A stretch of 64,000 nt of DNA from Patescibacteria group bacterium (GTDB taxonomy: Bacteria; Patescibacteriota; Patescibacteriia; UBA10025; JAHIVO01): NCBI GenBank assembly GCA_041660605.1, contig JBAZWB010000003.1:18680-82679 (forward strand), written 5' to 3'. This document shows positions 1-64,000 of this stretch, one piece after another. The position numbers and the translations under genes were made by a program. Position 1 is the stretch's first letter; each line of letters starts with the position of its first letter. The notes below the pieces were generated by a model. The model was not told the origin of the DNA and searched no databases. It saw only the letters and a list, made by a program, of their open reading frames with translations.

Positions 1-312
1 ATATCCGCCGGGGCCTTGATTATTTTTATCCTGCTGCTCGCCAGCCCCTTCGTGGTGCACAGCTGGTATTACCTCTGGCTGCTTCCTCTGGTGATATTAT
101 GGAACGTGCTTTATAAAAAAAGGTTTGATTTCAGTCTGCTGTTTTTCCTCACCCTGCTGGCGCTGGTCATCTATTCTTATGCCAATGTCATCAGCACTTT
201 GGTGGTGGGATTGATTTGTTTGTTATGGGAAATTGCGGCGTATATATTCAGAACGAATTATAAACACCAAAAAACCTCGCCGGCGCCTGTTGATACGACA
301 AACTCCGATTAA
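1..312 (+). CDS. Polytopic membrane protein, C-terminal fragment. The 5' end is cut by the window edge: the frame is open from nt 1 and the first in-frame Met is at 16.
   Basis: Hydrophobic helices (WYYLWLLPLVILW..). No stop codon upstream of the ORF within the window. Confidence 0.4.
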   Translation: MSAGALIIFILLLASPFVVHSWYYLWLLPLVILWNVLYKKRFDFSLLFFLTLLALVIYSYANVISTLVVGLICLLWEIAAYIFRTNYKHQKTSPAPVDTTNSD

Positions 313-380
313 TTCGTTGAAAATATTAATTTCTGCTATACTGCATTCTGCCTGATTTATTTAATAATTAAGTAAATAAT

Positions 381-704
381 ATGGACAATAAAAAAATTAC
401 GACCTACAGCCTGCTGCATTCATTAGGTGTTGTTATTTACATCCTGATCGTCGCCTTTATCATCTGGAACGCCGAAAATGTTTTTGGCAATATGAACAAT
501 ATTCTCGGACCAGTCGCCTTTCTCATGCTTTTTACCGTGTCCGCGGCAATCACCGGCCTGCTGGTTTTCGGACGTCCGGTCTATCTTTTTCTGAACGGAC
601 TTAAAAAAGAAGCGATCCGGTTTACCTTTTACACCGTTGGTTGGCTGGTAGTGGAGGCTGTTCTGGTTTTTTTAATATTAATCATATTCAATAGCGGGAA
701 ATAA
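381..704 (+). CDS. Small hypothetical membrane protein (3 predicted TM helices).
   Basis: ORF with three hydrophobic segments and no recognisable motif. Confidence 0.45.
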   Translation: MDNKKITTYSLLHSLGVVIYILIVAFIIWNAENVFGNMNNILGPVAFLMLFTVSAAITGLLVFGRPVYLFLNGLKKEAIRFTFYTVGWLVVEAVLVFLILIIFNSGK

Positions 705-882
705 ACTGCTAAAAGCCGGGAGATCGCCGCGCATAATCTTTGAGCAGGCGTATTTTAGTAATTCTAATATTGCAAATATTAATACCTTATTGTAACCTAA
801 ACTTGTCCTGACCCCATTAGTCAGGATACCAAGCCAATCCAGGCGCGGTTCGTACACTATTAATCTATGGCTTGCCACGAAA

Positions 883-1095
883 GGGTAGCTATGAAAAGAA
901 ATGCGTTGGAGGTTGCTAATTGTTAGTCCACGGCCGGCAGCTGGGTTAGATTTTAACTCTGGCTACTCAGTTAAAGCGATTTGCTAGACAAATCGTTGAG
1001 AACCGGGGCGGGATTCCGGTGCTAAATTATCCCATACAATAAGCAATCAAAAGACAGGTTGGTGCCTGGCAAATGTCGGGCACCTCCTTTTTATT
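883..1095 (+). ncRNA. Candidate structured small RNA in a ~530-bp gene-free interval, ending in a terminator-like hairpin.
   Basis: Multiple perfect stems: GTCCTGAC..GTCAGGAT, TTAACT..AGTTAA, CGATTTG-ctaga-CAAATCG. It ends with GGTGCC..GGCACC followed by TCCTTTTTATTT. Confidence 0.25.
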
Positions 1096-1241
1096 TATAA
1101 AAAACGCCAACGAGCGGTGTCAATTGTCTTTAGTTAACAAGCTTTATTAATTTCAGCTTATTATTCTAAAATTTCTTAAGTCAAGAAAAAATTTGACAGT
1201 TTGTGCTATAATAAAAAAGTTAGTCAATAAACAGGTTATTA

Positions 1242-1631
1242 ATGAATATGATGGAATTGAACAATAACCAAACTATTAATCACCCTAGAAAAAATTTTCT
1301 CCGGATTGCCGTAATATCCATGTACCTGATTGCCGCCTTTTGGGTGCTTTTTGCCGCCCACTGGTTTTTTCGCGAATCCGACTACCGCTATTTCTACGCC
1401 ATTTCAGGTTTTAGCTATGCCATCGTCCTGGCTGGGCTTGCTTTTTATCTCAATAAAAAACAGCGCTGGGCCTGGTGGGGAGCGATCATGTTTACCGGCC
1501 TTAATGTCATCCTGACCCTAGCTGACCAGGTCGGCTGGTTTGATTTAGCCTATCTCATCCCGTCAATCGCAGTTTTCATAATAGTGCTGCGATCAAAAAA
1601 GTATTTATCTCAAGCACCGATAATTGATTAA
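1242..1631 (+). CDS. Small membrane protein, tandem paralog 1.
   Basis: Shares the block NKKQRWAWWG-x-I-x-TGL with the next ORF. An extended -10 TGCTATAAT sits at about 1204-1212. Confidence 0.6.
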   Translation: MNMMELNNNQTINHPRKNFLRIAVISMYLIAAFWVLFAAHWFFRESDYRYFYAISGFSYAIVLAGLAFYLNKKQRWAWWGAIMFTGLNVILTLADQVGWFDLAYLIPSIAVFIIVLRSKKYLSQAPIID

Positions 1632-1679
1632 AGCTATCCGTGCTATAATTAAATAACAAAAAAATATTAATCTACACAT

Positions 1680-2066
1680 ATGAAGTGGCGACTATCGCAT
1701 GTAAAAAATCTCCTCCAAATTACCGTCATGTTCATGTACCTGATTGCCATCTATCGGATACTACTTACAGTATATGCGCTGCTCCGCAATTCCTACTTCA
1801 GCGTCCCCTACGTCATCGATGAGCACCATACCGTTGCTATTATTGGTTTTTGTTACGCCATAATCCTAGCCATCCTCGCCTATTGCCTAAACAGAAAACA
1901 GCGCTGGGCCTGGTGGGGAACGATTATTCTGACTGGCCTAACCATAATTGAACCAATAGGGATATTTGACATAAATTATTTTGCCCCAGCCATAACTATC
2001 TTTGTCCTGGCACTGCTATCAATAAAATTCCTGCGACCTATAGGCGTTTCATTACCAAATAAGTAA
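1680..2066 (+). CDS. Small membrane protein, tandem paralog 2.
   Basis: Motif NRKQRWAWWGTIILTGL is paralogous to the 1242 ORF. It has its own TGCTATAAT at about 1641-1649. Confidence 0.6.
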   Translation: MKWRLSHVKNLLQITVMFMYLIAIYRILLTVYALLRNSYFSVPYVIDEHHTVAIIGFCYAIILAILAYCLNRKQRWAWWGTIILTGLTIIEPIGIFDINYFAPAITIFVLALLSIKFLRPIGVSLPNK

Positions 2067-2127
2067 CATAAACAGCTCGCAAACACATCGCTTTTAGATA
2101 ATTCGACTTATTTATAATATAACCCAC

Positions 2128-2946
2128 ATGAACAAAAAAAATATTCTTGCCAGCACCGCTCTTCTGGTATTGGTGGCGCTGACCGCTTCCGGTTGCACCA
2201 AAAAAACTACAACTAACACAACGACCAACACCGTAAAAAATACTAACGTGATCGTGACGGAAGCGCCGTATATCATGACCGGCTCAACCAAAGTCTTTAA
2301 TCTCAAACTGGTCAATGGCCTGCTGAATTATAAAACCATGACCTTCCACGCCGGCGACACGGTGGAAGTCCGGCTGACCAGCGACAGCCAGCCGGTAGAT
2401 TTCCAGTTCCAGGAAGTATCAAGCGCTACTTCAGTTAATGGAGTGTTCGGCACTGTGATCACTGAAGATGATCGGGGAGGCACCTACCATTTGATCTGCA
2501 AAAATACTTCATGCGGAAATATTGCTGTAACAGTAATACCAAATGCAAATATAAATTCTTCAGCCAGCAATACCAACGCTTCTGCCAACATTAATGCCGC
2601 GGCTAACACCAACACTGCCAACCAGATCACCAAGGTGGAATTGCAGCGCATCCCGGCCGGCACAACTTTCAGCCCGACTAATACCTATGAAACCACCACC
2701 AGCTTTCAGGTCGGCGACCAGTTTGGCCTGGGCGTGACTGGCAATTTTGCCGCGGGGACTAAGCTGGCCCATAGCTTTACCGACAGTTCGGGCGCGGAAA
2801 TCGAGGCGCAGTCCCAGCACCCGGACATCCAGAACGGCACCAACGGTTCCTGCTGTTTCGGCCTGCCAGCCACCGCCGGTTCCTATGATCTCAAGCTGTA
2901 TGTCAACGGCACGGTCGCGCAAAGCATTCCCTTCACAATGCAATAA
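2128..2946 (+). CDS. Putative secreted lipoprotein with a Thr/Asn-rich linker.
   Basis: N-terminal signal peptide ending LTASGC (lipobox-like). Low-complexity TTTNTTTN and N/A/S tracts. A terminator follows. Confidence 0.55.
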   Translation: MNKKNILASTALLVLVALTASGCTKKTTTNTTTNTVKNTNVIVTEAPYIMTGSTKVFNLKLVNGLLNYKTMTFHAGDTVEVRLTSDSQPVDFQFQEVSSATSVNGVFGTVITEDDRGGTYHLICKNTSCGNIAVTVIPNANINSSASNTNASANINAAANTNTANQITKVELQRIPAGTTFSPTNTYETTTSFQVGDQFGLGVTGNFAAGTKLAHSFTDSSGAEIEAQSQHPDIQNGTNGSCCFGLPATAGSYDLKLYVNGTVAQSIPFTMQ

Positions 2947-2971
2947 ATTATTCCCGCATAACATTGAAATA

Positions 2972-3005
2972 CCTCGGACGTAATGCTCCGGGGTGTTTTA
3001 TTTTA
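2972..3005 (+). terminator. Rho-independent terminator after the lipoprotein gene.
   Basis: Hairpin CCTCGGA-cgtaatgc-TCCGGGG followed by TGTTTTATTTT. Confidence 0.5.
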
Positions 3006-3067
3006 GGCGCCTGCCTTGTTTTTGCCCTTTATTAAGCGTAAAATTATAAGGTAATTGAATTTGATTA

Positions 3068-3448
3068 ATGAACTCTATGCAAAAAATACACTTCAAAGTC
3101 TTCGGTTATGGCCTCCAGCTCTTCATAATCACGCTGCTCCTACTCTTTATCATGTCCGCGATTACCAGCTCCGAACAGCCGGTTGATCTCTGGTGGGCGG
3201 GAACCATCGTCGCCATATTGCTGGCTGGCTGCTCCTGGCTGTTCACCCTGCGCCTTCATCCCGCCAAAAAAAAACAGGCTTTCACCTTCGGTGCCATCTG
3301 GGCGGTTATGCTGGTTGTGATTCTTTTACTGATTACCATTCCCAATGGGACGACCGACATTGTCTTTGGCCAGTGGAGCACCTACCTGATATTCATCGGC
3401 GTTGCCGTCGGTCCGCTTTTCGCAAAAATAAAGCCCAGCCTGCCTTAA
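3068..3448 (+). CDS. Hypothetical membrane protein (4 TM helices).
   Basis: Hydrophobic profile only. Confidence 0.45.
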   Translation: MNSMQKIHFKVFGYGLQLFIITLLLLFIMSAITSSEQPVDLWWAGTIVAILLAGCSWLFTLRLHPAKKKQAFTFGAIWAVMLVVILLLITIPNGTTDIVFGQWSTYLIFIGVAVGPLFAKIKPSLP

Positions 3449-3505
3449 CAATTATTAATATCCTGGATTAATTTACAGTTCGAAATTTTTCATGGTCACG
3501 CACTA

Positions 3506-3533
3506 TTGACAGGCTAGCGTACTATGTTAATAT
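3506..3533 (+). promoter_or_regulatory. Sigma70-like promoter (TTGACA, 16-nt spacer, TAATAT), flanked by ATGGTCA direct repeats.
   Basis: Consensus -35 and a near-consensus -10, about 90 nt upstream of the ATG at 3622. ATGGTCA occurs at about 3492 and again at about 3574. Confidence 0.45.
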
Positions 3534-3621
3534 ACAAAAATATCATAAATATAGCACATCAACCCTTTTCGATATGGTCATAGAAAAGATAAAATACAAA
3601 ACCTGTTTGAAGGAGTGAGTA

Positions 3622-3918
3622 ATGAAAGTCAAGGTCAATTATTTCAAAATGGGACATCTAAACAAAGGCTGCGTAGAAGTCGAAGTTGCTGAAGGCGCGA
3701 AGGTTGAGGACACACTGAAGGCCGCGGGGGTGCCGTTCAATGATGAGACCATGAGTATGAAATACGCCATCCCCGGAGAAGCCTATTTCACCGGGCACGC
3801 ACATCCGGACGATATCGTTGCGGATGGCCAGACTATCGGAGTTTTCGACGATGCCAATTTCGACGTAGCAACAACAGTCGCAGCCGAAGCCCCGCCGGAA
3901 GTGCAGGCCCAGACCTAA
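3622..3918 (+). CDS. Small acidic cytoplasmic protein, possibly beta-grasp/ThiS-MoaD-like.
   Basis: Strong SD AAGGAG 8 nt upstream of the ATG. Higher GC than its neighbours. No confident family assignment. Confidence 0.45.
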   Translation: MKVKVNYFKMGHLNKGCVEVEVAEGAKVEDTLKAAGVPFNDETMSMKYAIPGEAYFTGHAHPDDIVADGQTIGVFDDANFDVATTVAAEAPPEVQAQT

Positions 3919-3968
3919 TTCGGCACAACAACGTACAAACACAATTCAGCAGTTCAATAGAACTGCCA

Positions 3969-4010
3969 GGAGCCCGACTTCAGACCAAGAGCCGGGCTTC
4001 CTTTTATATT
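3969..4010 (+). terminator. Rho-independent terminator.
   Basis: Hairpin GGAGCCCG..CGGGCTTCC followed by TTTTAT. Confidence 0.5.
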
Positions 4011-4134
4011 AGTAAAATTTCATCTTTGCACACGTATAGCCTGGTGATATACTGAAAATATACAATTACTATTTCAATGAGAAAAATGCTAAGAAATTGC
4101 CTTCCTCACTGTCGGGCTTAATTCAACCATAAAA

Positions 4135-4164
4135 ATGAACATAGCTTTCTATATTTTCGGATAA
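4135..4164 (+). pseudogene. Duplicated 5' remnant of the glycosyltransferase gene that starts at 5077. It reads ATGAACATAGCTTTCTATATTTTCGGATAA (MNIAFYIFG*).
   Basis: It is a 29-nt near-identical copy (2 mismatches) of 5077-5105. Confidence 0.5.
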
Positions 4165-4178
4165 AAATAATTTCTCCT

Positions 4179-5000
4179 ATGGACAATATTAGAACCTGGA
4201 TTAAACAAGCTCGCTCACAAAAACTTACTAATCAGGAAATCGCAAAAATGCTGATTGGCGTTGGTTGGACGCAAGGACAGATTGCTGACTTATTAGCTGA
4301 ACCCGTCGGCACCGTAGAGACGATAAATAAACCAGAGAGGCAAGCTGAAAATAACCAGCCACCCTCTATCTCCTACACCATCACCCCCGAGGAACACAAT
4401 CAGCGTTCAAGATCAGTAATATATAAAACGATCCCTGCAATTATATCGATTTTAGCATGGCCAATATTGCAGGCTTGGCTGGAAGTTGGTTGGGGGGTGG
4501 TAATTGGTTTTATTGTATTTGGTATATTGATAGGTATATTTTTGTTTTATAAACAACGTCACGAGAGCAAAAAGTCCGTTGACATCAAAATGGACAACAG
4601 CGGGCTGTATATCAATGAAAATGGCAAGGCAAATCATTACCCCTGGAATCATTTCACGAAAGTCATGACCAATACGCTTTATGCTCAGATAAATAGCCGG
4701 GGTGCAGAAAGTGCGCAGGTGATTGAGGCTGCGGAAAGGCTCCGCGAAGCGCATGGTCAGGTCTTTTTGCTTTTTTTTGATAAGCAATTTAAATCAAATG
4801 TATGGAAGCAGCATCTGACGCTTTACGCTGAGCCTGATAACTGGCAAGCAGTTGAACGCGTATTGTATAATTATCTTCCCTATCCCGACGAAAAACTAGC
4901 TCTTGATAAAATAAAAAAGGAATCAAAAATTGTCTGGATTATTTCCATAATTTTTCTTGTTATTGTGATTGCATTTGTAATATTTTTTACTTGGGATTAA
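4179..5000 (+). CDS. Hypothetical protein with an N-terminal soluble domain and TM helices in the middle and at the C-terminus.
   Basis: ORF only. It lies between the duplicated 5' fragment and the intact GT-B gene. Confidence 0.45.
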   Translation: MDNIRTWIKQARSQKLTNQEIAKMLIGVGWTQGQIADLLAEPVGTVETINKPERQAENNQPPSISYTITPEEHNQRSRSVIYKTIPAIISILAWPILQAWLEVGWGVVIGFIVFGILIGIFLFYKQRHESKKSVDIKMDNSGLYINENGKANHYPWNHFTKVMTNTLYAQINSRGAESAQVIEAAERLREAHGQVFLLFFDKQFKSNVWKQHLTLYAEPDNWQAVERVLYNYLPYPDEKLALDKIKKESKIVWIISIIFLVIVIAFVIFFTWD

Positions 5001-5076
5001 TTTTAAAACACTAAATACTTTTTTGTAAGCATAGGCAACGCCTCAAAAAAATAACTATTTATCTATTATACACAGG

Positions 5077-6174
5077 ATGAACATAGCTTTCTACATTTCC
5101 GGACACGGTTACGGACACGCGACGCGGATGCTCGCCGTGATGAATGCTTTGCTGGAACGCGACCCGCACTGCCGTTTTTTTATCCGCACCGCCTCTCCGC
5201 GGAAATTATTCAATGGCCTGCCAGCCGGCATCGCGCGATATTCCCGGATGGCCATTGATACCGGCATGATTGAAAAGGATAATTTTTCCCAGGACCCGCT
5301 GGCCACGCTGCGGCATTACCAAAAAATCGAAGACAACCGGCAGCAGCTGATAAAAAACGAATCTGCCTTTATATTATCCCGGCAGGTCAAGGTAATCGTC
5401 AGCGACATTCCGCCTCTGGCTTCGGAAATCGGCTCTGCCTGCGGCATTCCCGTCATCGGCTGCGCGAACTTTTCCTGGGACTTCAATTATCAGCCTTACG
5501 CACGCCAGTACCCAAGGTATTCCCATTTAATAAAAAGCATCCGGGCTTCATATAGGAAGACGACTCTGCTGCTTCGCCTGCCATTCCACCACTCCATGGA
5601 CGCCTTTCCTGTCCAAAAGGATATTCCCCTGGTCGCCCGACAGTCGGCAGCCAGCCCCGTTAAAACGCGTCTCCGCCTGGGCATTTCAAAATCAGAAAAA
5701 AGGCCGGTAATTTTAGTCGCCTTCCGGATTGACGACCAGTTATTCCGCCGGGCGCTGGTGGAGCTTACGAAAAATAACGACTGCCTGATTATCACTTACG
5801 GCCTGCGCTCGTTGCGGAAATATAAAAATATTATAGTTATTAATGACAGTCGGAAAGCCGTGCCATACACCGATATTCTCCGGGCTTGCACGCTGGTTAT
5901 TGCCAAGATCGGGTACAGCACGCTGGCAGAGTGCATCGCCGCCAGGGTGCCGCTGATGTATCCTCCGCGCGAAAATTATCCGGAATTCAAGCTTCTACAT
6001 AATGGTGCAAAAAAAAGCCTGCCTTCATATCTTATGCCCAAACGGGATTTTGCCTCAGGCAAATGGCGCCGGCACATAGACAAATTCCTTGCTCAGCCGA
6101 TTTCATTTCCCTCGATGCCGGCTAACGGCGCCCGGGTCGCCGCTGAAATAATTTTGCGTCACGCTAGCAAATAA
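5077..6174 (+). CDS. GT-B fold glycosyltransferase (MJ1255/TIGR00661-like, GT28 C-terminal-like).
   Basis: N-terminus ISGHGYGHATR is characteristic of this family. About 365 aa. Higher GC than surroundings. Confidence 0.55.
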   Translation: MNIAFYISGHGYGHATRMLAVMNALLERDPHCRFFIRTASPRKLFNGLPAGIARYSRMAIDTGMIEKDNFSQDPLATLRHYQKIEDNRQQLIKNESAFILSRQVKVIVSDIPPLASEIGSACGIPVIGCANFSWDFNYQPYARQYPRYSHLIKSIRASYRKTTLLLRLPFHHSMDAFPVQKDIPLVARQSAASPVKTRLRLGISKSEKRPVILVAFRIDDQLFRRALVELTKNNDCLIITYGLRSLRKYKNIIVINDSRKAVPYTDILRACTLVIAKIGYSTLAECIAARVPLMYPPRENYPEFKLLHNGAKKSLPSYLMPKRDFASGKWRRHIDKFLAQPISFPSMPANGARVAAEIILRHASK

Positions 6175-6180
6175 AACCCC

Positions 6181-6240
6181 ATCGCGGGTCCCCGCCTGCC
6201 TTGCCAGTGCGGCGGGCAGGTCTGCGCCCGCGTTCGCGCC
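6181..6240. repeat. GC-rich structured repeat, copy A (CCCCGCCTGC ... TGCGGCGGGCAGGTCTGCGCCCGCG).
   Basis: The 25-nt core is identical to copy C at about 18125-18149. Hairpin GCGGGC/GCCCGC. Confidence 0.7.
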
Positions 6241-6288
6241 AATAAAACGCACACACACCGCAAAACGGGGCGGTTTTTACTGTAATAA

Positions 6289-6318
6289 AAACGGACAAGT
6301 ATTGAAACCTGTCCGCTG
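6289..6318 (-). terminator. Terminator for hutU on the minus strand.
   Basis: On the minus strand: CGGACAGG-tttcaatac-TTGTCCG followed by TTTTTATT. Confidence 0.45.
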
Positions 6319-6355
6319 TGTTTAGTAATGCTTTTGGGTTACTTAGGCGCAACCG

Positions 6356-8404
6356 TCAAGCAATAGATGCATCGACCGCTTTGCTGACGACATCGTCATC
6401 AGCGATAAAGGGAATCATAACCTGGAGTCTGGCGTCGTCATCCATGGATTCCGTAATGGCCCAGATGGCATTGGGATTTCCGGCCCACGCGCGGCGAGCC
6501 AGCCCGTTGTTCACGTCAATTGCCATCAGGCGCTTGATGCGTTCAGCCACCTCCACGGAACCATCCAGCGCGATGCCGAATCCGCCGTTAATAGCGTAAT
6601 TGAAGCCAACCCCGCCGCCGTTGTGTATGCTTACCCAGTCAGCGTGCGCAGTCGCGTCGCCAATGAAATTCTGCACTGACATGTCGGCGCACACGTTGCT
6701 GCCGTCCAGAACATTGGACGTTTCGCGGTACTTAGAATCAGTGCCGCCCACATCATGGTGATCCCTGCCGATCACCACCGGTCCGATCTCCCCGCTGGCA
6801 ACAGCCCGGTTGAAGGCGAGCGCAATGCGCGTCCGGCCGACACGGTCGCTATAGAGAATCCGCGCCTGACTACCGACGACAAGTCCGTATTTGCCGGCAT
6901 TTTCGATCCAGTAAAGATTGTCCTCATACTGCTGCCGTATCTGCAGAGGAGCTCTCACAAGCAACTCCCGGATAACGTCAGCGGCAATCTCGTCAGTCTT
7001 CTCGAGATCCTTAGGATCTCCGCTCAGGCACACCCAGCGGAACGGGCCGAAACCGAAGTCAAAGCAGATCGGTCCCATAAGATCCTCAACGTACGACGGA
7101 TACCTGAACCTGGTATCATCGGCCATGATATCGGCTCCCGCATTTCTTGCCTGGAGCAGGAAACCGTTGCCGTAGTCAAAGAATTTCGTCCCGCGTTCAG
7201 CCATGGCGTTGATGGCGCGAACGTGTTCCCGCAGTGATTCCCGGACAAGCTCCGTGAAACGTCCTGCATCGGACTTGATCATCTGGAGCGCATCCTCAAA
7301 GCTGATCTGGAACGGGAAATACCCGCCGGCGAACGGCAAGTTTAGAGAAGTCTGGTCAGACGCGAGATCAACCTGGATATCCTCAGTGATGAGGCGATTC
7401 CACAGATCAACGATGTTCCCATGGTACGCGATTGAGAGCGGCTGCTTTTCAGCAATCGCACTTTTCATGGCAAAGATTATGGCATCAAGGCTATCGGAAT
7501 ATGAATCAATCCAGCCTTTTTCAATGCGTTTCTTGATCGCCTTCAGATTCACCTCGGCGATGACGCAGACAATGCCTAGTATCTGCGCTGCCTTGCCCTG
7601 GGCGCCCGACATGCCGCCAAGCCCCGAGCTGACGAAAACTCGACCACGCAGATCCTTCATGTCCGTGATTCTGTAATACTCACGGAAGGCGTTGAGCAGT
7701 GTGATATAGGTGCCGTGCACGATTCCCTGCGACCCGATGTACATCGCGCTGCCTGCCGTCATTTGGCCGTACAGGGTCACGCCTTTCGCGGCGAGATTGT
7801 CATAGTCAGCTTCAAGCGGCGCAGACATAAGCCCGTTCACGATCACGGCGATCGGATCAAAACCTCTGCGCGCCGGGAACTTGCCGAGCGGATGGCCGGA
7901 ATACAGCTTAAGCATCTGATCACGGTCTAAGGTAGCGAGCGCCTGCATAGTGATCAGGTATTGCACCCAATTCTGGAACACGGTACCGGTACCGCCGTAA
8001 GTGACCAGTTCGTCCGGGTACTGCGCGTTCTGCGGATCAAGGTTGTTCATATACATGAGCTGCAGGGCGCGTGCCGCCAGCGTATTACCGGGGTACCAGT
8101 CGATCGGATACGCCATGATGGGATACGCCGGTTTGAACCGGTACATGTAGATGCGTCCGAAAACTCTCAGTTCGGTCGCAAACTCAGAAGCGAGAATCGC
8201 GTGCCACTCCTTGGGAAAATAACGGAGCGCATTTTTGACCGCCTGTTTTTTCTCCTTGGTTGTCAGGGTGTTTGGCCGGGCAGGTGCATGGATAGCGTTC
8301 ATGTCGTACACCGGCGTCGGTGGAAGCTCACGCGGAATTCCTGCAAGGATAGCTGTTCTCAGCCTATTCTTGTCCATTGCTTGTGCCATCTGATTTTCCT
8401 CCAT
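6356..8404 (-). CDS. hutU: Urocanate hydratase (urocanase), long form of about 680 aa.
   Basis: Full-length match to urocanase: MTAGS-x-YIGSQGIVHGTY, SSGLGGMSGAQ and GGGVGF NAD-binding motifs. About 50% GC against a ~40% background. Confidence 0.9.
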   Translation of the reverse strand: MEENQMAQAMDKNRLRTAILAGIPRELPPTPVYDMNAIHAPARPNTLTTKEKKQAVKNALRYFPKEWHAILASEFATELRVFGRIYMYRFKPAYPIMAYPIDWYPGNTLAARALQLMYMNNLDPQNAQYPDELVTYGGTGTVFQNWVQYLITMQALATLDRDQMLKLYSGHPLGKFPARRGFDPIAVIVNGLMSAPLEADYDNLAAKGVTLYGQMTAGSAMYIGSQGIVHGTYITLLNAFREYYRITDMKDLRGRVFVSSGLGGMSGAQGKAAQILGIVCVIAEVNLKAIKKRIEKGWIDSYSDSLDAIIFAMKSAIAEKQPLSIAYHGNIVDLWNRLITEDIQVDLASDQTSLNLPFAGGYFPFQISFEDALQMIKSDAGRFTELVRESLREHVRAINAMAERGTKFFDYGNGFLLQARNAGADIMADDTRFRYPSYVEDLMGPICFDFGFGPFRWVCLSGDPKDLEKTDEIAADVIRELLVRAPLQIRQQYEDNLYWIENAGKYGLVVGSQARILYSDRVGRTRIALAFNRAVASGEIGPVVIGRDHHDVGGTDSKYRETSNVLDGSNVCADMSVQNFIGDATAHADWVSIHNGGGVGFNYAINGGFGIALDGSVEVAERIKRLMAIDVNNGLARRAWAGNPNAIWAITESMDDDARLQVMIPFIADDDVVSKAVDASIA

Positions 8405-8539
8405 TAGTTCTATGGCTACTGGTTTAAGTTTGTTTTCGATGCAAAAATATTATGATGTAAAGAGCAAAATATCTGACTAGCTTAATATAATAGACCAAGC
8501 TTGTCAAGAAAAGAATAAGGAAGGAACGCCGTTACCCCA

Positions 8540-8612
8540 TCCCCCGAACGCGGGTGCCGCGCCCGACTGCTTCGCACTCGAAGCGGGCGGGTCTCCGCCC
8601 GCGTTCGCGCTT
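8540..8612. repeat. GC-rich structured repeat, copy B.
   Basis: GCGGGCGG-GTCT-CCGCCCGC is a perfect 8-bp hairpin. The tail GTTCGCGC is shared with copy A. Confidence 0.6.
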
Positions 8613-8787
8613 GTTTTAACGCGCCAACGAGGGTAATATTAAATTAAAGGAGATAAATTACTGTAGTCAAACGCTGGAAGTTTAAAGAAAAAAGTATGGT
8701 TATAAGTATTAAGTTTATAAAACATTTTAATCTTCAACTTACTTCCATTCCTTCTTCCATCAACATTAAATTTATAACAACACGCCA

Positions 8788-9039
8788 ATGTACTTCCTCT
8801 ACATCCTGAAATGCAAAGATAAAAGCCTGTACACGGGCATTACCACGGACTTGGTGCGTCGGCTGACAGAACATAGCACCACGGCTCTCGGGGCAAAATA
8901 TACCAGAGCCAGGCGGCCGGTGAAGCTGGTTTACAAAAAAAGATTCCGTACCCGGTCAGCCGCCGGGCGGGAGGAAGCGAGGATTAAAAGTCTGCCGCGG
9001 CCGGAAAAATTAAAATTAATTCAAAAGGTAAGGAGGTAA
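8788..9039 (+). CDS. GIY-YIG domain nuclease-like protein (UPF0213 family).
   Basis: YFLYILKCKDKSLYTGITTDLVRRLTEH matches the GIY-YIG signature. Confidence 0.7.
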   Translation: MYFLYILKCKDKSLYTGITTDLVRRLTEHSTTALGAKYTRARRPVKLVYKKRFRTRSAAGREEARIKSLPRPEKLKLIQKVRR

Positions 9040-9086
9040 AATTCGCGATTAGCGTTCATATCGTAATTTTAATTAATTAAAATAAT

Positions 9087-9587
9087 ATGGACTACAAAAA
9101 ATTCATCCGCGAGCAAAAAGAGCGCAAGCGCGTGGACATGACTTTGCTTTTCAATAATGCGCCGGCTTTTGCTTCCCTGATCAAAGAAATGATCCAGCCG
9201 TTTGTTAAAATTAAAATCGACAAAGTCGCGGCCATTGACGCGACCGGCTTTGTGTTTGGCACGGCCATTGCCCGGGAATTAAAAGTTGGGATGGCAGTAA
9301 TCAGAAAACAGCATAAGATCGCCTGGTCGGTAAAATTTACCACCTTTACTGATTATTCCGGCATCACCAAAGGGCTGGAAATCGCCGATGACGCGATCAA
9401 GCCAGGCGAGCATATTCTGATCGTTGATGACTGGTCGGAAACCGGCACGCAGCTGCGAGCGGCCATCACCCTGGTTGAACAGGCCGGCGGTATCGTTAGC
9501 GGCGCGAGCCTGGTGCACATAGACAAACGTGCATTGCAGGACACCAACCTGACAAAATACAAATTGCATTCGGCCGTAGAATACTAA
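9087..9587 (+). CDS. Type I phosphoribosyltransferase, adenine-PRTase-like.
   Basis: PRPP-binding loop ILIVDDWSETGTQL and APRT-like architecture. 166 aa. Confidence 0.6.
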   Translation: MDYKKFIREQKERKRVDMTLLFNNAPAFASLIKEMIQPFVKIKIDKVAAIDATGFVFGTAIARELKVGMAVIRKQHKIAWSVKFTTFTDYSGITKGLEIADDAIKPGEHILIVDDWSETGTQLRAAITLVEQAGGIVSGASLVHIDKRALQDTNLTKYKLHSAVEY

Positions 9588-9604
9588 GAACATTCTTTTG
9601 CCGT

Positions 9605-10090
9605 TTACAGCCAGCGCCGGACACTTTTAACGTAATTTATATATTCATCACCGAATTTTCTGGTCAGGTACTGCTCTTCCCGCGGGATGATCTGCTGGTT
9701 AATGATGAAAAAAACCGCCACGGCCACGAACAGCGCCCAGATAATCCCCATCAACCAGGCTAAACCAAGATAAGAGAGCAGCATGCCCAAATACATGGGA
9801 TTCCTGGTTGTATTATAAACACCGCTTCGTAACAGTGTGGTCACCGGCTTGTCCGGTATCGGACTGTTTTTGTTTTGACGGAATAATGACAAGGCGGTAA
9901 CCATAAAAAATGCCCCGGCGAGTATCAATATTGCACCCCACCAGCGCATTTGCCAGTTCAGAGGCATGAACGGTATGAATCTTTGCAATATTAGGCCAAT
10001 TGTAAAACCCGCCAAATAAATAAGCGGCGGCGGTACTTTGATGCCGGCGTTGTCTGCCTGAATATTATCTATAACATATGCTCTGGCCAT
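9605..10090 (-). CDS. Membrane methyltransferase of the ICMT/PEMT family.
   Basis: Conserved RNPMYLGMLLSYLG block and 4-5 TM helices. Confidence 0.55.
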   Translation of the reverse strand: MARAYVIDNIQADNAGIKVPPPLIYLAGFTIGLILQRFIPFMPLNWQMRWWGAILILAGAFFMVTALSLFRQNKNSPIPDKPVTTLLRSGVYNTTRNPMYLGMLLSYLGLAWLMGIIWALFVAVAVFFIINQQIIPREEQYLTRKFGDEYINYVKSVRRWL

Positions 10091-10181
10091 AAATCATAAA
10101 ATTAATAATTAATTGTCCAAATTAACAATACGCCAGTTACATTAAATAATCATTAATGGCTGATAGCACAGCAGCTGACTA

Positions 10182-10212
10182 ATAAAAACGGGGGTCGAAG
10201 ACGACCCGCCGT
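10182..10212 (-). terminator. Rho-independent terminator on the minus strand.
   Basis: Minus strand: CGGCGGGTCG-tctt-CGACCCCCG followed by TTTTTATT. Confidence 0.5.
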
Positions 10213-10239
10213 TACTGTTTTGTGATGACGCTTTTGTGG

Positions 10240-10620
10240 CTAGGCACTTGCTACGAGTAAAGTCTGGTGCTGGCGGAACAGGCGCGGGAGATTGTAAGAG
10301 CATAATGCTCCGATACCCCATAACCCGCCCTGTATGAGACCGAACCAATTTTCGCCCCACTCGCCCTCCGTCAGCATAGGGCCTAAGTACGGGCTGAAGC
10401 TGGCTAAAAACGATCCAGCCACTCCGACGACTTCAATCCCGAACCAAATGCTTAGAGCGATCAACATGAGATTATTCGGCCGACGGCGAAAAATCATGCC
10501 GCAAACCGCGCCGGCGCCAACAGACATCGCGATAACTACCAAGGCAAGCCAGTTAACAACTACCCAATGTACCATTATAAACCTCCTGCAAACATCATTT
10601 ATTTTTTCAATTCTTTTCAT
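10240..10620 (-). CDS. Hypothetical membrane protein.
   Basis: Hydrophobic ORF. The start is uncertain. Confidence 0.35.
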   Translation of the reverse strand: MKRIEKINDVCRRFIMVHWVVVNWLALVVIAMSVGAGAVCGMIFRRRPNNLMLIALSIWFGIEVVGVAGSFLASFSPYLGPMLTEGEWGENWFGLIQGGLWGIGALCSYNLPRLFRQHQTLLVASA

Positions 10621-10670
10621 TCTAATTGATGTGCCTGCCTCCTGTCAATGGCCGAAATCCACTGCACTAT

Positions 10671-10707
10671 GCACAAAAAAGGAGTGGGCTCTTGCGAATC
10701 CACTCCC
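10671..10707 (-). terminator. Rho-independent terminator for the gene at 10727-11041.
   Basis: Minus strand: GGGAGTGG-attcgcaagagc-CCACTCC followed by TTTTTTGTG. Confidence 0.55.
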
Positions 10708-10726
10708 AATAATTTGAGATTTGGCG

Positions 10727-11041
10727 TTAATGCGCGTCAACGGTCTCAAGCTCGCTCAGCGGAAAAAACCCCTGCTCATACACAAACGCGTACTCCTGGT
10801 GCTCCTCCATTCCGTCAATATTGAGCGTATAGCAGTCCCCTTTGCCGCCGACTATCTTCCCGGCAATAGTAATCTTAAGCGCCTCCGTACCTTTATCGGT
10901 CGGTATAGAGCCGACTTGGCCAATTTCGCATTGATTACTAACCGCATAGCAATGCACACTTGTTGACCGGTAAAAGATTGCCTCCCTGACACGCTTGAGC
11001 ACGACGCCGATGTCGGAAACTTTTACACCACGTTTATCCAT
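10727..11041 (-). CDS. Hypothetical cytoplasmic protein.
   Basis: ORF with a terminator downstream. No family recognised. Confidence 0.45.
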   Translation of the reverse strand: MDKRGVKVSDIGVVLKRVREAIFYRSTSVHCYAVSNQCEIGQVGSIPTDKGTEALKITIAGKIVGGKGDCYTLNIDGMEEHQEYAFVYEQGFFPLSELETVDAH

Positions 11042-11193
11042 TATTCCTCCCGAAATAACAATATGTTTTTTTATTTTTATCAGTGTAACATACTAAAGAA
11101 CCTGGTCAAGCATTTCTGCTCAACCCCGCGTGATATCAGCCATAATTTCTGTTATACTTATTATCAGAAATATAAATATTATAAAAATTATCA

Positions 11194-11493
11194 ATGGAAA
11201 ACAAAACTGCAACAAACCAGCCAACCGCATCCGCGGCACCGGGCCAGCCGCAGAACCTCAAAAAAAATGCCACCACCGGCATGATTCTCGGCATTATCGG
11301 CCTGCTTGCCTGGCTTCTCCCGTTTATCGGCTACCCGGTTACTATTGTCGGGCTTGTCCTGTCAATCCGCGGGCTAAAATCGACAAAACAAAAGCAGGCC
11401 ATTGCCGGCATCATAATGAATGGCATCGGACTGGTTGCCACGGTGGTTAATTCTGTCATTGGCGCCTATCTCGGAGCGACCGGCCAACTCTAA
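11194..11493 (+). CDS. Small membrane protein, DUF4190-like (Gly-zipper helices).
   Basis: GMILGIIGLLAWLLPFIGY..GIIMNGIGLV and two TM helices. Confidence 0.45.
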   Translation: MENKTATNQPTASAAPGQPQNLKKNATTGMILGIIGLLAWLLPFIGYPVTIVGLVLSIRGLKSTKQKQAIAGIIMNGIGLVATVVNSVIGAYLGATGQL

Positions 11494-11508
11494 TCAGTTA
11501 ATGATATA

Positions 11509-11547
11509 AAAATTCGCCTACAAATGATATTGCAGGCGAATTTTTTA
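11509..11547. terminator. Bidirectional rho-independent terminator.
   Basis: AAAA-ATTCGCCTAC-aaatgatattgc-AGGCGAAT-TTTTTT between convergent genes. Confidence 0.6.
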
Positions 11548-11549
11548 AT

Positions 11550-12764
11550 TTATTGTGATGCTGGCGTATTATTTGCTGGCGCAGCAAGACAGCAGGGATG
11601 ATTTGGGTATTTTTTGCAACTTATGTTAGTGCAGTTGTTTGGAGTAGAGTTGCAATTCAACGGTTGCGTAAGAAATAAATCGCTATAAGCTTTACCATTC
11701 GTATCATAGAACTGGACAAACCAGCCATGCGCATCAATCGTGCGGGCCGGCATGCATAAGCTTTTTAAACCATTCGGGGTCTGGACTGATAAATTAAAAC
11801 GGGCATAGGCAGTAGGTGTATCTTCATTATTTGCACCAAGTACAAAAAGCGGACTGCCGTGGTCTATCAGGTCAACTGTACCCCCTGATTGCCATCCGAG
11901 AACAGGATTATAATAGCCATACACCGTGTTCCAGCTTTTTGCCAGGGTAAAATTTATTTGATCAGGCAGGCTGACTTGCCCGGCCAGCGTAACTCCCGAG
12001 ATTTCCGTGGGAGAGTAATTCTTGGCCACCAAAGTTTGGCAATCAGCAGCCGACACTCGCTGGGTCAGATCTTCATCCCAATAAGCATTCCCGTTTATAT
12101 CAAAATAATAATAAGTATATGCGGGCGGTTCTGAGTTTGTATTCTGGTTTGTATTTGTATCCGCTTGCGCCTGAGCCGCGTGTATCAGGCCGAATAGCTT
12201 CGAGTCGCTGGATTGAAAGCTCAGGGGATTAGCGGTGGCTTTTTCCGGAATACAGATAACTTTCCTTTCACCGGTAATAACCTGGGCACTGGCTTTTTTA
12301 ATCAACTCAATTCTCGAGGTTTGATTGGAGGCCGGCAATGATCCGCTATAGCGCAGGGTAATGAACATGGCGGGATGTATGGTGGAATCTATTGCAACTT
12401 TTAATCTCCAGGGATTGGTATAAGTCTGGCCATCCTGAAATTCAGGCTGTGAAGTTGAAAATTTCCCAAAATATGCATCCTCGCCAATACTTGCGCCACC
12501 CGGTAAACCATAAAATTTTACTTCGGTAAAGCTCTCGCTGGTTGAGGAGTGGTCAATAGTCCAATCAGCAAAAGAAATATCTCCCAGCGTAAAATAATTA
12601 GTAGACTGCACGGTGTTTTGGGACTGGGTACTGGCTGGCTGGCTAATTAGCACGCTAGCAAAGAACATGCCGGCAAAAAAACCGCTTATAACTCCGGTTA
12701 TAATAAAAACTGCCGTGGCTGTACGAGTATTAGTCAATACCTCGGTCTTAACTTTTGTCTCCAT
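11550..12764 (-). CDS. Secreted or membrane-anchored hypothetical protein with a Cys-rich C-terminus.
   Basis: N-terminal TM/signal anchor. The C-terminus reads CNSTPNNCTNISCKKYPNHPCC. Confidence 0.45.
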   Translation of the reverse strand: METKVKTEVLTNTRTATAVFIITGVISGFFAGMFFASVLISQPASTQSQNTVQSTNYFTLGDISFADWTIDHSSTSESFTEVKFYGLPGGASIGEDAYFGKFSTSQPEFQDGQTYTNPWRLKVAIDSTIHPAMFITLRYSGSLPASNQTSRIELIKKASAQVITGERKVICIPEKATANPLSFQSSDSKLFGLIHAAQAQADTNTNQNTNSEPPAYTYYYFDINGNAYWDEDLTQRVSAADCQTLVAKNYSPTEISGVTLAGQVSLPDQINFTLAKSWNTVYGYYNPVLGWQSGGTVDLIDHGSPLFVLGANNEDTPTAYARFNLSVQTPNGLKSLCMPARTIDAHGWFVQFYDTNGKAYSDLFLTQPLNCNSTPNNCTNISCKKYPNHPCCLAAPANNTPASQ

Positions 12765-12972
12765 TTTTTTGTATTTTAATTATAATTTTTATTTTATCTA
12801 ATATTAGCCTTATTATATCACAATTTTCATCAAAAGTCAACTAAACAAGCATAGATATTATATATTTGAATTAACCTTCCCTGACGGCAATTAATTTTAA
12901 TCCACAAAACCAAATAAAAAACCTCTGCCGTTGCCAGCAAAGGTTTATTTGTTCATGCGCTCAGCGTGGTTA

Positions 12973-13662
12973 TCATGCCGCCTGAACTAAGAAATAGCTA
13001 TGAATCGGCGAGTTGAAGCACTCCCCGACTTCGACAAGCTTAAGAGCTGTCCGGTTATCTTCGTTAGCTCCGGTACTGGGAATAAGCAAACCGTATCTGG
13101 TTTCCACTCCGGTGTCCATGGCGGCCACGTTCGCCTTAACCGGTAGCAAAGGATCGATTGCCACCACAGCAAGAAGATGAAAAATACTGCAGTGGATAAG
13201 GCCCTTACTCTCCAAATGCGTTTCAAGCGCCTGTAGATTGCGAAAGCCCTTGGTGCTGACTAATTGGGTTCTTGAATGGACCGTACCGCACTTATCGTTT
13301 GAGAAAAGCGCCGAAGTGATATTTTTATTTACGGTATAGAAACGGCAAGGCGCAAGCATTTCCTCAACGGTCGCGTGCGTATCAAACAGGACCGAATAGC
13401 TGGCGCTCGATAGGGCATCCGTTAACCCTTGTTCGCGTAATTCCAGGGCGAGCTGAGCAATACCTTCCCATTCGCTTGGCAAACCTAAACGTTCAGATTC
13501 CTCTTTCAGGGCGATCAAAAGATCGATGAACTGAGGATATTTTGCGATCTCAGGTTGACTCCTTAGCCACCGAATGTACGGGTCGTCATTATACTTGGAT
13601 ACCAATTTTTCCTTCCTTTCGAAAATTAAATGAACATACTCTTTAACACAATAAAATATCAT
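12973..13662 (-). CDS. Hypothetical cytoplasmic protein (compositional outlier).
   Basis: 229-aa ORF with noticeably higher GC than its flanks. No motif recognised. Confidence 0.4.
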   Translation of the reverse strand: MIFYCVKEYVHLIFERKEKLVSKYNDDPYIRWLRSQPEIAKYPQFIDLLIALKEESERLGLPSEWEGIAQLALELREQGLTDALSSASYSVLFDTHATVEEMLAPCRFYTVNKNITSALFSNDKCGTVHSRTQLVSTKGFRNLQALETHLESKGLIHCSIFHLLAVVAIDPLLPVKANVAAMDTGVETRYGLLIPSTGANEDNRTALKLVEVGECFNSPIHSYFLVQAA

Positions 13663-13771
13663 AACGGGAACACATTGTCAAGCCCTCTATATAATAAATA
13701 CCTTGTTTTAAGCCGCCAGTGAGGGTAGTATTTAATTACAGAAGATAAATTATTAACCGCCAAATAGCCCT

Positions 13772-14842
13772 ATGAAAAAATCAACTTACATAATTATCGC
13801 CGTTGTCTTTGTCCTGCTGGTCGCTGCCGGTTTTCTGCGTTTCGTGGTCGGCGGAGACGAAGATACGTGGTTATGCGATAACGGACAATGGGCCAAGCAC
13901 GGGGATCCCTCCGCGAGCAAACCAACCAGCGGGTGCGGAAACACTAACTCAACCGCGGTTAATTCCGATGCCGCTAAAACATCATGCTCCATAAATAGCG
14001 ATTGCAAACTCCGCATCTGCACCGGCTGCTTCAACAAAGAATATCTTAAAACCGCGCCGGCGGATCTGGCCTGCCGGACTTACGAAGGCAGAACCTGTGT
14101 CTGTACAAATAATGTCTGCACCGTGGCACCAACCAGCGCAACAAATACTAATAACGCAGTGAATAATGCCAGTAATACAAATAGTAATATTAATGTCCAG
14201 AAATCCGATGAAAACTCTGCAGTTTCAGCTAATGGCATTCGAGTCGAGGTAATTAACGGTACTAAATTTTGTAGTATTGAAAATAATCCAGAATTTGGTT
14301 ATCAAAAAATCTTAAAAGCCATTTACCAGGATGGAAAAGAAAAAACTCTTTATACATCAAGCACAAAACTTAGTAGTGATAATAAAGATGCATGTCTATT
14401 TATTGAAGGTGTTTGTTGTCCACAGATATCACCCGACGGTAAATACGTTATTTTTGAAAAAACCGGCTGGGAGTGGAGCAAACCTTATATGCTCAATATT
14501 GAAACGGGGAAATATGTATTCGGCGATGAAAGCGACATATCAGTCATAACAGATATTGACTGGTCATCAGATAACAAAAATTTTGCCATCACCACCGACT
14601 CCAATGAATTTTTGGGTGAGGGAGCGGTGGAGGTGTATGTCAGCGCCTATAATAATCCGGAAATAATCAAGCGAGCTTGGACTGCGGAAAATTCAATAGT
14701 GACAGGAGTCACCGATGTACATTTCATCAGAAACGATGTAATTCAAATCACAATTGAACAGCAAAGCACGGAAAATGTAGCTCAAAAAACTCTTAACTAC
14801 GAATACAATTATCATACTAATTTACTTACGCCGTTACCATAA
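13772..14842 (+). CDS. Secreted protein with a Cys-rich N-terminal module and PD40/TolB-like beta-propeller repeats.
   Basis: Signal peptide, multiple Cys, and ISPDGKYVIF-type repeat. Confidence 0.45.
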   Translation: MKKSTYIIIAVVFVLLVAAGFLRFVVGGDEDTWLCDNGQWAKHGDPSASKPTSGCGNTNSTAVNSDAAKTSCSINSDCKLRICTGCFNKEYLKTAPADLACRTYEGRTCVCTNNVCTVAPTSATNTNNAVNNASNTNSNINVQKSDENSAVSANGIRVEVINGTKFCSIENNPEFGYQKILKAIYQDGKEKTLYTSSTKLSSDNKDACLFIEGVCCPQISPDGKYVIFEKTGWEWSKPYMLNIETGKYVFGDESDISVITDIDWSSDNKNFAITTDSNEFLGEGAVEVYVSAYNNPEIIKRAWTAENSIVTGVTDVHFIRNDVIQITIEQQSTENVAQKTLNYEYNYHTNLLTPLP

Positions 14843-14909
14843 AAGACACTCATGAAACCAGCCATTAAAAAACTGCTGCGTAAAAGTTAAGGCAAAATAA
14901 TAATAAACT

Positions 14910-15467
14910 ATGAGCGAATTACTCTATATTGTTGACGAAGATGATCAGATCGTCGGCCAGGCAAAACGCGAAGATATACATAAACAAGGATTTCGGCATC
15001 GCGAAGTCGGAGTGTGGATATATAATGACAAAGGCGAAGTGCTGCTGCAACGGCGCGCACCCGACAAGGACATTGCTCCCAATCTGCTTGATACGTCTGC
15101 CGGCGGCCATGTCGGCATCAGAGAGTCTTATGAAGAGGCGGCACTCAAAGAATTGAAAGAAGAGACTGGCATTACTGCAAAACCTGAGGAGCTCGTCTTC
15201 ATCGTTAAAGATAAACGGTTCAGTGGGCCGCAGCCCAATGGGTTGCTTAATAGAACAGTACGTAAACTCTTCGCGTATCGCTTCAAACCAGACACTGATC
15301 ATTTGCGCCTGGAGCAGGGGAAAATTTCCAGCCTGGAATGGCGTCCCATGGAAAAACTGGGTCAGCTTACCGATGAAGAAAAAAAAGAGTTTTCCAATTT
15401 CGTGATACTCGACATTCCTATAATATATACGGCCATTAAAAAACTGCCACAAAAACATCATATATGA
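14910..15467 (+). CDS. NUDIX hydrolase.
   Basis: Nudix box GGHVGIRESYEEAALKELKEETGI. Confidence 0.8.
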   Translation: MSELLYIVDEDDQIVGQAKREDIHKQGFRHREVGVWIYNDKGEVLLQRRAPDKDIAPNLLDTSAGGHVGIRESYEEAALKELKEETGITAKPEELVFIVKDKRFSGPQPNGLLNRTVRKLFAYRFKPDTDHLRLEQGKISSLEWRPMEKLGQLTDEEKKEFSNFVILDIPIIYTAIKKLPQKHHI

Positions 15468-15943
15468 AAACGACTATCTTTTACTTTTCTAAATTTGGCG
15501 CGACCAAGCAGTATGCCGAATGGATTGCGGAAGCCGTCCCGGGCACCAAGCTGGTTGATGCGTTTAATGAAGCCCCCGACCCGTCCCCGTATGACGCAAT
15601 TATCATTGCCACCCGCGCCTATATGGGCCGTATCGCCGCCGTATCTTATCTCAAAAGCAATTGGAAAACACTGAAAGACAAAAAAATGTATCTCCTCGTC
15701 GTCGGCATGTCTCCGCCAGAGGCGGAGGACAGTCAGCGGCAATATTATAATATTCCCATAAAAATCCGCAAAAAAATATTAGGGTACAGCAAGGTTCCTG
15801 GCGCGATTGATCTAGATAAACTCAGCCCTATCCGCAGAAAATTAGTCCAGATATTTTCCCAAAAAGTGCCAGTCAGCAAAAATATGGTGGCCAAAGAGTA
15901 TATCACGCCGGTTGTGGAGTGGATGAAGAAACAAGTTGTTTAA
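15464..15943 (+). CDS. Flavodoxin-like domain protein.
   Basis: IFYFSKFGATKQYAEWIAE flavodoxin-type N-terminus. The start overlaps the upstream stop (ATGA). Confidence 0.45.
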   Translation: MKTTIFYFSKFGATKQYAEWIAEAVPGTKLVDAFNEAPDPSPYDAIIIATRAYMGRIAAVSYLKSNWKTLKDKKMYLLVVGMSPPEAEDSQRQYYNIPIKIRKKILGYSKVPGAIDLDKLSPIRRKLVQIFSQKVPVSKNMVAKEYITPVVEWMKKQVV

Positions 15944-15960
15944 AATGAGGTAAAAAAAAT

Positions 15961-15992
15961 CACCTTCCTCGGAAATGGAAGGTGTTTTGTTA
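15961..15992 (+). terminator. Rho-independent terminator.
   Basis: CACCTTCC-tcggaaat-GGAAGGTG followed by TTTTGTT. Confidence 0.65.
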
Positions 15993-16057
15993 TGACACAA
16001 AGGAGAATTTATCAGGAGGAATATCAATTTTTTATCACCTGGTATTTAATACTCTCC

Positions 16058-16122
16058 CACCGCACCCCGCTGTGGGTGCGGTGCGCTCCAAAATGGGAAG
16101 CGCGGGCGCAGCGGCCCGCGCT
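16058..16122. repeat. GC-rich structured repeat, copy D.
   Basis: Two perfect hairpins: CACCGCACCC/GGGTGCGGTG and GCGCGGGC-gcagcg-GCCCGCGC. Confidence 0.55.
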
Positions 16123-16623
16123 ATTTAGGTGATTACGGGGTATTTAAAAGTATACCAGAAAACGAAACCAATTCGTGCAAGCTGATTGGAGAGAAATAAA
16201 TTATTAGACAATATCAGAACCCCATGTGCATATCAGCCCTTGACAAAAAGGCCGTTTTGGAATATACTATCCTGTTACTTTAGTAATACTCAAAATTCTG
16301 CCTAAATTTCGGCTGAAGAGAGAGCAGCCGGAAAGCCAGATATTTAGCCTTTACCCGCCGCTCTCTTTCAGAGGGCAGTTTTTTCTGATTTTACAGCTAA
16401 TGCAATTTCAGACCTAAACGTAGAATCCGTCGTAGTCCGTCACAGGCGGACGAAGGCGGATAAATGTATGCTTGTTTGGCTGTTGCCGGCAATTACCTTG
16501 CTGATAGCAGCCAGATTGGCAAAAAAACATTAACAAAACACTGTATGCTGGGACGGTCAAAAACCGCCAGTCTGGTAGTCCAAAACAGCAACAGTGAAAC
16601 AATTTATTACGGAGGTTTGTGTA

Positions 16624-17886
16624 ATGAAACACAAACTAGCATTACTCGTCATGGTCGCCCTGGCATTCTTTGCCACCGGCGCCGGCTCACAGTACGTCGC
16701 GGCAGTGCCCACGCCTGCGGACAGTTCCTATTTGGAACAGTTCGTGGGAAAGCCTTACAGCGTGAACCAATCACGTGTTTGGCTAGACATCTGTGCGTTG
16801 AATCGGGACAGGTTTCCGGACTCTAACAAGGTACAGCCCGGCGATACCATCCGCATGCCGTTGGGGAAAACCTACGTGGCGCAGTCTGGAGCCGCTGACC
16901 ACATGTGGACAGCATCAGTATCATTTATGGGATCAGAAGTGATGCCATATTTGATGGGTTTTTGGTCGTATACTCATGCGGCGAAGCCGGACACACAGCC
17001 CAACGCGCCAAAAACTACCACCACGGTAGTTCAGGCAACCAATTACGGTTGGTGGTGCTGGCAAATAGTTGGTCTGATTATCGTCGGTGGTATCATTATC
17101 GCCATCCTACTGCTGAATAGAAATCGCAAGCGGAATGAAGAGTCAGCGAAAAGTGCTAGTGAACAACTGGAACGCAACCGTCGGTTCGTGCCTGATCCGC
17201 CTGACTTCGAACACAGCCAAGAACGCGTTGTCGCCGCCCATGCGGAGGACGCACTCCGGCGTACACTCGGACCTAACTTCAAGAGAGTTGGTCCAGTAGT
17301 GAAGGGTAAGGCTAACGGAACCCTCACAGCGATAAATGCCGACGGTACCACTCAGACGCAGCAGTTCAACGATGAGCTGGCATATGCAATGGACGTCGAG
17401 GGACCGGATGGCACTCGTTTCAGACTTTTCTGTCGGTGGGGGTGTTTCAATCTAGTCGCTGGTAGCGTCGGCGCTTCATTCGTCGGCACATTCAGCCCAA
17501 TTGACGGTAGCACCCCGATGATAGTTCCTGCCATGACTTCTGAACTAATCGATAAGATCACTCAGAAAGTCAGGGGCGATGACATCGAACTTAGCGCAGC
17601 TGAGTTCCCTGGCGCTGTCACGGCAGAAGTCACGCCGACTATCGTTACTCCGGTAAAGACCGCTGCTGACGCCATAGTTACGGATAAGCCTAAATCTGAC
17701 GGGATCATGCGCTTCACCAAAGTGCAGCTTTCAGCAGAGAAGGGCATTAACTTGGAGGGGGATGATATCTGCCTTTCAGTTGACCAACTGTTTGAGCTAG
17801 TTTATCAGGTAACTGGGAGGCTTCCAAAAGAAGTAAAGCAGGCCAAGGACGCCACCGCGTCAGATCCTGCCCATCCTGACGATTAA
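16624..17886 (+). CDS. Signal-peptide protein with a LysM-like extracellular segment, a central TM helix and a long cytoplasmic tail.
   Basis: SD GGAGG 7 nt upstream of the ATG at 16624 (the GTG at 16594 is less likely). QPGDTIRMPLGKTY is LysM-like. About 55% GC. Confidence 0.5.
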   Translation: MKHKLALLVMVALAFFATGAGSQYVAAVPTPADSSYLEQFVGKPYSVNQSRVWLDICALNRDRFPDSNKVQPGDTIRMPLGKTYVAQSGAADHMWTASVSFMGSEVMPYLMGFWSYTHAAKPDTQPNAPKTTTTVVQATNYGWWCWQIVGLIIVGGIIIAILLLNRNRKRNEESAKSASEQLERNRRFVPDPPDFEHSQERVVAAHAEDALRRTLGPNFKRVGPVVKGKANGTLTAINADGTTQTQQFNDELAYAMDVEGPDGTRFRLFCRWGCFNLVAGSVGASFVGTFSPIDGSTPMIVPAMTSELIDKITQKVRGDDIELSAAEFPGAVTAEVTPTIVTPVKTAADAIVTDKPKSDGIMRFTKVQLSAEKGINLEGDDICLSVDQLFELVYQVTGRLPKEVKQAKDATASDPAHPDD

Positions 17887-17959
17887 TGCGAACTAGCTTG
17901 CGATCCAAGGATCGTAAGCATTGCACGCCATCCCAATAGGGGTGGAGCAAATCTCCTTT

Positions 17960-18012
17960 GGCCGTCTGCGTTGAGTGCTCTATGCATTTAACCAGACGGC
18001 CATTTTTATTTA
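17960..18012 (+). terminator. Rho-independent terminator.
   Basis: GGCCGTCTG..CAGACGGCC is a 9-bp stem followed by ATTTTTATTT. Confidence 0.55.
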
Positions 18013-18094
18013 TAGCTGGTATGCGGAGTGCTTAAACAATGCGCGGGCAAAGGACACGCGTTTGGGGGTTGTGAAACGCCGTCATACACCCTTG

Positions 18095-18150
18095 CCCAGA
18101 GCGGATCCCCGCCTGCGGAAGCCATGCGGCGGGCAGGTCTGCGCCCGCGA
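18095..18150. repeat. GC-rich structured repeat, copy C.
   Basis: CCCCGCCTGC plus the 25-nt core TGCGGCGGGCAGGTCTGCGCCCGCG, identical to copy A. Confidence 0.7.
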
Positions 18151-18235
18151 TGGGTCCATCCAATATAATATTAACGTCTTGTTTTAACATGGAAACAAAG
18201 GTAAAATTCTTATATATTAAACGATAAAAAAAATT

Positions 18236-18721
18236 ATGGAAAACTACAACCCCAAAACCGACTGCTGTCCGCGCTTTGACCCCAATCCGTGGGACGGAAA
18301 AACATTTGACTGGCAGGATAAGAAATTCATCAAAGACAAAGTATTTACCGCCTTTAACATCCCGATGAATTTCGGACAGGTGGTTAAGCGGATGAACGCC
18401 AAGATTGACGCGGCCGGAGCAAAAGCGCTGGACTGGATGTCGCTCTCCGACCATACTTCCAAATGGAATATGGACCTGTATATCGCCGTTGACAAAGAAG
18501 TGCCGGGCGCGGAGAATGTCACCTTGAGCGGGAAATACCTTAGCAAAGTGTACGAAGGCGATTTCCGGGAAACCGGCAAGTGGTGCCAGGATTTTATGGA
18601 GTACGCAAAACAGCAGGGTTACACTGACGTCAAGAAATGGTACATGTGGTACACCACCTGCCCCAAGTGCGCCAAGAAGTACGGGAAGAATTACGTGGTG
18701 ATAATTTCAAAAGTAAATTAA
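18236..18721 (+). CDS. Hypothetical protein, first gene of a four-gene run.
   Basis: ORF only. Conserved Cys and Trp residues but no assignable family. Confidence 0.45.
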   Translation: MENYNPKTDCCPRFDPNPWDGKTFDWQDKKFIKDKVFTAFNIPMNFGQVVKRMNAKIDAAGAKALDWMSLSDHTSKWNMDLYIAVDKEVPGAENVTLSGKYLSKVYEGDFRETGKWCQDFMEYAKQQGYTDVKKWYMWYTTCPKCAKKYGKNYVVIISKVN

Positions 18722-18727
18722 AAACAT

Positions 18728-18910
18728 ATGCTGGATGTAAAAGTTACAAAACATAGCGGAGAAGCGGTTTACTGCCTGGGGATCATCGGCGCGGCGATTT
18801 ATTACATATCTATAGCCACGGGTTTTTGGGCAGTGGTCCTGGGATTACTGAAGGCAATCGTCTGGCCGGTATTTTTTGTTTATGAGGCTTTGAAATTTTT
18901 TGGTAGCTAA
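18728..18910 (+). CDS. Small membrane protein (2 TM helices).
   Basis: 60-aa hydrophobic ORF, tightly spaced within the operon. Confidence 0.35.
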   Translation: MLDVKVTKHSGEAVYCLGIIGAAIYYISIATGFWAVVLGLLKAIVWPVFFVYEALKFFGS

Positions 18911-18914
18911 TACA

Positions 18915-19358
18915 ATGAACTCTATCACTTTGAAGGGCTTATGGATAATCGAAGCGTCCCGCGACAAGATTTATGCCATCATGTCCGATTTTGAGAATAT
19001 GCCCAAACTCTTCCCAAAAGTAGCGAAGTCGCTGAAGGTTATCAAGCGTGAAGGGAACCACCTGACTATTGACGGTGTGGCCAAGACCTGGGGCAAAACC
19101 ATCAATGTGCGTATGAATACCGAGCTCAAGCCGCCATACGGGTATTTTTCTGATAATAAAAACAATATCGGCACTGCGGGGCACGAAGAATTCATGATGG
19201 AAGAAATCCCCCAAGGCACGCGCATAAATTATTTATACCAGGTGGAAATTAAAAATCCCCTGCTGCGCGCCCTGGCCAAGCCGCTAATCGGCTGGTACGC
19301 CATGCGGGTCTGGAAAAAAGCGGTTATTGATGTGCTGCGGCAAATGCTGGAGAAATAA
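18915..19358 (+). CDS. SRPBCC (START/Bet v1-like) family protein.
   Basis: Fold-family resemblance only. The ATG at 18915 is preferred over the TTG at 18900. Confidence 0.4.
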   Translation: MNSITLKGLWIIEASRDKIYAIMSDFENMPKLFPKVAKSLKVIKREGNHLTIDGVAKTWGKTINVRMNTELKPPYGYFSDNKNNIGTAGHEEFMMEEIPQGTRINYLYQVEIKNPLLRALAKPLIGWYAMRVWKKAVIDVLRQMLEK

Positions 19359-19371
19359 AAATAATTATTTT

Positions 19372-19812
19372 ATGCTTCTGACTAAAAAACTCATCGCCCC
19401 CTGCGGCATGAACTGCGCCCTGTGCGCCGCCTATCTGCGGGAAAAAAAGAAGTGTCCGGGATGCCGGGATGATGATACAGATAAGAATAAAAGTTGCAGA
19501 CGCTGCAGGATCAAAAACTGCCTCCAGCTGAAAAAAAACCGCTGGCAATATTGTTACCGGTGCGGCGCTTTCCCCTGTGACAAGATCAAGCATATCGACC
19601 AGCGTTATCGTGCTCACTACCACATGAGCATGGTGGCTAACCTTGCCTACACCAAAAAACGTGGCATTAAGGCCTTCCTCGCTGACCAGCAAAAAAAATG
19701 GCAGTGCCGGAAATGCGGCGGGCTTATCTGCTGCCACAACGGCTTGTGCTTCCACTGCGATGCCAAGAAGTTGAAAGCCAAAAAACGGAAATACCGCTGG
19801 GAGGGAGAATAA
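19372..19812 (+). CDS. DUF3795-like Cys-rich protein.
   Basis: APCGMNCALCAAY..CPGC pattern. ATG at 19372. Confidence 0.45.
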   Translation: MLLTKKLIAPCGMNCALCAAYLREKKKCPGCRDDDTDKNKSCRRCRIKNCLQLKKNRWQYCYRCGAFPCDKIKHIDQRYRAHYHMSMVANLAYTKKRGIKAFLADQQKKWQCRKCGGLICCHNGLCFHCDAKKLKAKKRKYRWEGE

Positions 19813-19839
19813 TATTTATTTATGAATTAACCAATATAT

Positions 19840-20598
19840 ATGAAAAAAAGATATTATGTACCAATTATCTGCATCCCATTACTTATTATTTTTTTATATA
19901 TCCTTTATACCTTTTTCCCGACGGAATTTCTGATAAAGAGATCCCCTGAATCAGCTACGGCCGCCGAGCGTTCCGGGTATTCACCCAATATTTCCACATT
20001 TAACTGGGTGCATCTGATAGCCAATACATATGACGGAAACTATCTGGTGGTCAGGAACTTGGAGCAATACAGGCAGGCCGCTGGCTTCAGGGCATTCCCG
20101 GATGGCGGGATCCCCTATTATTTAATCAATAAAGATGATCTTTTACTGGTCGGAAGTGCGGGAAATGTCATCTGGCAAAGAAGCTATATTAATAGCGTGG
20201 CACCAAATTATCAGTACCAATCAAAATACACAACCAAGGATCTCAAAATCTCCACTGCCAATGATCTTCCTGCATTGCTGAAAGGTGAAATTCTTGCAGT
20301 AATCCGCTGGTGCTCGCCAAATATAATGCAAATTGCCGCCTTTAATCGCACCCCCGGCGTGGCTGCGCAGTTCATCCACCCGGCGGTAGAAATTAATACT
20401 TCAGACGGCTCCTTGAGAACATTCAATAATCCCGAGGAGCTGTGCGATGATGCCCTTCCGCCAAACGGCAGTACTCCAAAAAAGTACCAATGCAATAAAC
20501 ACATTAATAATTTCGTATTCGCCTCCGGATTGCCGGCACCAAACGAAATACTGGTGATGGACCAAAAAATATGCAGTGGCTTGCAAAAAATATTTTAG
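19840..20598 (+). CDS. Membrane-anchored secreted hypothetical protein.
   Basis: N-terminal TM anchor. No motif recognised. Confidence 0.4.
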   Translation: MKKRYYVPIICIPLLIIFLYILYTFFPTEFLIKRSPESATAAERSGYSPNISTFNWVHLIANTYDGNYLVVRNLEQYRQAAGFRAFPDGGIPYYLINKDDLLLVGSAGNVIWQRSYINSVAPNYQYQSKYTTKDLKISTANDLPALLKGEILAVIRWCSPNIMQIAAFNRTPGVAAQFIHPAVEINTSDGSLRTFNNPEELCDDALPPNGSTPKKYQCNKHINNFVFASGLPAPNEILVMDQKICSGLQKIF

Positions 20599-20670
20599 GG
20601 CAAGAAATGCTCTGAATTGCCATTTGATTGCCTCCACACTCCATAAAAAAATAAAATATATATTTTACCT

Positions 20671-20865
20671 ATGAACGGCAATAATCGAGACGACATTTAC
20701 CCGGGACTCCGGGTCGCCATCGTCCTGAAGCAGGACCAGCGCACCGGAAAACTGACCGAAGGCGTAGTTCAGGATATTTTAACCAATTCCCCCAACCATC
20801 CGCATGGCATAAAAGTGCGGCTCCAAACCGGCGAGGTTGGCCGGGTGCAGGAAATCTTAGCCTAA
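20671..20865 (+). CDS. YwbE family protein (DUF2196).
   Basis: Near full-length match to the YwbE pattern: GLRVAIVLKQDQRTGKLTEGVVQDILTNSPNHPHGIKVRLQTGEVGRVQ. Confidence 0.7.
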   Translation: MNGNNRDDIYPGLRVAIVLKQDQRTGKLTEGVVQDILTNSPNHPHGIKVRLQTGEVGRVQEILA

Positions 20866-20867
20866 AA

Positions 20868-20907
20868 ACCCCACTGGGAGAAAACATGCCTGGTGGGTAT
20901 TTTTTGT
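20868..20907 (+). terminator. Rho-independent terminator.
   Basis: CCCCACTGGG..CCTGGTGGG followed by TATTTTTTG. Confidence 0.45.
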
Positions 20908-21124
20908 ATTGGCGTAACAAGATTAAGCTTCATCCGATTAAGTAATTGCATGGCTGTAAAATTAGCCTGTTTTAAATTGCTAATATCATATAAAAAAGGC
21001 TATATTATGCGAATTGAGCTTAAAAATAATTCACTGGCAATTATCTAATACTAGCCTACTAATTAACAGCGGAAACGGTAAGGAACCATTCTCCGTTTTT
21101 TTACTGTTTACCCAGCAAATAATT

Positions 21125-22381
21125 ATGAAACGAATAAAATCAATACTATCAAATATCCGCCCGCTTTCGGATAAAGTGCTGGAGCTGACTTTAGTCAGGA
21201 AAAACGGCGCGCCTTTTCCCGAATTCCTGCCCGGGCAATTCGCCACCATTTGCTTCCCCGCCCACTCCCCGCTGAAAGGCGAGCGGTGCTTTTCCATCGC
21301 CAGCTCATCTACCGACCGCCTGGCTATGAAATTCGGCATCCGGATTTCCGGCGCCTACACCAGCGCCCTGCGCGATCTGAAGCCGGGAGACCAGGCGCTA
21401 GTCGGAGGCCCATATGGGCGTTTTACTTTTGATCCCGTACGCGACCGCTCCCTCGTCTTTCTGGCCGGCGGCATCGGTATCACGCCATTTATCAGCATGA
21501 TAAAAACCGCGGCCGACCTTAATCTGGATAACGACCTGACTCTTTTTTACAGTCTCCGCTCCCTTTCGGACATGCCTTATGGCGCGGAACTGGAACGGCT
21601 GAGTAATATGTACCCGCGGTTCCGCGCGGTTTACGCTGTTTCTGATAAAAATATTCCCAAACATCTGCCTGAATATCATCCCGGCCGCCTGAACCGCGAA
21701 TTAATCGTAAAAGTTATGACTGACAGGATCTGGCGGAGCACTTTTTTTCTCTGCGGTCCGCCGCCTTTCATGAAAACAATGAACCAGACTCTGCTCTCGC
21801 TGGGAGTCGCGCCGGAATTTATTATGAGCGAAAAATTCGGAGCCGGATCCAAGGCTTTTATTGAGCGGGGCACCCGGGTGCCGGCTTTTGCCTTTGCCGG
21901 ATGGGGCATTGCCTCGGTCATTGCCTTGGGAATCTTTTTCAGTATTGAGCAATCAAAACGACTGTCACTGGCCTATCATCCGCCAGAGCAACTAAGCCCG
22001 GTAGTGCGGAATATCCCCACGGAAATAGCCGTACCTGGACAGCCAAATCCGCCGGCAACGGAAACAGCCGAAGTGCCGCAGCCAACCGCCATGCCAACTG
22101 CTGAAAATAATAACAAACCAGCGACCCAAACCAGCGCGCCCAAACCCGCGCCAGCGCAAAAAACGGCCACGCCCGTGCCCCAGGCAAAAACTGCCGCGCC
22201 AATAAACGTCAATAAGGCAGCTCCGGCACCCGCTCCTGCGTCTGCGCCAGTTACGCCCCCTCCTGCACCAGTAAACACTGCGCCAGCCGCAACTCCGGCA
22301 CCAACGCCGGCTCCCAAACCAACTCCCGCTCCAGCTCCCGCGCCTGCACCGGCTCCTGCCCCTCGCACAGCAGTTTCCTAA
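21125..22381 (+). CDS. FNR-type FAD/NAD(P)-binding oxidoreductase with a C-terminal TM anchor and an extracytoplasmic Pro/Ala/Thr-rich repeat tail.
   Basis: RCFSIASS (the RxYS FAD motif), GGIGITPF (NAD-binding), CGPPPFM (C-terminal FNR motif). These are followed by a TM helix and (PA)n/PAPT repeats. Confidence 0.65.
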   Translation: MKRIKSILSNIRPLSDKVLELTLVRKNGAPFPEFLPGQFATICFPAHSPLKGERCFSIASSSTDRLAMKFGIRISGAYTSALRDLKPGDQALVGGPYGRFTFDPVRDRSLVFLAGGIGITPFISMIKTAADLNLDNDLTLFYSLRSLSDMPYGAELERLSNMYPRFRAVYAVSDKNIPKHLPEYHPGRLNRELIVKVMTDRIWRSTFFLCGPPPFMKTMNQTLLSLGVAPEFIMSEKFGAGSKAFIERGTRVPAFAFAGWGIASVIALGIFFSIEQSKRLSLAYHPPEQLSPVVRNIPTEIAVPGQPNPPATETAEVPQPTAMPTAENNNKPATQTSAPKPAPAQKTATPVPQAKTAAPINVNKAAPAPAPASAPVTPPPAPVNTAPAATPAPTPAPKPTPAPAPAPAPAPAPRTAVS

Positions 22382-22412
22382 AATTATTTGCCTTAAATAT
22401 CCAAAACAACCC

Positions 22413-23456
22413 ATGAAAAAATATTATTTATTCTCCACATTAATTCTGATTTTTTTAACCGTTGTGCCAATTCGCGCTTTGGCAGAAACAGAAGAATCTG
22501 ATGCAGAGGAACAATCATCCCAGGCAATAAATAATGAATCTGACAGCCAACCCGCTCCTGATGTTAACGATTCAAATGAACCCGCGCCGGTAATTGCACC
22601 AACCCAAGAAACCGCACCTGCCCCCCTGCCAGCGACAAAGGTTGCCCCGCCAGTCCCTGCCAAACAACCAGCTGCCGTGCAAAAAAATAACAACAAAACC
22701 GCCGGTACCGTAAACACCAGCAAGCCCGCACCGGTAAAAGCCGCGCCTGCCCCTGCTTATTCTGCGACAGCCTATGCGACCGAACCAAACCCTGCGCCGG
22801 ATAAAGCGGCGACAGCGGGAATTACCACCATCGCCCTGGTACCTCATACTTTCAATCCCACCCAGATACAAAAACGCCTGACTGATTTCCCCTGGGCCTG
22901 GGTAACCACCCGGGCGGCCGCTACAGTCTCATTTATAATGCTGGCTTTGCTGACCATGACGGGTATTTCTCTGTCCACCGGGCTGCTTTATCGGATATTT
23001 TCGCCGGCTACAGGCTGGTCCGTCCACCGCGCTATCGGCTCCATCCTGCTGATTTCCGTGCTGGTGCATATTTTTTCCCTGCTCTTTGACCAATTCATCG
23101 GCATGAACCTGCTTGATATTCTCGTGCCATTTGCCTCTTCATATCAGCCATTACTAGTCTCATTGGGAATTGTTGGTTTTTATCTTCTGGCGCTGATCCT
23201 CGGTACCTCATTTTATAAAATGGCCACCAAGGCAAAATTCTGGCGGAGAATCCATTACCTCTCCTTCCCCATGTTCGCGCTGATTTTCATTCACAGTATT
23301 TTGCTCGGCACGGATAGCCACCAGCCCCTGATGCAGGCTCTATACTGGGGCTCGGCTGTGCTGGTTATGGGATTTGTTATTTACCGGATTGCCTGGAAAT
23401 TTTACCGTCCGGCAACCGACTATTCCTACCAAAAACGCGAAACAATTTTCGGTTGA
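22413..23456 (+). CDS. Ferric-reductase-like (NOX/FRE/MsrQ-type) bis-heme transmembrane domain protein with a signal peptide and an N-terminal Pro/Ala-rich region.
   Basis: Six TM helices. His pairs are spaced H-x13-H (HRAIGSILLISVLVH) and H-x12-H (HYLSFPMFALIFIH), as in the NOX/ferric-reductase heme ligands. Confidence 0.65.
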   Translation: MKKYYLFSTLILIFLTVVPIRALAETEESDAEEQSSQAINNESDSQPAPDVNDSNEPAPVIAPTQETAPAPLPATKVAPPVPAKQPAAVQKNNNKTAGTVNTSKPAPVKAAPAPAYSATAYATEPNPAPDKAATAGITTIALVPHTFNPTQIQKRLTDFPWAWVTTRAAATVSFIMLALLTMTGISLSTGLLYRIFSPATGWSVHRAIGSILLISVLVHIFSLLFDQFIGMNLLDILVPFASSYQPLLVSLGIVGFYLLALILGTSFYKMATKAKFWRRIHYLSFPMFALIFIHSILLGTDSHQPLMQALYWGSAVLVMGFVIYRIAWKFYRPATDYSYQKRETIFG

Positions 23457-23546
23457 TAAAATTTAAAAACGTGTTTTAAAACCAATTAGCATTTAGCTGG
23501 TATAAAAAAGACCTTGACACCGGTTGGAGGAAAAATAATTATTTAT

Positions 23547-23586
23547 AAAAAAACCGCCTCAACCGTAAGGTAATATTGGCGGGGAT
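23547..23586. terminator. Bidirectional terminator.
   Basis: AAAAAAA-CCGCC..GGCGGGG lies between convergent genes. On the minus strand it is followed by TTTTTTT. Confidence 0.45.
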
Positions 23587-23605
23587 GGAGAGCGTTTCTT
23601 CCAAT

Positions 23606-24025
23606 TTATTTCTTTTCCACGTTTCTCCAAGCTTCGGCAAAACACAGAATAATGCCGGCGTAGGTGCCATTTTGCTGGTTAATTGAGTAGCGTACCGCGC
23701 GAGTTTCGATATCACCTATCACTAACCTGAAATAGCTGAAGTTCTGATCGGATGGTCCGAGCTCATTCTGCCGTTTGGTCGCCCAGGCTTTGGCATATTC
23801 CAGGTCTTTGTCAGCGACATAGGATATCTTCTGACCGGGAAAAATTAAATCCGCGTGTCTAATCTCATTCAGAGCCGCAAGGTCAGCCACTGAATGCCCA
23901 GTCTTTTTGGCTATACCGGTAAGGTTGTCACCGACCTTAACAATGTACTCAGCGCCGAACGTGGTCGCTGACAATATAACCATGACGGCTAAGCAAGCAA
24001 CCACTGCAGTTGACAATCTTCTCAT
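23606..24025 (-). CDS. Secreted LysM domain protein.
   Basis: Signal peptide and the LysM motif YIVKVGDNLTGIAKKTGHSVADLAALN. Confidence 0.65.
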   Translation of the reverse strand: MRRLSTAVVACLAVMVILSATTFGAEYIVKVGDNLTGIAKKTGHSVADLAALNEIRHADLIFPGQKISYVADKDLEYAKAWATKRQNELGPSDQNFSYFRLVIGDIETRAVRYSINQQNGTYAGIILCFAEAWRNVEKK

Positions 24026-24329
24026 TGTCTTACTCCCTCTCTAATGATGTTTAAGAACAACTTAATACCTAAATTTGTTTCAAACAAGTATAGCAAAATT
24101 TAAATTATCTGTCAAGCACTACCAGTATTTCCCCAATGTTAAGTATTAGGACTTGCCAGACGCGTTGCCAAAAAATTTGCTTAGCAGAGATAGATGAATA
24201 AATAATTTATAGATGTCTTCTTATATGGAAACTACGCCACCCGGCAACCGGCAATTCCTATTAAAAACAGGGGCTTGAATCGTCCCTGGCTTTATGATAC
24301 AATTTTTCCACTATATTTAAACTTACCCC

Positions 24330-25262
24330 ATGGACGTCATAGAAGTAAAAAATTTGGTAAAAAAGTTCAAACAACCCGATAAAAACGAGCTGATCGCCGT
24401 TAATGGCGTTTCTTTTTCCGTTAAAAAGAGCGAGATTTTTGGTCTGCTTGGCCCTAATGGCGCCGGCAAAACCACCACCCTGGAAATAATTGAAGGCCTG
24501 CAGGTACCCAGCGGAGGCGAGACACTTATCAAGGGATTTTCCACTCAGCACGACCTTCATAGAGTAAAAAATATTATCGGCATCCAGCTGCAATCCTCTG
24601 CCTATTATGAATACCTGCAGTTAGGCGAAATACTTGAACTCTTCGGTAGCTTCTATGATAAAGCTCTGCCGGCCGACAATCTATTGGAGATAGTCAGTCT
24701 TCAGGATAAGAAAAAATCCCTCATTAAACAACTTTCCGGCGGCCAGCAGCAGCGCTTTTCCATCTGCGCCGCGCTGGTCAATGACCCGGAAATCGTTTTC
24801 CTGGACGAGCCGACCACCGGCCTGGATCCGCAGGCTCGCCGGCTGATGTGGGAATTCATTAAAAAAATAAATAAGCAGGGCAAGACCGTAGTGCTGACCA
24901 CTCATTATATGGAAGAAGCACAATATTTATGCAACCGCATCGGCATCATGGATCTGGGAAAAATCATCGCCCTGGACACGCCAAAAAATATGATAAATAA
25001 ATTGTCTTCCTCGGCTCGGATACATTTCCAGCCCTACGGCGATCTCAAACGGGAAACATTAAAACAAGTTGAAGGCGTCCTGGAAATCAAAGAAAATTCC
25101 GATAATATTATTCACCTGAAAGTCACCAAGGGAAATGAAGTGCTGCCCAAACTGTATAAATGGGCTGAGACCAATAAAATTTTTATGATAGATCTGGAGG
25201 TTATTTCTGCTGATCTGGAAGACGTATTTTTATCCTTAACCGGGAAACAACTGAGGGAATAA
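24330..25262 (+). CDS. ABC transporter ATP-binding protein.
   Basis: Walker A GPNGAGKTT, signature LSGGQQQR, Walker B VFLDEPTTGLD. Confidence 0.9.
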   Translation: MDVIEVKNLVKKFKQPDKNELIAVNGVSFSVKKSEIFGLLGPNGAGKTTTLEIIEGLQVPSGGETLIKGFSTQHDLHRVKNIIGIQLQSSAYYEYLQLGEILELFGSFYDKALPADNLLEIVSLQDKKKSLIKQLSGGQQQRFSICAALVNDPEIVFLDEPTTGLDPQARRLMWEFIKKINKQGKTVVLTTHYMEEAQYLCNRIGIMDLGKIIALDTPKNMINKLSSSARIHFQPYGDLKRETLKQVEGVLEIKENSDNIIHLKVTKGNEVLPKLYKWAETNKIFMIDLEVISADLEDVFLSLTGKQLRE

Positions 25263-25319
25263 GTTTAAAAAATGTCTAATTAGAAATTAAACATTAGGAA
25301 TTAGAAATTATCAATTAAT

Positions 25320-26417
25320 ATGCTTAAACTTCTCTGGGCTAATCTAAAAATGACCACTCGCGACAAACAGGCGCTATTCTGGTCGCTGGCTTTCCCGATG
25401 ATGTTCATCATTATTTTCGGCCTGTTTGATTTTACTAAAATGGGCGATGCTAAATACGTGATATTTAACGAATCCAACACCCCGATCTCGTCTAGTTTCC
25501 AGGATGGCCTGAAAAAAATCACCTTCCTGAAAGAGCAGACTGCTCCGGCAACTCTTGATGAAGCGAAAAAACAGCTGAAAAATGGCGACGTGGATCTGAT
25601 TGTCTATATACCTGCTGATTTCAAGCTGCCGGACATGCCCATCACCGCCGATACCCCAAAACCCTCGCCGGTAGAACTCTACTATAGCGAGAGCAATACC
25701 ACTATCAATCAGGTCGCGCTCAGCGTCGTTGATAAATTCGTTGACCAGATGAATATGCAAGTTTCTCAGGCACCGGCCATCTTCAGCTACCAGGCCCAAG
25801 GCGTGCAGGCTAAAAATATCAAATATATAGATATTCTCATGCCCGGCATTCTGGCCATGTCCATCATGACTTCCGCTGTCATCGGCATTTCCACCGGCAT
25901 CAGCCGTTACCGCGAGCAGAAACTTCTGAAACGCCTGTCTGCCACGCCATTGAAAGTCAGAAATTTCCTGATGGCCGAAGTTTTGTCCTATTTAATCATG
26001 AATATTGTGCAGATCACCCTGATTGTACTTCTGGCGCGCATTGCCTTTGGCGTCAAAGTTTATGGCAGCTATCCGCTGATATATTTAATAAGCATCTTCG
26101 GCAGCGTCATCTTCCTGAATCTCGGTTTTGCCGTCGCCGGCTATGCAAAAAATACCAAAACCGCCGAAGCCCTTTCCCAGGTAGTCACCATGCCGATGAT
26201 GTTCTTCTCCGGCGTTTTCTTCTCCACTGAAGCCTTACCGAAAATTATCAGTAAAACAGTGGAGTATCTACCGCTGACTCCGATGATTGAGGCATTGCGG
26301 AAAGTTTCCGTCAACGGCGAAGGTATCCAGACTTTCCTACCTCAGCTGGCTTTCATGGCCGGCTGGGTTATCCTTTCTTTCCTCCTGGCCTGGAAAACTT
26401 TCAAGTTCAAGGATTAA
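25320..26417 (+). CDS. ABC-2 type transporter permease.
   Basis: Six TM helices. ABC-2 topology immediately downstream of the ATPase gene. Confidence 0.75.
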   Translation: MLKLLWANLKMTTRDKQALFWSLAFPMMFIIIFGLFDFTKMGDAKYVIFNESNTPISSSFQDGLKKITFLKEQTAPATLDEAKKQLKNGDVDLIVYIPADFKLPDMPITADTPKPSPVELYYSESNTTINQVALSVVDKFVDQMNMQVSQAPAIFSYQAQGVQAKNIKYIDILMPGILAMSIMTSAVIGISTGISRYREQKLLKRLSATPLKVRNFLMAEVLSYLIMNIVQITLIVLLARIAFGVKVYGSYPLIYLISIFGSVIFLNLGFAVAGYAKNTKTAEALSQVVTMPMMFFSGVFFSTEALPKIISKTVEYLPLTPMIEALRKVSVNGEGIQTFLPQLAFMAGWVILSFLLAWKTFKFKD

Positions 26418-26437
26418 AAAATTAAGTTGCCCGCACT

Positions 26438-26673
26438 CCATCATTATTCTATATAATGATGTTTTTACGCATATCTTTCCCCCCGCTATTATAAAAAATT
26501 TAAAAGAAAAAGGAGCGAGGAGGAATGGTTGCCCATGGGCAACCGCGTTGTACTGTTTGAGCGAACGCAGCGAAGCGAGGAGCGAGTTTACAACGCGGAA
26601 TGACAACGAGCCTGTTTTCGTTAATTTCTTTGTACCGGCGCAGCTCTTTTGCTTCTTTTCTGTTTGCACAGAA
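26438..26673. promoter_or_regulatory. Intergenic region carrying several perfect inverted repeats (candidate operator sites).
   Basis: CATCATTAT-tctat-ATAATGATG, the 18-bp palindrome GGTTGCCCATGGGCAACC, and TTCTGT-ttgc-ACAGAA. Confidence 0.4.
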
Positions 26674-26721
26674 AAGAAGGAACATAATCACATTACTCCC
26701 TTTTTTTGCTATACTAAATAT

Positions 26722-27153
26722 ATGGATAATCCTGATAAAAATCAGCATATCAAAGTCGGCCTGGGCGTCATGTTATTCAAGGATGGCAAAGTGCTGCTCG
26801 GCAAGCGCCGCGGCTCGCATGGCGAAGGCGAATATGCCTGGCCCGGCGGGCATTTGGAATATATGGAATCAATAGCTGACTGTACCAGGCGAGAAGTACG
26901 TGAAGAAACCGGCATGGAAATTACCAATATACGGTTCTTGCGCCTGCTGAACTTAAAAAAATACGCCCCTCAGCATTATGTAGACATTGGCATGATTGCA
27001 GACTGGAAAAGCGGAGAACCGCAGGTGCTGGAACCGAACCGCATAGAATGCTGGGATTGGTACCGCCTGGACAGCCTGCCTGCCCCGCTTTTCGGCACTA
27101 CCGCCAGTTATTTAGAAGCGCTCAAAAGCGGTAAAAACTTTTTTGACTTTTAA
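26722..27153 (+). CDS. NUDIX hydrolase (MutT-like).
   Basis: Nudix box GGHLEYMESIADCTRREVREETGM. This is the first ATG after the upstream permease gene ends. Confidence 0.75.
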   Translation: MDNPDKNQHIKVGLGVMLFKDGKVLLGKRRGSHGEGEYAWPGGHLEYMESIADCTRREVREETGMEITNIRFLRLLNLKKYAPQHYVDIGMIADWKSGEPQVLEPNRIECWDWYRLDSLPAPLFGTTASYLEALKSGKNFFDF

Positions 27154-27157
27154 ACTT

Positions 27158-27658
27158 ATGATTATTCCCTCCATCATCAACCGCCGCAGCATCAGGAAAT
27201 TCCAGAATAAACCGGTGCCGGAAAAACTGGTCAATGAAGTGATAAAAGCGGCCCAGTTCGCCCCCACTTCGCGAGATAACCGTTTGGTGGAGTTTGTGGT
27301 GGTAAATAACCCTGAAACCAAAAAGAAAATCTATGAGGCCGCCATACCGCCTCAGGAATTTTTGTTAAAAGCGCCGGTGCTGGTCATCCCCGTCACTGAC
27401 CCGTCAAAAACCAACCAGCCGGTGCAGGACATTTCTTTGGCCACTGCCAATATTTTCCTGCAGGCAGCGGAGCTCGGCCTGGGTACGGTATGGAAAAATC
27501 TGAAACCACCGGCAGCCGGAGAAATTAAAAAAATCCTGAAAATTCCCGAGGAATACTTAATTATCAATATCATCCCACTGGGCTATCCGGCAGAAACGCC
27601 TGACCCTCATACTGATGACTATTTCCAGCCGGATAAAATTCATCCCGAAACTTGGTAA
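27158..27658 (+). CDS. Nitroreductase family protein.
   Basis: RRSIRKFQNKPVP..LGTVW pattern. ATG at 27158. Confidence 0.7.
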   Translation: MIIPSIINRRSIRKFQNKPVPEKLVNEVIKAAQFAPTSRDNRLVEFVVVNNPETKKKIYEAAIPPQEFLLKAPVLVIPVTDPSKTNQPVQDISLATANIFLQAAELGLGTVWKNLKPPAAGEIKKILKIPEEYLIINIIPLGYPAETPDPHTDDYFQPDKIHPETW

Positions 27659-27705
27659 TACCCTCCCTAAACCCCCTTAAAAATCCTTATAATTATTAAC
27701 ACCCT

Positions 27706-28125
27706 ATGTCCTGGATTTTTTACGCCATCTTATCTGCCGTCTTTGCTGCTTTAGTGGCGATCTTCGGCAAAATCGGCATCAGCAAAGTTGACACTACCCT
27801 GGCGACTTCCGTGCGGGCGGTAGTCATGGCGGTTTTCCTAGTGCTGGTCTCGCTGGTACTGGGAAAATCCCAGCTGCTCTCCAGTATTAATAGCAAGGCG
27901 CTGTTTTATATTGTGTTATCAGGAATCGCCGGCGCGCTATCCTGGATTTTTTATTTTATCGCCCTGAAAAACGGCCCGGCTTCCGGCGTGGCGGCGCTGG
28001 ACAGGCTGAGCGTGGTTTTCGTCTTGATCCTGGCCATCCTCATCCTGGGCGAACATCTGACCTGGAAATCCGCCACCGGCATCGGGCTGATGGTGGCTGG
28101 CGCGATTTTGATGGTGCTGAAATAA
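27706..28125 (+). CDS. EamA-like small transporter (DMT superfamily, 4 TM helices).
   Basis: 139 aa, 4 helices, EamA-type sequence. Confidence 0.55.
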   Translation: MSWIFYAILSAVFAALVAIFGKIGISKVDTTLATSVRAVVMAVFLVLVSLVLGKSQLLSSINSKALFYIVLSGIAGALSWIFYFIALKNGPASGVAALDRLSVVFVLILAILILGEHLTWKSATGIGLMVAGAILMVLK

Positions 28126-28218
28126 ACAATCATTTCTAAATTAAAATGCGCATAAAGTAATTTTGCCAATTTTTTGGTATAATATACGCAGGTAAATATA
28201 CAATTAATACAATTGACG

Positions 28219-29088
28219 ATGACAACCCTAGACGAATTCAGGCCTTATCAAAGACACGTTTTTTCACGATTAGCCATTGCCTCAATATTAATAATGGCGG
28301 TGATTGGAGTATCCGTATATTTCATTTATTCCAACCGGATAATGAAAGACATGCAAAATGAATTATTAGGCATTGCCACCCGCACCGCTGCGCTCATCCC
28401 TGTTGCCAGCCACGAAAGCCTGCTGCAGCCGGCTGACCAGCAAAGCGAAAACTACCGGGTGATGGAACTGTATCTCCAATCCGTCATGGCCGGCAACCCA
28501 AGAATTGATGATGTTTATACCCTGCGCCCCACCAATCAGCGGCATCTCATGACCTTTGTCGTCAGTGGTAAAGGCAATGTGGACGAGAATAACGATGGAA
28601 TAATAGAAGAAAACGAACAAAAAGCCATGCTGGGTGAGGAATATGACACCACCGACTTGCCTCAAATGGAAGAAGGTCTAATAAAACCTTCAGTAGATCA
28701 GGCAGTAACTAATGACAAATGGGGCAGCTGGCTTTCCGGATATGCTCCCCTGAAAGACAGCAGCGGGAAAACAGTCGCAATTTTGGGCGTTGATTTTGCC
28801 GCCAAAACGATTTCCCAGGAACGCCATTATATTATCAGGGCCTTATTAATATTTGAGGCTATCTGCACAATCTTACTGCTGTTTGTCGCCTGGCTTATCA
28901 GCAGGCGTGTCAGCTGGCCTTATAAAATGCTGGCTGAAGGAATGAACAGGATTAAACATGGCGACATGCATTTCACTATGGCTGTAAAAAATAAAGGCGA
29001 AGAAGCATTTATCGCCGAACTGTTCAACTCCATACGTGAGACATTCCACGATTACTACAAAAACAAAAAGGAAAAAGAAGGGAAATAA
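28219..29088 (+). CDS. Membrane sensor module: TM, Cache-like extracellular domain, TM, HAMP, with no output domain.
   Basis: Two TM helices flank a ~170-aa periplasmic segment. A HAMP-like segment follows: LISRRVSWPYKMLAEGMNRIKHGDMHFTMAVKNKGEEAFIAELFNSIRETF. Confidence 0.4.
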   Translation: MTTLDEFRPYQRHVFSRLAIASILIMAVIGVSVYFIYSNRIMKDMQNELLGIATRTAALIPVASHESLLQPADQQSENYRVMELYLQSVMAGNPRIDDVYTLRPTNQRHLMTFVVSGKGNVDENNDGIIEENEQKAMLGEEYDTTDLPQMEEGLIKPSVDQAVTNDKWGSWLSGYAPLKDSSGKTVAILGVDFAAKTISQERHYIIRALLIFEAICTILLLFVAWLISRRVSWPYKMLAEGMNRIKHGDMHFTMAVKNKGEEAFIAELFNSIRETFHDYYKNKKEKEGK

Positions 29089-29135
29089 ACCAGTTTTTCT
29101 GCTGTAATTTGGCTGCTTAGCATTATTTAAGCTAT

Positions 29136-29600
29136 ATGGAGAACACGCCGCTGACCCAACAATCATTGCCGCAGAAATCGGCAATAAAGCCGCGCCATAA
29201 AAAATCTGAATACGTCTTTGCCGTTATCTGCAACGCGATTGGGCTTTTCATAATTAACAGCCTGCTGAAATGGGAGGCGCAGTTCATCACTGCTGACTGG
29301 ACTAAGGTTCTGCCTTATTTAAATTTTTCGATAATTCTCAGCCTGGTTGTTTATTTCATTTTTATCTTCTTTGACCGCCGGGGATTTTATTTTCTCGGAC
29401 GTACGGCGATGGATGTGGTGGGAATATTTATACTGATAAAACTATACTTAATTTTTCCTTTTGATTTTAACAAATTTTTCCAGCTGGGCTGGCTTAACAG
29501 CGTCATGCCCTGGCTTCTGTTGCTTGGCGTGATTGGAATAATTATCGGCATCATGGTCAGAATATCCAGATTAGTCTCGGGTAAAAACATTTATAATTAA
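29136..29600 (+). CDS. Hypothetical membrane protein.
   Basis: Multiple hydrophobic helices. Confidence 0.35.
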   Translation: MENTPLTQQSLPQKSAIKPRHKKSEYVFAVICNAIGLFIINSLLKWEAQFITADWTKVLPYLNFSIILSLVVYFIFIFFDRRGFYFLGRTAMDVVGIFILIKLYLIFPFDFNKFFQLGWLNSVMPWLLLLGVIGIIIGIMVRISRLVSGKNIYN

Positions 29601-29606
29601 TTTTTA

Positions 29607-30389
29607 ATGAATAATATGGACAAACCAGAACAAAACCCCCAGCCGCCCCAGTCAGCTCAAAGCCTGGAAATGCTCAAACCGAACGAAGGCAAGGACATAG
29701 AAAAGCCCAAAAAAGGCCATAGTTTGCGCAATTTTCTCATCACCATTATTATCATCCTAATAGTCATCCTGGTCGGACTATCCGTCACTGGATTATATAA
29801 AGTACCAGTACTCTCCGCTATCATTAAAACTGGCCAGCCAAAAGATCTGGGCATAAAAACCAGCGACCAGGCTTATGCCAGCATCAAGGAGAAAATTCCC
29901 ATGACGATTTCCGGAGGCACCATAGATTATTCCTCGCCGGCTGATCAGATATTCTCCGGCCAGATAGACATTGATACCACCACCACTTCCGAGGAAGTAA
30001 CTTCCTGGCTGAAACGATTCCAGGGAAGCGATCAGATTTTTTCTGATGTTCAGGTAAAAAAAATCGAAGGCGGCATGGAAATTTCCTGCCTGGTGAATAA
30101 ATATATAAAAGCGCCGGTTTACGTAAAAGTCATGGTTGACCGGACTTCCGAGAAAAGCGTGGCGCTGAATATAATCAACGCCAAAGCCGGGATGTTCAAT
30201 GTGCCGGATAAATACCTTACCCAGGCGGAAGATTTTTTCCAAAAAAAAGTTAATGAAATCATGGCCGCGGTGCCGGGCTTTTCTATGGAAAAATACGAGT
30301 TGCATGACGGCTATTCCGCTTTCAAAGGCACCTGGCCTGCCAATGTCCGGCCGACTGCGGGGGGATGGAATTCTCTGATAAAAATTTAA
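29607..30389 (+). CDS. Membrane-anchored extracytoplasmic hypothetical protein.
   Basis: Pro/Gln-rich N-terminus, a single TM helix, then a soluble domain. Confidence 0.35.
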   Translation: MNNMDKPEQNPQPPQSAQSLEMLKPNEGKDIEKPKKGHSLRNFLITIIIILIVILVGLSVTGLYKVPVLSAIIKTGQPKDLGIKTSDQAYASIKEKIPMTISGGTIDYSSPADQIFSGQIDIDTTTTSEEVTSWLKRFQGSDQIFSDVQVKKIEGGMEISCLVNKYIKAPVYVKVMVDRTSEKSVALNIINAKAGMFNVPDKYLTQAEDFFQKKVNEIMAAVPGFSMEKYELHDGYSAFKGTWPANVRPTAGGWNSLIKI

Positions 30390-30410
30390 TCAAGTCAAAA
30401 TGCAGATAGC

Positions 30411-31139
30411 ATGAAAACCGGCTGCCCCTATCAATCGTTTGCCAAGCCAGTCATAAAATTCTGTGAACAAAATTTGTGTTCTGCGGTCGTCCAGCCGGCC
30501 AACGCCTGGTCCAACCTGGCATATCTGGTGGCTGGGGTTGTTATTTTCTATTTCAGTCGTCAAGAAAAAATATATTTGAAGGCTTTCGGCCTGCTGGTTT
30601 TGCTGATGGGGCTGACTTCATTTCTTTATCATGCCAGCTATACTTTTCTGGGGCAGATGCTGGATCTGTCCTCAATGTTTTTATTTTCTTCCTATTTACT
30701 GGTGCTGAACTTCCGCCGCACCGGTGGAAAATTATTCACTATCAAAAATCTTGCCTGGTTTTATATCTTGCTAAATGCCATCAGTATCGCGGTAATGTAT
30801 TATGTCCGCTTACTGGGCGGTTTCAATATCGGCATTATAATTTTCGCCCTGCAGGTCGCCCTGGTGCTGCTGGCGGAATTTTATATTTTTAACAAAGGAC
30901 ATCGGGGATATGACCCAAAATATTTATTAATCGGGCTGGTTATCATTGCTGCGGCCGCGGTTTTCTGGATGTACGATTACACCGGGAAATGGTGCGATAC
31001 CAATTATTTTCACCTGATCAACGGCCACGCGCTCTGGCATGTGCTCACGGCGGTTGGCTTGATTTTTGTTTATTTGCATTATAAAATCCAGGCCCAGGCA
31101 CTTCCGTTGCCTTCAGGAAACCCCTTAAAATCCCAATAA
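30411..31139 (+). CDS. Ceramidase-like (CREST superfamily) membrane hydrolase.
   Basis: Seven TM helices with conserved His/Ser/Asp positions (H-SYT, D, HALWH). Confidence 0.45.
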   Translation: MKTGCPYQSFAKPVIKFCEQNLCSAVVQPANAWSNLAYLVAGVVIFYFSRQEKIYLKAFGLLVLLMGLTSFLYHASYTFLGQMLDLSSMFLFSSYLLVLNFRRTGGKLFTIKNLAWFYILLNAISIAVMYYVRLLGGFNIGIIIFALQVALVLLAEFYIFNKGHRGYDPKYLLIGLVIIAAAAVFWMYDYTGKWCDTNYFHLINGHALWHVLTAVGLIFVYLHYKIQAQALPLPSGNPLKSQ

Positions 31140-31149
31140 AATCGATAAA

Positions 31150-31890
31150 ATGCCCCATATCTTGCTGCCAAAATCATTTAGTAAACTTAAATACGCCTGC
31201 TCCGAAAGGCGCGATGGCAATATGTCGTTCCGCCACGGCTCGCGGCCTGAGGTTATGAAAAATAGAAAAAGATTTTTTCGGAAAGTCGCGGTAGCTCCCG
31301 AAAAAATTGTCGTGATGAACTTACGGCATAGCACGAAAATAAAATTCGTGGACTGGCGCGACCGGGGTTTTGGCGCGCTAAAACCGTCAGGGGTCAAGGC
31401 AGACTGTCTGGTGACAAAAAAATCCGATCTCTTTCTCTTCCTGCTAACCGGCGACTGCTTACCAACAATACTGTATGACCCTAAAAAAAATATCCTGGCC
31501 TTGGCTCATCTCAGTCGGCATAATACTGACCGGCTCTATGCAAAAAAAATTATAACAACGCTAAAAAATAAATACCAGTGCCATTCAAAAAATATTATGA
31601 TAGCTATTGGTCCAGCCATACATCAAAAGTCTTATATTAAAGACCATGCCTCCCAGCAAAATAAAGCCAGCTGGCGGCCGTTTATAAAAAAACTTCATAG
31701 AGAAAAAATTGCCATTGATCTGATCGGCTATAATAAAAAGCAGCTCATCAGAGCCGGAGTTTTACCTTCGCATTTTATCGTAGGCAATATAGATACGGCG
31801 GCTTCAAGGCAGTATTTTTCCCACCGGCGATCCGTAAATACCGGACAACCGGAGGGCCGGTTCGCTACGATAGTAGGAATAAATAAATAA
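31150..31890 (+). CDS. YfiH/PgeF/LACC1 family (DUF152) protein.
   Basis: GDCLPTILYD..ILALAHLSRH pattern. Confidence 0.5.
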   Translation: MPHILLPKSFSKLKYACSERRDGNMSFRHGSRPEVMKNRKRFFRKVAVAPEKIVVMNLRHSTKIKFVDWRDRGFGALKPSGVKADCLVTKKSDLFLFLLTGDCLPTILYDPKKNILALAHLSRHNTDRLYAKKIITTLKNKYQCHSKNIMIAIGPAIHQKSYIKDHASQQNKASWRPFIKKLHREKIAIDLIGYNKKQLIRAGVLPSHFIVGNIDTAASRQYFSHRRSVNTGQPEGRFATIVGINK

Positions 31891-31931
31891 ACGCAGACTA
31901 TCAATAAATTTGTTAAACTTTTCTAATACTT

Positions 31932-32561
31932 ATGTCTTACCCATTTTCACGCCATTTATTCAGACTACTGTTTAGCTGGCGTATTGATTCAGCCAGCGGT
32001 CTGGAAAATATTCCCCGGACCGGCCCGGTCATCCTGGTTTCTAACCACGTCGGTGAACAGGATCCGCCCCTTTTGGTTAATTCCGTTATCCAGCATACCA
32101 AAGGAAGGAAAGTCTATGTAGTAACTAAGTGGAAAATCCTTTGGTTCTCTCTCTGGCGGAATTGGATGGGAATAGTTCCGTTATTTCCTGACCGCTCCAA
32201 AACGTTTAAAATTTTAATTAAGCTGATTTCTGGCGGGGAAATAGTGCTGATGTATCCCGAGGGCGGATTGAATGTAAGACCAGTAATTAATCGCGTGAAA
32301 ACAGGTGTCGCCCGGCTGGCGTTGATGACCAAAACGCCTATTATTCCGGTCGGTCTTGAACGCACTGCGCCTCCGCCAAAAACTCACCTTGGCTTTGTAT
32401 TAGAAATTTTTTATGCCCACCTGCGGATAAACATCGGACAGCCGATAGATCTTTCACCCTGGTACGGGAAAACCGTTGAAGGTGGGCTTCTCCAGGAAGT
32501 AAATAGTGAAATAATGAGTGCGGTAGCCAAACTGGCCAATAAAAAATATGAGCCGGAATAA
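31932..32561 (+). CDS. plsC: 1-acyl-sn-glycerol-3-phosphate acyltransferase family protein.
   Basis: NHVGEQD (the HX4D motif) and YPEGG. Confidence 0.7.
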   Translation: MSYPFSRHLFRLLFSWRIDSASGLENIPRTGPVILVSNHVGEQDPPLLVNSVIQHTKGRKVYVVTKWKILWFSLWRNWMGIVPLFPDRSKTFKILIKLISGGEIVLMYPEGGLNVRPVINRVKTGVARLALMTKTPIIPVGLERTAPPPKTHLGFVLEIFYAHLRINIGQPIDLSPWYGKTVEGGLLQEVNSEIMSAVAKLANKKYEPE

Positions 32562-32580
32562 CCAACCTATGAACCCGCGG

Positions 32581-32707
32581 GGCTAATTTTAGTGTTAGGC
32601 CAGCAAGCTGGCCACCTACCCTATCTAATATATGTAGGTGCAGAGCCCCGCCTGCTGCTCCTAGCGGAGCTATGGCGGGCAGGTTGCTCTGCTGGACAGT
32701 CATAGAC
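32581..32707. repeat. GC-rich structured repeat, copy E (about 127 bp), flanked by an 8-nt direct repeat ACCCGCGG.
   Basis: Contains the CCCCGCCTGC and GGCGGGCAGG motifs, the palindrome GGCCAGC-AA-GCTGGCC, CACCTAC..GTAGGTG and GCAGAGC..GCTCTGC. ACCCGCGG lies at about 32573 and again at about 32708. Confidence 0.55.
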
Positions 32708-32769
32708 ACCCGCGGATATAACAAACTATATGACTATCAACACCACGGCCGCACTGAAACGAAAATTGT

Positions 32770-33639
32770 ATGAACCAAAATAACCAACTAACCAGTACTT
32801 TCATCGTCCATCAATTCCGCAGCCGCGAGGTGCGTGACCATATTAACATTTTTGGCAAAAACGGCTTACCGCAGATTCTTTGCCTGCACGGCATCGGCTC
32901 AACCGGTGAAGCAAGTTTCAAACACCTGGCCGAACGACTATCAGGAAAATATCAGCTGATCGCTCCCGACTGGATCGGCTGTGGTCAAACAACAAGACTA
33001 TTTGAAAAACAGGATACCTATAGTTCTGATTACTGCTCAGAATGGCTGGCATTATTTTTTAATGAAGCAAAGCGCCAGGGAATTCTGCGGTCGCCTTTAA
33101 ACGTGCTGGCCAGTTCAATGTCCGCGCTGGGTATTGCCAAAAGCTATGCGACCATCGGGAAATATTTTAACAAAATTTTTTTTATAAACCCCGCGGGTTT
33201 TGATGATTATATCAGTAAAAAATTCGCCTTTTGGCTTACGAATCCTTTAATCCCACAGCACGCCATGGCACGCCTTTTGCTCTGGAATATTATCTGGAAG
33301 AATATCCTGCATTGGCCGGATGAATTAAAACCGCGTTTAAGAGCAGGCTTGCGCAATAACGAATTTGACGTCCTTATCTGCTATGCCAAGGCTGGCATTT
33401 ATCCCTGGGGTAGAATGATGGCGACCAATATTATTCCGCATCTTTTTGAAAAAATTAAACATCCAGTCACCATTCTTCACTGTGAAAACGACGAGTTATT
33501 TTATAAACAAAAATACGTCCAGATAGCCAAACAATCTAAAGGATGGCAAATTGAAAATATCCCAGGTTCCGGTCACAATCTAATGACGGATAATTCGCAA
33601 GCAATCGCTCAACGGATTGATCATATTTTAAAAGCCTGA
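32770..33639 (+). CDS. Alpha/beta hydrolase fold protein.
   Basis: HG-box-like LCLHGIGSTGE, a nucleophile elbow and a C-terminal His. Confidence 0.55.
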   Translation: MNQNNQLTSTFIVHQFRSREVRDHINIFGKNGLPQILCLHGIGSTGEASFKHLAERLSGKYQLIAPDWIGCGQTTRLFEKQDTYSSDYCSEWLALFFNEAKRQGILRSPLNVLASSMSALGIAKSYATIGKYFNKIFFINPAGFDDYISKKFAFWLTNPLIPQHAMARLLLWNIIWKNILHWPDELKPRLRAGLRNNEFDVLICYAKAGIYPWGRMMATNIIPHLFEKIKHPVTILHCENDELFYKQKYVQIAKQSKGWQIENIPGSGHNLMTDNSQAIAQRIDHILKA

Positions 33640-33655
33640 AAATTAAAAAACAAGT

Positions 33656-34156
33656 ATGAAGCCAAGTAAATCAAAATTAGAAGTTGCTCTCAAATGGATT
33701 GTAAATATATTGATAAAACACAATGTGCCGTATCAAATTTCTGGTGGATTTGGCGTACATCTTTACGGCGGGACTCGTCCGGTAAACGATATAGATATTG
33801 ATATACCAAATAAAAAATTTAAGGATATTCTTTCGGAAATTAATAAATATATAACTTTTGGGCCAGCCAGGTACCTGGACGAAAAATGGGATTTAGATCT
33901 GATAACCCTGGATTACCATGGACAAATTATCGACCTAAGCGGTTCTTTTGGGGCTAAAATATTTGATGAAAGGAAAAAAGTATGGCAATCTTTTCCCTCT
34001 AATTTTGAAACGGCACGCTTAATAAACGTGTATGGCATTAAAGTTTCCGTAATGAATCATAAAGATTTGATTGCGTATAAAAAATTGCTAAATGGTTTGC
34101 ACCAAAAAGAGGATATTGTTGCTTTGCAAAATTACTCTGAAATGATTAGAGCCTGA
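33656..34156 (+). CDS. Nucleotidyltransferase of the ANT(2'')/Lnu family.
   Basis: ISGGFGVHLYGGTRPVNDIDIDI follows the LnuA/ANT(2'')-Ia pattern GG-x-G-x(6-10)-R-x(2-3)-DIDI. 166 aa, which matches LnuA size. Confidence 0.55.
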   Translation: MKPSKSKLEVALKWIVNILIKHNVPYQISGGFGVHLYGGTRPVNDIDIDIPNKKFKDILSEINKYITFGPARYLDEKWDLDLITLDYHGQIIDLSGSFGAKIFDERKKVWQSFPSNFETARLINVYGIKVSVMNHKDLIAYKKLLNGLHQKEDIVALQNYSEMIRA

Positions 34157-34235
34157 TATCTAGCAAAAACGCGTTCCATCCTGAAAATTAATTTTACTAA
34201 GCATACATACTAAAAACTTCTAATATTTTAATTAC

Positions 34236-35435
34236 ATGAAACTTGGCAAATCAATAATTATTCTTGGGGGCGATGGGTATTTCGGATGGAGCCTTGGCTT
34301 AGCCATGGCTAACAGGACGAAACAGCATGTCATTCTGGTTGATAATCTGATTAAGCGCCGGTGGGAAAAAGAAATCAAAGTGCGTCCCCTGTTGCCTTAT
34401 CAGCTCCCGGCGCAGAGAATGCGCGCCTACCGAAAATTATTCCATAAATCAAACCTGGCTTTTGAAAAAGCCGATATCGCAGACTATCGCCAGATTGCTC
34501 GATTAATTCATAAGTACCAACCGCGGTGCATCATCAATGCCGCCCAGCAGCCCTCCGCGCCTTTCTCAATGATCGGTCCCGAGCACGCCAAGACGACATT
34601 CACCACGAATATCATCACGAATCTCAACACACTCTGGGCCATCGCTCTGTGCGATAAAAATATTTTCTATCTCAAGCTGGGAACCTCTGGGAGCTATATG
34701 GGGCTTGATCTGGATTATATCCCGAACAACCGGGTGGCGCTGCGGTTTCAGTACCAGGGGAAAACCAGGCGCATACGTAAATCCTGGCTTCCTATGCAGA
34801 CTACGGATTTCTATCATCAATCAAAAATTACCGATTTTGAAATCAGCGAAATGTGCGCCCAATTATGGAATCTGCGCATACTTACTGTCCAGCAATCGAT
34901 CATCTACGGCGCGACTATTCCGGAAAATAAAAAACCAAGCCACCAAAGTCTGGCCACGCGATATAACTATGACGGGGTATTCGGCACGGTAATCAACAGA
35001 TTTATCTGCCAGACAGCCATCGGGCACCCGTTGACCGTCTATGGCACAGGCGAAAATGAAGTAGGGCTGATCAGCCTGCAGGATACCGTCAGCCATTTTC
35101 TGTTATTTAGCAATTTCCGGGTGCCAGCCGGCCGACATGCGGTGGAACATAACTATACCATCCGGCTGCCGATAAAAAAAATCGCGCAGGTCATTGCTGG
35201 CATTGCCCATCGGCCTGTTATCCATTCTGTCCCGCATCCACGCTATGAAAAAAGTCAGAAACTCAGGACAAAAGTAGAGCAAAGCGCCACAGTTGTAATA
35301 AATGCAAAAACCCTCGCTGCCTTTACTAATGAAATGAAAGAACTCTACGAATTTACCCGCCGGTATAAACACGATATTAACGCGAAAATTATCATGCCCC
35401 ATGTCTTTTGGCGGCACAAATATTCGAAGCAATAA
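34236..35435 (+). CDS. sqdB: UDP-sulfoquinovose synthase (SQD1/SqdB-type NAD-dependent epimerase/dehydratase).
   Basis: LGGDGYFGW, YNYDGVFGTVINRFICQTAIGHPLTVYG and KIIMPHVFW match SQD1 blocks. About 399 aa. Confidence 0.8.
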   Translation: MKLGKSIIILGGDGYFGWSLGLAMANRTKQHVILVDNLIKRRWEKEIKVRPLLPYQLPAQRMRAYRKLFHKSNLAFEKADIADYRQIARLIHKYQPRCIINAAQQPSAPFSMIGPEHAKTTFTTNIITNLNTLWAIALCDKNIFYLKLGTSGSYMGLDLDYIPNNRVALRFQYQGKTRRIRKSWLPMQTTDFYHQSKITDFEISEMCAQLWNLRILTVQQSIIYGATIPENKKPSHQSLATRYNYDGVFGTVINRFICQTAIGHPLTVYGTGENEVGLISLQDTVSHFLLFSNFRVPAGRHAVEHNYTIRLPIKKIAQVIAGIAHRPVIHSVPHPRYEKSQKLRTKVEQSATVVINAKTLAAFTNEMKELYEFTRRYKHDINAKIIMPHVFWRHKYSKQ

Positions 35436-35453
35436 AAAATTTATCAATATTTC

Positions 35454-35843
35454 ATGATTCATAAAAAACAAACTCCTCGTCTCACGCCTGAACAGATGAA
35501 TGTTTGCTTCCTCAAAGGCACCGAACCAGCAGGTTCGGGCAAATGGCTGCATAATAAAGCCAAAGGAACATATGTCTGTGTGAACTGCGGGCAAGAATTA
35601 TTTAAAAGCGATACTAAGTTTGATTCCGGCACCGGTTGGCCGGCGTTCTGGGATCCGGCCAGCAAAGCTAACGTAAAAACCGTTGATGATTATTCTCTCG
35701 GTATGAAACGCGTTGAAGTGATGTGCTCCCGCTGTGATGCGCACCTGGGTCATGTATTTCCTGACGGGCCTAAACCAACGGGCCTACGTTACTGCATCAA
35801 TTCCCTGGCGTTGGATTTCAAACCAAACGATAAGATACTTTAA
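35454..35843 (+). CDS. msrB: Peptide-methionine (R)-S-oxide reductase.
   Basis: CxxC..CxxC zinc site and GWPAF..HLGHVFPDGP. Confidence 0.9.
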   Translation: MIHKKQTPRLTPEQMNVCFLKGTEPAGSGKWLHNKAKGTYVCVNCGQELFKSDTKFDSGTGWPAFWDPASKANVKTVDDYSLGMKRVEVMCSRCDAHLGHVFPDGPKPTGLRYCINSLALDFKPNDKIL

Positions 35844-36470
35844 ATGAAGCCTCTTTTAGAACTATTAATTTTAATTATTCTCCCGATAATTTTGTTATTG
35901 ACCAGGGTGATTCGCCACCGCCTGCGCTTTTATACTCTGGCTTTTGTTACCATTGCCATTACCGTTGTTTTTATTCATGACCAGGCGACATTAAAAGACA
36001 TCGGAATCCGTACGGACAATCTATTGGCAGCGCTGGGAATCTATCTGATATTTACCATCGCCGGTTATCTGTTTATCCGCTGGTATGCCGGTTTCACTCG
36101 TTCAGCAAAAAATCCAAACTGGAAATCAGACCCTCATTTTCGATACTTATTCATCCCCATCAGCCTTGCCCAGCAATACATTTTCATGTCTTTTGCCTTA
36201 AGCCGGCTTGAGGAAATTTTAAACTGGGATGTTGTTATAATTATTATAAACGCTGTTTTATTCGCTTTAATACACATTACTTACGGTAAATTCAAAACCA
36301 ATCTTCCGCTAGTCATCCTGGCCGGCCTTGGGTTCAGCCTTCTATATTTATACTTCCCAAATCTGATAGCCAGTTCGCTTTCTCATATGGCGCTCAATCT
36401 GACGGCTGTCTATTTTGGATTTCTGACGGTTTCCGGCAGCCGGCCTGTTAATGAAAACACCGAGAAATAA
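35844..36470 (+). CDS. CPBP/Abi family intramembrane metalloprotease-like protein.
   Basis: EEILNW, FALIH and HMALN motif positions within a polytopic protein. Confidence 0.45.
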   Translation: MKPLLELLILIILPIILLLTRVIRHRLRFYTLAFVTIAITVVFIHDQATLKDIGIRTDNLLAALGIYLIFTIAGYLFIRWYAGFTRSAKNPNWKSDPHFRYLFIPISLAQQYIFMSFALSRLEEILNWDVVIIIINAVLFALIHITYGKFKTNLPLVILAGLGFSLLYLYFPNLIASSLSHMALNLTAVYFGFLTVSGSRPVNENTEK

Positions 36471-36537
36471 AAATGTCGGCGATATGATATTCGGCATTTA
36501 TGTTTCAGAATGCTATACTTAGGGAAAGAAAACGTCT

Positions 36538-39105
36538 ATGCCAAACAATGAAAAGCCAGTTTCAGAAAGCGAAATGAGACTGCGTAATCAGAATGCCGCC
36601 AGCCCGGAACAATGCCTGGGCAGTCTTCAGACGACCGCGCATGGACTAGATCGCGGTGAAGTCGGGAAACGTCTGCGCGAATATGGATACAATGAGATAG
36701 TCAAAAAGGGCAAGCAAAGCATAGTCCTGGAAATACTATCAAAATTTAAAAATCCGCTGGTCATCGGCCTGATCGTCATCGCGATTTTTTCATTTTTTTT
36801 CGGTGAAAAAATCAGCGCCGTCATCGTCGTAAGCATGGCCGTATTATCAGTCGTTTTATCATTTATTCAGGAGCATAAAGCGCAAAAAAACGCTGAAAAG
36901 CTCCAGGCCATGGTACGCGTGACGGCCCGGGTTCTGCGTTCGGGGAGAATTACGGAAGTTCAGCTGAAAGAGCTGGTGCCCGGGGATATCATCGAACTGT
37001 CAGCGGGCGTCATGCTGCCGGCGGACGTGAAAATTATTTCCGCCAAGGACCTTTTTGTCAACCAATCCACGCTGAATGGCGAATCGTTTCCTGTAGAAAA
37101 ATTCCCTACGCCGCAGAATCAAAAAACCGAAACAATTTTTGACCTGGACACTATCGCTTTTATGGGCACCAGCGTGGCTAATGGAACCGCGCAGGGCGTG
37201 GTGGTGGCTACCGGCCAGCACACGCAATTCGGTCAGCTGTCCAAGCACCTCATTTCAGACGAACCGCCGACTGCCTTTGACGTCGGCATTAAAAAATTCA
37301 CTCTCCTGATGCTCACGCTTATTGCCATACTCTGCGCATTTATCTTTGCGATTAATGCGATCACCGGCCGGCACAGTGTCCTGGATTCCCTGATCTTCGC
37401 CCTGGCGGTGGCTGTCGGCATCGCGCCGGAAATGCTCCCCATGATTGTTACCGTCAATCTGTCCAAAGGCGCCCTGCGCATGGCGAAAAAAGACGTGATA
37501 ATCAAACGGCTTGATGCCATCCAAAACTTAGGTGCTATGGATGTGCTCTGCACGGACAAAACCGGCACCCTGACGCTGGACAGCGTTTCACTGGTCCGCT
37601 ATTGCGATCCGTTCGGCCAGGTCGATGAAAATGTGCTTAAAAAAGCGTATATCAACAGCACCAACCAAACCGGCCTGCAGAACCTGCTGGACAAAGCCGT
37701 CTTAAGATTCAAAAAATTCGCTATCGATGGAATTAATAAAATAGACGAGATCCCTTTTGATTTTGAGCGGAAAATAATGTCAGTCGTAGTCGAAGAAAAA
37801 GGCCGGCATCAGCTGATTGCCAAGGGAGCTCCGGAAGAAATTTTTAAGCGCTGCCGGCATTACACCTCCTCCGAGGGGACACAGCCGATGACAGCCGAAC
37901 AGCAGCAGTTGTTCCGCGAGCGGGAAGCGGCCTTTAACCATGACGGATTCCGCGTGCTGGCCATCGCTTCACGCGTATTTGAAAAACATCAAGACGCATA
38001 TAATAAAGAAGATGAACAAGACCTGATTTTTGAGGGCTTCACCGCTTTTCTGGATCCGCCGAAACCCACGGCGCGCGAAGCCATTCTTTCGCTGGAAAAA
38101 CTCGGCGTGACGCTGAAAATTCTTTCCGGCGACAATGCCTTGGTAAATCAGAAAATCTGCAAGGAAGTCGGCATTGCCGTCGATAAAATTGTCACCGGAC
38201 CGGAAATTGACAAGATGTCCGATGAGCAGCTGCAGGCAGTGGTTGAGGAAGCCGATATTTTTGCCCGCGTCATGCCTCTGCAAAAGGAACGCATCATCAG
38301 GGCTTTGCAGGCGAAAAAGCATATTGTCGGATTCCTCGGCGACGGCATCAATGACTCGCCCGCCCTAAAAGCGGCGGATACCGGCATTTCCGTTGATAAT
38401 GCCGCTGATATCGCCAAGGAAACTGCGGACATTATTTTATTGAAAAAATCCCTGAATGTGCTGTCTGACTGCGTGCGTGAAGGCCGGAGGACGTTTGCCA
38501 ATACGCTGAAATATATTAAGATGGGCGCCAGCTCGAACTTCGGCAACATGCTTTCCATGACCGGCGCCAGCATTTTTCTGCCGTTCCTGCCCATGCTGGC
38601 CACCCAGATTCTGCTTAATAATTTCCTGTATGATCTGTCGCAGGTAACGATCCCCACTGATGACGTTGACGAAGAGTATGTGGAAAAACCTAGGCCCTGG
38701 GATATCAAATACATCAGGGAATTCATCCTGGCCCTCGGCCCGGTCAGCTCAATTTTTGATTTCACTACTTTCGGCATCATGCTCTGGGTTTTCCATGCCA
38801 ATGAGCATTTATTCCAGACCGGCTGGTTCGTTGAATCGCTGTTCACGCAGACCTTCGTTATTTATATTATTCGTACGCATAAAATTCCCTTTTTCCAGAG
38901 CCGACCAAGCAAAATTCTTTTATACGCAACTCTCGGTATCGTAGCCACCGGGTGCATTATTCCCTATACGCCAATTGGAGCCTGGTTCAATTTCGTACCT
39001 CTGCCGCCGCTTTTCTTCCTAATCCTCTTGGGCATTGCCGTCGCCTACCTCCTGCTGGCGCAACTGGTAAAAGTTATTTTTGTTAAAAAATTCGGATTTG
39101 AGTAA
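36538..39105 (+). CDS. mgtA: P-type ATPase, MgtA-like Mg2+ transporter.
   Basis: DKTGTLT and GDGINDSPALK motifs. 855 aa with ten TM helices. Confidence 0.75.
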   Translation: MPNNEKPVSESEMRLRNQNAASPEQCLGSLQTTAHGLDRGEVGKRLREYGYNEIVKKGKQSIVLEILSKFKNPLVIGLIVIAIFSFFFGEKISAVIVVSMAVLSVVLSFIQEHKAQKNAEKLQAMVRVTARVLRSGRITEVQLKELVPGDIIELSAGVMLPADVKIISAKDLFVNQSTLNGESFPVEKFPTPQNQKTETIFDLDTIAFMGTSVANGTAQGVVVATGQHTQFGQLSKHLISDEPPTAFDVGIKKFTLLMLTLIAILCAFIFAINAITGRHSVLDSLIFALAVAVGIAPEMLPMIVTVNLSKGALRMAKKDVIIKRLDAIQNLGAMDVLCTDKTGTLTLDSVSLVRYCDPFGQVDENVLKKAYINSTNQTGLQNLLDKAVLRFKKFAIDGINKIDEIPFDFERKIMSVVVEEKGRHQLIAKGAPEEIFKRCRHYTSSEGTQPMTAEQQQLFREREAAFNHDGFRVLAIASRVFEKHQDAYNKEDEQDLIFEGFTAFLDPPKPTAREAILSLEKLGVTLKILSGDNALVNQKICKEVGIAVDKIVTGPEIDKMSDEQLQAVVEEADIFARVMPLQKERIIRALQAKKHIVGFLGDGINDSPALKAADTGISVDNAADIAKETADIILLKKSLNVLSDCVREGRRTFANTLKYIKMGASSNFGNMLSMTGASIFLPFLPMLATQILLNNFLYDLSQVTIPTDDVDEEYVEKPRPWDIKYIREFILALGPVSSIFDFTTFGIMLWVFHANEHLFQTGWFVESLFTQTFVIYIIRTHKIPFFQSRPSKILLYATLGIVATGCIIPYTPIGAWFNFVPLPPLFFLILLGIAVAYLLLAQLVKVIFVKKFGFE

Positions 39106-39130
39106 TTACCTTGGTTATTGTTTTTTGAAT

Positions 39131-39175
39131 AAAAAAGACCGGAATCCTGTTATAGGACTCCGGGCGAAATTTTCC
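39131..39175. terminator. Bidirectional terminator.
   Basis: AAAAAAGA-CCGGAATCCT-gttat-AGGACTCCGG. On the minus strand it is followed by TTTTTT. Confidence 0.5.
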
Positions 39176-39189
39176 AATCAGTTAGCAGT

Positions 39190-39438
39190 TTAATGCTTTT
39201 TTGCCGCTAACTTTCTCCCTACCAGATCGATGAGGTTCGAGACGGTTACGATCTTCTCGACTTCATCATCTTTGATTATGATCCCGAATGCATCCTCTAC
39301 TTTCATAGCCAGATCTGAAACATCCAATGAATCAATGTCCAGGTCGTCAGCGAAGTTCTTATTCGGTGTTACGTCATCTGCCTTTTTTTCATATTGTTCG
39401 CAAATGATGGCGATAACACTCTGCTCTGTAGTTGGCAT
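39190..39438 (-). CDS. Acyl carrier protein-like.
   Basis: DLDIDSLDVSDLAMKVEDAFGI contains the phosphopantetheine Ser in DSL. 82 aa. Confidence 0.6.
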   Translation of the reverse strand: MPTTEQSVIAIICEQYEKKADDVTPNKNFADDLDIDSLDVSDLAMKVEDAFGIIIKDDEVEKIVTVSNLIDLVGRKLAAKKH

Positions 39439-39646
39439 GACCTTGCCTCCATAAAAAAGTTACGATATTTAGGTTTTTATCACTTTAGCTGAAGTTTGAA
39501 TAACTGTCAATCATGTTTGATTAATGAAATAAAGTTGCTGATGATCAATAGTCTCATGACTGAGTTTTTAGCCATTTTCAATATATAAGAAAAGTGGGGT
39601 CAAATCACTTGCTCGCATTAAGACAATATGGTACCTTTGTCTAACT

Positions 39647-41551
39647 ATGAAAAAGATTATTGCTGGAATTCTTTCGCTGGCTGGTTGTGCCGCCTACGCA
39701 TTCATTCCCATAAAGGCGGTACTTCCTTCGTTTGTCGTCCATACCGCAGAACAGCAACAATCCGTACAAACGCAGAAATATCCGAATACGCCATTCAAGG
39801 ATTTCGGCTCTGATGCTCCATGGGTGCATCGCGCTGGGCTGGCGGCTGATATCCCCGTGATCACGTTCATCAAGGACGCAGACCAGGATTCTGTTCTGCT
39901 GGATTATGTAAGGTTTATTCGCCAAGACACTGGCCAAAGCGTTGGCGTGTATAATCCGGTCCCTGATATTACCTTAGACCAGCCATACTGGTGGCTGCGT
40001 TTGAACGGGCTGACCCCAAACTCATTAGGCCTCGCCTATGGCGATACATTGAAGTTGCGGGTTGAAATTCACTTTCGTGATCAGCTTATTTGGCATAATT
40101 ACACGCAGAATCTTCAAATTAAAATCGCCCAGCCGTGGCCGGAGCTATCAGGGTGGTATCGCGGAGACACGCATCATCATAGCTGGTATACCCAGGATAC
40201 TTTTGATTTTGGGAGTGAATTGGGGTTTGACGCTGATGCCGCCAAAGACATCGGCTTATCATGGGTGGCGCTGACTGAACACTCATATGATGTTACGCAA
40301 TCAGAGTGGCAGGATATGAAGACCCGTACCGCTAGCTTGTCTTCACCGCAATTCCAATTATTGCCGGGACTGGAATTTTCAGCTGATTCAAATAACGTTA
40401 ATGACCCGCTTGACGACCGTATCCACATCGTGGGGCTTGGCCTGCAGAATTGGATAGCTGGTCCGGACATTGTTCCGACGTTTGACGTCAATGCAACACA
40501 GCCAAAAACATTATCTGCCGTATTATCAGATATTGAGGCGCAGAACGGCATTGCCTACACCGCGCATCCCGAAACCAACTCAATTCCGATAGATATATAC
40601 GGTTTTCTGGCAAAATGGACAGATCAAAATTATTCGGAAGCGCAACAGTCCAAAGCATTCATGGGATTGCAGATTTTCAATGAACGCCCCACCTCGGAAA
40701 ACAATACCAGCATAACTACCGATAACATCAATCCTTTCCCCTGGATCCCAAATCCGAATTGGGATACGGAATGGCTGCGTGGCATTGCTAAATACAATTC
40801 TTTGGTTAAGGCGAATTTGACCCGCAAATTATTCATGCTTGGCGGCGCTGATGCCCACGGGGATGCCAATTACAAAACATTTAATGCTCAGGGTGCATTT
40901 AATTTTGCGGCGAATGAAACCGCGTATGGCAGAATTCATACAGCGCTCTATCTGCCTAACGGCCTTACCAATGAATCAATTATTGATGCCTTAAGAAACG
41001 GGCAGGCGATTTCAACCGACGGTCCGCTCGGCGCCTTCGATATTCGCAATAATCAGGATGAAGTTGTCGCCTCAATTGGCGATACGCTGCCATATACTGA
41101 CGGGCTGACCCTGCATATCAATGCGGCCTCAAGCGCTGAATTCGGTAATTTTGATAAAGCGGTCATCCATGTGCTGGCAAAAAATGATGAACGCCACATT
41201 GATATTCCTTTATCAGGGTTGCAGGCGATTGCCTCAAAAGAACTGTCGACATTTGGCATTACTGCGCCATTTGCGGTCTGGGTTGAGACGCGCACGCAAT
41301 CAGGGTATCGCAGTTTCGCAAATCCTATTTGGATTTACCCAGCCCAGGTCTGCGGTGATGCGGATGGTGATGGATCGGTGAATATCGCCGATGCGGTATA
41401 TACCGTTAATTATATTTTTAATCATGGCCCACAGCCGTATTACGGCGATAACAACAATGATGGCATGATTGACATTAGTGATGTGGTTTATCTCGTCAGT
41501 TACATTTTTTCACACGGTCCAGCTCCGCTTTGCGGCCCACTAAAAAACTAA
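39647..41551 (+). CDS. Secreted PHP-domain phosphoesterase with two C-terminal dockerin-type repeats.
   Basis: Signal peptide. PHP motifs GDTHHHS, LTEHSY and AHPE. GDADGDGSVNIADAVYTVNYIF and GDNNNDGMIDISDVVYLVSYIF match the dockerin I repeat. Confidence 0.55.
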   Translation: MKKIIAGILSLAGCAAYAFIPIKAVLPSFVVHTAEQQQSVQTQKYPNTPFKDFGSDAPWVHRAGLAADIPVITFIKDADQDSVLLDYVRFIRQDTGQSVGVYNPVPDITLDQPYWWLRLNGLTPNSLGLAYGDTLKLRVEIHFRDQLIWHNYTQNLQIKIAQPWPELSGWYRGDTHHHSWYTQDTFDFGSELGFDADAAKDIGLSWVALTEHSYDVTQSEWQDMKTRTASLSSPQFQLLPGLEFSADSNNVNDPLDDRIHIVGLGLQNWIAGPDIVPTFDVNATQPKTLSAVLSDIEAQNGIAYTAHPETNSIPIDIYGFLAKWTDQNYSEAQQSKAFMGLQIFNERPTSENNTSITTDNINPFPWIPNPNWDTEWLRGIAKYNSLVKANLTRKLFMLGGADAHGDANYKTFNAQGAFNFAANETAYGRIHTALYLPNGLTNESIIDALRNGQAISTDGPLGAFDIRNNQDEVVASIGDTLPYTDGLTLHINAASSAEFGNFDKAVIHVLAKNDERHIDIPLSGLQAIASKELSTFGITAPFAVWVETRTQSGYRSFANPIWIYPAQVCGDADGDGSVNIADAVYTVNYIFNHGPQPYYGDNNNDGMIDISDVVYLVSYIFSHGPAPLCGPLKN

Positions 41552-41596
41552 TGAAATAACCATCGAGGCTGCAATTTTTTAGCCATAATCAGCAAA

Positions 41597-41630
41597 TAAA
41601 AAAAGTGGGGCTCGCCGGAGCAAGCCTCAC
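41597..41630 (-). terminator. Rho-independent terminator for the OPT gene.
   Basis: Minus strand: GTGAGGCT..AGCCCCAC followed by TTTTTTTATTT. Confidence 0.5.
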
Positions 41631-41644
41631 TCATTGTTGAAGAG

Positions 41645-43480
41645 CTAAAGAATCCCAAAATAGAACAGAACCGGCAGTATAAGGCCAGCAATCAAGGCCT
41701 CGCCCGCGATAAACCCGGCAGCTAGAGTTATACAGTACCTCTCGTGGGTCACCGGGGAGACCTTCGACCAGATCCAGCCCCCAATTGCGCCAATGGCAAT
41801 GGGAATGTTAAGGGTGCCGGGAAGAATCAGGGCAAAACCAAATGCCGAAGCGCTAGGCAGCCACCGCCATTTTTTGATGTCACGTCCGATGGTCAACAAT
41901 ATTCCGGCGATAGCAGCGACTATGGTCCAGTTCAGCGCGGCCGGCGGAAAAGCTCCAAAGCCCTTAGACATAAGTACGGCCATATTAGCCAGCTTCAGTC
42001 CGGTCGGTGCCGCTAAACCACCTTCGGTACCCAGAGGATAGCGCGCCACCAGTATCGGATACATGATGGCAATGGCCGCTGCGCCGATGGGGATAGACAA
42101 GAACTGAACCCATGTCAGAATGCGCGGCGTGGAACCGAGAATCTTGCCCGTCCTATAGACCTGCATGGTGCCTTCGCCTTGAGCATTAATGTCCCCGGAC
42201 ATACCTGCAGCTACCAGATTGTGCCCGATATGAGGAGAAAAAAGCCGGAAAAATGCCTGGGCGGTATTAGCCATCAGCGAAACTGGTCCCTGGTTAGTCT
42301 CCCCTAAGACACGCACGCCAGCTAAAATCAGCGGGAAGCCGATCAATACCGAAAGCACAGTCTGCCAAATTGGCATATGAAAATGCGCCTGCTGGATAAA
42401 AGCCAACACTAGAGTCAAGACGGAAATCAATATGACTATTGTACGCAGGGGGACCTCTTCTTTTGGCGCGCCTGGATGGCTGGCTACCGAAAGATTCCTG
42501 AACATCTGGCCGATGGAACGCAACTTCAGCAAAACCGCAGTCAAAGCGGAAAAAATCATCAGTGCCGTGGCTGGCCACATGAACCAGAGCATCATCACCA
42601 TATAATGGCTGCCGCCCTGATACTGTTTGTAAACCGAGCTGCCGAACTGGCTGACCAACTGCTGCTGTGTCACATTCAAACTATCAGGCGAGACATTAAC
42701 AAAAGACATTAACTCTGCCGCATGCTGGGGATCCAGAGTATTCTGGACGATCTGCAGGCCGGCATGGTCGACCACAGCCGGACCCAAGTAATAAATCACT
42801 GCAGTGCCCAACAGCATAGAGAGCCCAATCCCGAGACCCACGATCAAGCCAGTACCGACCGAGAGTAAATTCCATTCCAGACCGATAGCCAAAGGCTTCT
42901 GAATAAAAATAGAACCGGCTTTCCCTAGACCATCACGGACAAAAGCCAGAGCACCACTTATAAACGCGCCTACGCCAAGACCGGCTATTTTATCGCCCGA
43001 ACCGCCAGTACTGTCCAGCACCTTGATGGTTTCTGCTGCAGCTACACCATCAGCAAAAATCATATCAGGATCTTCCATGAAATAGCGTCGGAAAAGCGCC
43101 GCTACCATGACGCCAATAGTGCCTGAACAGGACAACCAGGTAAAAATCCCCCAGCTCGTCAAGTGAATATCATTGACCACTGCCTTGTTCTGGTCCAGGT
43201 ACCCGAACGCCGCGGCAACTACACACATGAATGCGGTGGAAGTGGCCGAAGTCGCCGCCGTCTGGATGATATTGTTCTGGATGGCATTGCTACCGCGGGT
43301 TTTGGCAGCAAAAAGGTTCAGAAATATCGCTCCGAAAAACGCCGCCAAGATACTCATGTTTGGCCCCATGCCCAGCTTCAGGACAATATAAACATAAGCT
43401 GCGGAAATGATGGCCGAAATAAAAAATGCTCCGGTCACCGATTGCCAAGTGATCTCTTTCTGTTTCACTTTAACCTCCAA
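41645..43480 (-). CDS. OPT family oligopeptide transporter.
   Basis: 611 aa and about 16 TM helices. The N-terminal NNIIQTAATSA block is typical of the OPT superfamily. Confidence 0.5.
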   Translation of the reverse strand: MEVKVKQKEITWQSVTGAFFISAIISAAYVYIVLKLGMGPNMSILAAFFGAIFLNLFAAKTRGSNAIQNNIIQTAATSATSTAFMCVVAAAFGYLDQNKAVVNDIHLTSWGIFTWLSCSGTIGVMVAALFRRYFMEDPDMIFADGVAAAETIKVLDSTGGSGDKIAGLGVGAFISGALAFVRDGLGKAGSIFIQKPLAIGLEWNLLSVGTGLIVGLGIGLSMLLGTAVIYYLGPAVVDHAGLQIVQNTLDPQHAAELMSFVNVSPDSLNVTQQQLVSQFGSSVYKQYQGGSHYMVMMLWFMWPATALMIFSALTAVLLKLRSIGQMFRNLSVASHPGAPKEEVPLRTIVILISVLTLVLAFIQQAHFHMPIWQTVLSVLIGFPLILAGVRVLGETNQGPVSLMANTAQAFFRLFSPHIGHNLVAAGMSGDINAQGEGTMQVYRTGKILGSTPRILTWVQFLSIPIGAAAIAIMYPILVARYPLGTEGGLAAPTGLKLANMAVLMSKGFGAFPPAALNWTIVAAIAGILLTIGRDIKKWRWLPSASAFGFALILPGTLNIPIAIGAIGGWIWSKVSPVTHERYCITLAAGFIAGEALIAGLILPVLFYFGIL

Positions 43481-43651
43481 TGAAAACAGACTCTATTGAT
43501 TTACTTTATTTCTTTTCAAGGAACCGAGGAAATGTACGTTGAATTATCTTATTCCTTTGGCGTCTTTTGTCAAGCGGAAAGAATATTACCCAACAAGACC
43601 AAACATCCTGGAAATGTTATAATTATTGGACATTAAACTAATTTTATAATA

Positions 43652-44275
43652 ATGGGCCTGACGGAATTCATTGTTAATCACGCCACCTTAATTATTGAAA
43701 AAACCAGCTACCTGGGCATAACTATTTTAATGACGCTGGAAAGCATGATCATGCCTGTCCCTAGCGAGGCAGTTATGCCTTTTGCCGGCTTTTTATTGTA
43801 TGAGCATAAGTTAACTTTTTGGACGATAGTCCTGTTCAGCACGCTGGGCAGCATAATCGGCTCGCTGATCTCCTATTACGCCGGTGCCTATGGCGGGCGT
43901 CCTTTTGTCAGAAAATTCGGTAAGTACCTGCTTTTAAACGAGCACCATCTGGATAAAACCGAGGCTTTCTTTGCCAAATACGGAGATAAAACAATTTTTA
44001 TCAGCCGTTTCATACCTATTGTCCGCCACCTGATCTCAATTCCGGCAGGCGTCGGCCGGATGAATATGAAAAAGTTCATCCTCTATACCATCGTCGGTGC
44101 CGGATTATGGAATGCCTTTCTGACCTGGCTTGGGTACCGGCTGAAAGAAAACTGGGAAACTATCCGGCAGTACACGGAAATTGTTGACATCATTTTAATC
44201 ATTGGCATTATCGCTGTTATTGTTTGGTTTTTTATTCGCCTTAGAAGAAAAAAACTGCCGAGCCAGGATAATTAA
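43652..44275 (+). CDS. DedA family membrane protein.
   Basis: LESMIMPVPSEAVMPFAGF and FISRFIPIVRHLISIPAG. Confidence 0.8.
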   Translation: MGLTEFIVNHATLIIEKTSYLGITILMTLESMIMPVPSEAVMPFAGFLLYEHKLTFWTIVLFSTLGSIIGSLISYYAGAYGGRPFVRKFGKYLLLNEHHLDKTEAFFAKYGDKTIFISRFIPIVRHLISIPAGVGRMNMKKFILYTIVGAGLWNAFLTWLGYRLKENWETIRQYTEIVDIILIIGIIAVIVWFFIRLRRKKLPSQDN

Positions 44276-44287
44276 AGCGAAAAAATA

Positions 44288-45418
44288 ATGAATCGCTATA
44301 TTAGCCATCCCCGCCAACTGGCAAAAAAATTTCCCAGCTCAAATTACGCACTGGCGCCAATGCGCCTGGCAAAAATAATTATCTGCCTTTTCACGGTAGC
44401 AGGAATTTTTTTAATAGGCTGGCATTTTCTCTATGCTGCCAGCGAGCCTGGCCCGCAGATTTATGTTTTTAAACAACCAACCGCCACTACAAACACCAGC
44501 ACAGCCGCTAGCCAAAAAATTACGCTCATCGCTGTCGGCGATATCATGCTCTCCAGGAATGTGGAGCAGAAAATGATCAATAAAAAAGACTGGCTCTACC
44601 CTTTTCGGGAAACTTATCAGGCAACGACTAAAGGCGATATTGTCTTCGGCAACCTGGAAACCCCGATCATCGAGGGTCCCATAGTCCAAACCGGGACAAT
44701 GGTTTTCCGCACTGACCCGCAAGCCATTGCCGGATTGGAATACGGCGGGTTTAATATTCTTTCGCTGGCAAATAATCACATGAAAAACCAGGGCGAAAAA
44801 GGCATTGCCAGCACCATTGAAGAGCTGGACAAGGCCGGCATTAAACATATCGGTGCTGGCTTGAATGCTACGGAAGCCGGTGAACCGGCAATTATCGAGG
44901 CAAAAGCGACAACTTTCGGATTTTTAGCCTACAACGACGGCTCTTTTTCGCCGGCCAGTTATGAAGCGACTGAGAGCAGAAGCGGCTCGCCTTTTCTGAA
45001 TACTGAAAAATTGATCAGCGACATTCAAAATTTAAAAAGCCAGGCGGATGTAATTATTGTCTCCATGCACGCCGGCACGGAATATAATCTCCAACCAAAC
45101 CAAAAACAGATAGACTTCGCCCATACGGCCATTGATAACGGCGCCCAGCTGGTCATTGGCCATCACCCGCACGTGCTCGAACCATACGAAAAATACAACG
45201 GCGGATATATTTTTTACAGTCTGGGAAATTTCATATTTGATCAGATGTGGTCGGAAAACACCAGGCATGGCGCCATCGCTAAAATTATCTTCAGTCAGGA
45301 TAGGATAGAAAGCTTCGAACTTACCCCGGTTAAAATTTACGACTACTCCCAGCCAAAAATTGCCGAAGGCACCCAGGCTGAAGAAATTCTGTCGCAAATT
45401 CAGGATTTTACAAAATGA
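44288..45418 (+). CDS. CapA/PGA_cap family metallophosphatase (poly-gamma-glutamate-type capsule biosynthesis protein family).
   Basis: GDIM, GNLE, NNH and GHHPH metal-binding blocks. Confidence 0.7.
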   Translation: MNRYISHPRQLAKKFPSSNYALAPMRLAKIIICLFTVAGIFLIGWHFLYAASEPGPQIYVFKQPTATTNTSTAASQKITLIAVGDIMLSRNVEQKMINKKDWLYPFRETYQATTKGDIVFGNLETPIIEGPIVQTGTMVFRTDPQAIAGLEYGGFNILSLANNHMKNQGEKGIASTIEELDKAGIKHIGAGLNATEAGEPAIIEAKATTFGFLAYNDGSFSPASYEATESRSGSPFLNTEKLISDIQNLKSQADVIIVSMHAGTEYNLQPNQKQIDFAHTAIDNGAQLVIGHHPHVLEPYEKYNGGYIFYSLGNFIFDQMWSENTRHGAIAKIIFSQDRIESFELTPVKIYDYSQPKIAEGTQAEEILSQIQDFTK

Positions 45419-45458
45419 GCATTTTCTGATATAATAAAGTAGCAATTATAAAATAAAT

Positions 45459-46331
45459 ATGAAAAAAATCACCAAAGTCGTAATTCCTGCGGCTGGATAC
45501 GGCACCCGCTTCTTACCGGCGACAAAAGCTCAGCCAAAAGAAATGCTCCCCATCGTGGATAAGCCGATTATTCAATATGTGGTGGAAGAAGCGGTAAATT
45601 CGGGAATTAAGGATATTATCATAGTGACCAACTCGCTGAAAAGGTCGCTGGAAGACCATTTTGACTATTCTTTTGAACTTGAACATCAGCTGAAAGAAGG
45701 CGGCAAATTAAAAGAGTTTGAAGAAGTGCGCCGCATCGCCAAAATGGCTAATTTTATTTATATCCGCCAGAAAGGGCCGTACGGCAATGCCACGCCGGTC
45801 ATTTCAGCCGCGCATATCCTGGACAATGAACCTTTTGCCGTGCTTTGGGGTGATGAATTCATCTACAGCAACCCTCCGCGCCTTAAGCAGCTCCTGGATG
45901 TTTATGACAAATATCACTGCTCGGTTATCAGCGCAGTGCGTATTCCTGACAAAAATGACGTTTCCAAATACGGCATCGCTGAAATAAAGCCGGTCAAGGA
46001 CAATGTTTATCAGATAATGTCCCTGGTGGAAAAACCCAAGCCGGAAGAGGCGCCCTCAAACCTGGCCACTCACGGCGGATACGTTTTCACTCCCGGAATT
46101 TTTAAGCACCTCAAAGACATCAAGCCAGGAAAAGCCGGAGAAATTTGGCTGGTAGACGCCATAAAAAGCCTGATGCAGGAAGAAAAAGTCTATGCCTGCG
46201 AGATAAAAGACGGCCACTATTACGATACCGGAAACAAGCTGGAATATCTGAAAGCTAACATTGATTTCGCCCTGCAGCGGGACGATCTCCGCCAGCCACT
46301 GCTTGATTATCTTAAAACTATTAAAAAATAA
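45459..46331 (+). CDS. galU: UTP-glucose-1-phosphate uridylyltransferase.
   Basis: VIPAAGYGTRFLPATKAQPKEMLPIVDKPIIQY. Confidence 0.9.
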   Translation: MKKITKVVIPAAGYGTRFLPATKAQPKEMLPIVDKPIIQYVVEEAVNSGIKDIIIVTNSLKRSLEDHFDYSFELEHQLKEGGKLKEFEEVRRIAKMANFIYIRQKGPYGNATPVISAAHILDNEPFAVLWGDEFIYSNPPRLKQLLDVYDKYHCSVISAVRIPDKNDVSKYGIAEIKPVKDNVYQIMSLVEKPKPEEAPSNLATHGGYVFTPGIFKHLKDIKPGKAGEIWLVDAIKSLMQEEKVYACEIKDGHYYDTGNKLEYLKANIDFALQRDDLRQPLLDYLKTIKK

Positions 46332-46333
46332 TA

Positions 46334-47731
46334 ATGCTTAATCCCGCAAGACAACAGAACGGACTCTCAAAAATTTTTATCTTGCTTATCCTCGGGGGCA
46401 TCGCCGCGATAATTTTAACCGTAGTTCTCGTAATATTCCAATCTCAAAAATCTCCGCCGCCAGCAAAAATCACTCTGAATATCTGGGGGGTCTGGGACGA
46501 TACTTCCGATCTTAAACCGATCATTGACGCTTACCGCAGAGCCCATCCTTACGTTAATATAAAATATTCGAAAATCAGATACGAAGAATATGAGGACATG
46601 CTCCTGAACGGCTGGGCCAACCAGCCGAGCACCGGCCCAGATATTTACGCTCTCCCCAACACCTGGCTGAAAAAGTACAACACCCGCGGCTTCATCACGC
46701 CTATCCCAAAAACAACCTCAGTCACGAATTACACTACCAGCCAGATCATCTTCAAACAGGAAGTCCAATACCAGGAGGTTACTGAAAATTCCCTGACTAC
46801 CAGCGATATCAAGCGCAATTACGTTGACTTGGTTTATGGAGACATTATCCAGGGAGGTAAAATTCTCGGCCTGCCGCTGGGCATTAACCCACTGGAGCTA
46901 TTTTATAACCGGAATTTGCTGGATCAGGCCCATCTAGTGCAGCCGCCACAAACCTGGGCGGAATTTGCCAGCGCTGTTTCAAATATGACCACCATTGACG
47001 AGCAGAACAAGATAGTCCGGGCCGCCGCCGCGCTGGGCACCAGCAATAACATCAGCTACCCCCAGGACATCCTGACGCTGCTGATGCTGCAAAACGGTAC
47101 GGTGATGGCCACCGGCTCAAAAATAGCTTTTGACAAGCCCTCCGCCACCGACGCTGCTTATTTCCCCGGCGAAGAAGCGCTGCGTTTTTACACGGATTTT
47201 ACCAGCCCGGAAAAAGCTGTTTACACCTGGGGCACGGAAATGCCCAACGCCCTTGATTATTTTGCGGAGGGAAATTTAGCTTTCTTTTTCGGCTACCCTT
47301 TCCAGGAGGCAGAGATAAAAAGCAAAAGTCGCGGCATAGATTACGGAGTGGCGCCGGTGCCGCAAATCAATCCGGAAAGTGAGATTAACGTGGCCAACTA
47401 CTGGGTTTATACGGTTTCGCACAAAGCCAGCAATAAAAGCCTGGCCTGGAATTTCTTGCAGTTTGCCACCAAAGCCAAATACGTCAAATCATACGTGAAC
47501 TCCACAAAACAAAGCAGCGCTCTGCGCTCAGTTCTCCAGCAGCAGATACTTGATCCCGACCGCGGCCCGGTGCTGCAGCAGGTGCTCACCGCCCAAAACT
47601 GGTATCACGGCAGTGATCAGCAGGACGCTGATCAGGTTTTACAAGACATGATCACCAGCGTTGTTACCAACGGCACACCTATAAAGGATGCTCTAATGCA
47701 GGCGGCGAAAAAAATAGATAAAAGTTATTAA
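46334..47731 (+). CDS. Extracellular solute-binding protein (ABC SBP family 1-like), membrane anchored. No cognate permease is nearby.
   Basis: N-terminal TM anchor and an SBP_bac_1-like LNIWGVWDD region. Confidence 0.5.
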   Translation: MLNPARQQNGLSKIFILLILGGIAAIILTVVLVIFQSQKSPPPAKITLNIWGVWDDTSDLKPIIDAYRRAHPYVNIKYSKIRYEEYEDMLLNGWANQPSTGPDIYALPNTWLKKYNTRGFITPIPKTTSVTNYTTSQIIFKQEVQYQEVTENSLTTSDIKRNYVDLVYGDIIQGGKILGLPLGINPLELFYNRNLLDQAHLVQPPQTWAEFASAVSNMTTIDEQNKIVRAAAALGTSNNISYPQDILTLLMLQNGTVMATGSKIAFDKPSATDAAYFPGEEALRFYTDFTSPEKAVYTWGTEMPNALDYFAEGNLAFFFGYPFQEAEIKSKSRGIDYGVAPVPQINPESEINVANYWVYTVSHKASNKSLAWNFLQFATKAKYVKSYVNSTKQSSALRSVLQQQILDPDRGPVLQQVLTAQNWYHGSDQQDADQVLQDMITSVVTNGTPIKDALMQAAKKIDKSY

Positions 47732-47753
47732 AATATTAAGGGGGAGATGAAAT

Positions 47754-49409
47754 ATGGGAAAAGGGAACCAAAAAACGTTTCTCGCAATACTAATAGTAAT
47801 ATTTTTATTATCAATAATTTCGATCCTGCTGCCGCGCCCTTCTCTGGCCGCTGAATATCCGTCGGGCTGGGAAATAATACCAGAAGCTTGCCTGGGGAAC
47901 CAGGGAAAAAATGATGCTCCTTGCGATTTGAATTCATTTATTCAGCTTTTTGTTAATCTAGCCGGTATTGCCATAAAAGTCCTGCCCTATATCGCCATGC
48001 TGATGATGATCTGGGCCGGGTTTAATCTGATTATGGCCGGCGGCAACCCCACTAAAATCCAGGAAGGAAAAAAAATGATTACCAGCGTCTTGCTGGGGAT
48101 CATTATTGTCCTCTTTCTGGCCTGGGCATGGGCTAATTTCGTGGTTTTCGCCCTGACCGGCAGCGTCAATGTTTTTCCCGGTTCAATTTTTTCCAAGGAA
48201 TGGTGGGGCGGCGGGAACACCAACCAAATAGAGCCGAATGCCGGCTGCTGCCCGGTGGCCGAACACGGCTGTATAGAAATAACCGAAGACGAATGCACCA
48301 ACCAATACACCAGCCGATACCCAGGCACTAAATGGAGGGCCGGCAGCTGCTATCCTGATGATGCGGCTTTCTGTGATAAGCTTAAAGTCGGCTGTTGTGT
48401 GCCAGAAAATCTGGAAGATGATATTTGCTATACACCTGGAAATAACGGCTGCCTGGACGCTCCGCAAACCAAATGGAACACCAACCAATGCGGCAGCGTC
48501 CAGCAATGCGATCCTTTAAAAATTGTCGGTACGCCACAGCCTGGCAATGGCTGCTGTGTAACGCCCAATAACTGCAGCACTCAAACATTTGGAGCCTGCC
48601 TGGGCACTTATTATTCTCAAAACTGCAGCCAGATCGCTGAATGCGGCCAGGGCTGCTGCGTCGGCAATACTGCCTGCAAAGCAGGAAAAATTGATTGCGA
48701 TGGTGCCTGGCAGAACGTTGCCTGTTCCACCCTGCCCGGCGATTGCCAGGCGGGCTGTTGCATAGACAACGATCCTAATAATATGGATTGTTTCCAATCC
48801 ACTTTTTCTGCCTGCGCCGGCGCGGCTGCAGCTTTTTTCCCAGGAGCAAACTGCGCCTCTGACCATGCCGGAACCTGCGCCCTTGGCTGCTGCCTGGACA
48901 CTTGTACCACCGGCAGGATGAACGATTCGTGCGCCCCTAACATGAGTTACAATAATTATGTCAGCGGTGCCAATGGCTGCGGCGATACTGCTGGCTTCAC
49001 TCCGCCCCAAGCAGCAGGCGGATGTGAATTAGGCTGTGGCCTCGCCAATGGCGCGAGTACCTGTCAGCGTAACGTCAGAAAAAAAGATTTTCCTGCTGAC
49101 CATTTTTGGCAGGATCTTGCCTGTAACGCCGGCGCGGCCAAAACCGCCTGCGAAGAGGGCTGCTGTATTGATACCTCTAATAATTACGTCTGCCTAGACG
49201 GATTCTCCCACCAAGGTTGTATAGATAGAGGCGGATTATTTTCCTTAAACACTTGCGGTGCCAGCCCTCAATGTTCCACAGGCGGTTGCTGCGTGTCAGG
49301 TGGAATATGCACCATGCAGACCTCAACGCAAACACGGGCCTATTGCGAAAATACGGGACCAGGCGGAACCTGGTATCCCCAGGCAGAGTGCTCTTCACAA
49401 GGTTGTTAA
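47754..49409 (+). CDS. TrbC/VirB2-like pilin N-terminal module fused to a ~400-aa Cys-rich extracellular repeat domain (GCC-motif repeats).
   Basis: SD AAGGGGGAG upstream. The N-terminus is paralogous to the two downstream pilin-like ORFs (AGGNPTKI). At least 9 repeats of x-G-C-C-[VIL]-x, for example QGCCVGNTAC, AGCCIDNDPN, LGCCLDTCTT. Confidence 0.5.
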   Translation: MGKGNQKTFLAILIVIFLLSIISILLPRPSLAAEYPSGWEIIPEACLGNQGKNDAPCDLNSFIQLFVNLAGIAIKVLPYIAMLMMIWAGFNLIMAGGNPTKIQEGKKMITSVLLGIIIVLFLAWAWANFVVFALTGSVNVFPGSIFSKEWWGGGNTNQIEPNAGCCPVAEHGCIEITEDECTNQYTSRYPGTKWRAGSCYPDDAAFCDKLKVGCCVPENLEDDICYTPGNNGCLDAPQTKWNTNQCGSVQQCDPLKIVGTPQPGNGCCVTPNNCSTQTFGACLGTYYSQNCSQIAECGQGCCVGNTACKAGKIDCDGAWQNVACSTLPGDCQAGCCIDNDPNNMDCFQSTFSACAGAAAAFFPGANCASDHAGTCALGCCLDTCTTGRMNDSCAPNMSYNNYVSGANGCGDTAGFTPPQAAGGCELGCGLANGASTCQRNVRKKDFPADHFWQDLACNAGAAKTACEEGCCIDTSNNYVCLDGFSHQGCIDRGGLFSLNTCGASPQCSTGGCCVSGGICTMQTSTQTRAYCENTGPGGTWYPQAECSSQGC

Positions 49410-49425
49410 TAATTTTATATTATAT

Positions 49426-49806
49426 ATGAAAAAAATAGCCTTTTTCTTAGGCCTGACAATACTATGCTCCGCCCTGCTAGCCGGTACATTTCTTATTCCG
49501 CATACGGCCTTGGCAGAATCCCCCTCTCTGCCTAACCCCCTGGGCAACAATGCCAACGGCCAACCAATGAACTTGGTTGACGTCATGTTGCGGGTTTTAC
49601 AAATCGCTTTGGCGGCTGTGGACATTTTCGCCTTATTTATGTTCATCCTGGGCGGCTTCGAATTCCTCGTTTCTGCGGGTAACCCCACTATGATAAAAAA
49701 AGCTAAGGACACTCTCATCTGGGCGACGCTGGGCATACTGGTGATTACCATGAGTTACACTATTTTGAAATTCCTGTTTGAAGTTATCCAAGATAAACTA
49801 TCTTAA
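49426..49806 (+). CDS. TrbC/VirB2-like pilin family protein.
   Basis: Signal peptide ending ALA. Two hydrophobic helices separated by GGFEFLVSAGNPT. Confidence 0.55.
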   Translation: MKKIAFFLGLTILCSALLAGTFLIPHTALAESPSLPNPLGNNANGQPMNLVDVMLRVLQIALAAVDIFALFMFILGGFEFLVSAGNPTMIKKAKDTLIWATLGILVITMSYTILKFLFEVIQDKLS

Positions 49807-49812
49807 TAATAC

Positions 49813-49841
49813 TTGACAAAAAAAGATTTTTAGCCTATAAT
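49813..49841 (+). promoter_or_regulatory. Consensus sigma70 promoter (TTGACA, 17-nt spacer, TATAAT).
   Basis: Perfect hexamers with a 17-nt spacer, about 75 nt upstream of the 49916 gene. Confidence 0.6.
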
Positions 49842-49915
49842 AGCGGCATAACAATATTATTCATTTTAACAGTTAATTTATCAATAAAACTGTTTACTGA
49901 AAGGGGGTGAAATTA

Positions 49916-50269
49916 ATGAAAAAAATCGTATTCGGCCTATTAACTCTTAGCTTATTGGTAGTCCCGATGATCGCCAGCGCTCAAGCCACAGTCAATAAAG
50001 ATTTGGGCACGACCTTTAACCTGGGTACGGCTGACTTAGAGTCCACTGTAATCAAAATTGTGCAGTGGGTGCTCGGCTTTTTGGGCTTAGTCGCTGTTGT
50101 CATGATCTTAATCGGCGGCTTCCAATGGATGACTGCTGGCGGTAACGAAGAAAAAGTTGCCTCAGCTAAGAAAGTTATTTCCGCTGCCGTTATTGGTTTA
50201 ATCGTGATCCTCTTAGCCTGGGCCATTGTCATCTTCGTTGTTTCTCAGACTCATAAGGTGACAACCTAA
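49916..50269 (+). CDS. TrbC/VirB2-like pilin family protein.
   Basis: SD AAGGGGG. Signal peptide ending ASAQA. ILIGGFQWMTAGGNEEKVASAKK is the typical VirB2-like core. Confidence 0.6.
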   Translation: MKKIVFGLLTLSLLVVPMIASAQATVNKDLGTTFNLGTADLESTVIKIVQWVLGFLGLVAVVMILIGGFQWMTAGGNEEKVASAKKVISAAVIGLIVILLAWAIVIFVVSQTHKVTT

Positions 50270-50302
50270 TTCAAGCTTATAGAAGTTAATAATATATAGA
50301 TC

Positions 50303-50340
50303 CCCCCACACCATTTCAATGGTGTGGGGGTTTGTTTTTG
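50303..50340 (+). terminator. Strong rho-independent terminator.
   Basis: CCCCCACACC-atttcaa-TGGTGTGGGGG followed by TTTGTTTTTGG. Confidence 0.75.
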
Positions 50341-50366
50341 GCAGGTTATTAAGTTAAAATACATGC

Positions 50367-52367
50367 ATGCCATTCATTAATGAGTTAAAAACGTTTTTCT
50401 ACAAAAACAATAAAAAAATTCTCTGGACAACGATTGGCCTTTATGTTTTGGTAATTATTATTTTTCTAGTGCAAAAATACCTGTCATACGGCTATAATGC
50501 CATTGATTTAGCCATTTATAATCAGGTGTTTTATAATTCCGCCCACGGGCATTTATTCCAGTTCAGCATCCATCCTCACTCATATCTGGGCGATCATTTT
50601 GAACTTTTTATTATCTTACTGCTTCCGTTTTATTATTTTTTCCAGTCACCCCTGACGCTGCTTTTTTTACAAACCCTGTTTCTGGGCCTGGCCGCCTGGC
50701 CGCTCTATCTACTGGCCAGAACAATATTAAATCGCCACTGGTCACTGATCCTAGCGGCGGCTTTTCTGATTAACCCGTTTATCTGGAACATGAATTTTTT
50801 TGAGTTCCACATACTGCCATTTGCCATTTTCTTTCTGCTATTTGCTTTTTATCATTACAAAAAAAATAATTTTTTACAGTTTTGCTTTATCGCTGGCATC
50901 TCTTTGCTAATCCGCGAGGACGTTTCCTTGGTAATCCTAATGTTTGGAATTCTTGCGCTGATAGAAAAACGAAGCCTTAAGTGGATACTGACGCCGCTGC
51001 TGGCCGGCGGAATTTGGTTTATTACCGCTTTTCAGCTGACAGGATATTTCAACAATTACGGAAGCTATAAATTTCTCGCTTTATACAATTGGCTGGGCGA
51101 GACGCCAGCGGAAATTATAAAAAATTTATTCCTTAATCCTTGGCTGGTGCTAAAAAATATTTTTACCTTTAATAATCTTTTTTCGGTACTTGGTTTGCTG
51201 CTGCCTTTGGCGGCGCTACCGGTTTTCAAATTAAAATACCTGCTGCCGGCCGCCCTGATCTGGATACAGCTTTTCCTCCTGCAGGCCAGCCCGACTATTA
51301 TGCTAGAAACTCATTACGCCGCCCTGATCATCCCTTTTCTATTTATCAGCGCCATCTACGGCTTGCATCGGGTGCTTCAGTCAAAAAACCGCAGTCTCCT
51401 GAAAAAACTGCCGTATTTTCCGTCAAAAACAATCTATTTAACAATTATCATTATTGCTTTCTTGTATTCCTGGGTAACTTTCAGTCCGCTGATTACCGCG
51501 ACCAGAGGTTTCCTCTTTGGCCAGGCGGATAACGCCCGGCAAATAATCGGCGATGAACAAATAAAATTAATTGATAACAACGAATCGGTGGTATCCAGTT
51601 ACGCTTATTTAGCGCCTTTATCCGGCCGTACCCAGCTGTATTCACTGCACTACGCCTTTGAAGGTAAAAAACAGTATTCAGACCAGGCATACAGGATAGA
51701 CCAGCCAATCGACAAAATGATCGTTGATTACCATGATTTCGTCATTTATTACCTCCAATCGCAGGGCCATGGGGTGGAAAGCTTACAGTATTCAACCGGC
51801 GCCGGCCGGATTGCCGGATTGATAGAAAAAAATAACCTGGGTTTGAAAAAAATAATTGATAATACCGCCGTTTATGAAAAAAATTATGCGCCTACGGAAA
51901 AATTAACCGAGGAACTGGACGTAGCTCCGGAAAAAATGATAAAAATAAACCAGTCGGAAGGTGAAAATCTGATCCTACTGGGGTGGGAATATTCAAATGC
52001 CGAGAATCTTTCCGGATACCAAATCCTGCCTTTGAGTCTTTATTGGCAGGCGGCAAATAAAATCGCAGATGATTATAAGCTGAAAATTTCCGTTACCGAT
52101 GAAAAAAATAAAGTCGTGCTGGAAAAATTCTATCCACTGGGCTACGGTTTGCTGCCGACCAGCCAGTGGCCAACCGATAAAATAATTCAGACAAACTATT
52201 GGTTCGCTTTGCCGGAAAAAATGAATCTTGCCGATCACCGCGTCTCGCTGCAAACAGTCAGGCTTGAGGGGTACCTGGATCTTGATAATTTGCGCTCAGC
52301 GGAAACAAGAATTACCAACCAGGAAAACATTGGTGAAGCCCTGGCTCTGCCTCATAACAATTTATAA
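50367..52367 (+). CDS. DUF2079-like polytopic membrane protein (predicted GT-C-type glycosyltransferase) with a large C-terminal extracytoplasmic domain.
   Basis: YNAIDLAIYNQVF..HGHLF..HPHSYLGDHFE resembles the DUF2079 N-terminal signature. Confidence 0.5.
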   Translation: MPFINELKTFFYKNNKKILWTTIGLYVLVIIIFLVQKYLSYGYNAIDLAIYNQVFYNSAHGHLFQFSIHPHSYLGDHFELFIILLLPFYYFFQSPLTLLFLQTLFLGLAAWPLYLLARTILNRHWSLILAAAFLINPFIWNMNFFEFHILPFAIFFLLFAFYHYKKNNFLQFCFIAGISLLIREDVSLVILMFGILALIEKRSLKWILTPLLAGGIWFITAFQLTGYFNNYGSYKFLALYNWLGETPAEIIKNLFLNPWLVLKNIFTFNNLFSVLGLLLPLAALPVFKLKYLLPAALIWIQLFLLQASPTIMLETHYAALIIPFLFISAIYGLHRVLQSKNRSLLKKLPYFPSKTIYLTIIIIAFLYSWVTFSPLITATRGFLFGQADNARQIIGDEQIKLIDNNESVVSSYAYLAPLSGRTQLYSLHYAFEGKKQYSDQAYRIDQPIDKMIVDYHDFVIYYLQSQGHGVESLQYSTGAGRIAGLIEKNNLGLKKIIDNTAVYEKNYAPTEKLTEELDVAPEKMIKINQSEGENLILLGWEYSNAENLSGYQILPLSLYWQAANKIADDYKLKISVTDEKNKVVLEKFYPLGYGLLPTSQWPTDKIIQTNYWFALPEKMNLADHRVSLQTVRLEGYLDLDNLRSAETRITNQENIGEALALPHNNL

Positions 52368-53971
52368 ATTTGTACGTCGGGATTAGTATATACCTCCTGC
52401 AAATATTTTTTTGTGGCGGGATTATAGTCGCCTTTTTCCTTTTCTTTACGGCCGTAATACACGTAGTCAATATTGTTATTTATCAAAAGATCATTTTTGG
52501 CCTGAACCTCCAGGTCGCTCTGCCAAAACCAATCGTTGATCTCATATTTTTCCAGCAGGTCAATCGTCTGCGGGCCGTGCCCGATCCAGACAATCCGACC
52601 CGTGTAAGCGGGAATGAAATTACCCATGTAATAGCTGGAAAAAATAATTTGCTGGCGGCCGACATTCTGCTTCAGCCAATTCATGGCCTCAATTTCCGTC
52701 TTAGTCAGGTAATATGGCAGCGTTTTTTTGTTAGCATACAGCCAGATATCCTGGCCTAAAATTTGAATATTGGTCAGCGGTAAAAATACCAAAGCTCCAA
52801 TAATTAACCCATAAATATAAATATTATTGTTTTTACTTTTGTCATTTATTCTTTTTATCAAATATAAAAAGCCCAGGCCAGCCAGAATAGCGATGGGAAC
52901 ATGCAGCCCCTCTGACATGCGACGCTGGAAGGACACTGGGACATAAATTAACAAGGATGAGCAGAGTAACCAAGAAATGATAAAAATGCCTTTATTATTA
53001 ACTTTTTTAAAAGTTATCCACAGGCCAACCACAACTAGAGGTAATAACAATCCATAACCAATTAAATACATCCAAACGCTCGGCGAAGGCAGAATGTTCT
53101 GCTTCTCCCACTGGCGGGTAACCCAATCAGCTTGTGCTGTTAAAAACAGATACAAGACAATGGGCACGGGTAGGGCACATAAAATCAAATAATGCTTTAC
53201 ATGAGACCAGATAATTTTTTTATTTTTCCAAAAAATGAACAATAAATATACCCCCAGGACGGCGTAAACAGTTGGGCCGTTGAACGGATGAAACCATAAA
53301 AGAAAAAAGGTGGCAATGCCGGCTCCCAGACTATAGCGGATCTGATCTTTTTCGAAAGCCAGCAGCATTAGTAAAAACGTCAGCACTAATAAAGTCAGCG
53401 AGGCAATCAAGTGCGGGGAATGATACAAGGTCAAAAAAGTTACGCTCTCAACGACCCAGGTATCTGTGGGATGCTCATAAAGATTATTTACATCAAATAA
53501 GATAGGATTAAAAAATACGCCCAGGCCGGAAGCGAAAATAATAAAGACTAGAAACCATTTCCTTTTTTGTGGATCTTTAAATAAATACGCTAGAAGCAAA
53601 AAAATGACAAAGATAAAAATCGCCGCCCAGATTGATCTGGCCACGTGCAAAGTCAGAAGATTTGACATTTTGAATATCTTGCCCAGCCAGCCGACCGTCA
53701 GCCATAAAGGATTTGTTAAAATCTCATGCTGAGGCTCGCTGGTATATAAATTTAAAAAAGTGATCCGGCCCTGCTTCGCCTGCTCAATCATCGACATGAA
53801 GACATTGGTATCGCCGGGCGTCAGATAATGCAGGCCGGAGTAAACGGTGCCTGGCGGGGCGGTAAAGTAACCGTATAGATACGGCACGGCGGTTATCAAA
53901 ATAACTCCGGCAATCACCAGAGCAAGAAAAATCCATTCCTTTTTTGATATAGATTTTATTAATTCATTCAT
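52352..53971 (-). CDS. Polytopic membrane protein, GT-C-like glycosyltransferase candidate.
   Basis: More than 10 TM helices and a C-terminal soluble domain. No specific family assigned. Confidence 0.35.
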   Translation of the reverse strand: MNELIKSISKKEWIFLALVIAGVILITAVPYLYGYFTAPPGTVYSGLHYLTPGDTNVFMSMIEQAKQGRITFLNLYTSEPQHEILTNPLWLTVGWLGKIFKMSNLLTLHVARSIWAAIFIFVIFLLLAYLFKDPQKRKWFLVFIIFASGLGVFFNPILFDVNNLYEHPTDTWVVESVTFLTLYHSPHLIASLTLLVLTFLLMLLAFEKDQIRYSLGAGIATFFLLWFHPFNGPTVYAVLGVYLLFIFWKNKKIIWSHVKHYLILCALPVPIVLYLFLTAQADWVTRQWEKQNILPSPSVWMYLIGYGLLLPLVVVGLWITFKKVNNKGIFIISWLLCSSLLIYVPVSFQRRMSEGLHVPIAILAGLGFLYLIKRINDKSKNNNIYIYGLIIGALVFLPLTNIQILGQDIWLYANKKTLPYYLTKTEIEAMNWLKQNVGRQQIIFSSYYMGNFIPAYTGRIVWIGHGPQTIDLLEKYEINDWFWQSDLEVQAKNDLLINNNIDYVYYGRKEKEKGDYNPATKKYLQEVYTNPDVQIYKLL

Positions 53972-53972
53972 T

Positions 53973-55229
53973 CTAAGTATACTGATTTATTTTTTCGCTG
54001 GCAGCGGGCGCTCTGCTAAAATTGATCCCCTTGAATGCCCGGCGGCCGATTTGCCAGATTAATATTACGAAAACAATTGAACGCACTATCACTATCATAG
54101 CAAAGATCGTAGAGCTGTGCCCAATATAATCCCAAACCACCGGAAACTGCAGATAATTCAACAGATCATAAAAGATAAATGCCCCGACTCCCTTCCACCC
54201 GACTGCTGACAGAATAAATAGCGGCAAAATCCATAGGATCCATTGAGGAGAATAATACGGTGAAAACTGTATATAAATGAGGATGAACAGCAGGCTCCAG
54301 GTAATTACCTTCTGCGGAGAAGTAACAAATTTCCGGAATATCTGGTAGCCAATATAGAAAATCAAGGGCAATATTATCTGCAAAAGCATCAGTGCCCAGC
54401 CCAAAGCGCTGATGCCAATATTATAAAGCCAGGCCGGCGTGAAGCTCTGCAATGAGCCCAGATAAACGGCATATGGCGCGCCATAAGCAAACCCCCTGGA
54501 AGACTGGAATAAATAGGGAAACAGGCTGTTGCCCACGCCGGCAAAAATAAACAACACGAGCATCGCAAAGGCAAACGGCGCCAGCGCAGCCAATAACCCT
54601 TTATTCAGATAAAGACGTGTCTTCTGGTAGTTAACCTGATTCAGCCAATAAAGAAAAAATATAGGAAACAATATGATTGCGTAACCCTTGGCCAGAAACG
54701 ACAAGCCCAAAAAAACAAAAGCCCAGGTAAAACGCTTGGAGAACAAAAGCCAGAGAGCTATCTGCACCAGCAGAACCGGCCAGATATCAAAGCGGTTGAT
54801 TATGTAAAATAGTACGGATGGCAATAAAAAAAGCCAGATTTTCGCCGGACTATTCCCCAGCTGCCGACAAATCCGGTAGGTAAGAATAACTACGCCGAGC
54901 GTGGCCAGTAAATTTAACAATATCAAGCCTAATTCATAGCCCAAAAAAGTTTTTGTCAGCAGGGCCGGGATGGCCAGATATAAAACTCCCAGCACCGGAT
55001 ATTCTATTCGCGTCATCTGGTATGGCCACTCTCCCTGCCTGGCAAACCCCATCCGTTCGTAGTAAACTCCCAGTTCCTGATCGTCGCGCACCAGGCTGAT
55101 GCCCTCGTGGGAGGGTGAAGAAAAAAACTTTGACGGCGCAAAGTAGCCAGCCAGCGTCAAACAAATAATCGCCGCTAGTCCGACTCCGATAATCAAAAAA
55201 TATTTGCTGTCCAGCTTTTTCTCGAGCAT
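53973..55229 (-). CDS. Polytopic membrane protein, GT-C-like glycosyltransferase candidate (DUF2029/GT87-like topology).
   Basis: About 12 TM helices with an acidic motif in the first loop. Confidence 0.35.
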   Translation of the reverse strand: MLEKKLDSKYFLIIGVGLAAIICLTLAGYFAPSKFFSSPSHEGISLVRDDQELGVYYERMGFARQGEWPYQMTRIEYPVLGVLYLAIPALLTKTFLGYELGLILLNLLATLGVVILTYRICRQLGNSPAKIWLFLLPSVLFYIINRFDIWPVLLVQIALWLLFSKRFTWAFVFLGLSFLAKGYAIILFPIFFLYWLNQVNYQKTRLYLNKGLLAALAPFAFAMLVLFIFAGVGNSLFPYLFQSSRGFAYGAPYAVYLGSLQSFTPAWLYNIGISALGWALMLLQIILPLIFYIGYQIFRKFVTSPQKVITWSLLFILIYIQFSPYYSPQWILWILPLFILSAVGWKGVGAFIFYDLLNYLQFPVVWDYIGHSSTIFAMIVIVRSIVFVILIWQIGRRAFKGINFSRAPAASEKINQYT

Positions 55230-55237
55230 TGCGTATT

Positions 55238-56812
55238 TTATAACACTTTATAAATCTTTGCTTCCTCATCCTCATAAACCAGCTGAAAACCGGTCGCGCT
55301 CCTGACCAGCTTATCCATGGCATAATGAGTGCTTTCTACAAAAACATAAGAGGAATGAAAAGTTTCGCTGAGCTCCTTATGAAGATCCCCTGACCACCGG
55401 CCGAGAGTAATATCAACTATCGCCTGATAAATATTTTTGTCATATTCATAAGTAAAAGTCGGGTCCAGGCCGATGATATAATAATCTTTGGAATTATGAT
55501 AAAACAATACCGGGAATTCATCCCAACTGGAATGAAAAACAATATCCCCGTCGGCTGAATTTTCTTTCAGCCAGTTGGCGGAGGCGGAAAACCGGTCAAG
55601 CTTGATGCCACCCTGGAAATCCCGGTAAGTCTGCCTGATCTCATGAGTGACGATGGCGGGAAATATTGTAAAAAAGTAAATTACAAACAGGCTGACTACA
55701 ATTTTATGTCTGACAAAATAAGCTAAGAAATCGCGCCAGATTTGCAAAAAATTTATTTTTTTCATGTGCTCATTCAGCGCGAAGGCGACAAAAATTATGG
55801 TGAAAGGCACATAATACTCAACATAACGACGCGACTTCAGGGTGAAAATAAAAAACAAAAGCGCCACCAGAAACATAGTGATGGTTTTCTTGGAGGGTTT
55901 TTTAAAATGATAAATATTAATGGCGATAACGAGTATCAAGAGCGCGCTGACGAAAGCCGTGTTAGCCGTCAGGTCAAAAAATTTATTGGGATACCATTCG
56001 CTGCCCACGGAAATCACCTTCTGGTAATTGACTATCCCGATTTTCACCAGTTGGTGCCAGTAAAAATAAATATTCTGGGGAAAGTTAAAATTTACCAGCA
56101 GACCGGCGGCCACTCCTGCCAAAGAACTCATAAACAAGCGCAGCTCCCGGCCATGGCCAAGCATATTGCGGAAACTTCTGGCACCCTGAATTTTAAGCCC
56201 GTCATAAAGGAAACTGACCAGAAAATAAGCGCCGGAAATAAATAATATCAGGATAAAACCCCCATATGCCCAGACATACAGAAAAGACAGGATAAACAGC
56301 GCAGCCGTACGGTGCTGAAAAAGAAAATGCAGGCCCAAAATCAGAAATAAAATAGAAAAGGTCGGCGCTTTTATCAAATTAATTCGAAAAATAAACGGCA
56401 TGCTCAACAGCAGCACGAACGTAAAAACAAACGCCAGCTTTATCCGATATTTCCTTAAAAACCAGTAGAAAAACAGTATTAGACCGGTATTCAGTATGAT
56501 AGTAGCCAGTTTCGCTCCCTGGATGGGGTTCATAATCCTGGTAAAGGGCACTAAAAAAACATGATAAAGAAAATGCTGGTCAATGTAATTCTGTTTCAGA
56601 ATAGTGTCCTGCAGCCAGGGAAAAGACTTGATAATGCCCTGTTCCGGCAGCAGCAAGGCCATTTTTATATGGTAGAAAGAATCCGGATCAGCTAATGTCG
56701 GTACGGCCTGAAAAAAAGTAAAAAGCACAAATGACGATAATAATAGCACAATATACGAAATTACCACCCTCTCCCTGACCAGCCATTCTTTTATTATTGC
56801 CATTTTTGCCAT
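55238..56812 (-). CDS. Polytopic membrane protein, GT-C-like glycosyltransferase candidate.
   Basis: DPDSFYH lies in the first extracytoplasmic loop. More than 10 TM helices. Confidence 0.35.
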   Translation of the reverse strand: MAKMAIIKEWLVRERVVISYIVLLLSSFVLFTFFQAVPTLADPDSFYHIKMALLLPEQGIIKSFPWLQDTILKQNYIDQHFLYHVFLVPFTRIMNPIQGAKLATIILNTGLILFFYWFLRKYRIKLAFVFTFVLLLSMPFIFRINLIKAPTFSILFLILGLHFLFQHRTAALFILSFLYVWAYGGFILILFISGAYFLVSFLYDGLKIQGARSFRNMLGHGRELRLFMSSLAGVAAGLLVNFNFPQNIYFYWHQLVKIGIVNYQKVISVGSEWYPNKFFDLTANTAFVSALLILVIAINIYHFKKPSKKTITMFLVALLFFIFTLKSRRYVEYYVPFTIIFVAFALNEHMKKINFLQIWRDFLAYFVRHKIVVSLFVIYFFTIFPAIVTHEIRQTYRDFQGGIKLDRFSASANWLKENSADGDIVFHSSWDEFPVLFYHNSKDYYIIGLDPTFTYEYDKNIYQAIVDITLGRWSGDLHKELSETFHSSYVFVESTHYAMDKLVRSATGFQLVYEDEEAKIYKVL

Positions 56813-56841
56813 ATCGTTAATTATATCATTATCCGGCAGCT

Positions 56842-56877
56842 AAACGAAAAGTCTCCACCAAGCATGGTGGCGGAGAC
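56842..56877 (-). terminator. Rho-independent terminator for the cupin PGI gene.
   Basis: Minus strand: GTCTCCGCCACCA..TGGTGGAGAC followed by TTTTCGTTT. Confidence 0.45.
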
Positions 56878-56989
56878 CGGTTTATTAAACCTTACCATCA
56901 CTTTACAACAACTAAAAATTTAAACAATAGCTACTTTTTCCCCAGCTGTTCCTTGAAACAATCAGCGCCGTGAAAGATGAATAATTATT

Positions 56990-57601
56990 TTATTCTTCAA
57001 CCACCGGCAGCCCACCAAAATCCTCTTTCCGGATCTCTTTGTATAGCTTATTCCGGATCAGAGCAGGCTTACCGTCCCGCTCAACGACATAATAGGCAAA
57101 GCCGTGCATTTGTTCAACAAGTTCATAATCAGCATGGCCAGGCATGCCAGCCGGGTCTTGATCTCCGAAGTTAACCGGGCTGTTATCAGCAGTTACGAAA
57201 TAAGTCCTGCCAATATTGGCGAAAAGATGGCCAAGGCCTGGCGCCATATAAATTTCATCACCGGGTTTGACGATTTGCGCCTTAAACTCCTCGACGACAT
57301 CAGGAATCATGTTGCCCTGCTGGTCAGTGGCCAGTTTTTGCAATACGGCCACTCCCTCACCATAGGCAATCCAGTAGGTCTCATCAATCTGTCCAACATG
57401 ATAGTGACCATAGGTTTTGATGTATTCACCGCTGATCGTGCCTATTTCCCAGATAGTAATATTTCTTTGTTCCTTGCCACCGCGAATCATGTAGTAATGA
57501 TTGGCCGGTCCCGCGCCATCTGGGTCCATCAGCACTTCGATCATTTTCTCATGAATACGGGGGGCATAATGCTTGGCGACATTGGTGAAATCAATATTCA
57601 T
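56990..57601 (-). CDS. Cupin-type glucose-6-phosphate isomerase (archaeal-type cPGI) candidate.
   Basis: About 200 aa, a cupin. TYGHYH metal-site motif and a conserved Glu. It sits next to a mannose-6-phosphate isomerase gene. Confidence 0.5.
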   Translation of the reverse strand: MNIDFTNVAKHYAPRIHEKMIEVLMDPDGAGPANHYYMIRGGKEQRNITIWEIGTISGEYIKTYGHYHVGQIDETYWIAYGEGVAVLQKLATDQQGNMIPDVVEEFKAQIVKPGDEIYMAPGLGHLFANIGRTYFVTADNSPVNFGDQDPAGMPGHADYELVEQMHGFAYYVVERDGKPALIRNKLYKEIRKEDFGGLPVVEE

Positions 57602-57614
57602 AGTTTATATAATA

Positions 57615-58739
57615 TTAATTAAGATATGTTTTTAAGACAACTGACGGTTTATTCGCCTGAAGCGAGTAGCCGGCTATTGAAGCTGGGACCAGGCAGCTGT
57701 GCCCTTGGCTAAGCCGCAGGCGGCCACCAGGGCAAACGACCTCAACCGCTCCGTCACGGACAAAGAGATGATGAAACGATCCATTGAGCATGAGATGTTT
57801 TATTTTTGTTATCTCAATAATATCAAGGCTGTAATGCTTTGTCGATAGTAATTGTTTACCCCTTGGCTTACTGAAAAAACTTTCTGGTACGTTTCTTGTC
57901 GGATCAGTATCTAAGAAATCAAAATAGTCATTGATTTGCAGTGGGCGGATAGTACCATCATCTTTTATCTTACCCTGATCAAAACATCTGATGGTTGAGG
58001 CCTCATCCATTTTATCTGCCTGGATTTCAAAAACCACGTTTCCTAACGGCGAGGCATCAGAATTGTCCTCCCACGAGTGGTGCAAACCGCCCGCCGAGAG
58101 ATCAACGAGCGAGTGTTTTGGTATGGGTACTATATTAACAAACTGCCAGGGATTTTCTTGGCGAACAAGCTCGTGGGCTTTTTTCCGCGCTTGTTCAATA
58201 GTTATCAATTTATCCAAAACCTGCCCGCTGAGTTGCTGCATGGCCTGATCAATTTTATTGCAAACCGCATGGTATCTGGCGACATCAATATTTGGTTGCA
58301 GGCCGAGTGTCGCCAACCCTGGCTCCAGGAAATACCAGGACTCCGGTTTTGGCTGCCAATGCGGGTGCTGAATGCCCGGTGGCACATGAAGCTGGAAAGA
58401 ATTGCCGAGCGCCTGAGTAAACTTTATAAGCAAAGACAAATTTGTCCGCCCTTCACCAAGGACAGCTTCAGGGTTTTGGGTAATTAAATCAGAGATTGAA
58501 ACCTTTTTAATTGATATGGCTGATCCCTCCGGCCCAAACCGTTCATCAGCAGAGTCGGTACAGTCAATTGCCAAAAAAGATTGGCCGGATAATTCGTAGC
58601 TCTGACCAATTTTTTTGCTTTTAAATTCAGGACGGTTATCCCAACCCTTTAATTGCGCAATAAATGAACCGCCCCAGGTGGGTTGTTCAATGAATTTCGG
58701 GATGATGAGATAGGGTTGGTTAAGAGGGTACATGATCAT
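57615..58739 (-). CDS. manA: Mannose-6-phosphate isomerase, class I.
   Basis: QPTWGG..YELSG and LSLLIKFTQALGNSFQLHVPP correspond to the PMI type I zinc-site blocks. Confidence 0.55.
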   Translation of the reverse strand: MIMYPLNQPYLIIPKFIEQPTWGGSFIAQLKGWDNRPEFKSKKIGQSYELSGQSFLAIDCTDSADERFGPEGSAISIKKVSISDLITQNPEAVLGEGRTNLSLLIKFTQALGNSFQLHVPPGIQHPHWQPKPESWYFLEPGLATLGLQPNIDVARYHAVCNKIDQAMQQLSGQVLDKLITIEQARKKAHELVRQENPWQFVNIVPIPKHSLVDLSAGGLHHSWEDNSDASPLGNVVFEIQADKMDEASTIRCFDQGKIKDDGTIRPLQINDYFDFLDTDPTRNVPESFFSKPRGKQLLSTKHYSLDIIEITKIKHLMLNGSFHHLFVRDGAVEVVCPGGRLRLSQGHSCLVPASIAGYSLQANKPSVVLKTYLN

Positions 58740-58889
58740 CAGAACTTAAAATTTTTTTGATTACCTCTGTATAAAACTCTCATTAATTGCCATTATTATA
58801 AAGCAAAGTGCCCGATAAATCAAATTGATTTTTTTACAAAATTATGTTATATTTAACGGGCAAATTAATATTTTTTCCGCAAAATTTAC

Positions 58890-59615
58890 ATGTCTGGCCA
58901 CTCAAAATGGACGCAAATAAAAAGACAAAAAGCGGTTACCGATAAAAGGAGAAGTGGCGTTTTTACAAAACTGGCCAACGCCATTACTATCGCTGCCAAA
59001 GAAGGGGGCGCTGATCCGGCCATGAATTTCCGGCTTCGTCTGGTCATTGAGAAAGGCAAAGAAGCCAACATGCCCAACGAAAACATTGAAAGGGCTATTA
59101 AACGCGGCAGCGGCGAACTGGACGGCGCCAGCATTGACGAGGTCATCTATGAAGGTTTTGGACCGCAGGGCGTAGCCGTAATTATTGAGGCGGCCACTGA
59201 CAGCAAAAACCGCACTACTTCTGATATTCGCAATATTCTCAATAAATACCAGGGCCATCTGGGCAATAGCGGCAGCGTCAAATGGATGTTTGAGCAAAAA
59301 GGCGCCATCAGAATCATTAAAAACCTAGTCAGCAACAAAGAAGAATTCGAATTGCAGATGATCGACGCTGGCGCTGAAGATATCCAGGAAGAAGAAGAGG
59401 GATTTACCATTGTAACTAAAGTTGGCGATTTGGGAAAAATACGCGATCTGCTTATAAAAATGAATATTAAGCCAGCCTCTTCAGAGATCGAATTCCTGCC
59501 AAAAACCAAAGTTGCCATTACCGGCGAAGAGGCAAAGGGCAAATTGAATAAAATTTTCGAGGAGCTTGAGGAGCTTGACGAGGTTAATAATTATTTTACC
59601 AATGCCAATCACTAA
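58890..59615 (+). CDS. yebC: YebC/PmpR family DNA-binding transcriptional regulator.
   Basis: MSGHSKWTQIKRQKAVTDKRRSGVFTKLANAITIAAKEGGADPAMNFRLR. Confidence 0.9.
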   Translation: MSGHSKWTQIKRQKAVTDKRRSGVFTKLANAITIAAKEGGADPAMNFRLRLVIEKGKEANMPNENIERAIKRGSGELDGASIDEVIYEGFGPQGVAVIIEAATDSKNRTTSDIRNILNKYQGHLGNSGSVKWMFEQKGAIRIIKNLVSNKEEFELQMIDAGAEDIQEEEEGFTIVTKVGDLGKIRDLLIKMNIKPASSEIEFLPKTKVAITGEEAKGKLNKIFEELEELDEVNNYFTNANH

Positions 59616-60099
59616 AAACTGCCAAACAATTTTGGGGATTGACCCGGGGTTTGCCATCACTGGCTATGGAGTGATAAAAAAGACGGGCAATCGGACAGAG
59701 ACCATCTGCAGCGGAGCCATCACCACTTCGACAAAAGAAGAATTCAGCGACAGGCTTTTCAAAATATACCAGGGCATTGAAAAAATTATCAAAAAATATA
59801 AACCCGATATTATGGCGGTAGAAGAGCTATTTTTCGCCAAGAATACGAAGACTGCCCTGAAAGTCGGGCAGGCGCGGGGCGTGGCTATTCTGGCCGGGGT
59901 AAAAAATAAACTGATCATAAAAGAATTTACGCCATTACAGGTCAAACAAGCCATTACCGGCTATGGTTTTGCCTCAAAAAATCAGATGCAGCTGATGATC
60001 AAACTGATCCTTAAGCTGAAAAAAACTCCAAAACCGGACGACGTGGCGGACGCCCTGTCCATCGCCGTCTGCTGCGGGCAGACAAAAGAATTCATATAA
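59602..60099 (+). CDS. ruvC: Holliday junction resolvase RuvC.
   Basis: ILGIDPGFAITGYGVI is the catalytic N-terminus. Canonical yebC-ruvC adjacency. Start chosen at the Met at 59602. Confidence 0.85.
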   Translation: MPITKNCQTILGIDPGFAITGYGVIKKTGNRTETICSGAITTSTKEEFSDRLFKIYQGIEKIIKKYKPDIMAVEELFFAKNTKTALKVGQARGVAILAGVKNKLIIKEFTPLQVKQAITGYGFASKNQMQLMIKLILKLKKTPKPDDVADALSIAVCCGQTKEFI

Positions 60100-60101
60100 A
60101 T

Positions 60102-61184
60102 ATGACTACGCCCATAAATATCCAAAAAATAATTTCTACCTCAAAAGAGGTAATCAAAGGATGCGCGCTGGAAAACGGCGCCATTGTTGCCGCCAATACC
60201 GACAAGGCCTATTCCCCGAGAGAAGCAGCTGACTACCGTTATGTCTGGATACGCGACGCCGCTTTCGTCTGCGTGGCGGCTGAATATCTGAAACTGCCGA
60301 TCCAGGAAAACTTTTTCAATTGGGTCAATGATCGGCCGGAAGACTTCCACACCGACAAATTATTATACTCAAATTACTCAACCAACGGCCGTATTGCTAC
60401 CATGGGCAAGCAATTCCAGGCTGACCAGACCGGAATTTTACTTTGGGTCATCCATCATTATTTTAAAAAAGATTTAAAAAAAGCTTTAAAATTCAAAGAA
60501 TTAATCCAGCGTTTAGCGGACGGCCTGGCTTCCCAGTGGGACAAGGACCATTTTGTTACGCCGACTACGGATGTCTGGGAAATGCTAGAAAGGAAAACCT
60601 CCACCCGGCTGAAAAATAATTTTACCTACTCGCTGGCTGCCTGCGTCAGAGGCCTATTCTGCGCTAACGAAATTATTCCCAATCATTTATGGAAAGAAAC
60701 TGCCATGCAGATGACGCAGCAGATTGATGAAGCCTATCAAAAAGAAAAAAAATATTTTTTTCGCAACCAGGGAGTGATCTCCGATCCGAATATTGATGCT
60801 TCAATGCTCGGCCTGGTATACCCCTGTAAAATTTATGAGGCCGACGATGCCAGAATGATAAATACCGTCCAGAAGATCGAAGAAAATATCGTAGTCAAAG
60901 GAGGAGTGCATCGTTTCCAGTTTGATTACTTTGACAGTGAGGGATCAGCCCAGGAAGGCGGCGGCGCCTGGCCGGTATTAAATTGCTGGATGTCTATTTA
61001 CTACGCCATCAAGGGCAATAAAACCAAAGCGCACCAATACTTCGACTGGGTGGTAGAGAGATCAAAAAAATTTAACTACTACCTGCCGGAGCAGTATTTC
61101 GACGATATCCGCGTCGGCATTTATCCTCTGGCCTGGAGCCATGCCATGTTTGTCATCACCGCCCGCCATTTGGGGTATATTTAA
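60102..61184 (+). CDS. Glycoside hydrolase family 15 (glucoamylase/glucodextranase-like).
   Basis: GAIVAANTDKAYSPREAADYRYVWIRDAAFV. Confidence 0.7.
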   Translation: MTTPINIQKIISTSKEVIKGCALENGAIVAANTDKAYSPREAADYRYVWIRDAAFVCVAAEYLKLPIQENFFNWVNDRPEDFHTDKLLYSNYSTNGRIATMGKQFQADQTGILLWVIHHYFKKDLKKALKFKELIQRLADGLASQWDKDHFVTPTTDVWEMLERKTSTRLKNNFTYSLAACVRGLFCANEIIPNHLWKETAMQMTQQIDEAYQKEKKYFFRNQGVISDPNIDASMLGLVYPCKIYEADDARMINTVQKIEENIVVKGGVHRFQFDYFDSEGSAQEGGGAWPVLNCWMSIYYAIKGNKTKAHQYFDWVVERSKKFNYYLPEQYFDDIRVGIYPLAWSHAMFVITARHLGYI

Positions 61185-61189
61185 AATTT

Positions 61190-62680
61190 ATGGTTAAAAT
61201 ATTTCGCATTGCCAGTATTACTTCCGAAGTCAGCCCTTATTCAAAAACTGGCGGCCTGGCCGATGTTACCAAGTCCCTGTCAAAAGCCCTGGCCAGCCTC
61301 GGACACAAGGTTTTTTTGATAACTCCGTATTATAAATTTATCAAAGAGCAAAATTTGAATCTGAAAGAAGCCGCCGTTTTTACCATTACGCTAGGCAAGG
61401 AAAAATACCCTATCTGCATAAAGTACCTTGATTTCAGCGAAAACCTGAAAATTTATTTTATCAATAATGAAAAGCTTTTTGGCTGCCGCGCGCGGGTTTA
61501 CGGATACGATGACGATAATCTGCGCTTCTTTATATTCAATATGGCGGCTCTCCGGCTGCTCGATAGCCAGAATCTGAAGCCTGACATCGTGCATGCCCAC
61601 GACTGGCAAGCCGGCACCGTACCCTATCTGATGAAAAAATACCTCAAACGCTACCCCAGCCTGAAGAAAGCCGCCACTCTTTTTACCATACATAATCTCA
61701 CTTTCCAGTCCTCCGGCGACTGGTGGCGCATACAGGAACATCACAAAGATGACGGTCTGACAGATCCTATTCGCCATCCGAATATCATTAAAACTTTGAA
61801 TTTTACCAAACGAGCCATCATGTACGCGGACGTCATCAATACCGTCAGCGAGCGTTATGCCGAAGAAATTACCACGCCGGAATTTGGCCAGGGGCTGGAT
61901 CGCTGTCTGCGGCACCGAAAAAATAACCTCTATGGCATAATTAACGGCATTGATTATACGGTGCACAATCCTGCCTATGATAATAATATTGAATATAAAT
62001 ATGACTGGAACAGCCTGCGCCGGAAAAAGAAGGACAAGCTGGCCCTGCAAAAAATCGTGGCTCTGGATAGAAACCCCGACATCCCATTAATAGGCGTAGT
62101 CAACCGTTTAACCGAGCAAAAGGGCTTTACTTTGATTATGGAAACGATTGAAACTTTGATGCGCCTACCTTTGCAGATTGTAATCGTCGGGGAGGGTTTT
62201 AAGGAATATGTTGCGTTTTTCAAAAAAGCAGCGCGGAAATACCCGAAAAAATTAGGCATCTACACGCCTTTTACCGAAGCGATGGAATCAAAAGTCTACG
62301 CCGGGTCAGATATGTTCCTGATGCCTTCGCGCTTCGAGCCCTGCGGCATCTCCCAGCTGAAAAGCCTGCGTTACGGTTCCATCCCCATTGTACATGAAAC
62401 CGGCGGGCTGTCGGACACGATTACGAATTTTAATGCAAAAACGCGCAAGGGCAATGGCTTCGTTTTCAGGCGGTTTACTACCATTGATTTCATCATCGCC
62501 CTGACGCGCGCCCTGGAAACCTACAAATACCCCCAAATCTGGGAATATTTAACCTGGCATGCCATGCAGCAGTCATATTCCTGGGAATTGCCGGCAAAAA
62601 AATACATCCAGCTCTTCAATGTGGCCATAAAAAATTTAAAATCAAGGAAAACTAATAAAGAGCTGCCTTATATCAAATAA
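61190..62680 (+). CDS. glgA: Glycogen (starch) synthase.
   Basis: SEVSPYSKTGGLADV and the C-terminal GT-B blocks. Confidence 0.9.
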   Translation: MVKIFRIASITSEVSPYSKTGGLADVTKSLSKALASLGHKVFLITPYYKFIKEQNLNLKEAAVFTITLGKEKYPICIKYLDFSENLKIYFINNEKLFGCRARVYGYDDDNLRFFIFNMAALRLLDSQNLKPDIVHAHDWQAGTVPYLMKKYLKRYPSLKKAATLFTIHNLTFQSSGDWWRIQEHHKDDGLTDPIRHPNIIKTLNFTKRAIMYADVINTVSERYAEEITTPEFGQGLDRCLRHRKNNLYGIINGIDYTVHNPAYDNNIEYKYDWNSLRRKKKDKLALQKIVALDRNPDIPLIGVVNRLTEQKGFTLIMETIETLMRLPLQIVIVGEGFKEYVAFFKKAARKYPKKLGIYTPFTEAMESKVYAGSDMFLMPSRFEPCGISQLKSLRYGSIPIVHETGGLSDTITNFNAKTRKGNGFVFRRFTTIDFIIALTRALETYKYPQIWEYLTWHAMQQSYSWELPAKKYIQLFNVAIKNLKSRKTNKELPYIK

Positions 62681-63901
62681 ATGTACTGGGCAAATTTTTT
62701 CCATATTTACCAGCCGCCAAACTGGTCTAAAGAAATTATCAAAAAAGTAGCCAAAGAAAGCTACCGCCCTTTGCTGAAAATTCTGAAAAAAAATCCAACC
62801 TTTAAAATCACGCTGAACCTCTCGGGTTCATTAACCGAACAGCTGGCTGATCAGGGTTATACCGACATTATTAATGACATAAAAAAACTGGCGGGCAGGC
62901 AGCAGATTGAAATGGTTGAGAGCGCCATGTACCATCCTATCCTCCCCTTGCTGCCGGAGGCGGAAATCATCAGGCAGATAAATTTAAATCATCACCAAAA
63001 TAAAAAGTATTTCGGTAAAAATTACCACCCTACAGGATTTTTTCCGCCGGAAATGGCCTTTAGTGAAAAAATGGGAAAAATCGTAGAGAAAATGGGATAT
63101 AAATGGATAATCGCCGATGAGATAGTGGCTTATGGGCAGCTGGGAAAAATATATTTTGATTCCGTATATAAAATTAAGGGGCAAAGAATCAAATTAGTTT
63201 TCCGCAACCGCTACTTAAGCGATTATATTTCCTTCCACAGCCAGATTAAAAAACCGGAGGATTTCTGGAAGCAGATTGCTATTGACGGCCGCAGCAAATT
63301 CTCAGTAATTACCGCGATGGACGGAGAAAATCTCGGCCACCACCGCAAAAAGTTGGATCTTTACTGGAAATTCCTGCTTAAATCAAACTATAAAAAAATA
63401 GTTACTGTCAGCGAGCTACTGAAAAAATACAAAAAAACGGAAATTATCACGCCCCACCCTGCCAGCTGGTCTTCACAGGAAGATGAATTAAAGCGGGGCG
63501 TGCCCTATGCGCTCTGGGAAGACAAGAATAACCCTATTCACTTCTATCAATGGAAGTTGCTCAATGAAGTAATTAAATTGGTAAATGACAACCGTCGGCA
63601 TGAAGAATACCCGCTGGCGCGTGCCATGCTTGACCAGGCGCTGGCTTCCGACCAATTCTGGTGGGCTTCGGCCAAACCCTGGTGGAGCCTGGATATTATC
63701 AGAGAAAAAATCGCGGAAATCGCCAGAATCCCTTCGATACTCCAAACTAAACCTGGTTCAATCGAAAAAACAGCGCTGAAAGTCGTAAACCTGGCGGAAC
63801 AATGGCAAAAAACCGGCAGATATAATAAAATTTCAGAGCAATATTTAAAAAGGTTTGATACGGTTCGGTATATCGGAGGCAAAAAGGTGGCCAGCCACTA
63901 G
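62681..63901 (+). CDS. Glycoside hydrolase family 57 protein.
   Basis: FHIYQPP N-terminal GH57 signature. Confidence 0.65.
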   Translation: MYWANFFHIYQPPNWSKEIIKKVAKESYRPLLKILKKNPTFKITLNLSGSLTEQLADQGYTDIINDIKKLAGRQQIEMVESAMYHPILPLLPEAEIIRQINLNHHQNKKYFGKNYHPTGFFPPEMAFSEKMGKIVEKMGYKWIIADEIVAYGQLGKIYFDSVYKIKGQRIKLVFRNRYLSDYISFHSQIKKPEDFWKQIAIDGRSKFSVITAMDGENLGHHRKKLDLYWKFLLKSNYKKIVTVSELLKKYKKTEIITPHPASWSSQEDELKRGVPYALWEDKNNPIHFYQWKLLNEVIKLVNDNRRHEEYPLARAMLDQALASDQFWWASAKPWWSLDIIREKIAEIARIPSILQTKPGSIEKTALKVVNLAEQWQKTGRYNKISEQYLKRFDTVRYIGGKKVASH

Positions 63902-63965
63902 GAAGTTAGTAGTTAGCCACTGGTAAGTTAGTGATTAGTCAATTGATTGTTAGTTATTAGTGAAA
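63902..63965. repeat. Array of eight TTAGT/GTTAGT motifs downstream of the GH57 gene.
   Basis: AGTTAGTAGTTAGccactggtaAGTTAGTGATTAGTcaattgattGTTAGTTATTAGTG. Confidence 0.5.
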
Positions 63966-64000
63966 AAATATGGATGATAATATAAAAGAAAATAAATTGG

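Follow-up and report, generated by a model that had tools for sequence, protein, structure and literature searches.

The gene at positions 39647 to 41551 of the 64-kb window (the whole stretch of DNA analyzed here) encodes a stand-alone protein of four modules: an N-terminal beta-sandwich, a PHP-fold barrel, a C-terminal beta-sandwich, and a C-terminal dockerin of a non-cellulosomal subtype. The two beta-sandwiches and the PHP barrel between them make up the typical body of CehA/McbA metallohydrolases. The protein is a recognizable member of known families, and nothing in the evidence points to a cellulosome. Our best reading, which we consider fairly likely, is that of an ester hydrolase exported through Sec and retained on a surface by a swappable C-terminal module.

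Gene and module organization

The original prediction placed an open reading frame exactly where we find it and described its product as an exported, modular protein. Both descriptions hold up, with the signal peptide judged by eye. The reading frame closes with the stop codon at 41549-41551, and its features are as follows.

39647..41551, + strand: whole gene, 634 aa; CehA/McbA-family (PHP-like) metallohydrolase with C-terminal dockerin (ORF listing)
39647..39700, + strand: predicted signal peptide, aa 1-18 (MKK, hydrophobic core, then AYA-F; read from the sequence)
39794..40126, + strand: N-terminal beta-sandwich, aa 50-160 (AlphaFold model; conserved together with the catalytic body)
40139..41002, + strand: PHP-fold catalytic barrel, aa 165-452 (NF038032 match, ligand conservation, Foldseek)
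41003..41341, + strand: C-terminal beta-sandwich, aa 453-565 (AlphaFold pLDDT 89-97; within the NF038032 match at aa 169-563)
41351..41536, + strand: dockerin module, aa 569-630 (two 28-residue repeats; Pfam Dockerin_1 and subtype HMM)
41357-41392, + strand: Ca2+ loop 1, aa 571-582, DADGDGSVNIAD (sequence motif)
41447-41482, + strand: Ca2+ loop 2, aa 601-612, DNNNDGMIDISD (sequence motif)

A database record for a Patescibacteria group bacterium contains the identical 634-aa protein, annotated as hypothetical, and independent sequencing runs recover the same gene with the same neighbors. An assembly artefact or chimera is ruled out by the recurrence of the identical protein in these independent runs and by an architecture common to two orthologs (52-55% identity). 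A scan for promoters and terminators returned nothing above chance on the + strand.

The N-terminus is basic and then hydrophobic (MKK-IIAGILSLAGCAAYA), and a comparable N-terminus is found in all orthologs, in agreement with the signal peptide originally called. The segment carries a lipobox-like LAGC at aa 11-14, and the cleavage type of the signal peptide is ambiguous. AlphaFold models aa 2-18 as a helix and aa 19-49 as disordered. This by-eye call suggests that the hydrolase is exported. The beta-rich region expected downstream resolves in the AlphaFold model into a sandwich of eight strands (aa 52-160, pLDDT 75-93); homologs of the body align from approximately aa 42 onward, and N47, D56, D77, and D86 are invariant in a 15-sequence alignment.

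A CehA/McbA-type body with a PHP-like catalytic core

The family assignment is carried by the NCBIfam profile NF038032 (CehA/McbA metallohydrolase), which matches the protein at E=1e-21 over profile positions 1-314 of 315; its score of 77.7 bits is a near miss, 2.3 below the NCBI cut-off of 80. The same profile matches all 70 homologs (best E=1.3e-46), and orthologs P0002 and P0004 are named "CehA/McbA family metallohydrolase" by NCBI. Pfam PHP (PF02811), the profile originally suggested as a check, matches neither the protein at E<=1 nor any of the 70 homologs at E<=0.01, and NF038032 is the correct family. Weaker links to PHP proteins do occur among the homologs, namely NF005928 "PHP domain-containing protein" (17/70), TrlF (7/70), and PHP_C (2/70).

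Structure comparison leads to the same superfamily. When the cropped catalytic domain was searched against the PDB with Foldseek, the top 12 matches were all PHP proteins (probability 0.97-1.00), including 3e0f/3o0f, RNase AM (9etk/7ug9), Pol III alpha, and PolX. E-values ran from 4e-7 to 1.5e-6 for the top four and were <=1e-3 for the top seven. TM-scores to these PHP structures, taken over full-length alignments, were only 0.39-0.47, and the cropped model has a mean pLDDT of 61 versus mostly 80-94 for the ordered parts within the full model. With the whole model as query, the PHP domain of PolC (3f2c) was the only match over the barrel at probability 1.00. The whole-model matches to "sandwich-barrel-sandwich" glycosidases in the PDB were rejected as meaningless (TM ~0.17, rmsd 18-26 Å) and are no sign of a glycoside hydrolase. 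The barrel contains large insertions at aa 262-300, 310-335, and 345-395, mostly of low pLDDT.

The motifs named in the original prediction, HHH (176-178), TEH (210-212), and AHPE (306-309), are all present and fall on columns that are invariant across the 70 homologs (H176, H178, H212, and H307). The full invariant set adds E243 and H260; D402 and H404 are conserved in >=90% of the homologs, and E187, likewise >=90% conserved, is a candidate ninth ligand. In profile alignments, the family motifs DxHxH, TDH, PGxE, vHxL, AAHP, and GGxDAHG align to the PHP ligand motifs of 2anu, 1m65, and 3e0f. We therefore designate H176, H178, H212, E243, H260, H307, D402, and H404 as putative metal ligands that conserve the PHP set. 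Together they probably complete a tri-nuclear His/Asp/Glu site, and the protein would accordingly be expected to bind metal. R172, N345, and R347 are also invariant in the 15-sequence alignment. On modeled fold and metal-ligand motifs, the catalytic core is a member of the PHP superfamily; the PHP-type core first proposed is thus upheld, though not by Pfam.

Known PHP phosphoesterases (BAD_1165, 3e0f; RNase AM/YciV, 9etk and 7ug9; YcdX, 1m65; TM0559, 2anu; Pol III alpha) match in fold and in the order and identity of their metal-ligand motifs. The target differs from them in the lack of a PF02811 match, a sequence identity of 10-23%, its large insertions, and its two flanking beta-sandwiches, and it is predicted to be extracellular rather than cytoplasmic. 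The carbaryl and carbofuran hydrolases CehA (Rhizobium sp. AC100) and McbA (Pseudomonas), by comparison, share the profile end to end, both barrel and C-terminal beta-sandwich. They are exported, as the target is predicted to be, and share with it a PHP-like domain that holds an HxH pair and additional essential histidines. Relative to CehA, the N-terminal region of the target is much shorter (HxH at residue 176 versus 313); relative to both enzymes, the target bears a dockerin tail and derives from an uncultured Patescibacteria rather than a pesticide-degrading plasmid.

A dockerin of a non-cellulosomal subtype

DADGDGSVNIAD and DNNNDGMIDISD are the only loop motifs of their kind across six frames of the 64-kb window. 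Both are 12-residue, EF-hand-like segments in tandem with D or N at loop positions 1, 3, 5, 9, and 12; they have a spacing of 30 residues, with xVYxVxYIFxHG after each. Each repeat comprises a Ca2+ loop and a YxxxYIFxHGPxP helix, and by our own count the two are 61% identical. AlphaFold places low-confidence helices at aa 580-593 and 613-616. The tail as a whole models at pLDDT<50, because a tail is present in only 3 of the 15 aligned sequences.

Pfam Dockerin_1 (PF00404) matches the tail over profile positions 2-56 of 57 at E=0.0013, with a score of 19.4 bits that lies below the gathering threshold of 22.9; the proposed PF00404 search thus yields a match, but a sub-threshold one. A precomputed PF00404 match exists on ortholog P0003. 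A subtype-specific dockerin HMM that excludes the target tail and those of its two orthologs gives a far stronger score (96.3 bits, E=7.8e-29), versus a best of 12.3 bits among 2000 composition-preserving shuffles of the tail. Among relatives of the tail, 42 of 42 matched Dockerin_1 strongly; a word-index search with the tail alone gave one candidate, and a profile of 34 modules took its place. All PDB sequence matches of the tail are dockerins and, together with the shuffle test, they rule out a generic EF-hand or low-complexity repeat. On this sequence evidence, the tail is genuinely related to the Pfam Dockerin_1 modules and belongs to a non-cellulosomal subtype. The two segments originally called canonical dockerin I are therefore real, loops included, but they are not of the canonical cellulosomal kind.

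The subtype, whose signature is a Cys-bracketed repeat with YxxNYIFxGGPxP, is abundant among Zixibacteria and Ignavibacteria. Non-cellulosomal "dockerin type I repeat-containing proteins" from these lineages and the FCB group carry it at 45-63% identity and with the same Cys bracketing. Their genomes encode many copies, often 3-14 in tandem per protein, on peptidases, FG-GAP proteins, and cohesin-bearing proteins, whereas the target has a single module on a PHP-like hydrolase. Within its own lineage the subtype is apparently rare: none of the best 80 tail matches among species-representative genomes has Patescibacteria in its title. The type I dockerins found in cellulosomes of clostridia and ruminococci (PF00404) share with the target two tandem F-hand segments with D or N at those same five loop positions, a length of ~60 aa, and a C-terminal position on a secreted enzyme. 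The target departs from them in scoring below the Pfam threshold, in its helix signature (YxxNYIFxxGPxP) and Cys bracketing, and in having no associated cohesin, scaffoldin, or carbohydrate-active module within the sequence available. The linker between its repeats is very short, at 2 residues versus ~5 in the subtype consensus.

In dockerin clasps described in the literature, positions -1 to -3 are linked to the C-terminus; the bracketing residues, C569 and C630, occupy these places, and within the subtype the flanking Cys tend to occur together (odds ratio 3.2). A C569-C630 disulfide thus probably clasps the ends of the module, and the loop motifs predict that the tail binds calcium.

The C-terminal module is exchanged among homologs

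The fusion of a dockerin to this type of hydrolase was at first regarded as unusual, a view that the family does not bear out. Por_Secre_tail is found in 21-29 of the 70 homologs and Dockerin_1 in six. Among the closest sequences, P0001-3 carry the dockerin tail, P0004-6 stop after the body, and P0007 and later ones feature a T9SS tail. Other homologs carry different dockerin subtypes. The tail, ~70 aa in length, is attached at the same junction, after a conserved NPIW motif. The C-terminal module is therefore swappable among homologs, being a T9SS tail, one of several dockerin subtypes, or nothing at all. In P0001-3, identity in the tail (57%) is close to that in the body (52-55%), which indicates that the tail is ancestral to these three; another three close orthologs have no tail, so the enzyme can evidently do without tethering.

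In diderm bacteria, the T9SS domain serves as a signal for export and anchoring, and no T9SS is known from Patescibacteria. T9SS cargo proteins of Bacteroidota (Por_Secre_tail, PF18962/TIGR04183) have the same enzyme body with a C-terminal module at the same junction, but the sorting domain and the dockerin differ in fold and mechanism.

Gene neighborhoods and the search for a cohesin

The original prediction noted that the window lacks a cohesin gene, and this is correct: at the Pfam level, none occurs in the 50 window ORFs of >=150 aa. Likewise, no cohesin was found at E<=1 in ten unannotated window ORFs, nor in the 10 kb that flank two dockerin-bearing orthologs on each side. The window harbors no second dockerin, the target protein has no carbohydrate-active module, and no gene partner is conserved across the five loci compared. 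These same observations leave the cellulosome-like scaffold of the original prediction unsupported. A sortase lies beside P0002, but it is absent beside the other orthologs examined and these proteins lack an LPXTG motif, so it was set aside. On cohesin-dockerin systems in Patescibacteria, we found only passing mentions in the literature.

Proposed function and alternative explanations

In the model that we favor, the signal peptide would carry the protein across the membrane, calcium would fold the dockerin, and the C569-C630 disulfide would probably clasp both of its ends. The dockerin may then keep the enzyme on a surface-exposed partner, either on its own cell or on a neighboring one, occupying the position that the T9SS sorting domain takes in Bacteroidota homologs. 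Finally, the metal centre would activate water and cleave an ester bond of an extracellular substrate, in a form of nutrient scavenging.

As for the bond that is cleaved, a phosphoester is a plausible first guess, with a carbamate or carboxyl ester as the documented alternative; the five gene neighborhoods contain no hints of a substrate. The phosphoesterase activity originally assigned is unsupported, given that the only characterized family members hydrolyze carbamate esters. CehA and McbA are exported hydrolases with essential histidines, including the HxH pair, inside a predicted PHP-like domain; activity is known solely for these two and near-identical variants, which cleave carbaryl, carbofuran, oxamyl, and the natural carbamate physostigmine (PMC8292978). 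Together with the end-to-end NF038032 match, this precedent makes it possible, although we lean against it, that the target is a carbamate or carboxyl-ester hydrolase of the CehA/McbA kind—for example, one detoxifying natural carbamates—and not a phosphoesterase or nuclease. The target is, however, remote from the profile core (77.7 bits, versus homologs up to E=1.3e-46), and the solved structures closest to it in fold are those of phosphoesterases and nucleases (BAD_1165 and RNase AM). The family is also very large in uncultured bacteria, with 1343 whole-protein matches at E<=1e-10 as an upper bound that includes dockerin-only proteins, and hydrolysis of pesticides is in our view likely a recent side activity. 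The invariant R172, N345, and R347 might, as a weak indication, fit an anionic substrate.

The role of the dockerin admits further alternatives. That it works without any cohesin, either as an adhesin to a glycan or foreign cell surface or as a calcium-dependent stabilizing module, on an enzyme that is released or substrate-bound rather than docked to a protein scaffold, we regard as rather doubtful. Searches of the window and of the two orthologous loci turned up no cohesin, and the 3-14 tandem copies of the subtype on some proteins are unlike the one-dockerin-per-enzyme rule of cellulosomes. Published accounts of ultra-small or episymbiotic bacteria point the same way: non-cellulosomal dockerins of Omnitrophota are read as adhesins or glycan-targeting modules (PMC10066038; bioRxiv 10.1101/2023.11.21.568195), and a cultured Saccharibacterium has an essential envelope protein with a dockerin domain (PMC10633639). 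The repeats of the target, however, are 61% identical with loop ligands intact, as in cohesin-binding dockerins with dual binding modes, and some proteins of the same subtype carry cohesins. The latter, three of 42 with a Pfam Cohesin domain, imply that cognate cohesins exist somewhere. Along with the true Dockerin_1 kinship of the tail and a window that covers 64 kb of a ~185-kb contig, they lend something to the idea of a cellulosome-like multi-enzyme complex, assembled on a scaffoldin whose gene lies at another place in the genome and whose cohesins receive the dockerin. We nevertheless judge such a subunit to be unlikely. The 50 window ORFs and the 10-kb flanks of two dockerin-bearing orthologs contain no cohesin, the motif is the only one of its kind in the window, the protein has no carbohydrate-active module, and the best 80 tail matches include none titled Patescibacteria. 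Moreover, solitary non-cellulosomal dockerins are reportedly a recognized phenomenon, as attributed to Peer et al. in 2009. Finally, an episymbiotic Patescibacteria could dock its secreted PHP-like hydrolase on the surface cohesins of another organism, a host or a neighbor, to scavenge its nucleotides or phosphate. A subtype that is rare in Patescibacteria and abundant elsewhere, the absence of a cohesin of its own among the sequences searched, and a tail kept since the ancestor of P0001-3 all leave room for cross-species docking, which we nonetheless consider highly improbable. If true, it would represent a cross-species cohesin-dockerin "plug-in."

Significance

For annotation, the gene warns against deducing a cellulosome from a dockerin match or a phosphoesterase from "PHP" motifs. 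Its practical use is modest: it is a clean candidate for a natural-substrate search and for binding tests of non-cellulosomal dockerins. For the family, these results extend a widespread and biochemically almost unexplored group of exported PHP-like metallohydrolases, with more than a thousand sequence clusters when dockerin-only proteins are counted in, into Patescibacteria, and they portray its surface-retention or sorting module as one that is exchanged between lineages. For Patescibacteria, with their tiny genomes and reliance on other cells, the few secreted enzymes are candidates for nutrient acquisition or host interaction.

A PHP-like hydrolase body

The open reading frame (ORF) listing places a 634-amino acid protein at 39647-41551 (+), in agreement with the original prediction, and its calcium loops and the PHP motifs HHH, TEH and AHPE were all found as described.

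39677-39688 (+), aa 11-14: lipobox-like LAGC in the signal peptide
39692-39700 (+), aa 16-18: classical signal-peptidase I site AYA (before F) in the signal peptide
aa 50-160: first beta-sandwich of the AlphaFold model
aa ~165-452: alpha/beta barrel of the model
aa 176-178: PHP-type motif HHH
aa 210-212: PHP-type motif TEH
aa 306-309: PHP-type motif AHPE
aa 453-565: second beta-sandwich of the model, pLDDT 89-97
C-terminal to the second beta-sandwich: dockerin tail, fourth part of the model
aa 571-582 (+): calcium-loop motif 1, DADGDGSVNIAD
aa 601-612 (+): calcium-loop motif 2, DNNNDGMIDISD

Public databases already hold an identical "hypothetical protein" from Patescibacteria group bacterium, on contigs of up to 185 kb. 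Because this protein and the same neighbors recur in independent sequencing runs, we consider the gene real and reject an assembly artefact. A signal-like N-terminus begins all homologs; lipoprotein status is doubtful, since the LAGC cysteine is not conserved in orthologs.

No Pfam PHP (PF02811) match was obtained for the protein or among 70 homologs. The NCBIfam model NF038032 ("CehA/McbA family metallohydrolase") aligns over its whole profile to aa 169-563 (E=1e-21), the score of 77.7 bits falling short of the 80-bit cut-off, and matches 70/70 homologs; among these, 17 have an additional hit to a "PHP domain-containing protein" model and seven to TrlF. Six residues (H176, H178, H212, E243, H260 and H307) are invariant across the 70 sequences, and D402 and H404 are conserved in at least 90%. 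The profile motifs of the catalytic region (DxHxH, TDH, PGxE, vHxL, AAHP and GGxDAHG) align to ligand motifs of the solved PHP structures TM0559 (2anu, E=0.005), YcdX (1m65) and BAD_1165 (3e0f).

Structure prediction, proposed as a check on the original claim, yielded the first beta-sandwich and an alpha/beta barrel in a full-length model with a pTM of 0.75. Multi-domain structure matches of the whole model were rejected as meaningless, except for the PolC PHP domain. When the barrel was cropped, the top 12 matches were all PHP proteins (BAD_1165, RNase AM, Pol III alpha, PolX; probability 0.97-1.00), the top four with E between 4e-7 and 1.5e-6. The PHP assignment thus stands for the ligand columns and the fold and fails for the Pfam family; judged from profile and model, the body is PHP-like and, more precisely, of the CehA/McbA family. 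Published work points the same way: CehA and McbA, which are exported and hydrolyze carbamate esters, have their essential histidines, an HxH pair among them, in a predicted PHP-like domain (PMC8292978).

A dockerin of a distinct subtype

Pfam Dockerin_1 aligns to aa 570-620 over nearly the full profile (positions 2-56 of 57; E=0.0013), as had been expected, but its 19.4 bits fall under the gathering threshold of 22.9. Compared with PDB sequences, the whole protein gives eight matches, every one a dockerin (best 5lxv_B, E=5.7e-4). Two separate populations emerged when 1.84 billion representatives were searched exhaustively with HMMER; one aligns only to the C-terminal ~65 residues, and its members often have 3-14 tandem copies each. 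The 42 tail-only relatives scanned are all strong Dockerin_1 proteins (best E=1e-104), some with Cohesin (3/42), subtilase (6/42) or FG-GAP repeat (7/42) domains. Cellulosomal enzymes carry one dockerin each; by contrast, 12-14 tandem loops of the same subtype occur in the ~1100-aa proteins P0032, P0033, P0037, P0056, P0059 and P0081.

The tail could have been mere D/N-rich low complexity. A subtype HMM, built from relatives' modules with the protein and two orthologs left out, scores it at 96.3 bits (E=7.8e-29) against at most 12.3 bits in 2000 shuffles, which excludes that reading. The subtype signature is xxxCGDANGDGxxxIxDxVYLINYIFxGGPxPxPxxxGDxNxDGxVDxSDxVYLIxYIFxGGPAPxC; the dockerin claim holds, but not its canonical, cellulosomal kind. 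The tail is a dockerin, apparently of a non-cellulosomal type.

A cysteine stands on either side of the module, one directly preceding the conserved Gly (position -1) and one following the last GPxP. Across 210 subtype modules, which are not independent, the two occur together with an odds ratio of 3.2. Dockerin "clasps" in the literature link these very positions (PMC3821032), and a C569-C630 disulfide clasp is therefore a reasonable inference. The AlphaFold tail is uninformative (pLDDT<50), as only 3/15 alignment rows carry it.

The subtype profile retrieves 439 proteins. PF00404 and the name "dockerin type I repeat-containing protein" are attached to nearly all of them; Zixibacteria are the main source, and Planctomycetota and Thorarchaeota contribute some. 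The best 80 matches in species-representative genomes, often many per genome, belong to Zixibacteriota, Ignavibacteria, Planctomycetota, Terriglobales and unclassified MAGs, and none bears a Patescibacteria title. Docking across species onto Zixibacteria or Ignavibacteria cohesin systems, a reading whose sole basis is this skewed distribution, is very improbable.

Genomic context

The gene stands alone, flanked upstream by a divergent gene for acyl carrier protein and downstream by a convergent one for an OPT transporter, with P-type ATPase, DedA and PGA_cap genes nearby; its neighbors are shared with none of the other loci examined and differ at each. As originally noted, the window shows no cohesin: none occurs in 50 of its ORFs, nor, at E<=1, in ten unannotated ones. 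The search was also negative within 10 kb of the dockerin-bearing orthologs P0002 and P0003, and the six reading frames of the 64-kb window contain no further dockerin calcium-loop motif. The cellulosome-like scaffold is thus unsupported. The original observations (ORF, motifs) stand, and of their interpretation the dockerin and PHP-like parts do.

At L003, the locus of P0002 (10001-11869), the ortholog is preceded, 36 bp away and in the same orientation, by a sortase gene (PF04203; 9296-9964). Neither protein has LPXTG at its C-terminus, and the window gene and P0003 have no adjacent sortase.

Other window features were recorded.

6356-8404 (-): urocanase gene, within the window's stretch of highest GC (0.55 vs about 0.45 elsewhere); may be laterally acquired
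21014-23456 (+): FAD/NAD-binding oxidoreductase adjoining a ferric-reductase-like membrane protein; raised GC (0.50), strongly negative GC skew (-0.18)
25320-26417 (+): ABC-2 permease ORF, overlapped for ~130 nt by the next
26287-27153 (+): NUDIX ORF; TTG start probably called too far upstream, since the domain begins only at residue 157
47754-49409 (+): 551-aa protein just after a solute-binding protein gene; weak type IV secretion system pilin match (PF18895, E=1.9e-4, below cut-off)
52352-56812 (-): three consecutive large ORFs (539, 418, 524 aa), no Pfam family at E<=0.001 and only faint DUF7657 at E<=1; may form an uncharacterised operon
60102-63901 (+): glycogen/alpha-glucan cluster, with GH15 glucoamylase-like, GT5 starch/glycogen synthase and GH57 genes in a row

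Evolution and proposed function

The architecture recurs in databases, where orthologs are partly named already ("CehA/McbA family metallohydrolase" or "dockerin type I domain-containing protein"), and the protein is best regarded as a near-threshold member of these two known families. Six Patescibacteria orthologs (47-55% identity) split evenly: the dockerin is present in three, and the other three end a few residues past a conserved NPIW motif. In more distant homologs, from P0007 onward, a T9SS sorting domain follows at this junction. Across 70 homologs, T9SS tails number 21-29 and Dockerin_1 tails six. P0023, P0067, P0097 and P0039 use dockerins of other, more canonical subtypes, which argues that the enzyme-dockerin fusion arose several times. 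In the P0001-3 sub-clade, tail identity (57%) resembles body identity (52-55%), and this equal divergence indicates a fusion that is ancestral there and maintained since.

We propose that the protein would be exported by Sec and cleaved between AYA and F or at the lipobox-like site between LAG and C; that its calcium-folded dockerin would retain it on a partner; and that a PHP-type metal center would hydrolyze an ester bond of an extracellular substrate. Carbamate esters are the substrates of the only characterized family members, CehA and McbA (PMC8292978); the solved folds nearest to the barrel are phosphoesterases and a 5'-3' exoribonuclease, and we weakly favor a phosphoester. Non-cellulosomal dockerins have already been noted in ultra-small and episymbiotic bacteria (PMC10066038; PMC10633639; bioRxiv 10.1101/2023.11.21.568195), and the one described here may hold an exported ester hydrolase in place in a calcium-dependent manner.
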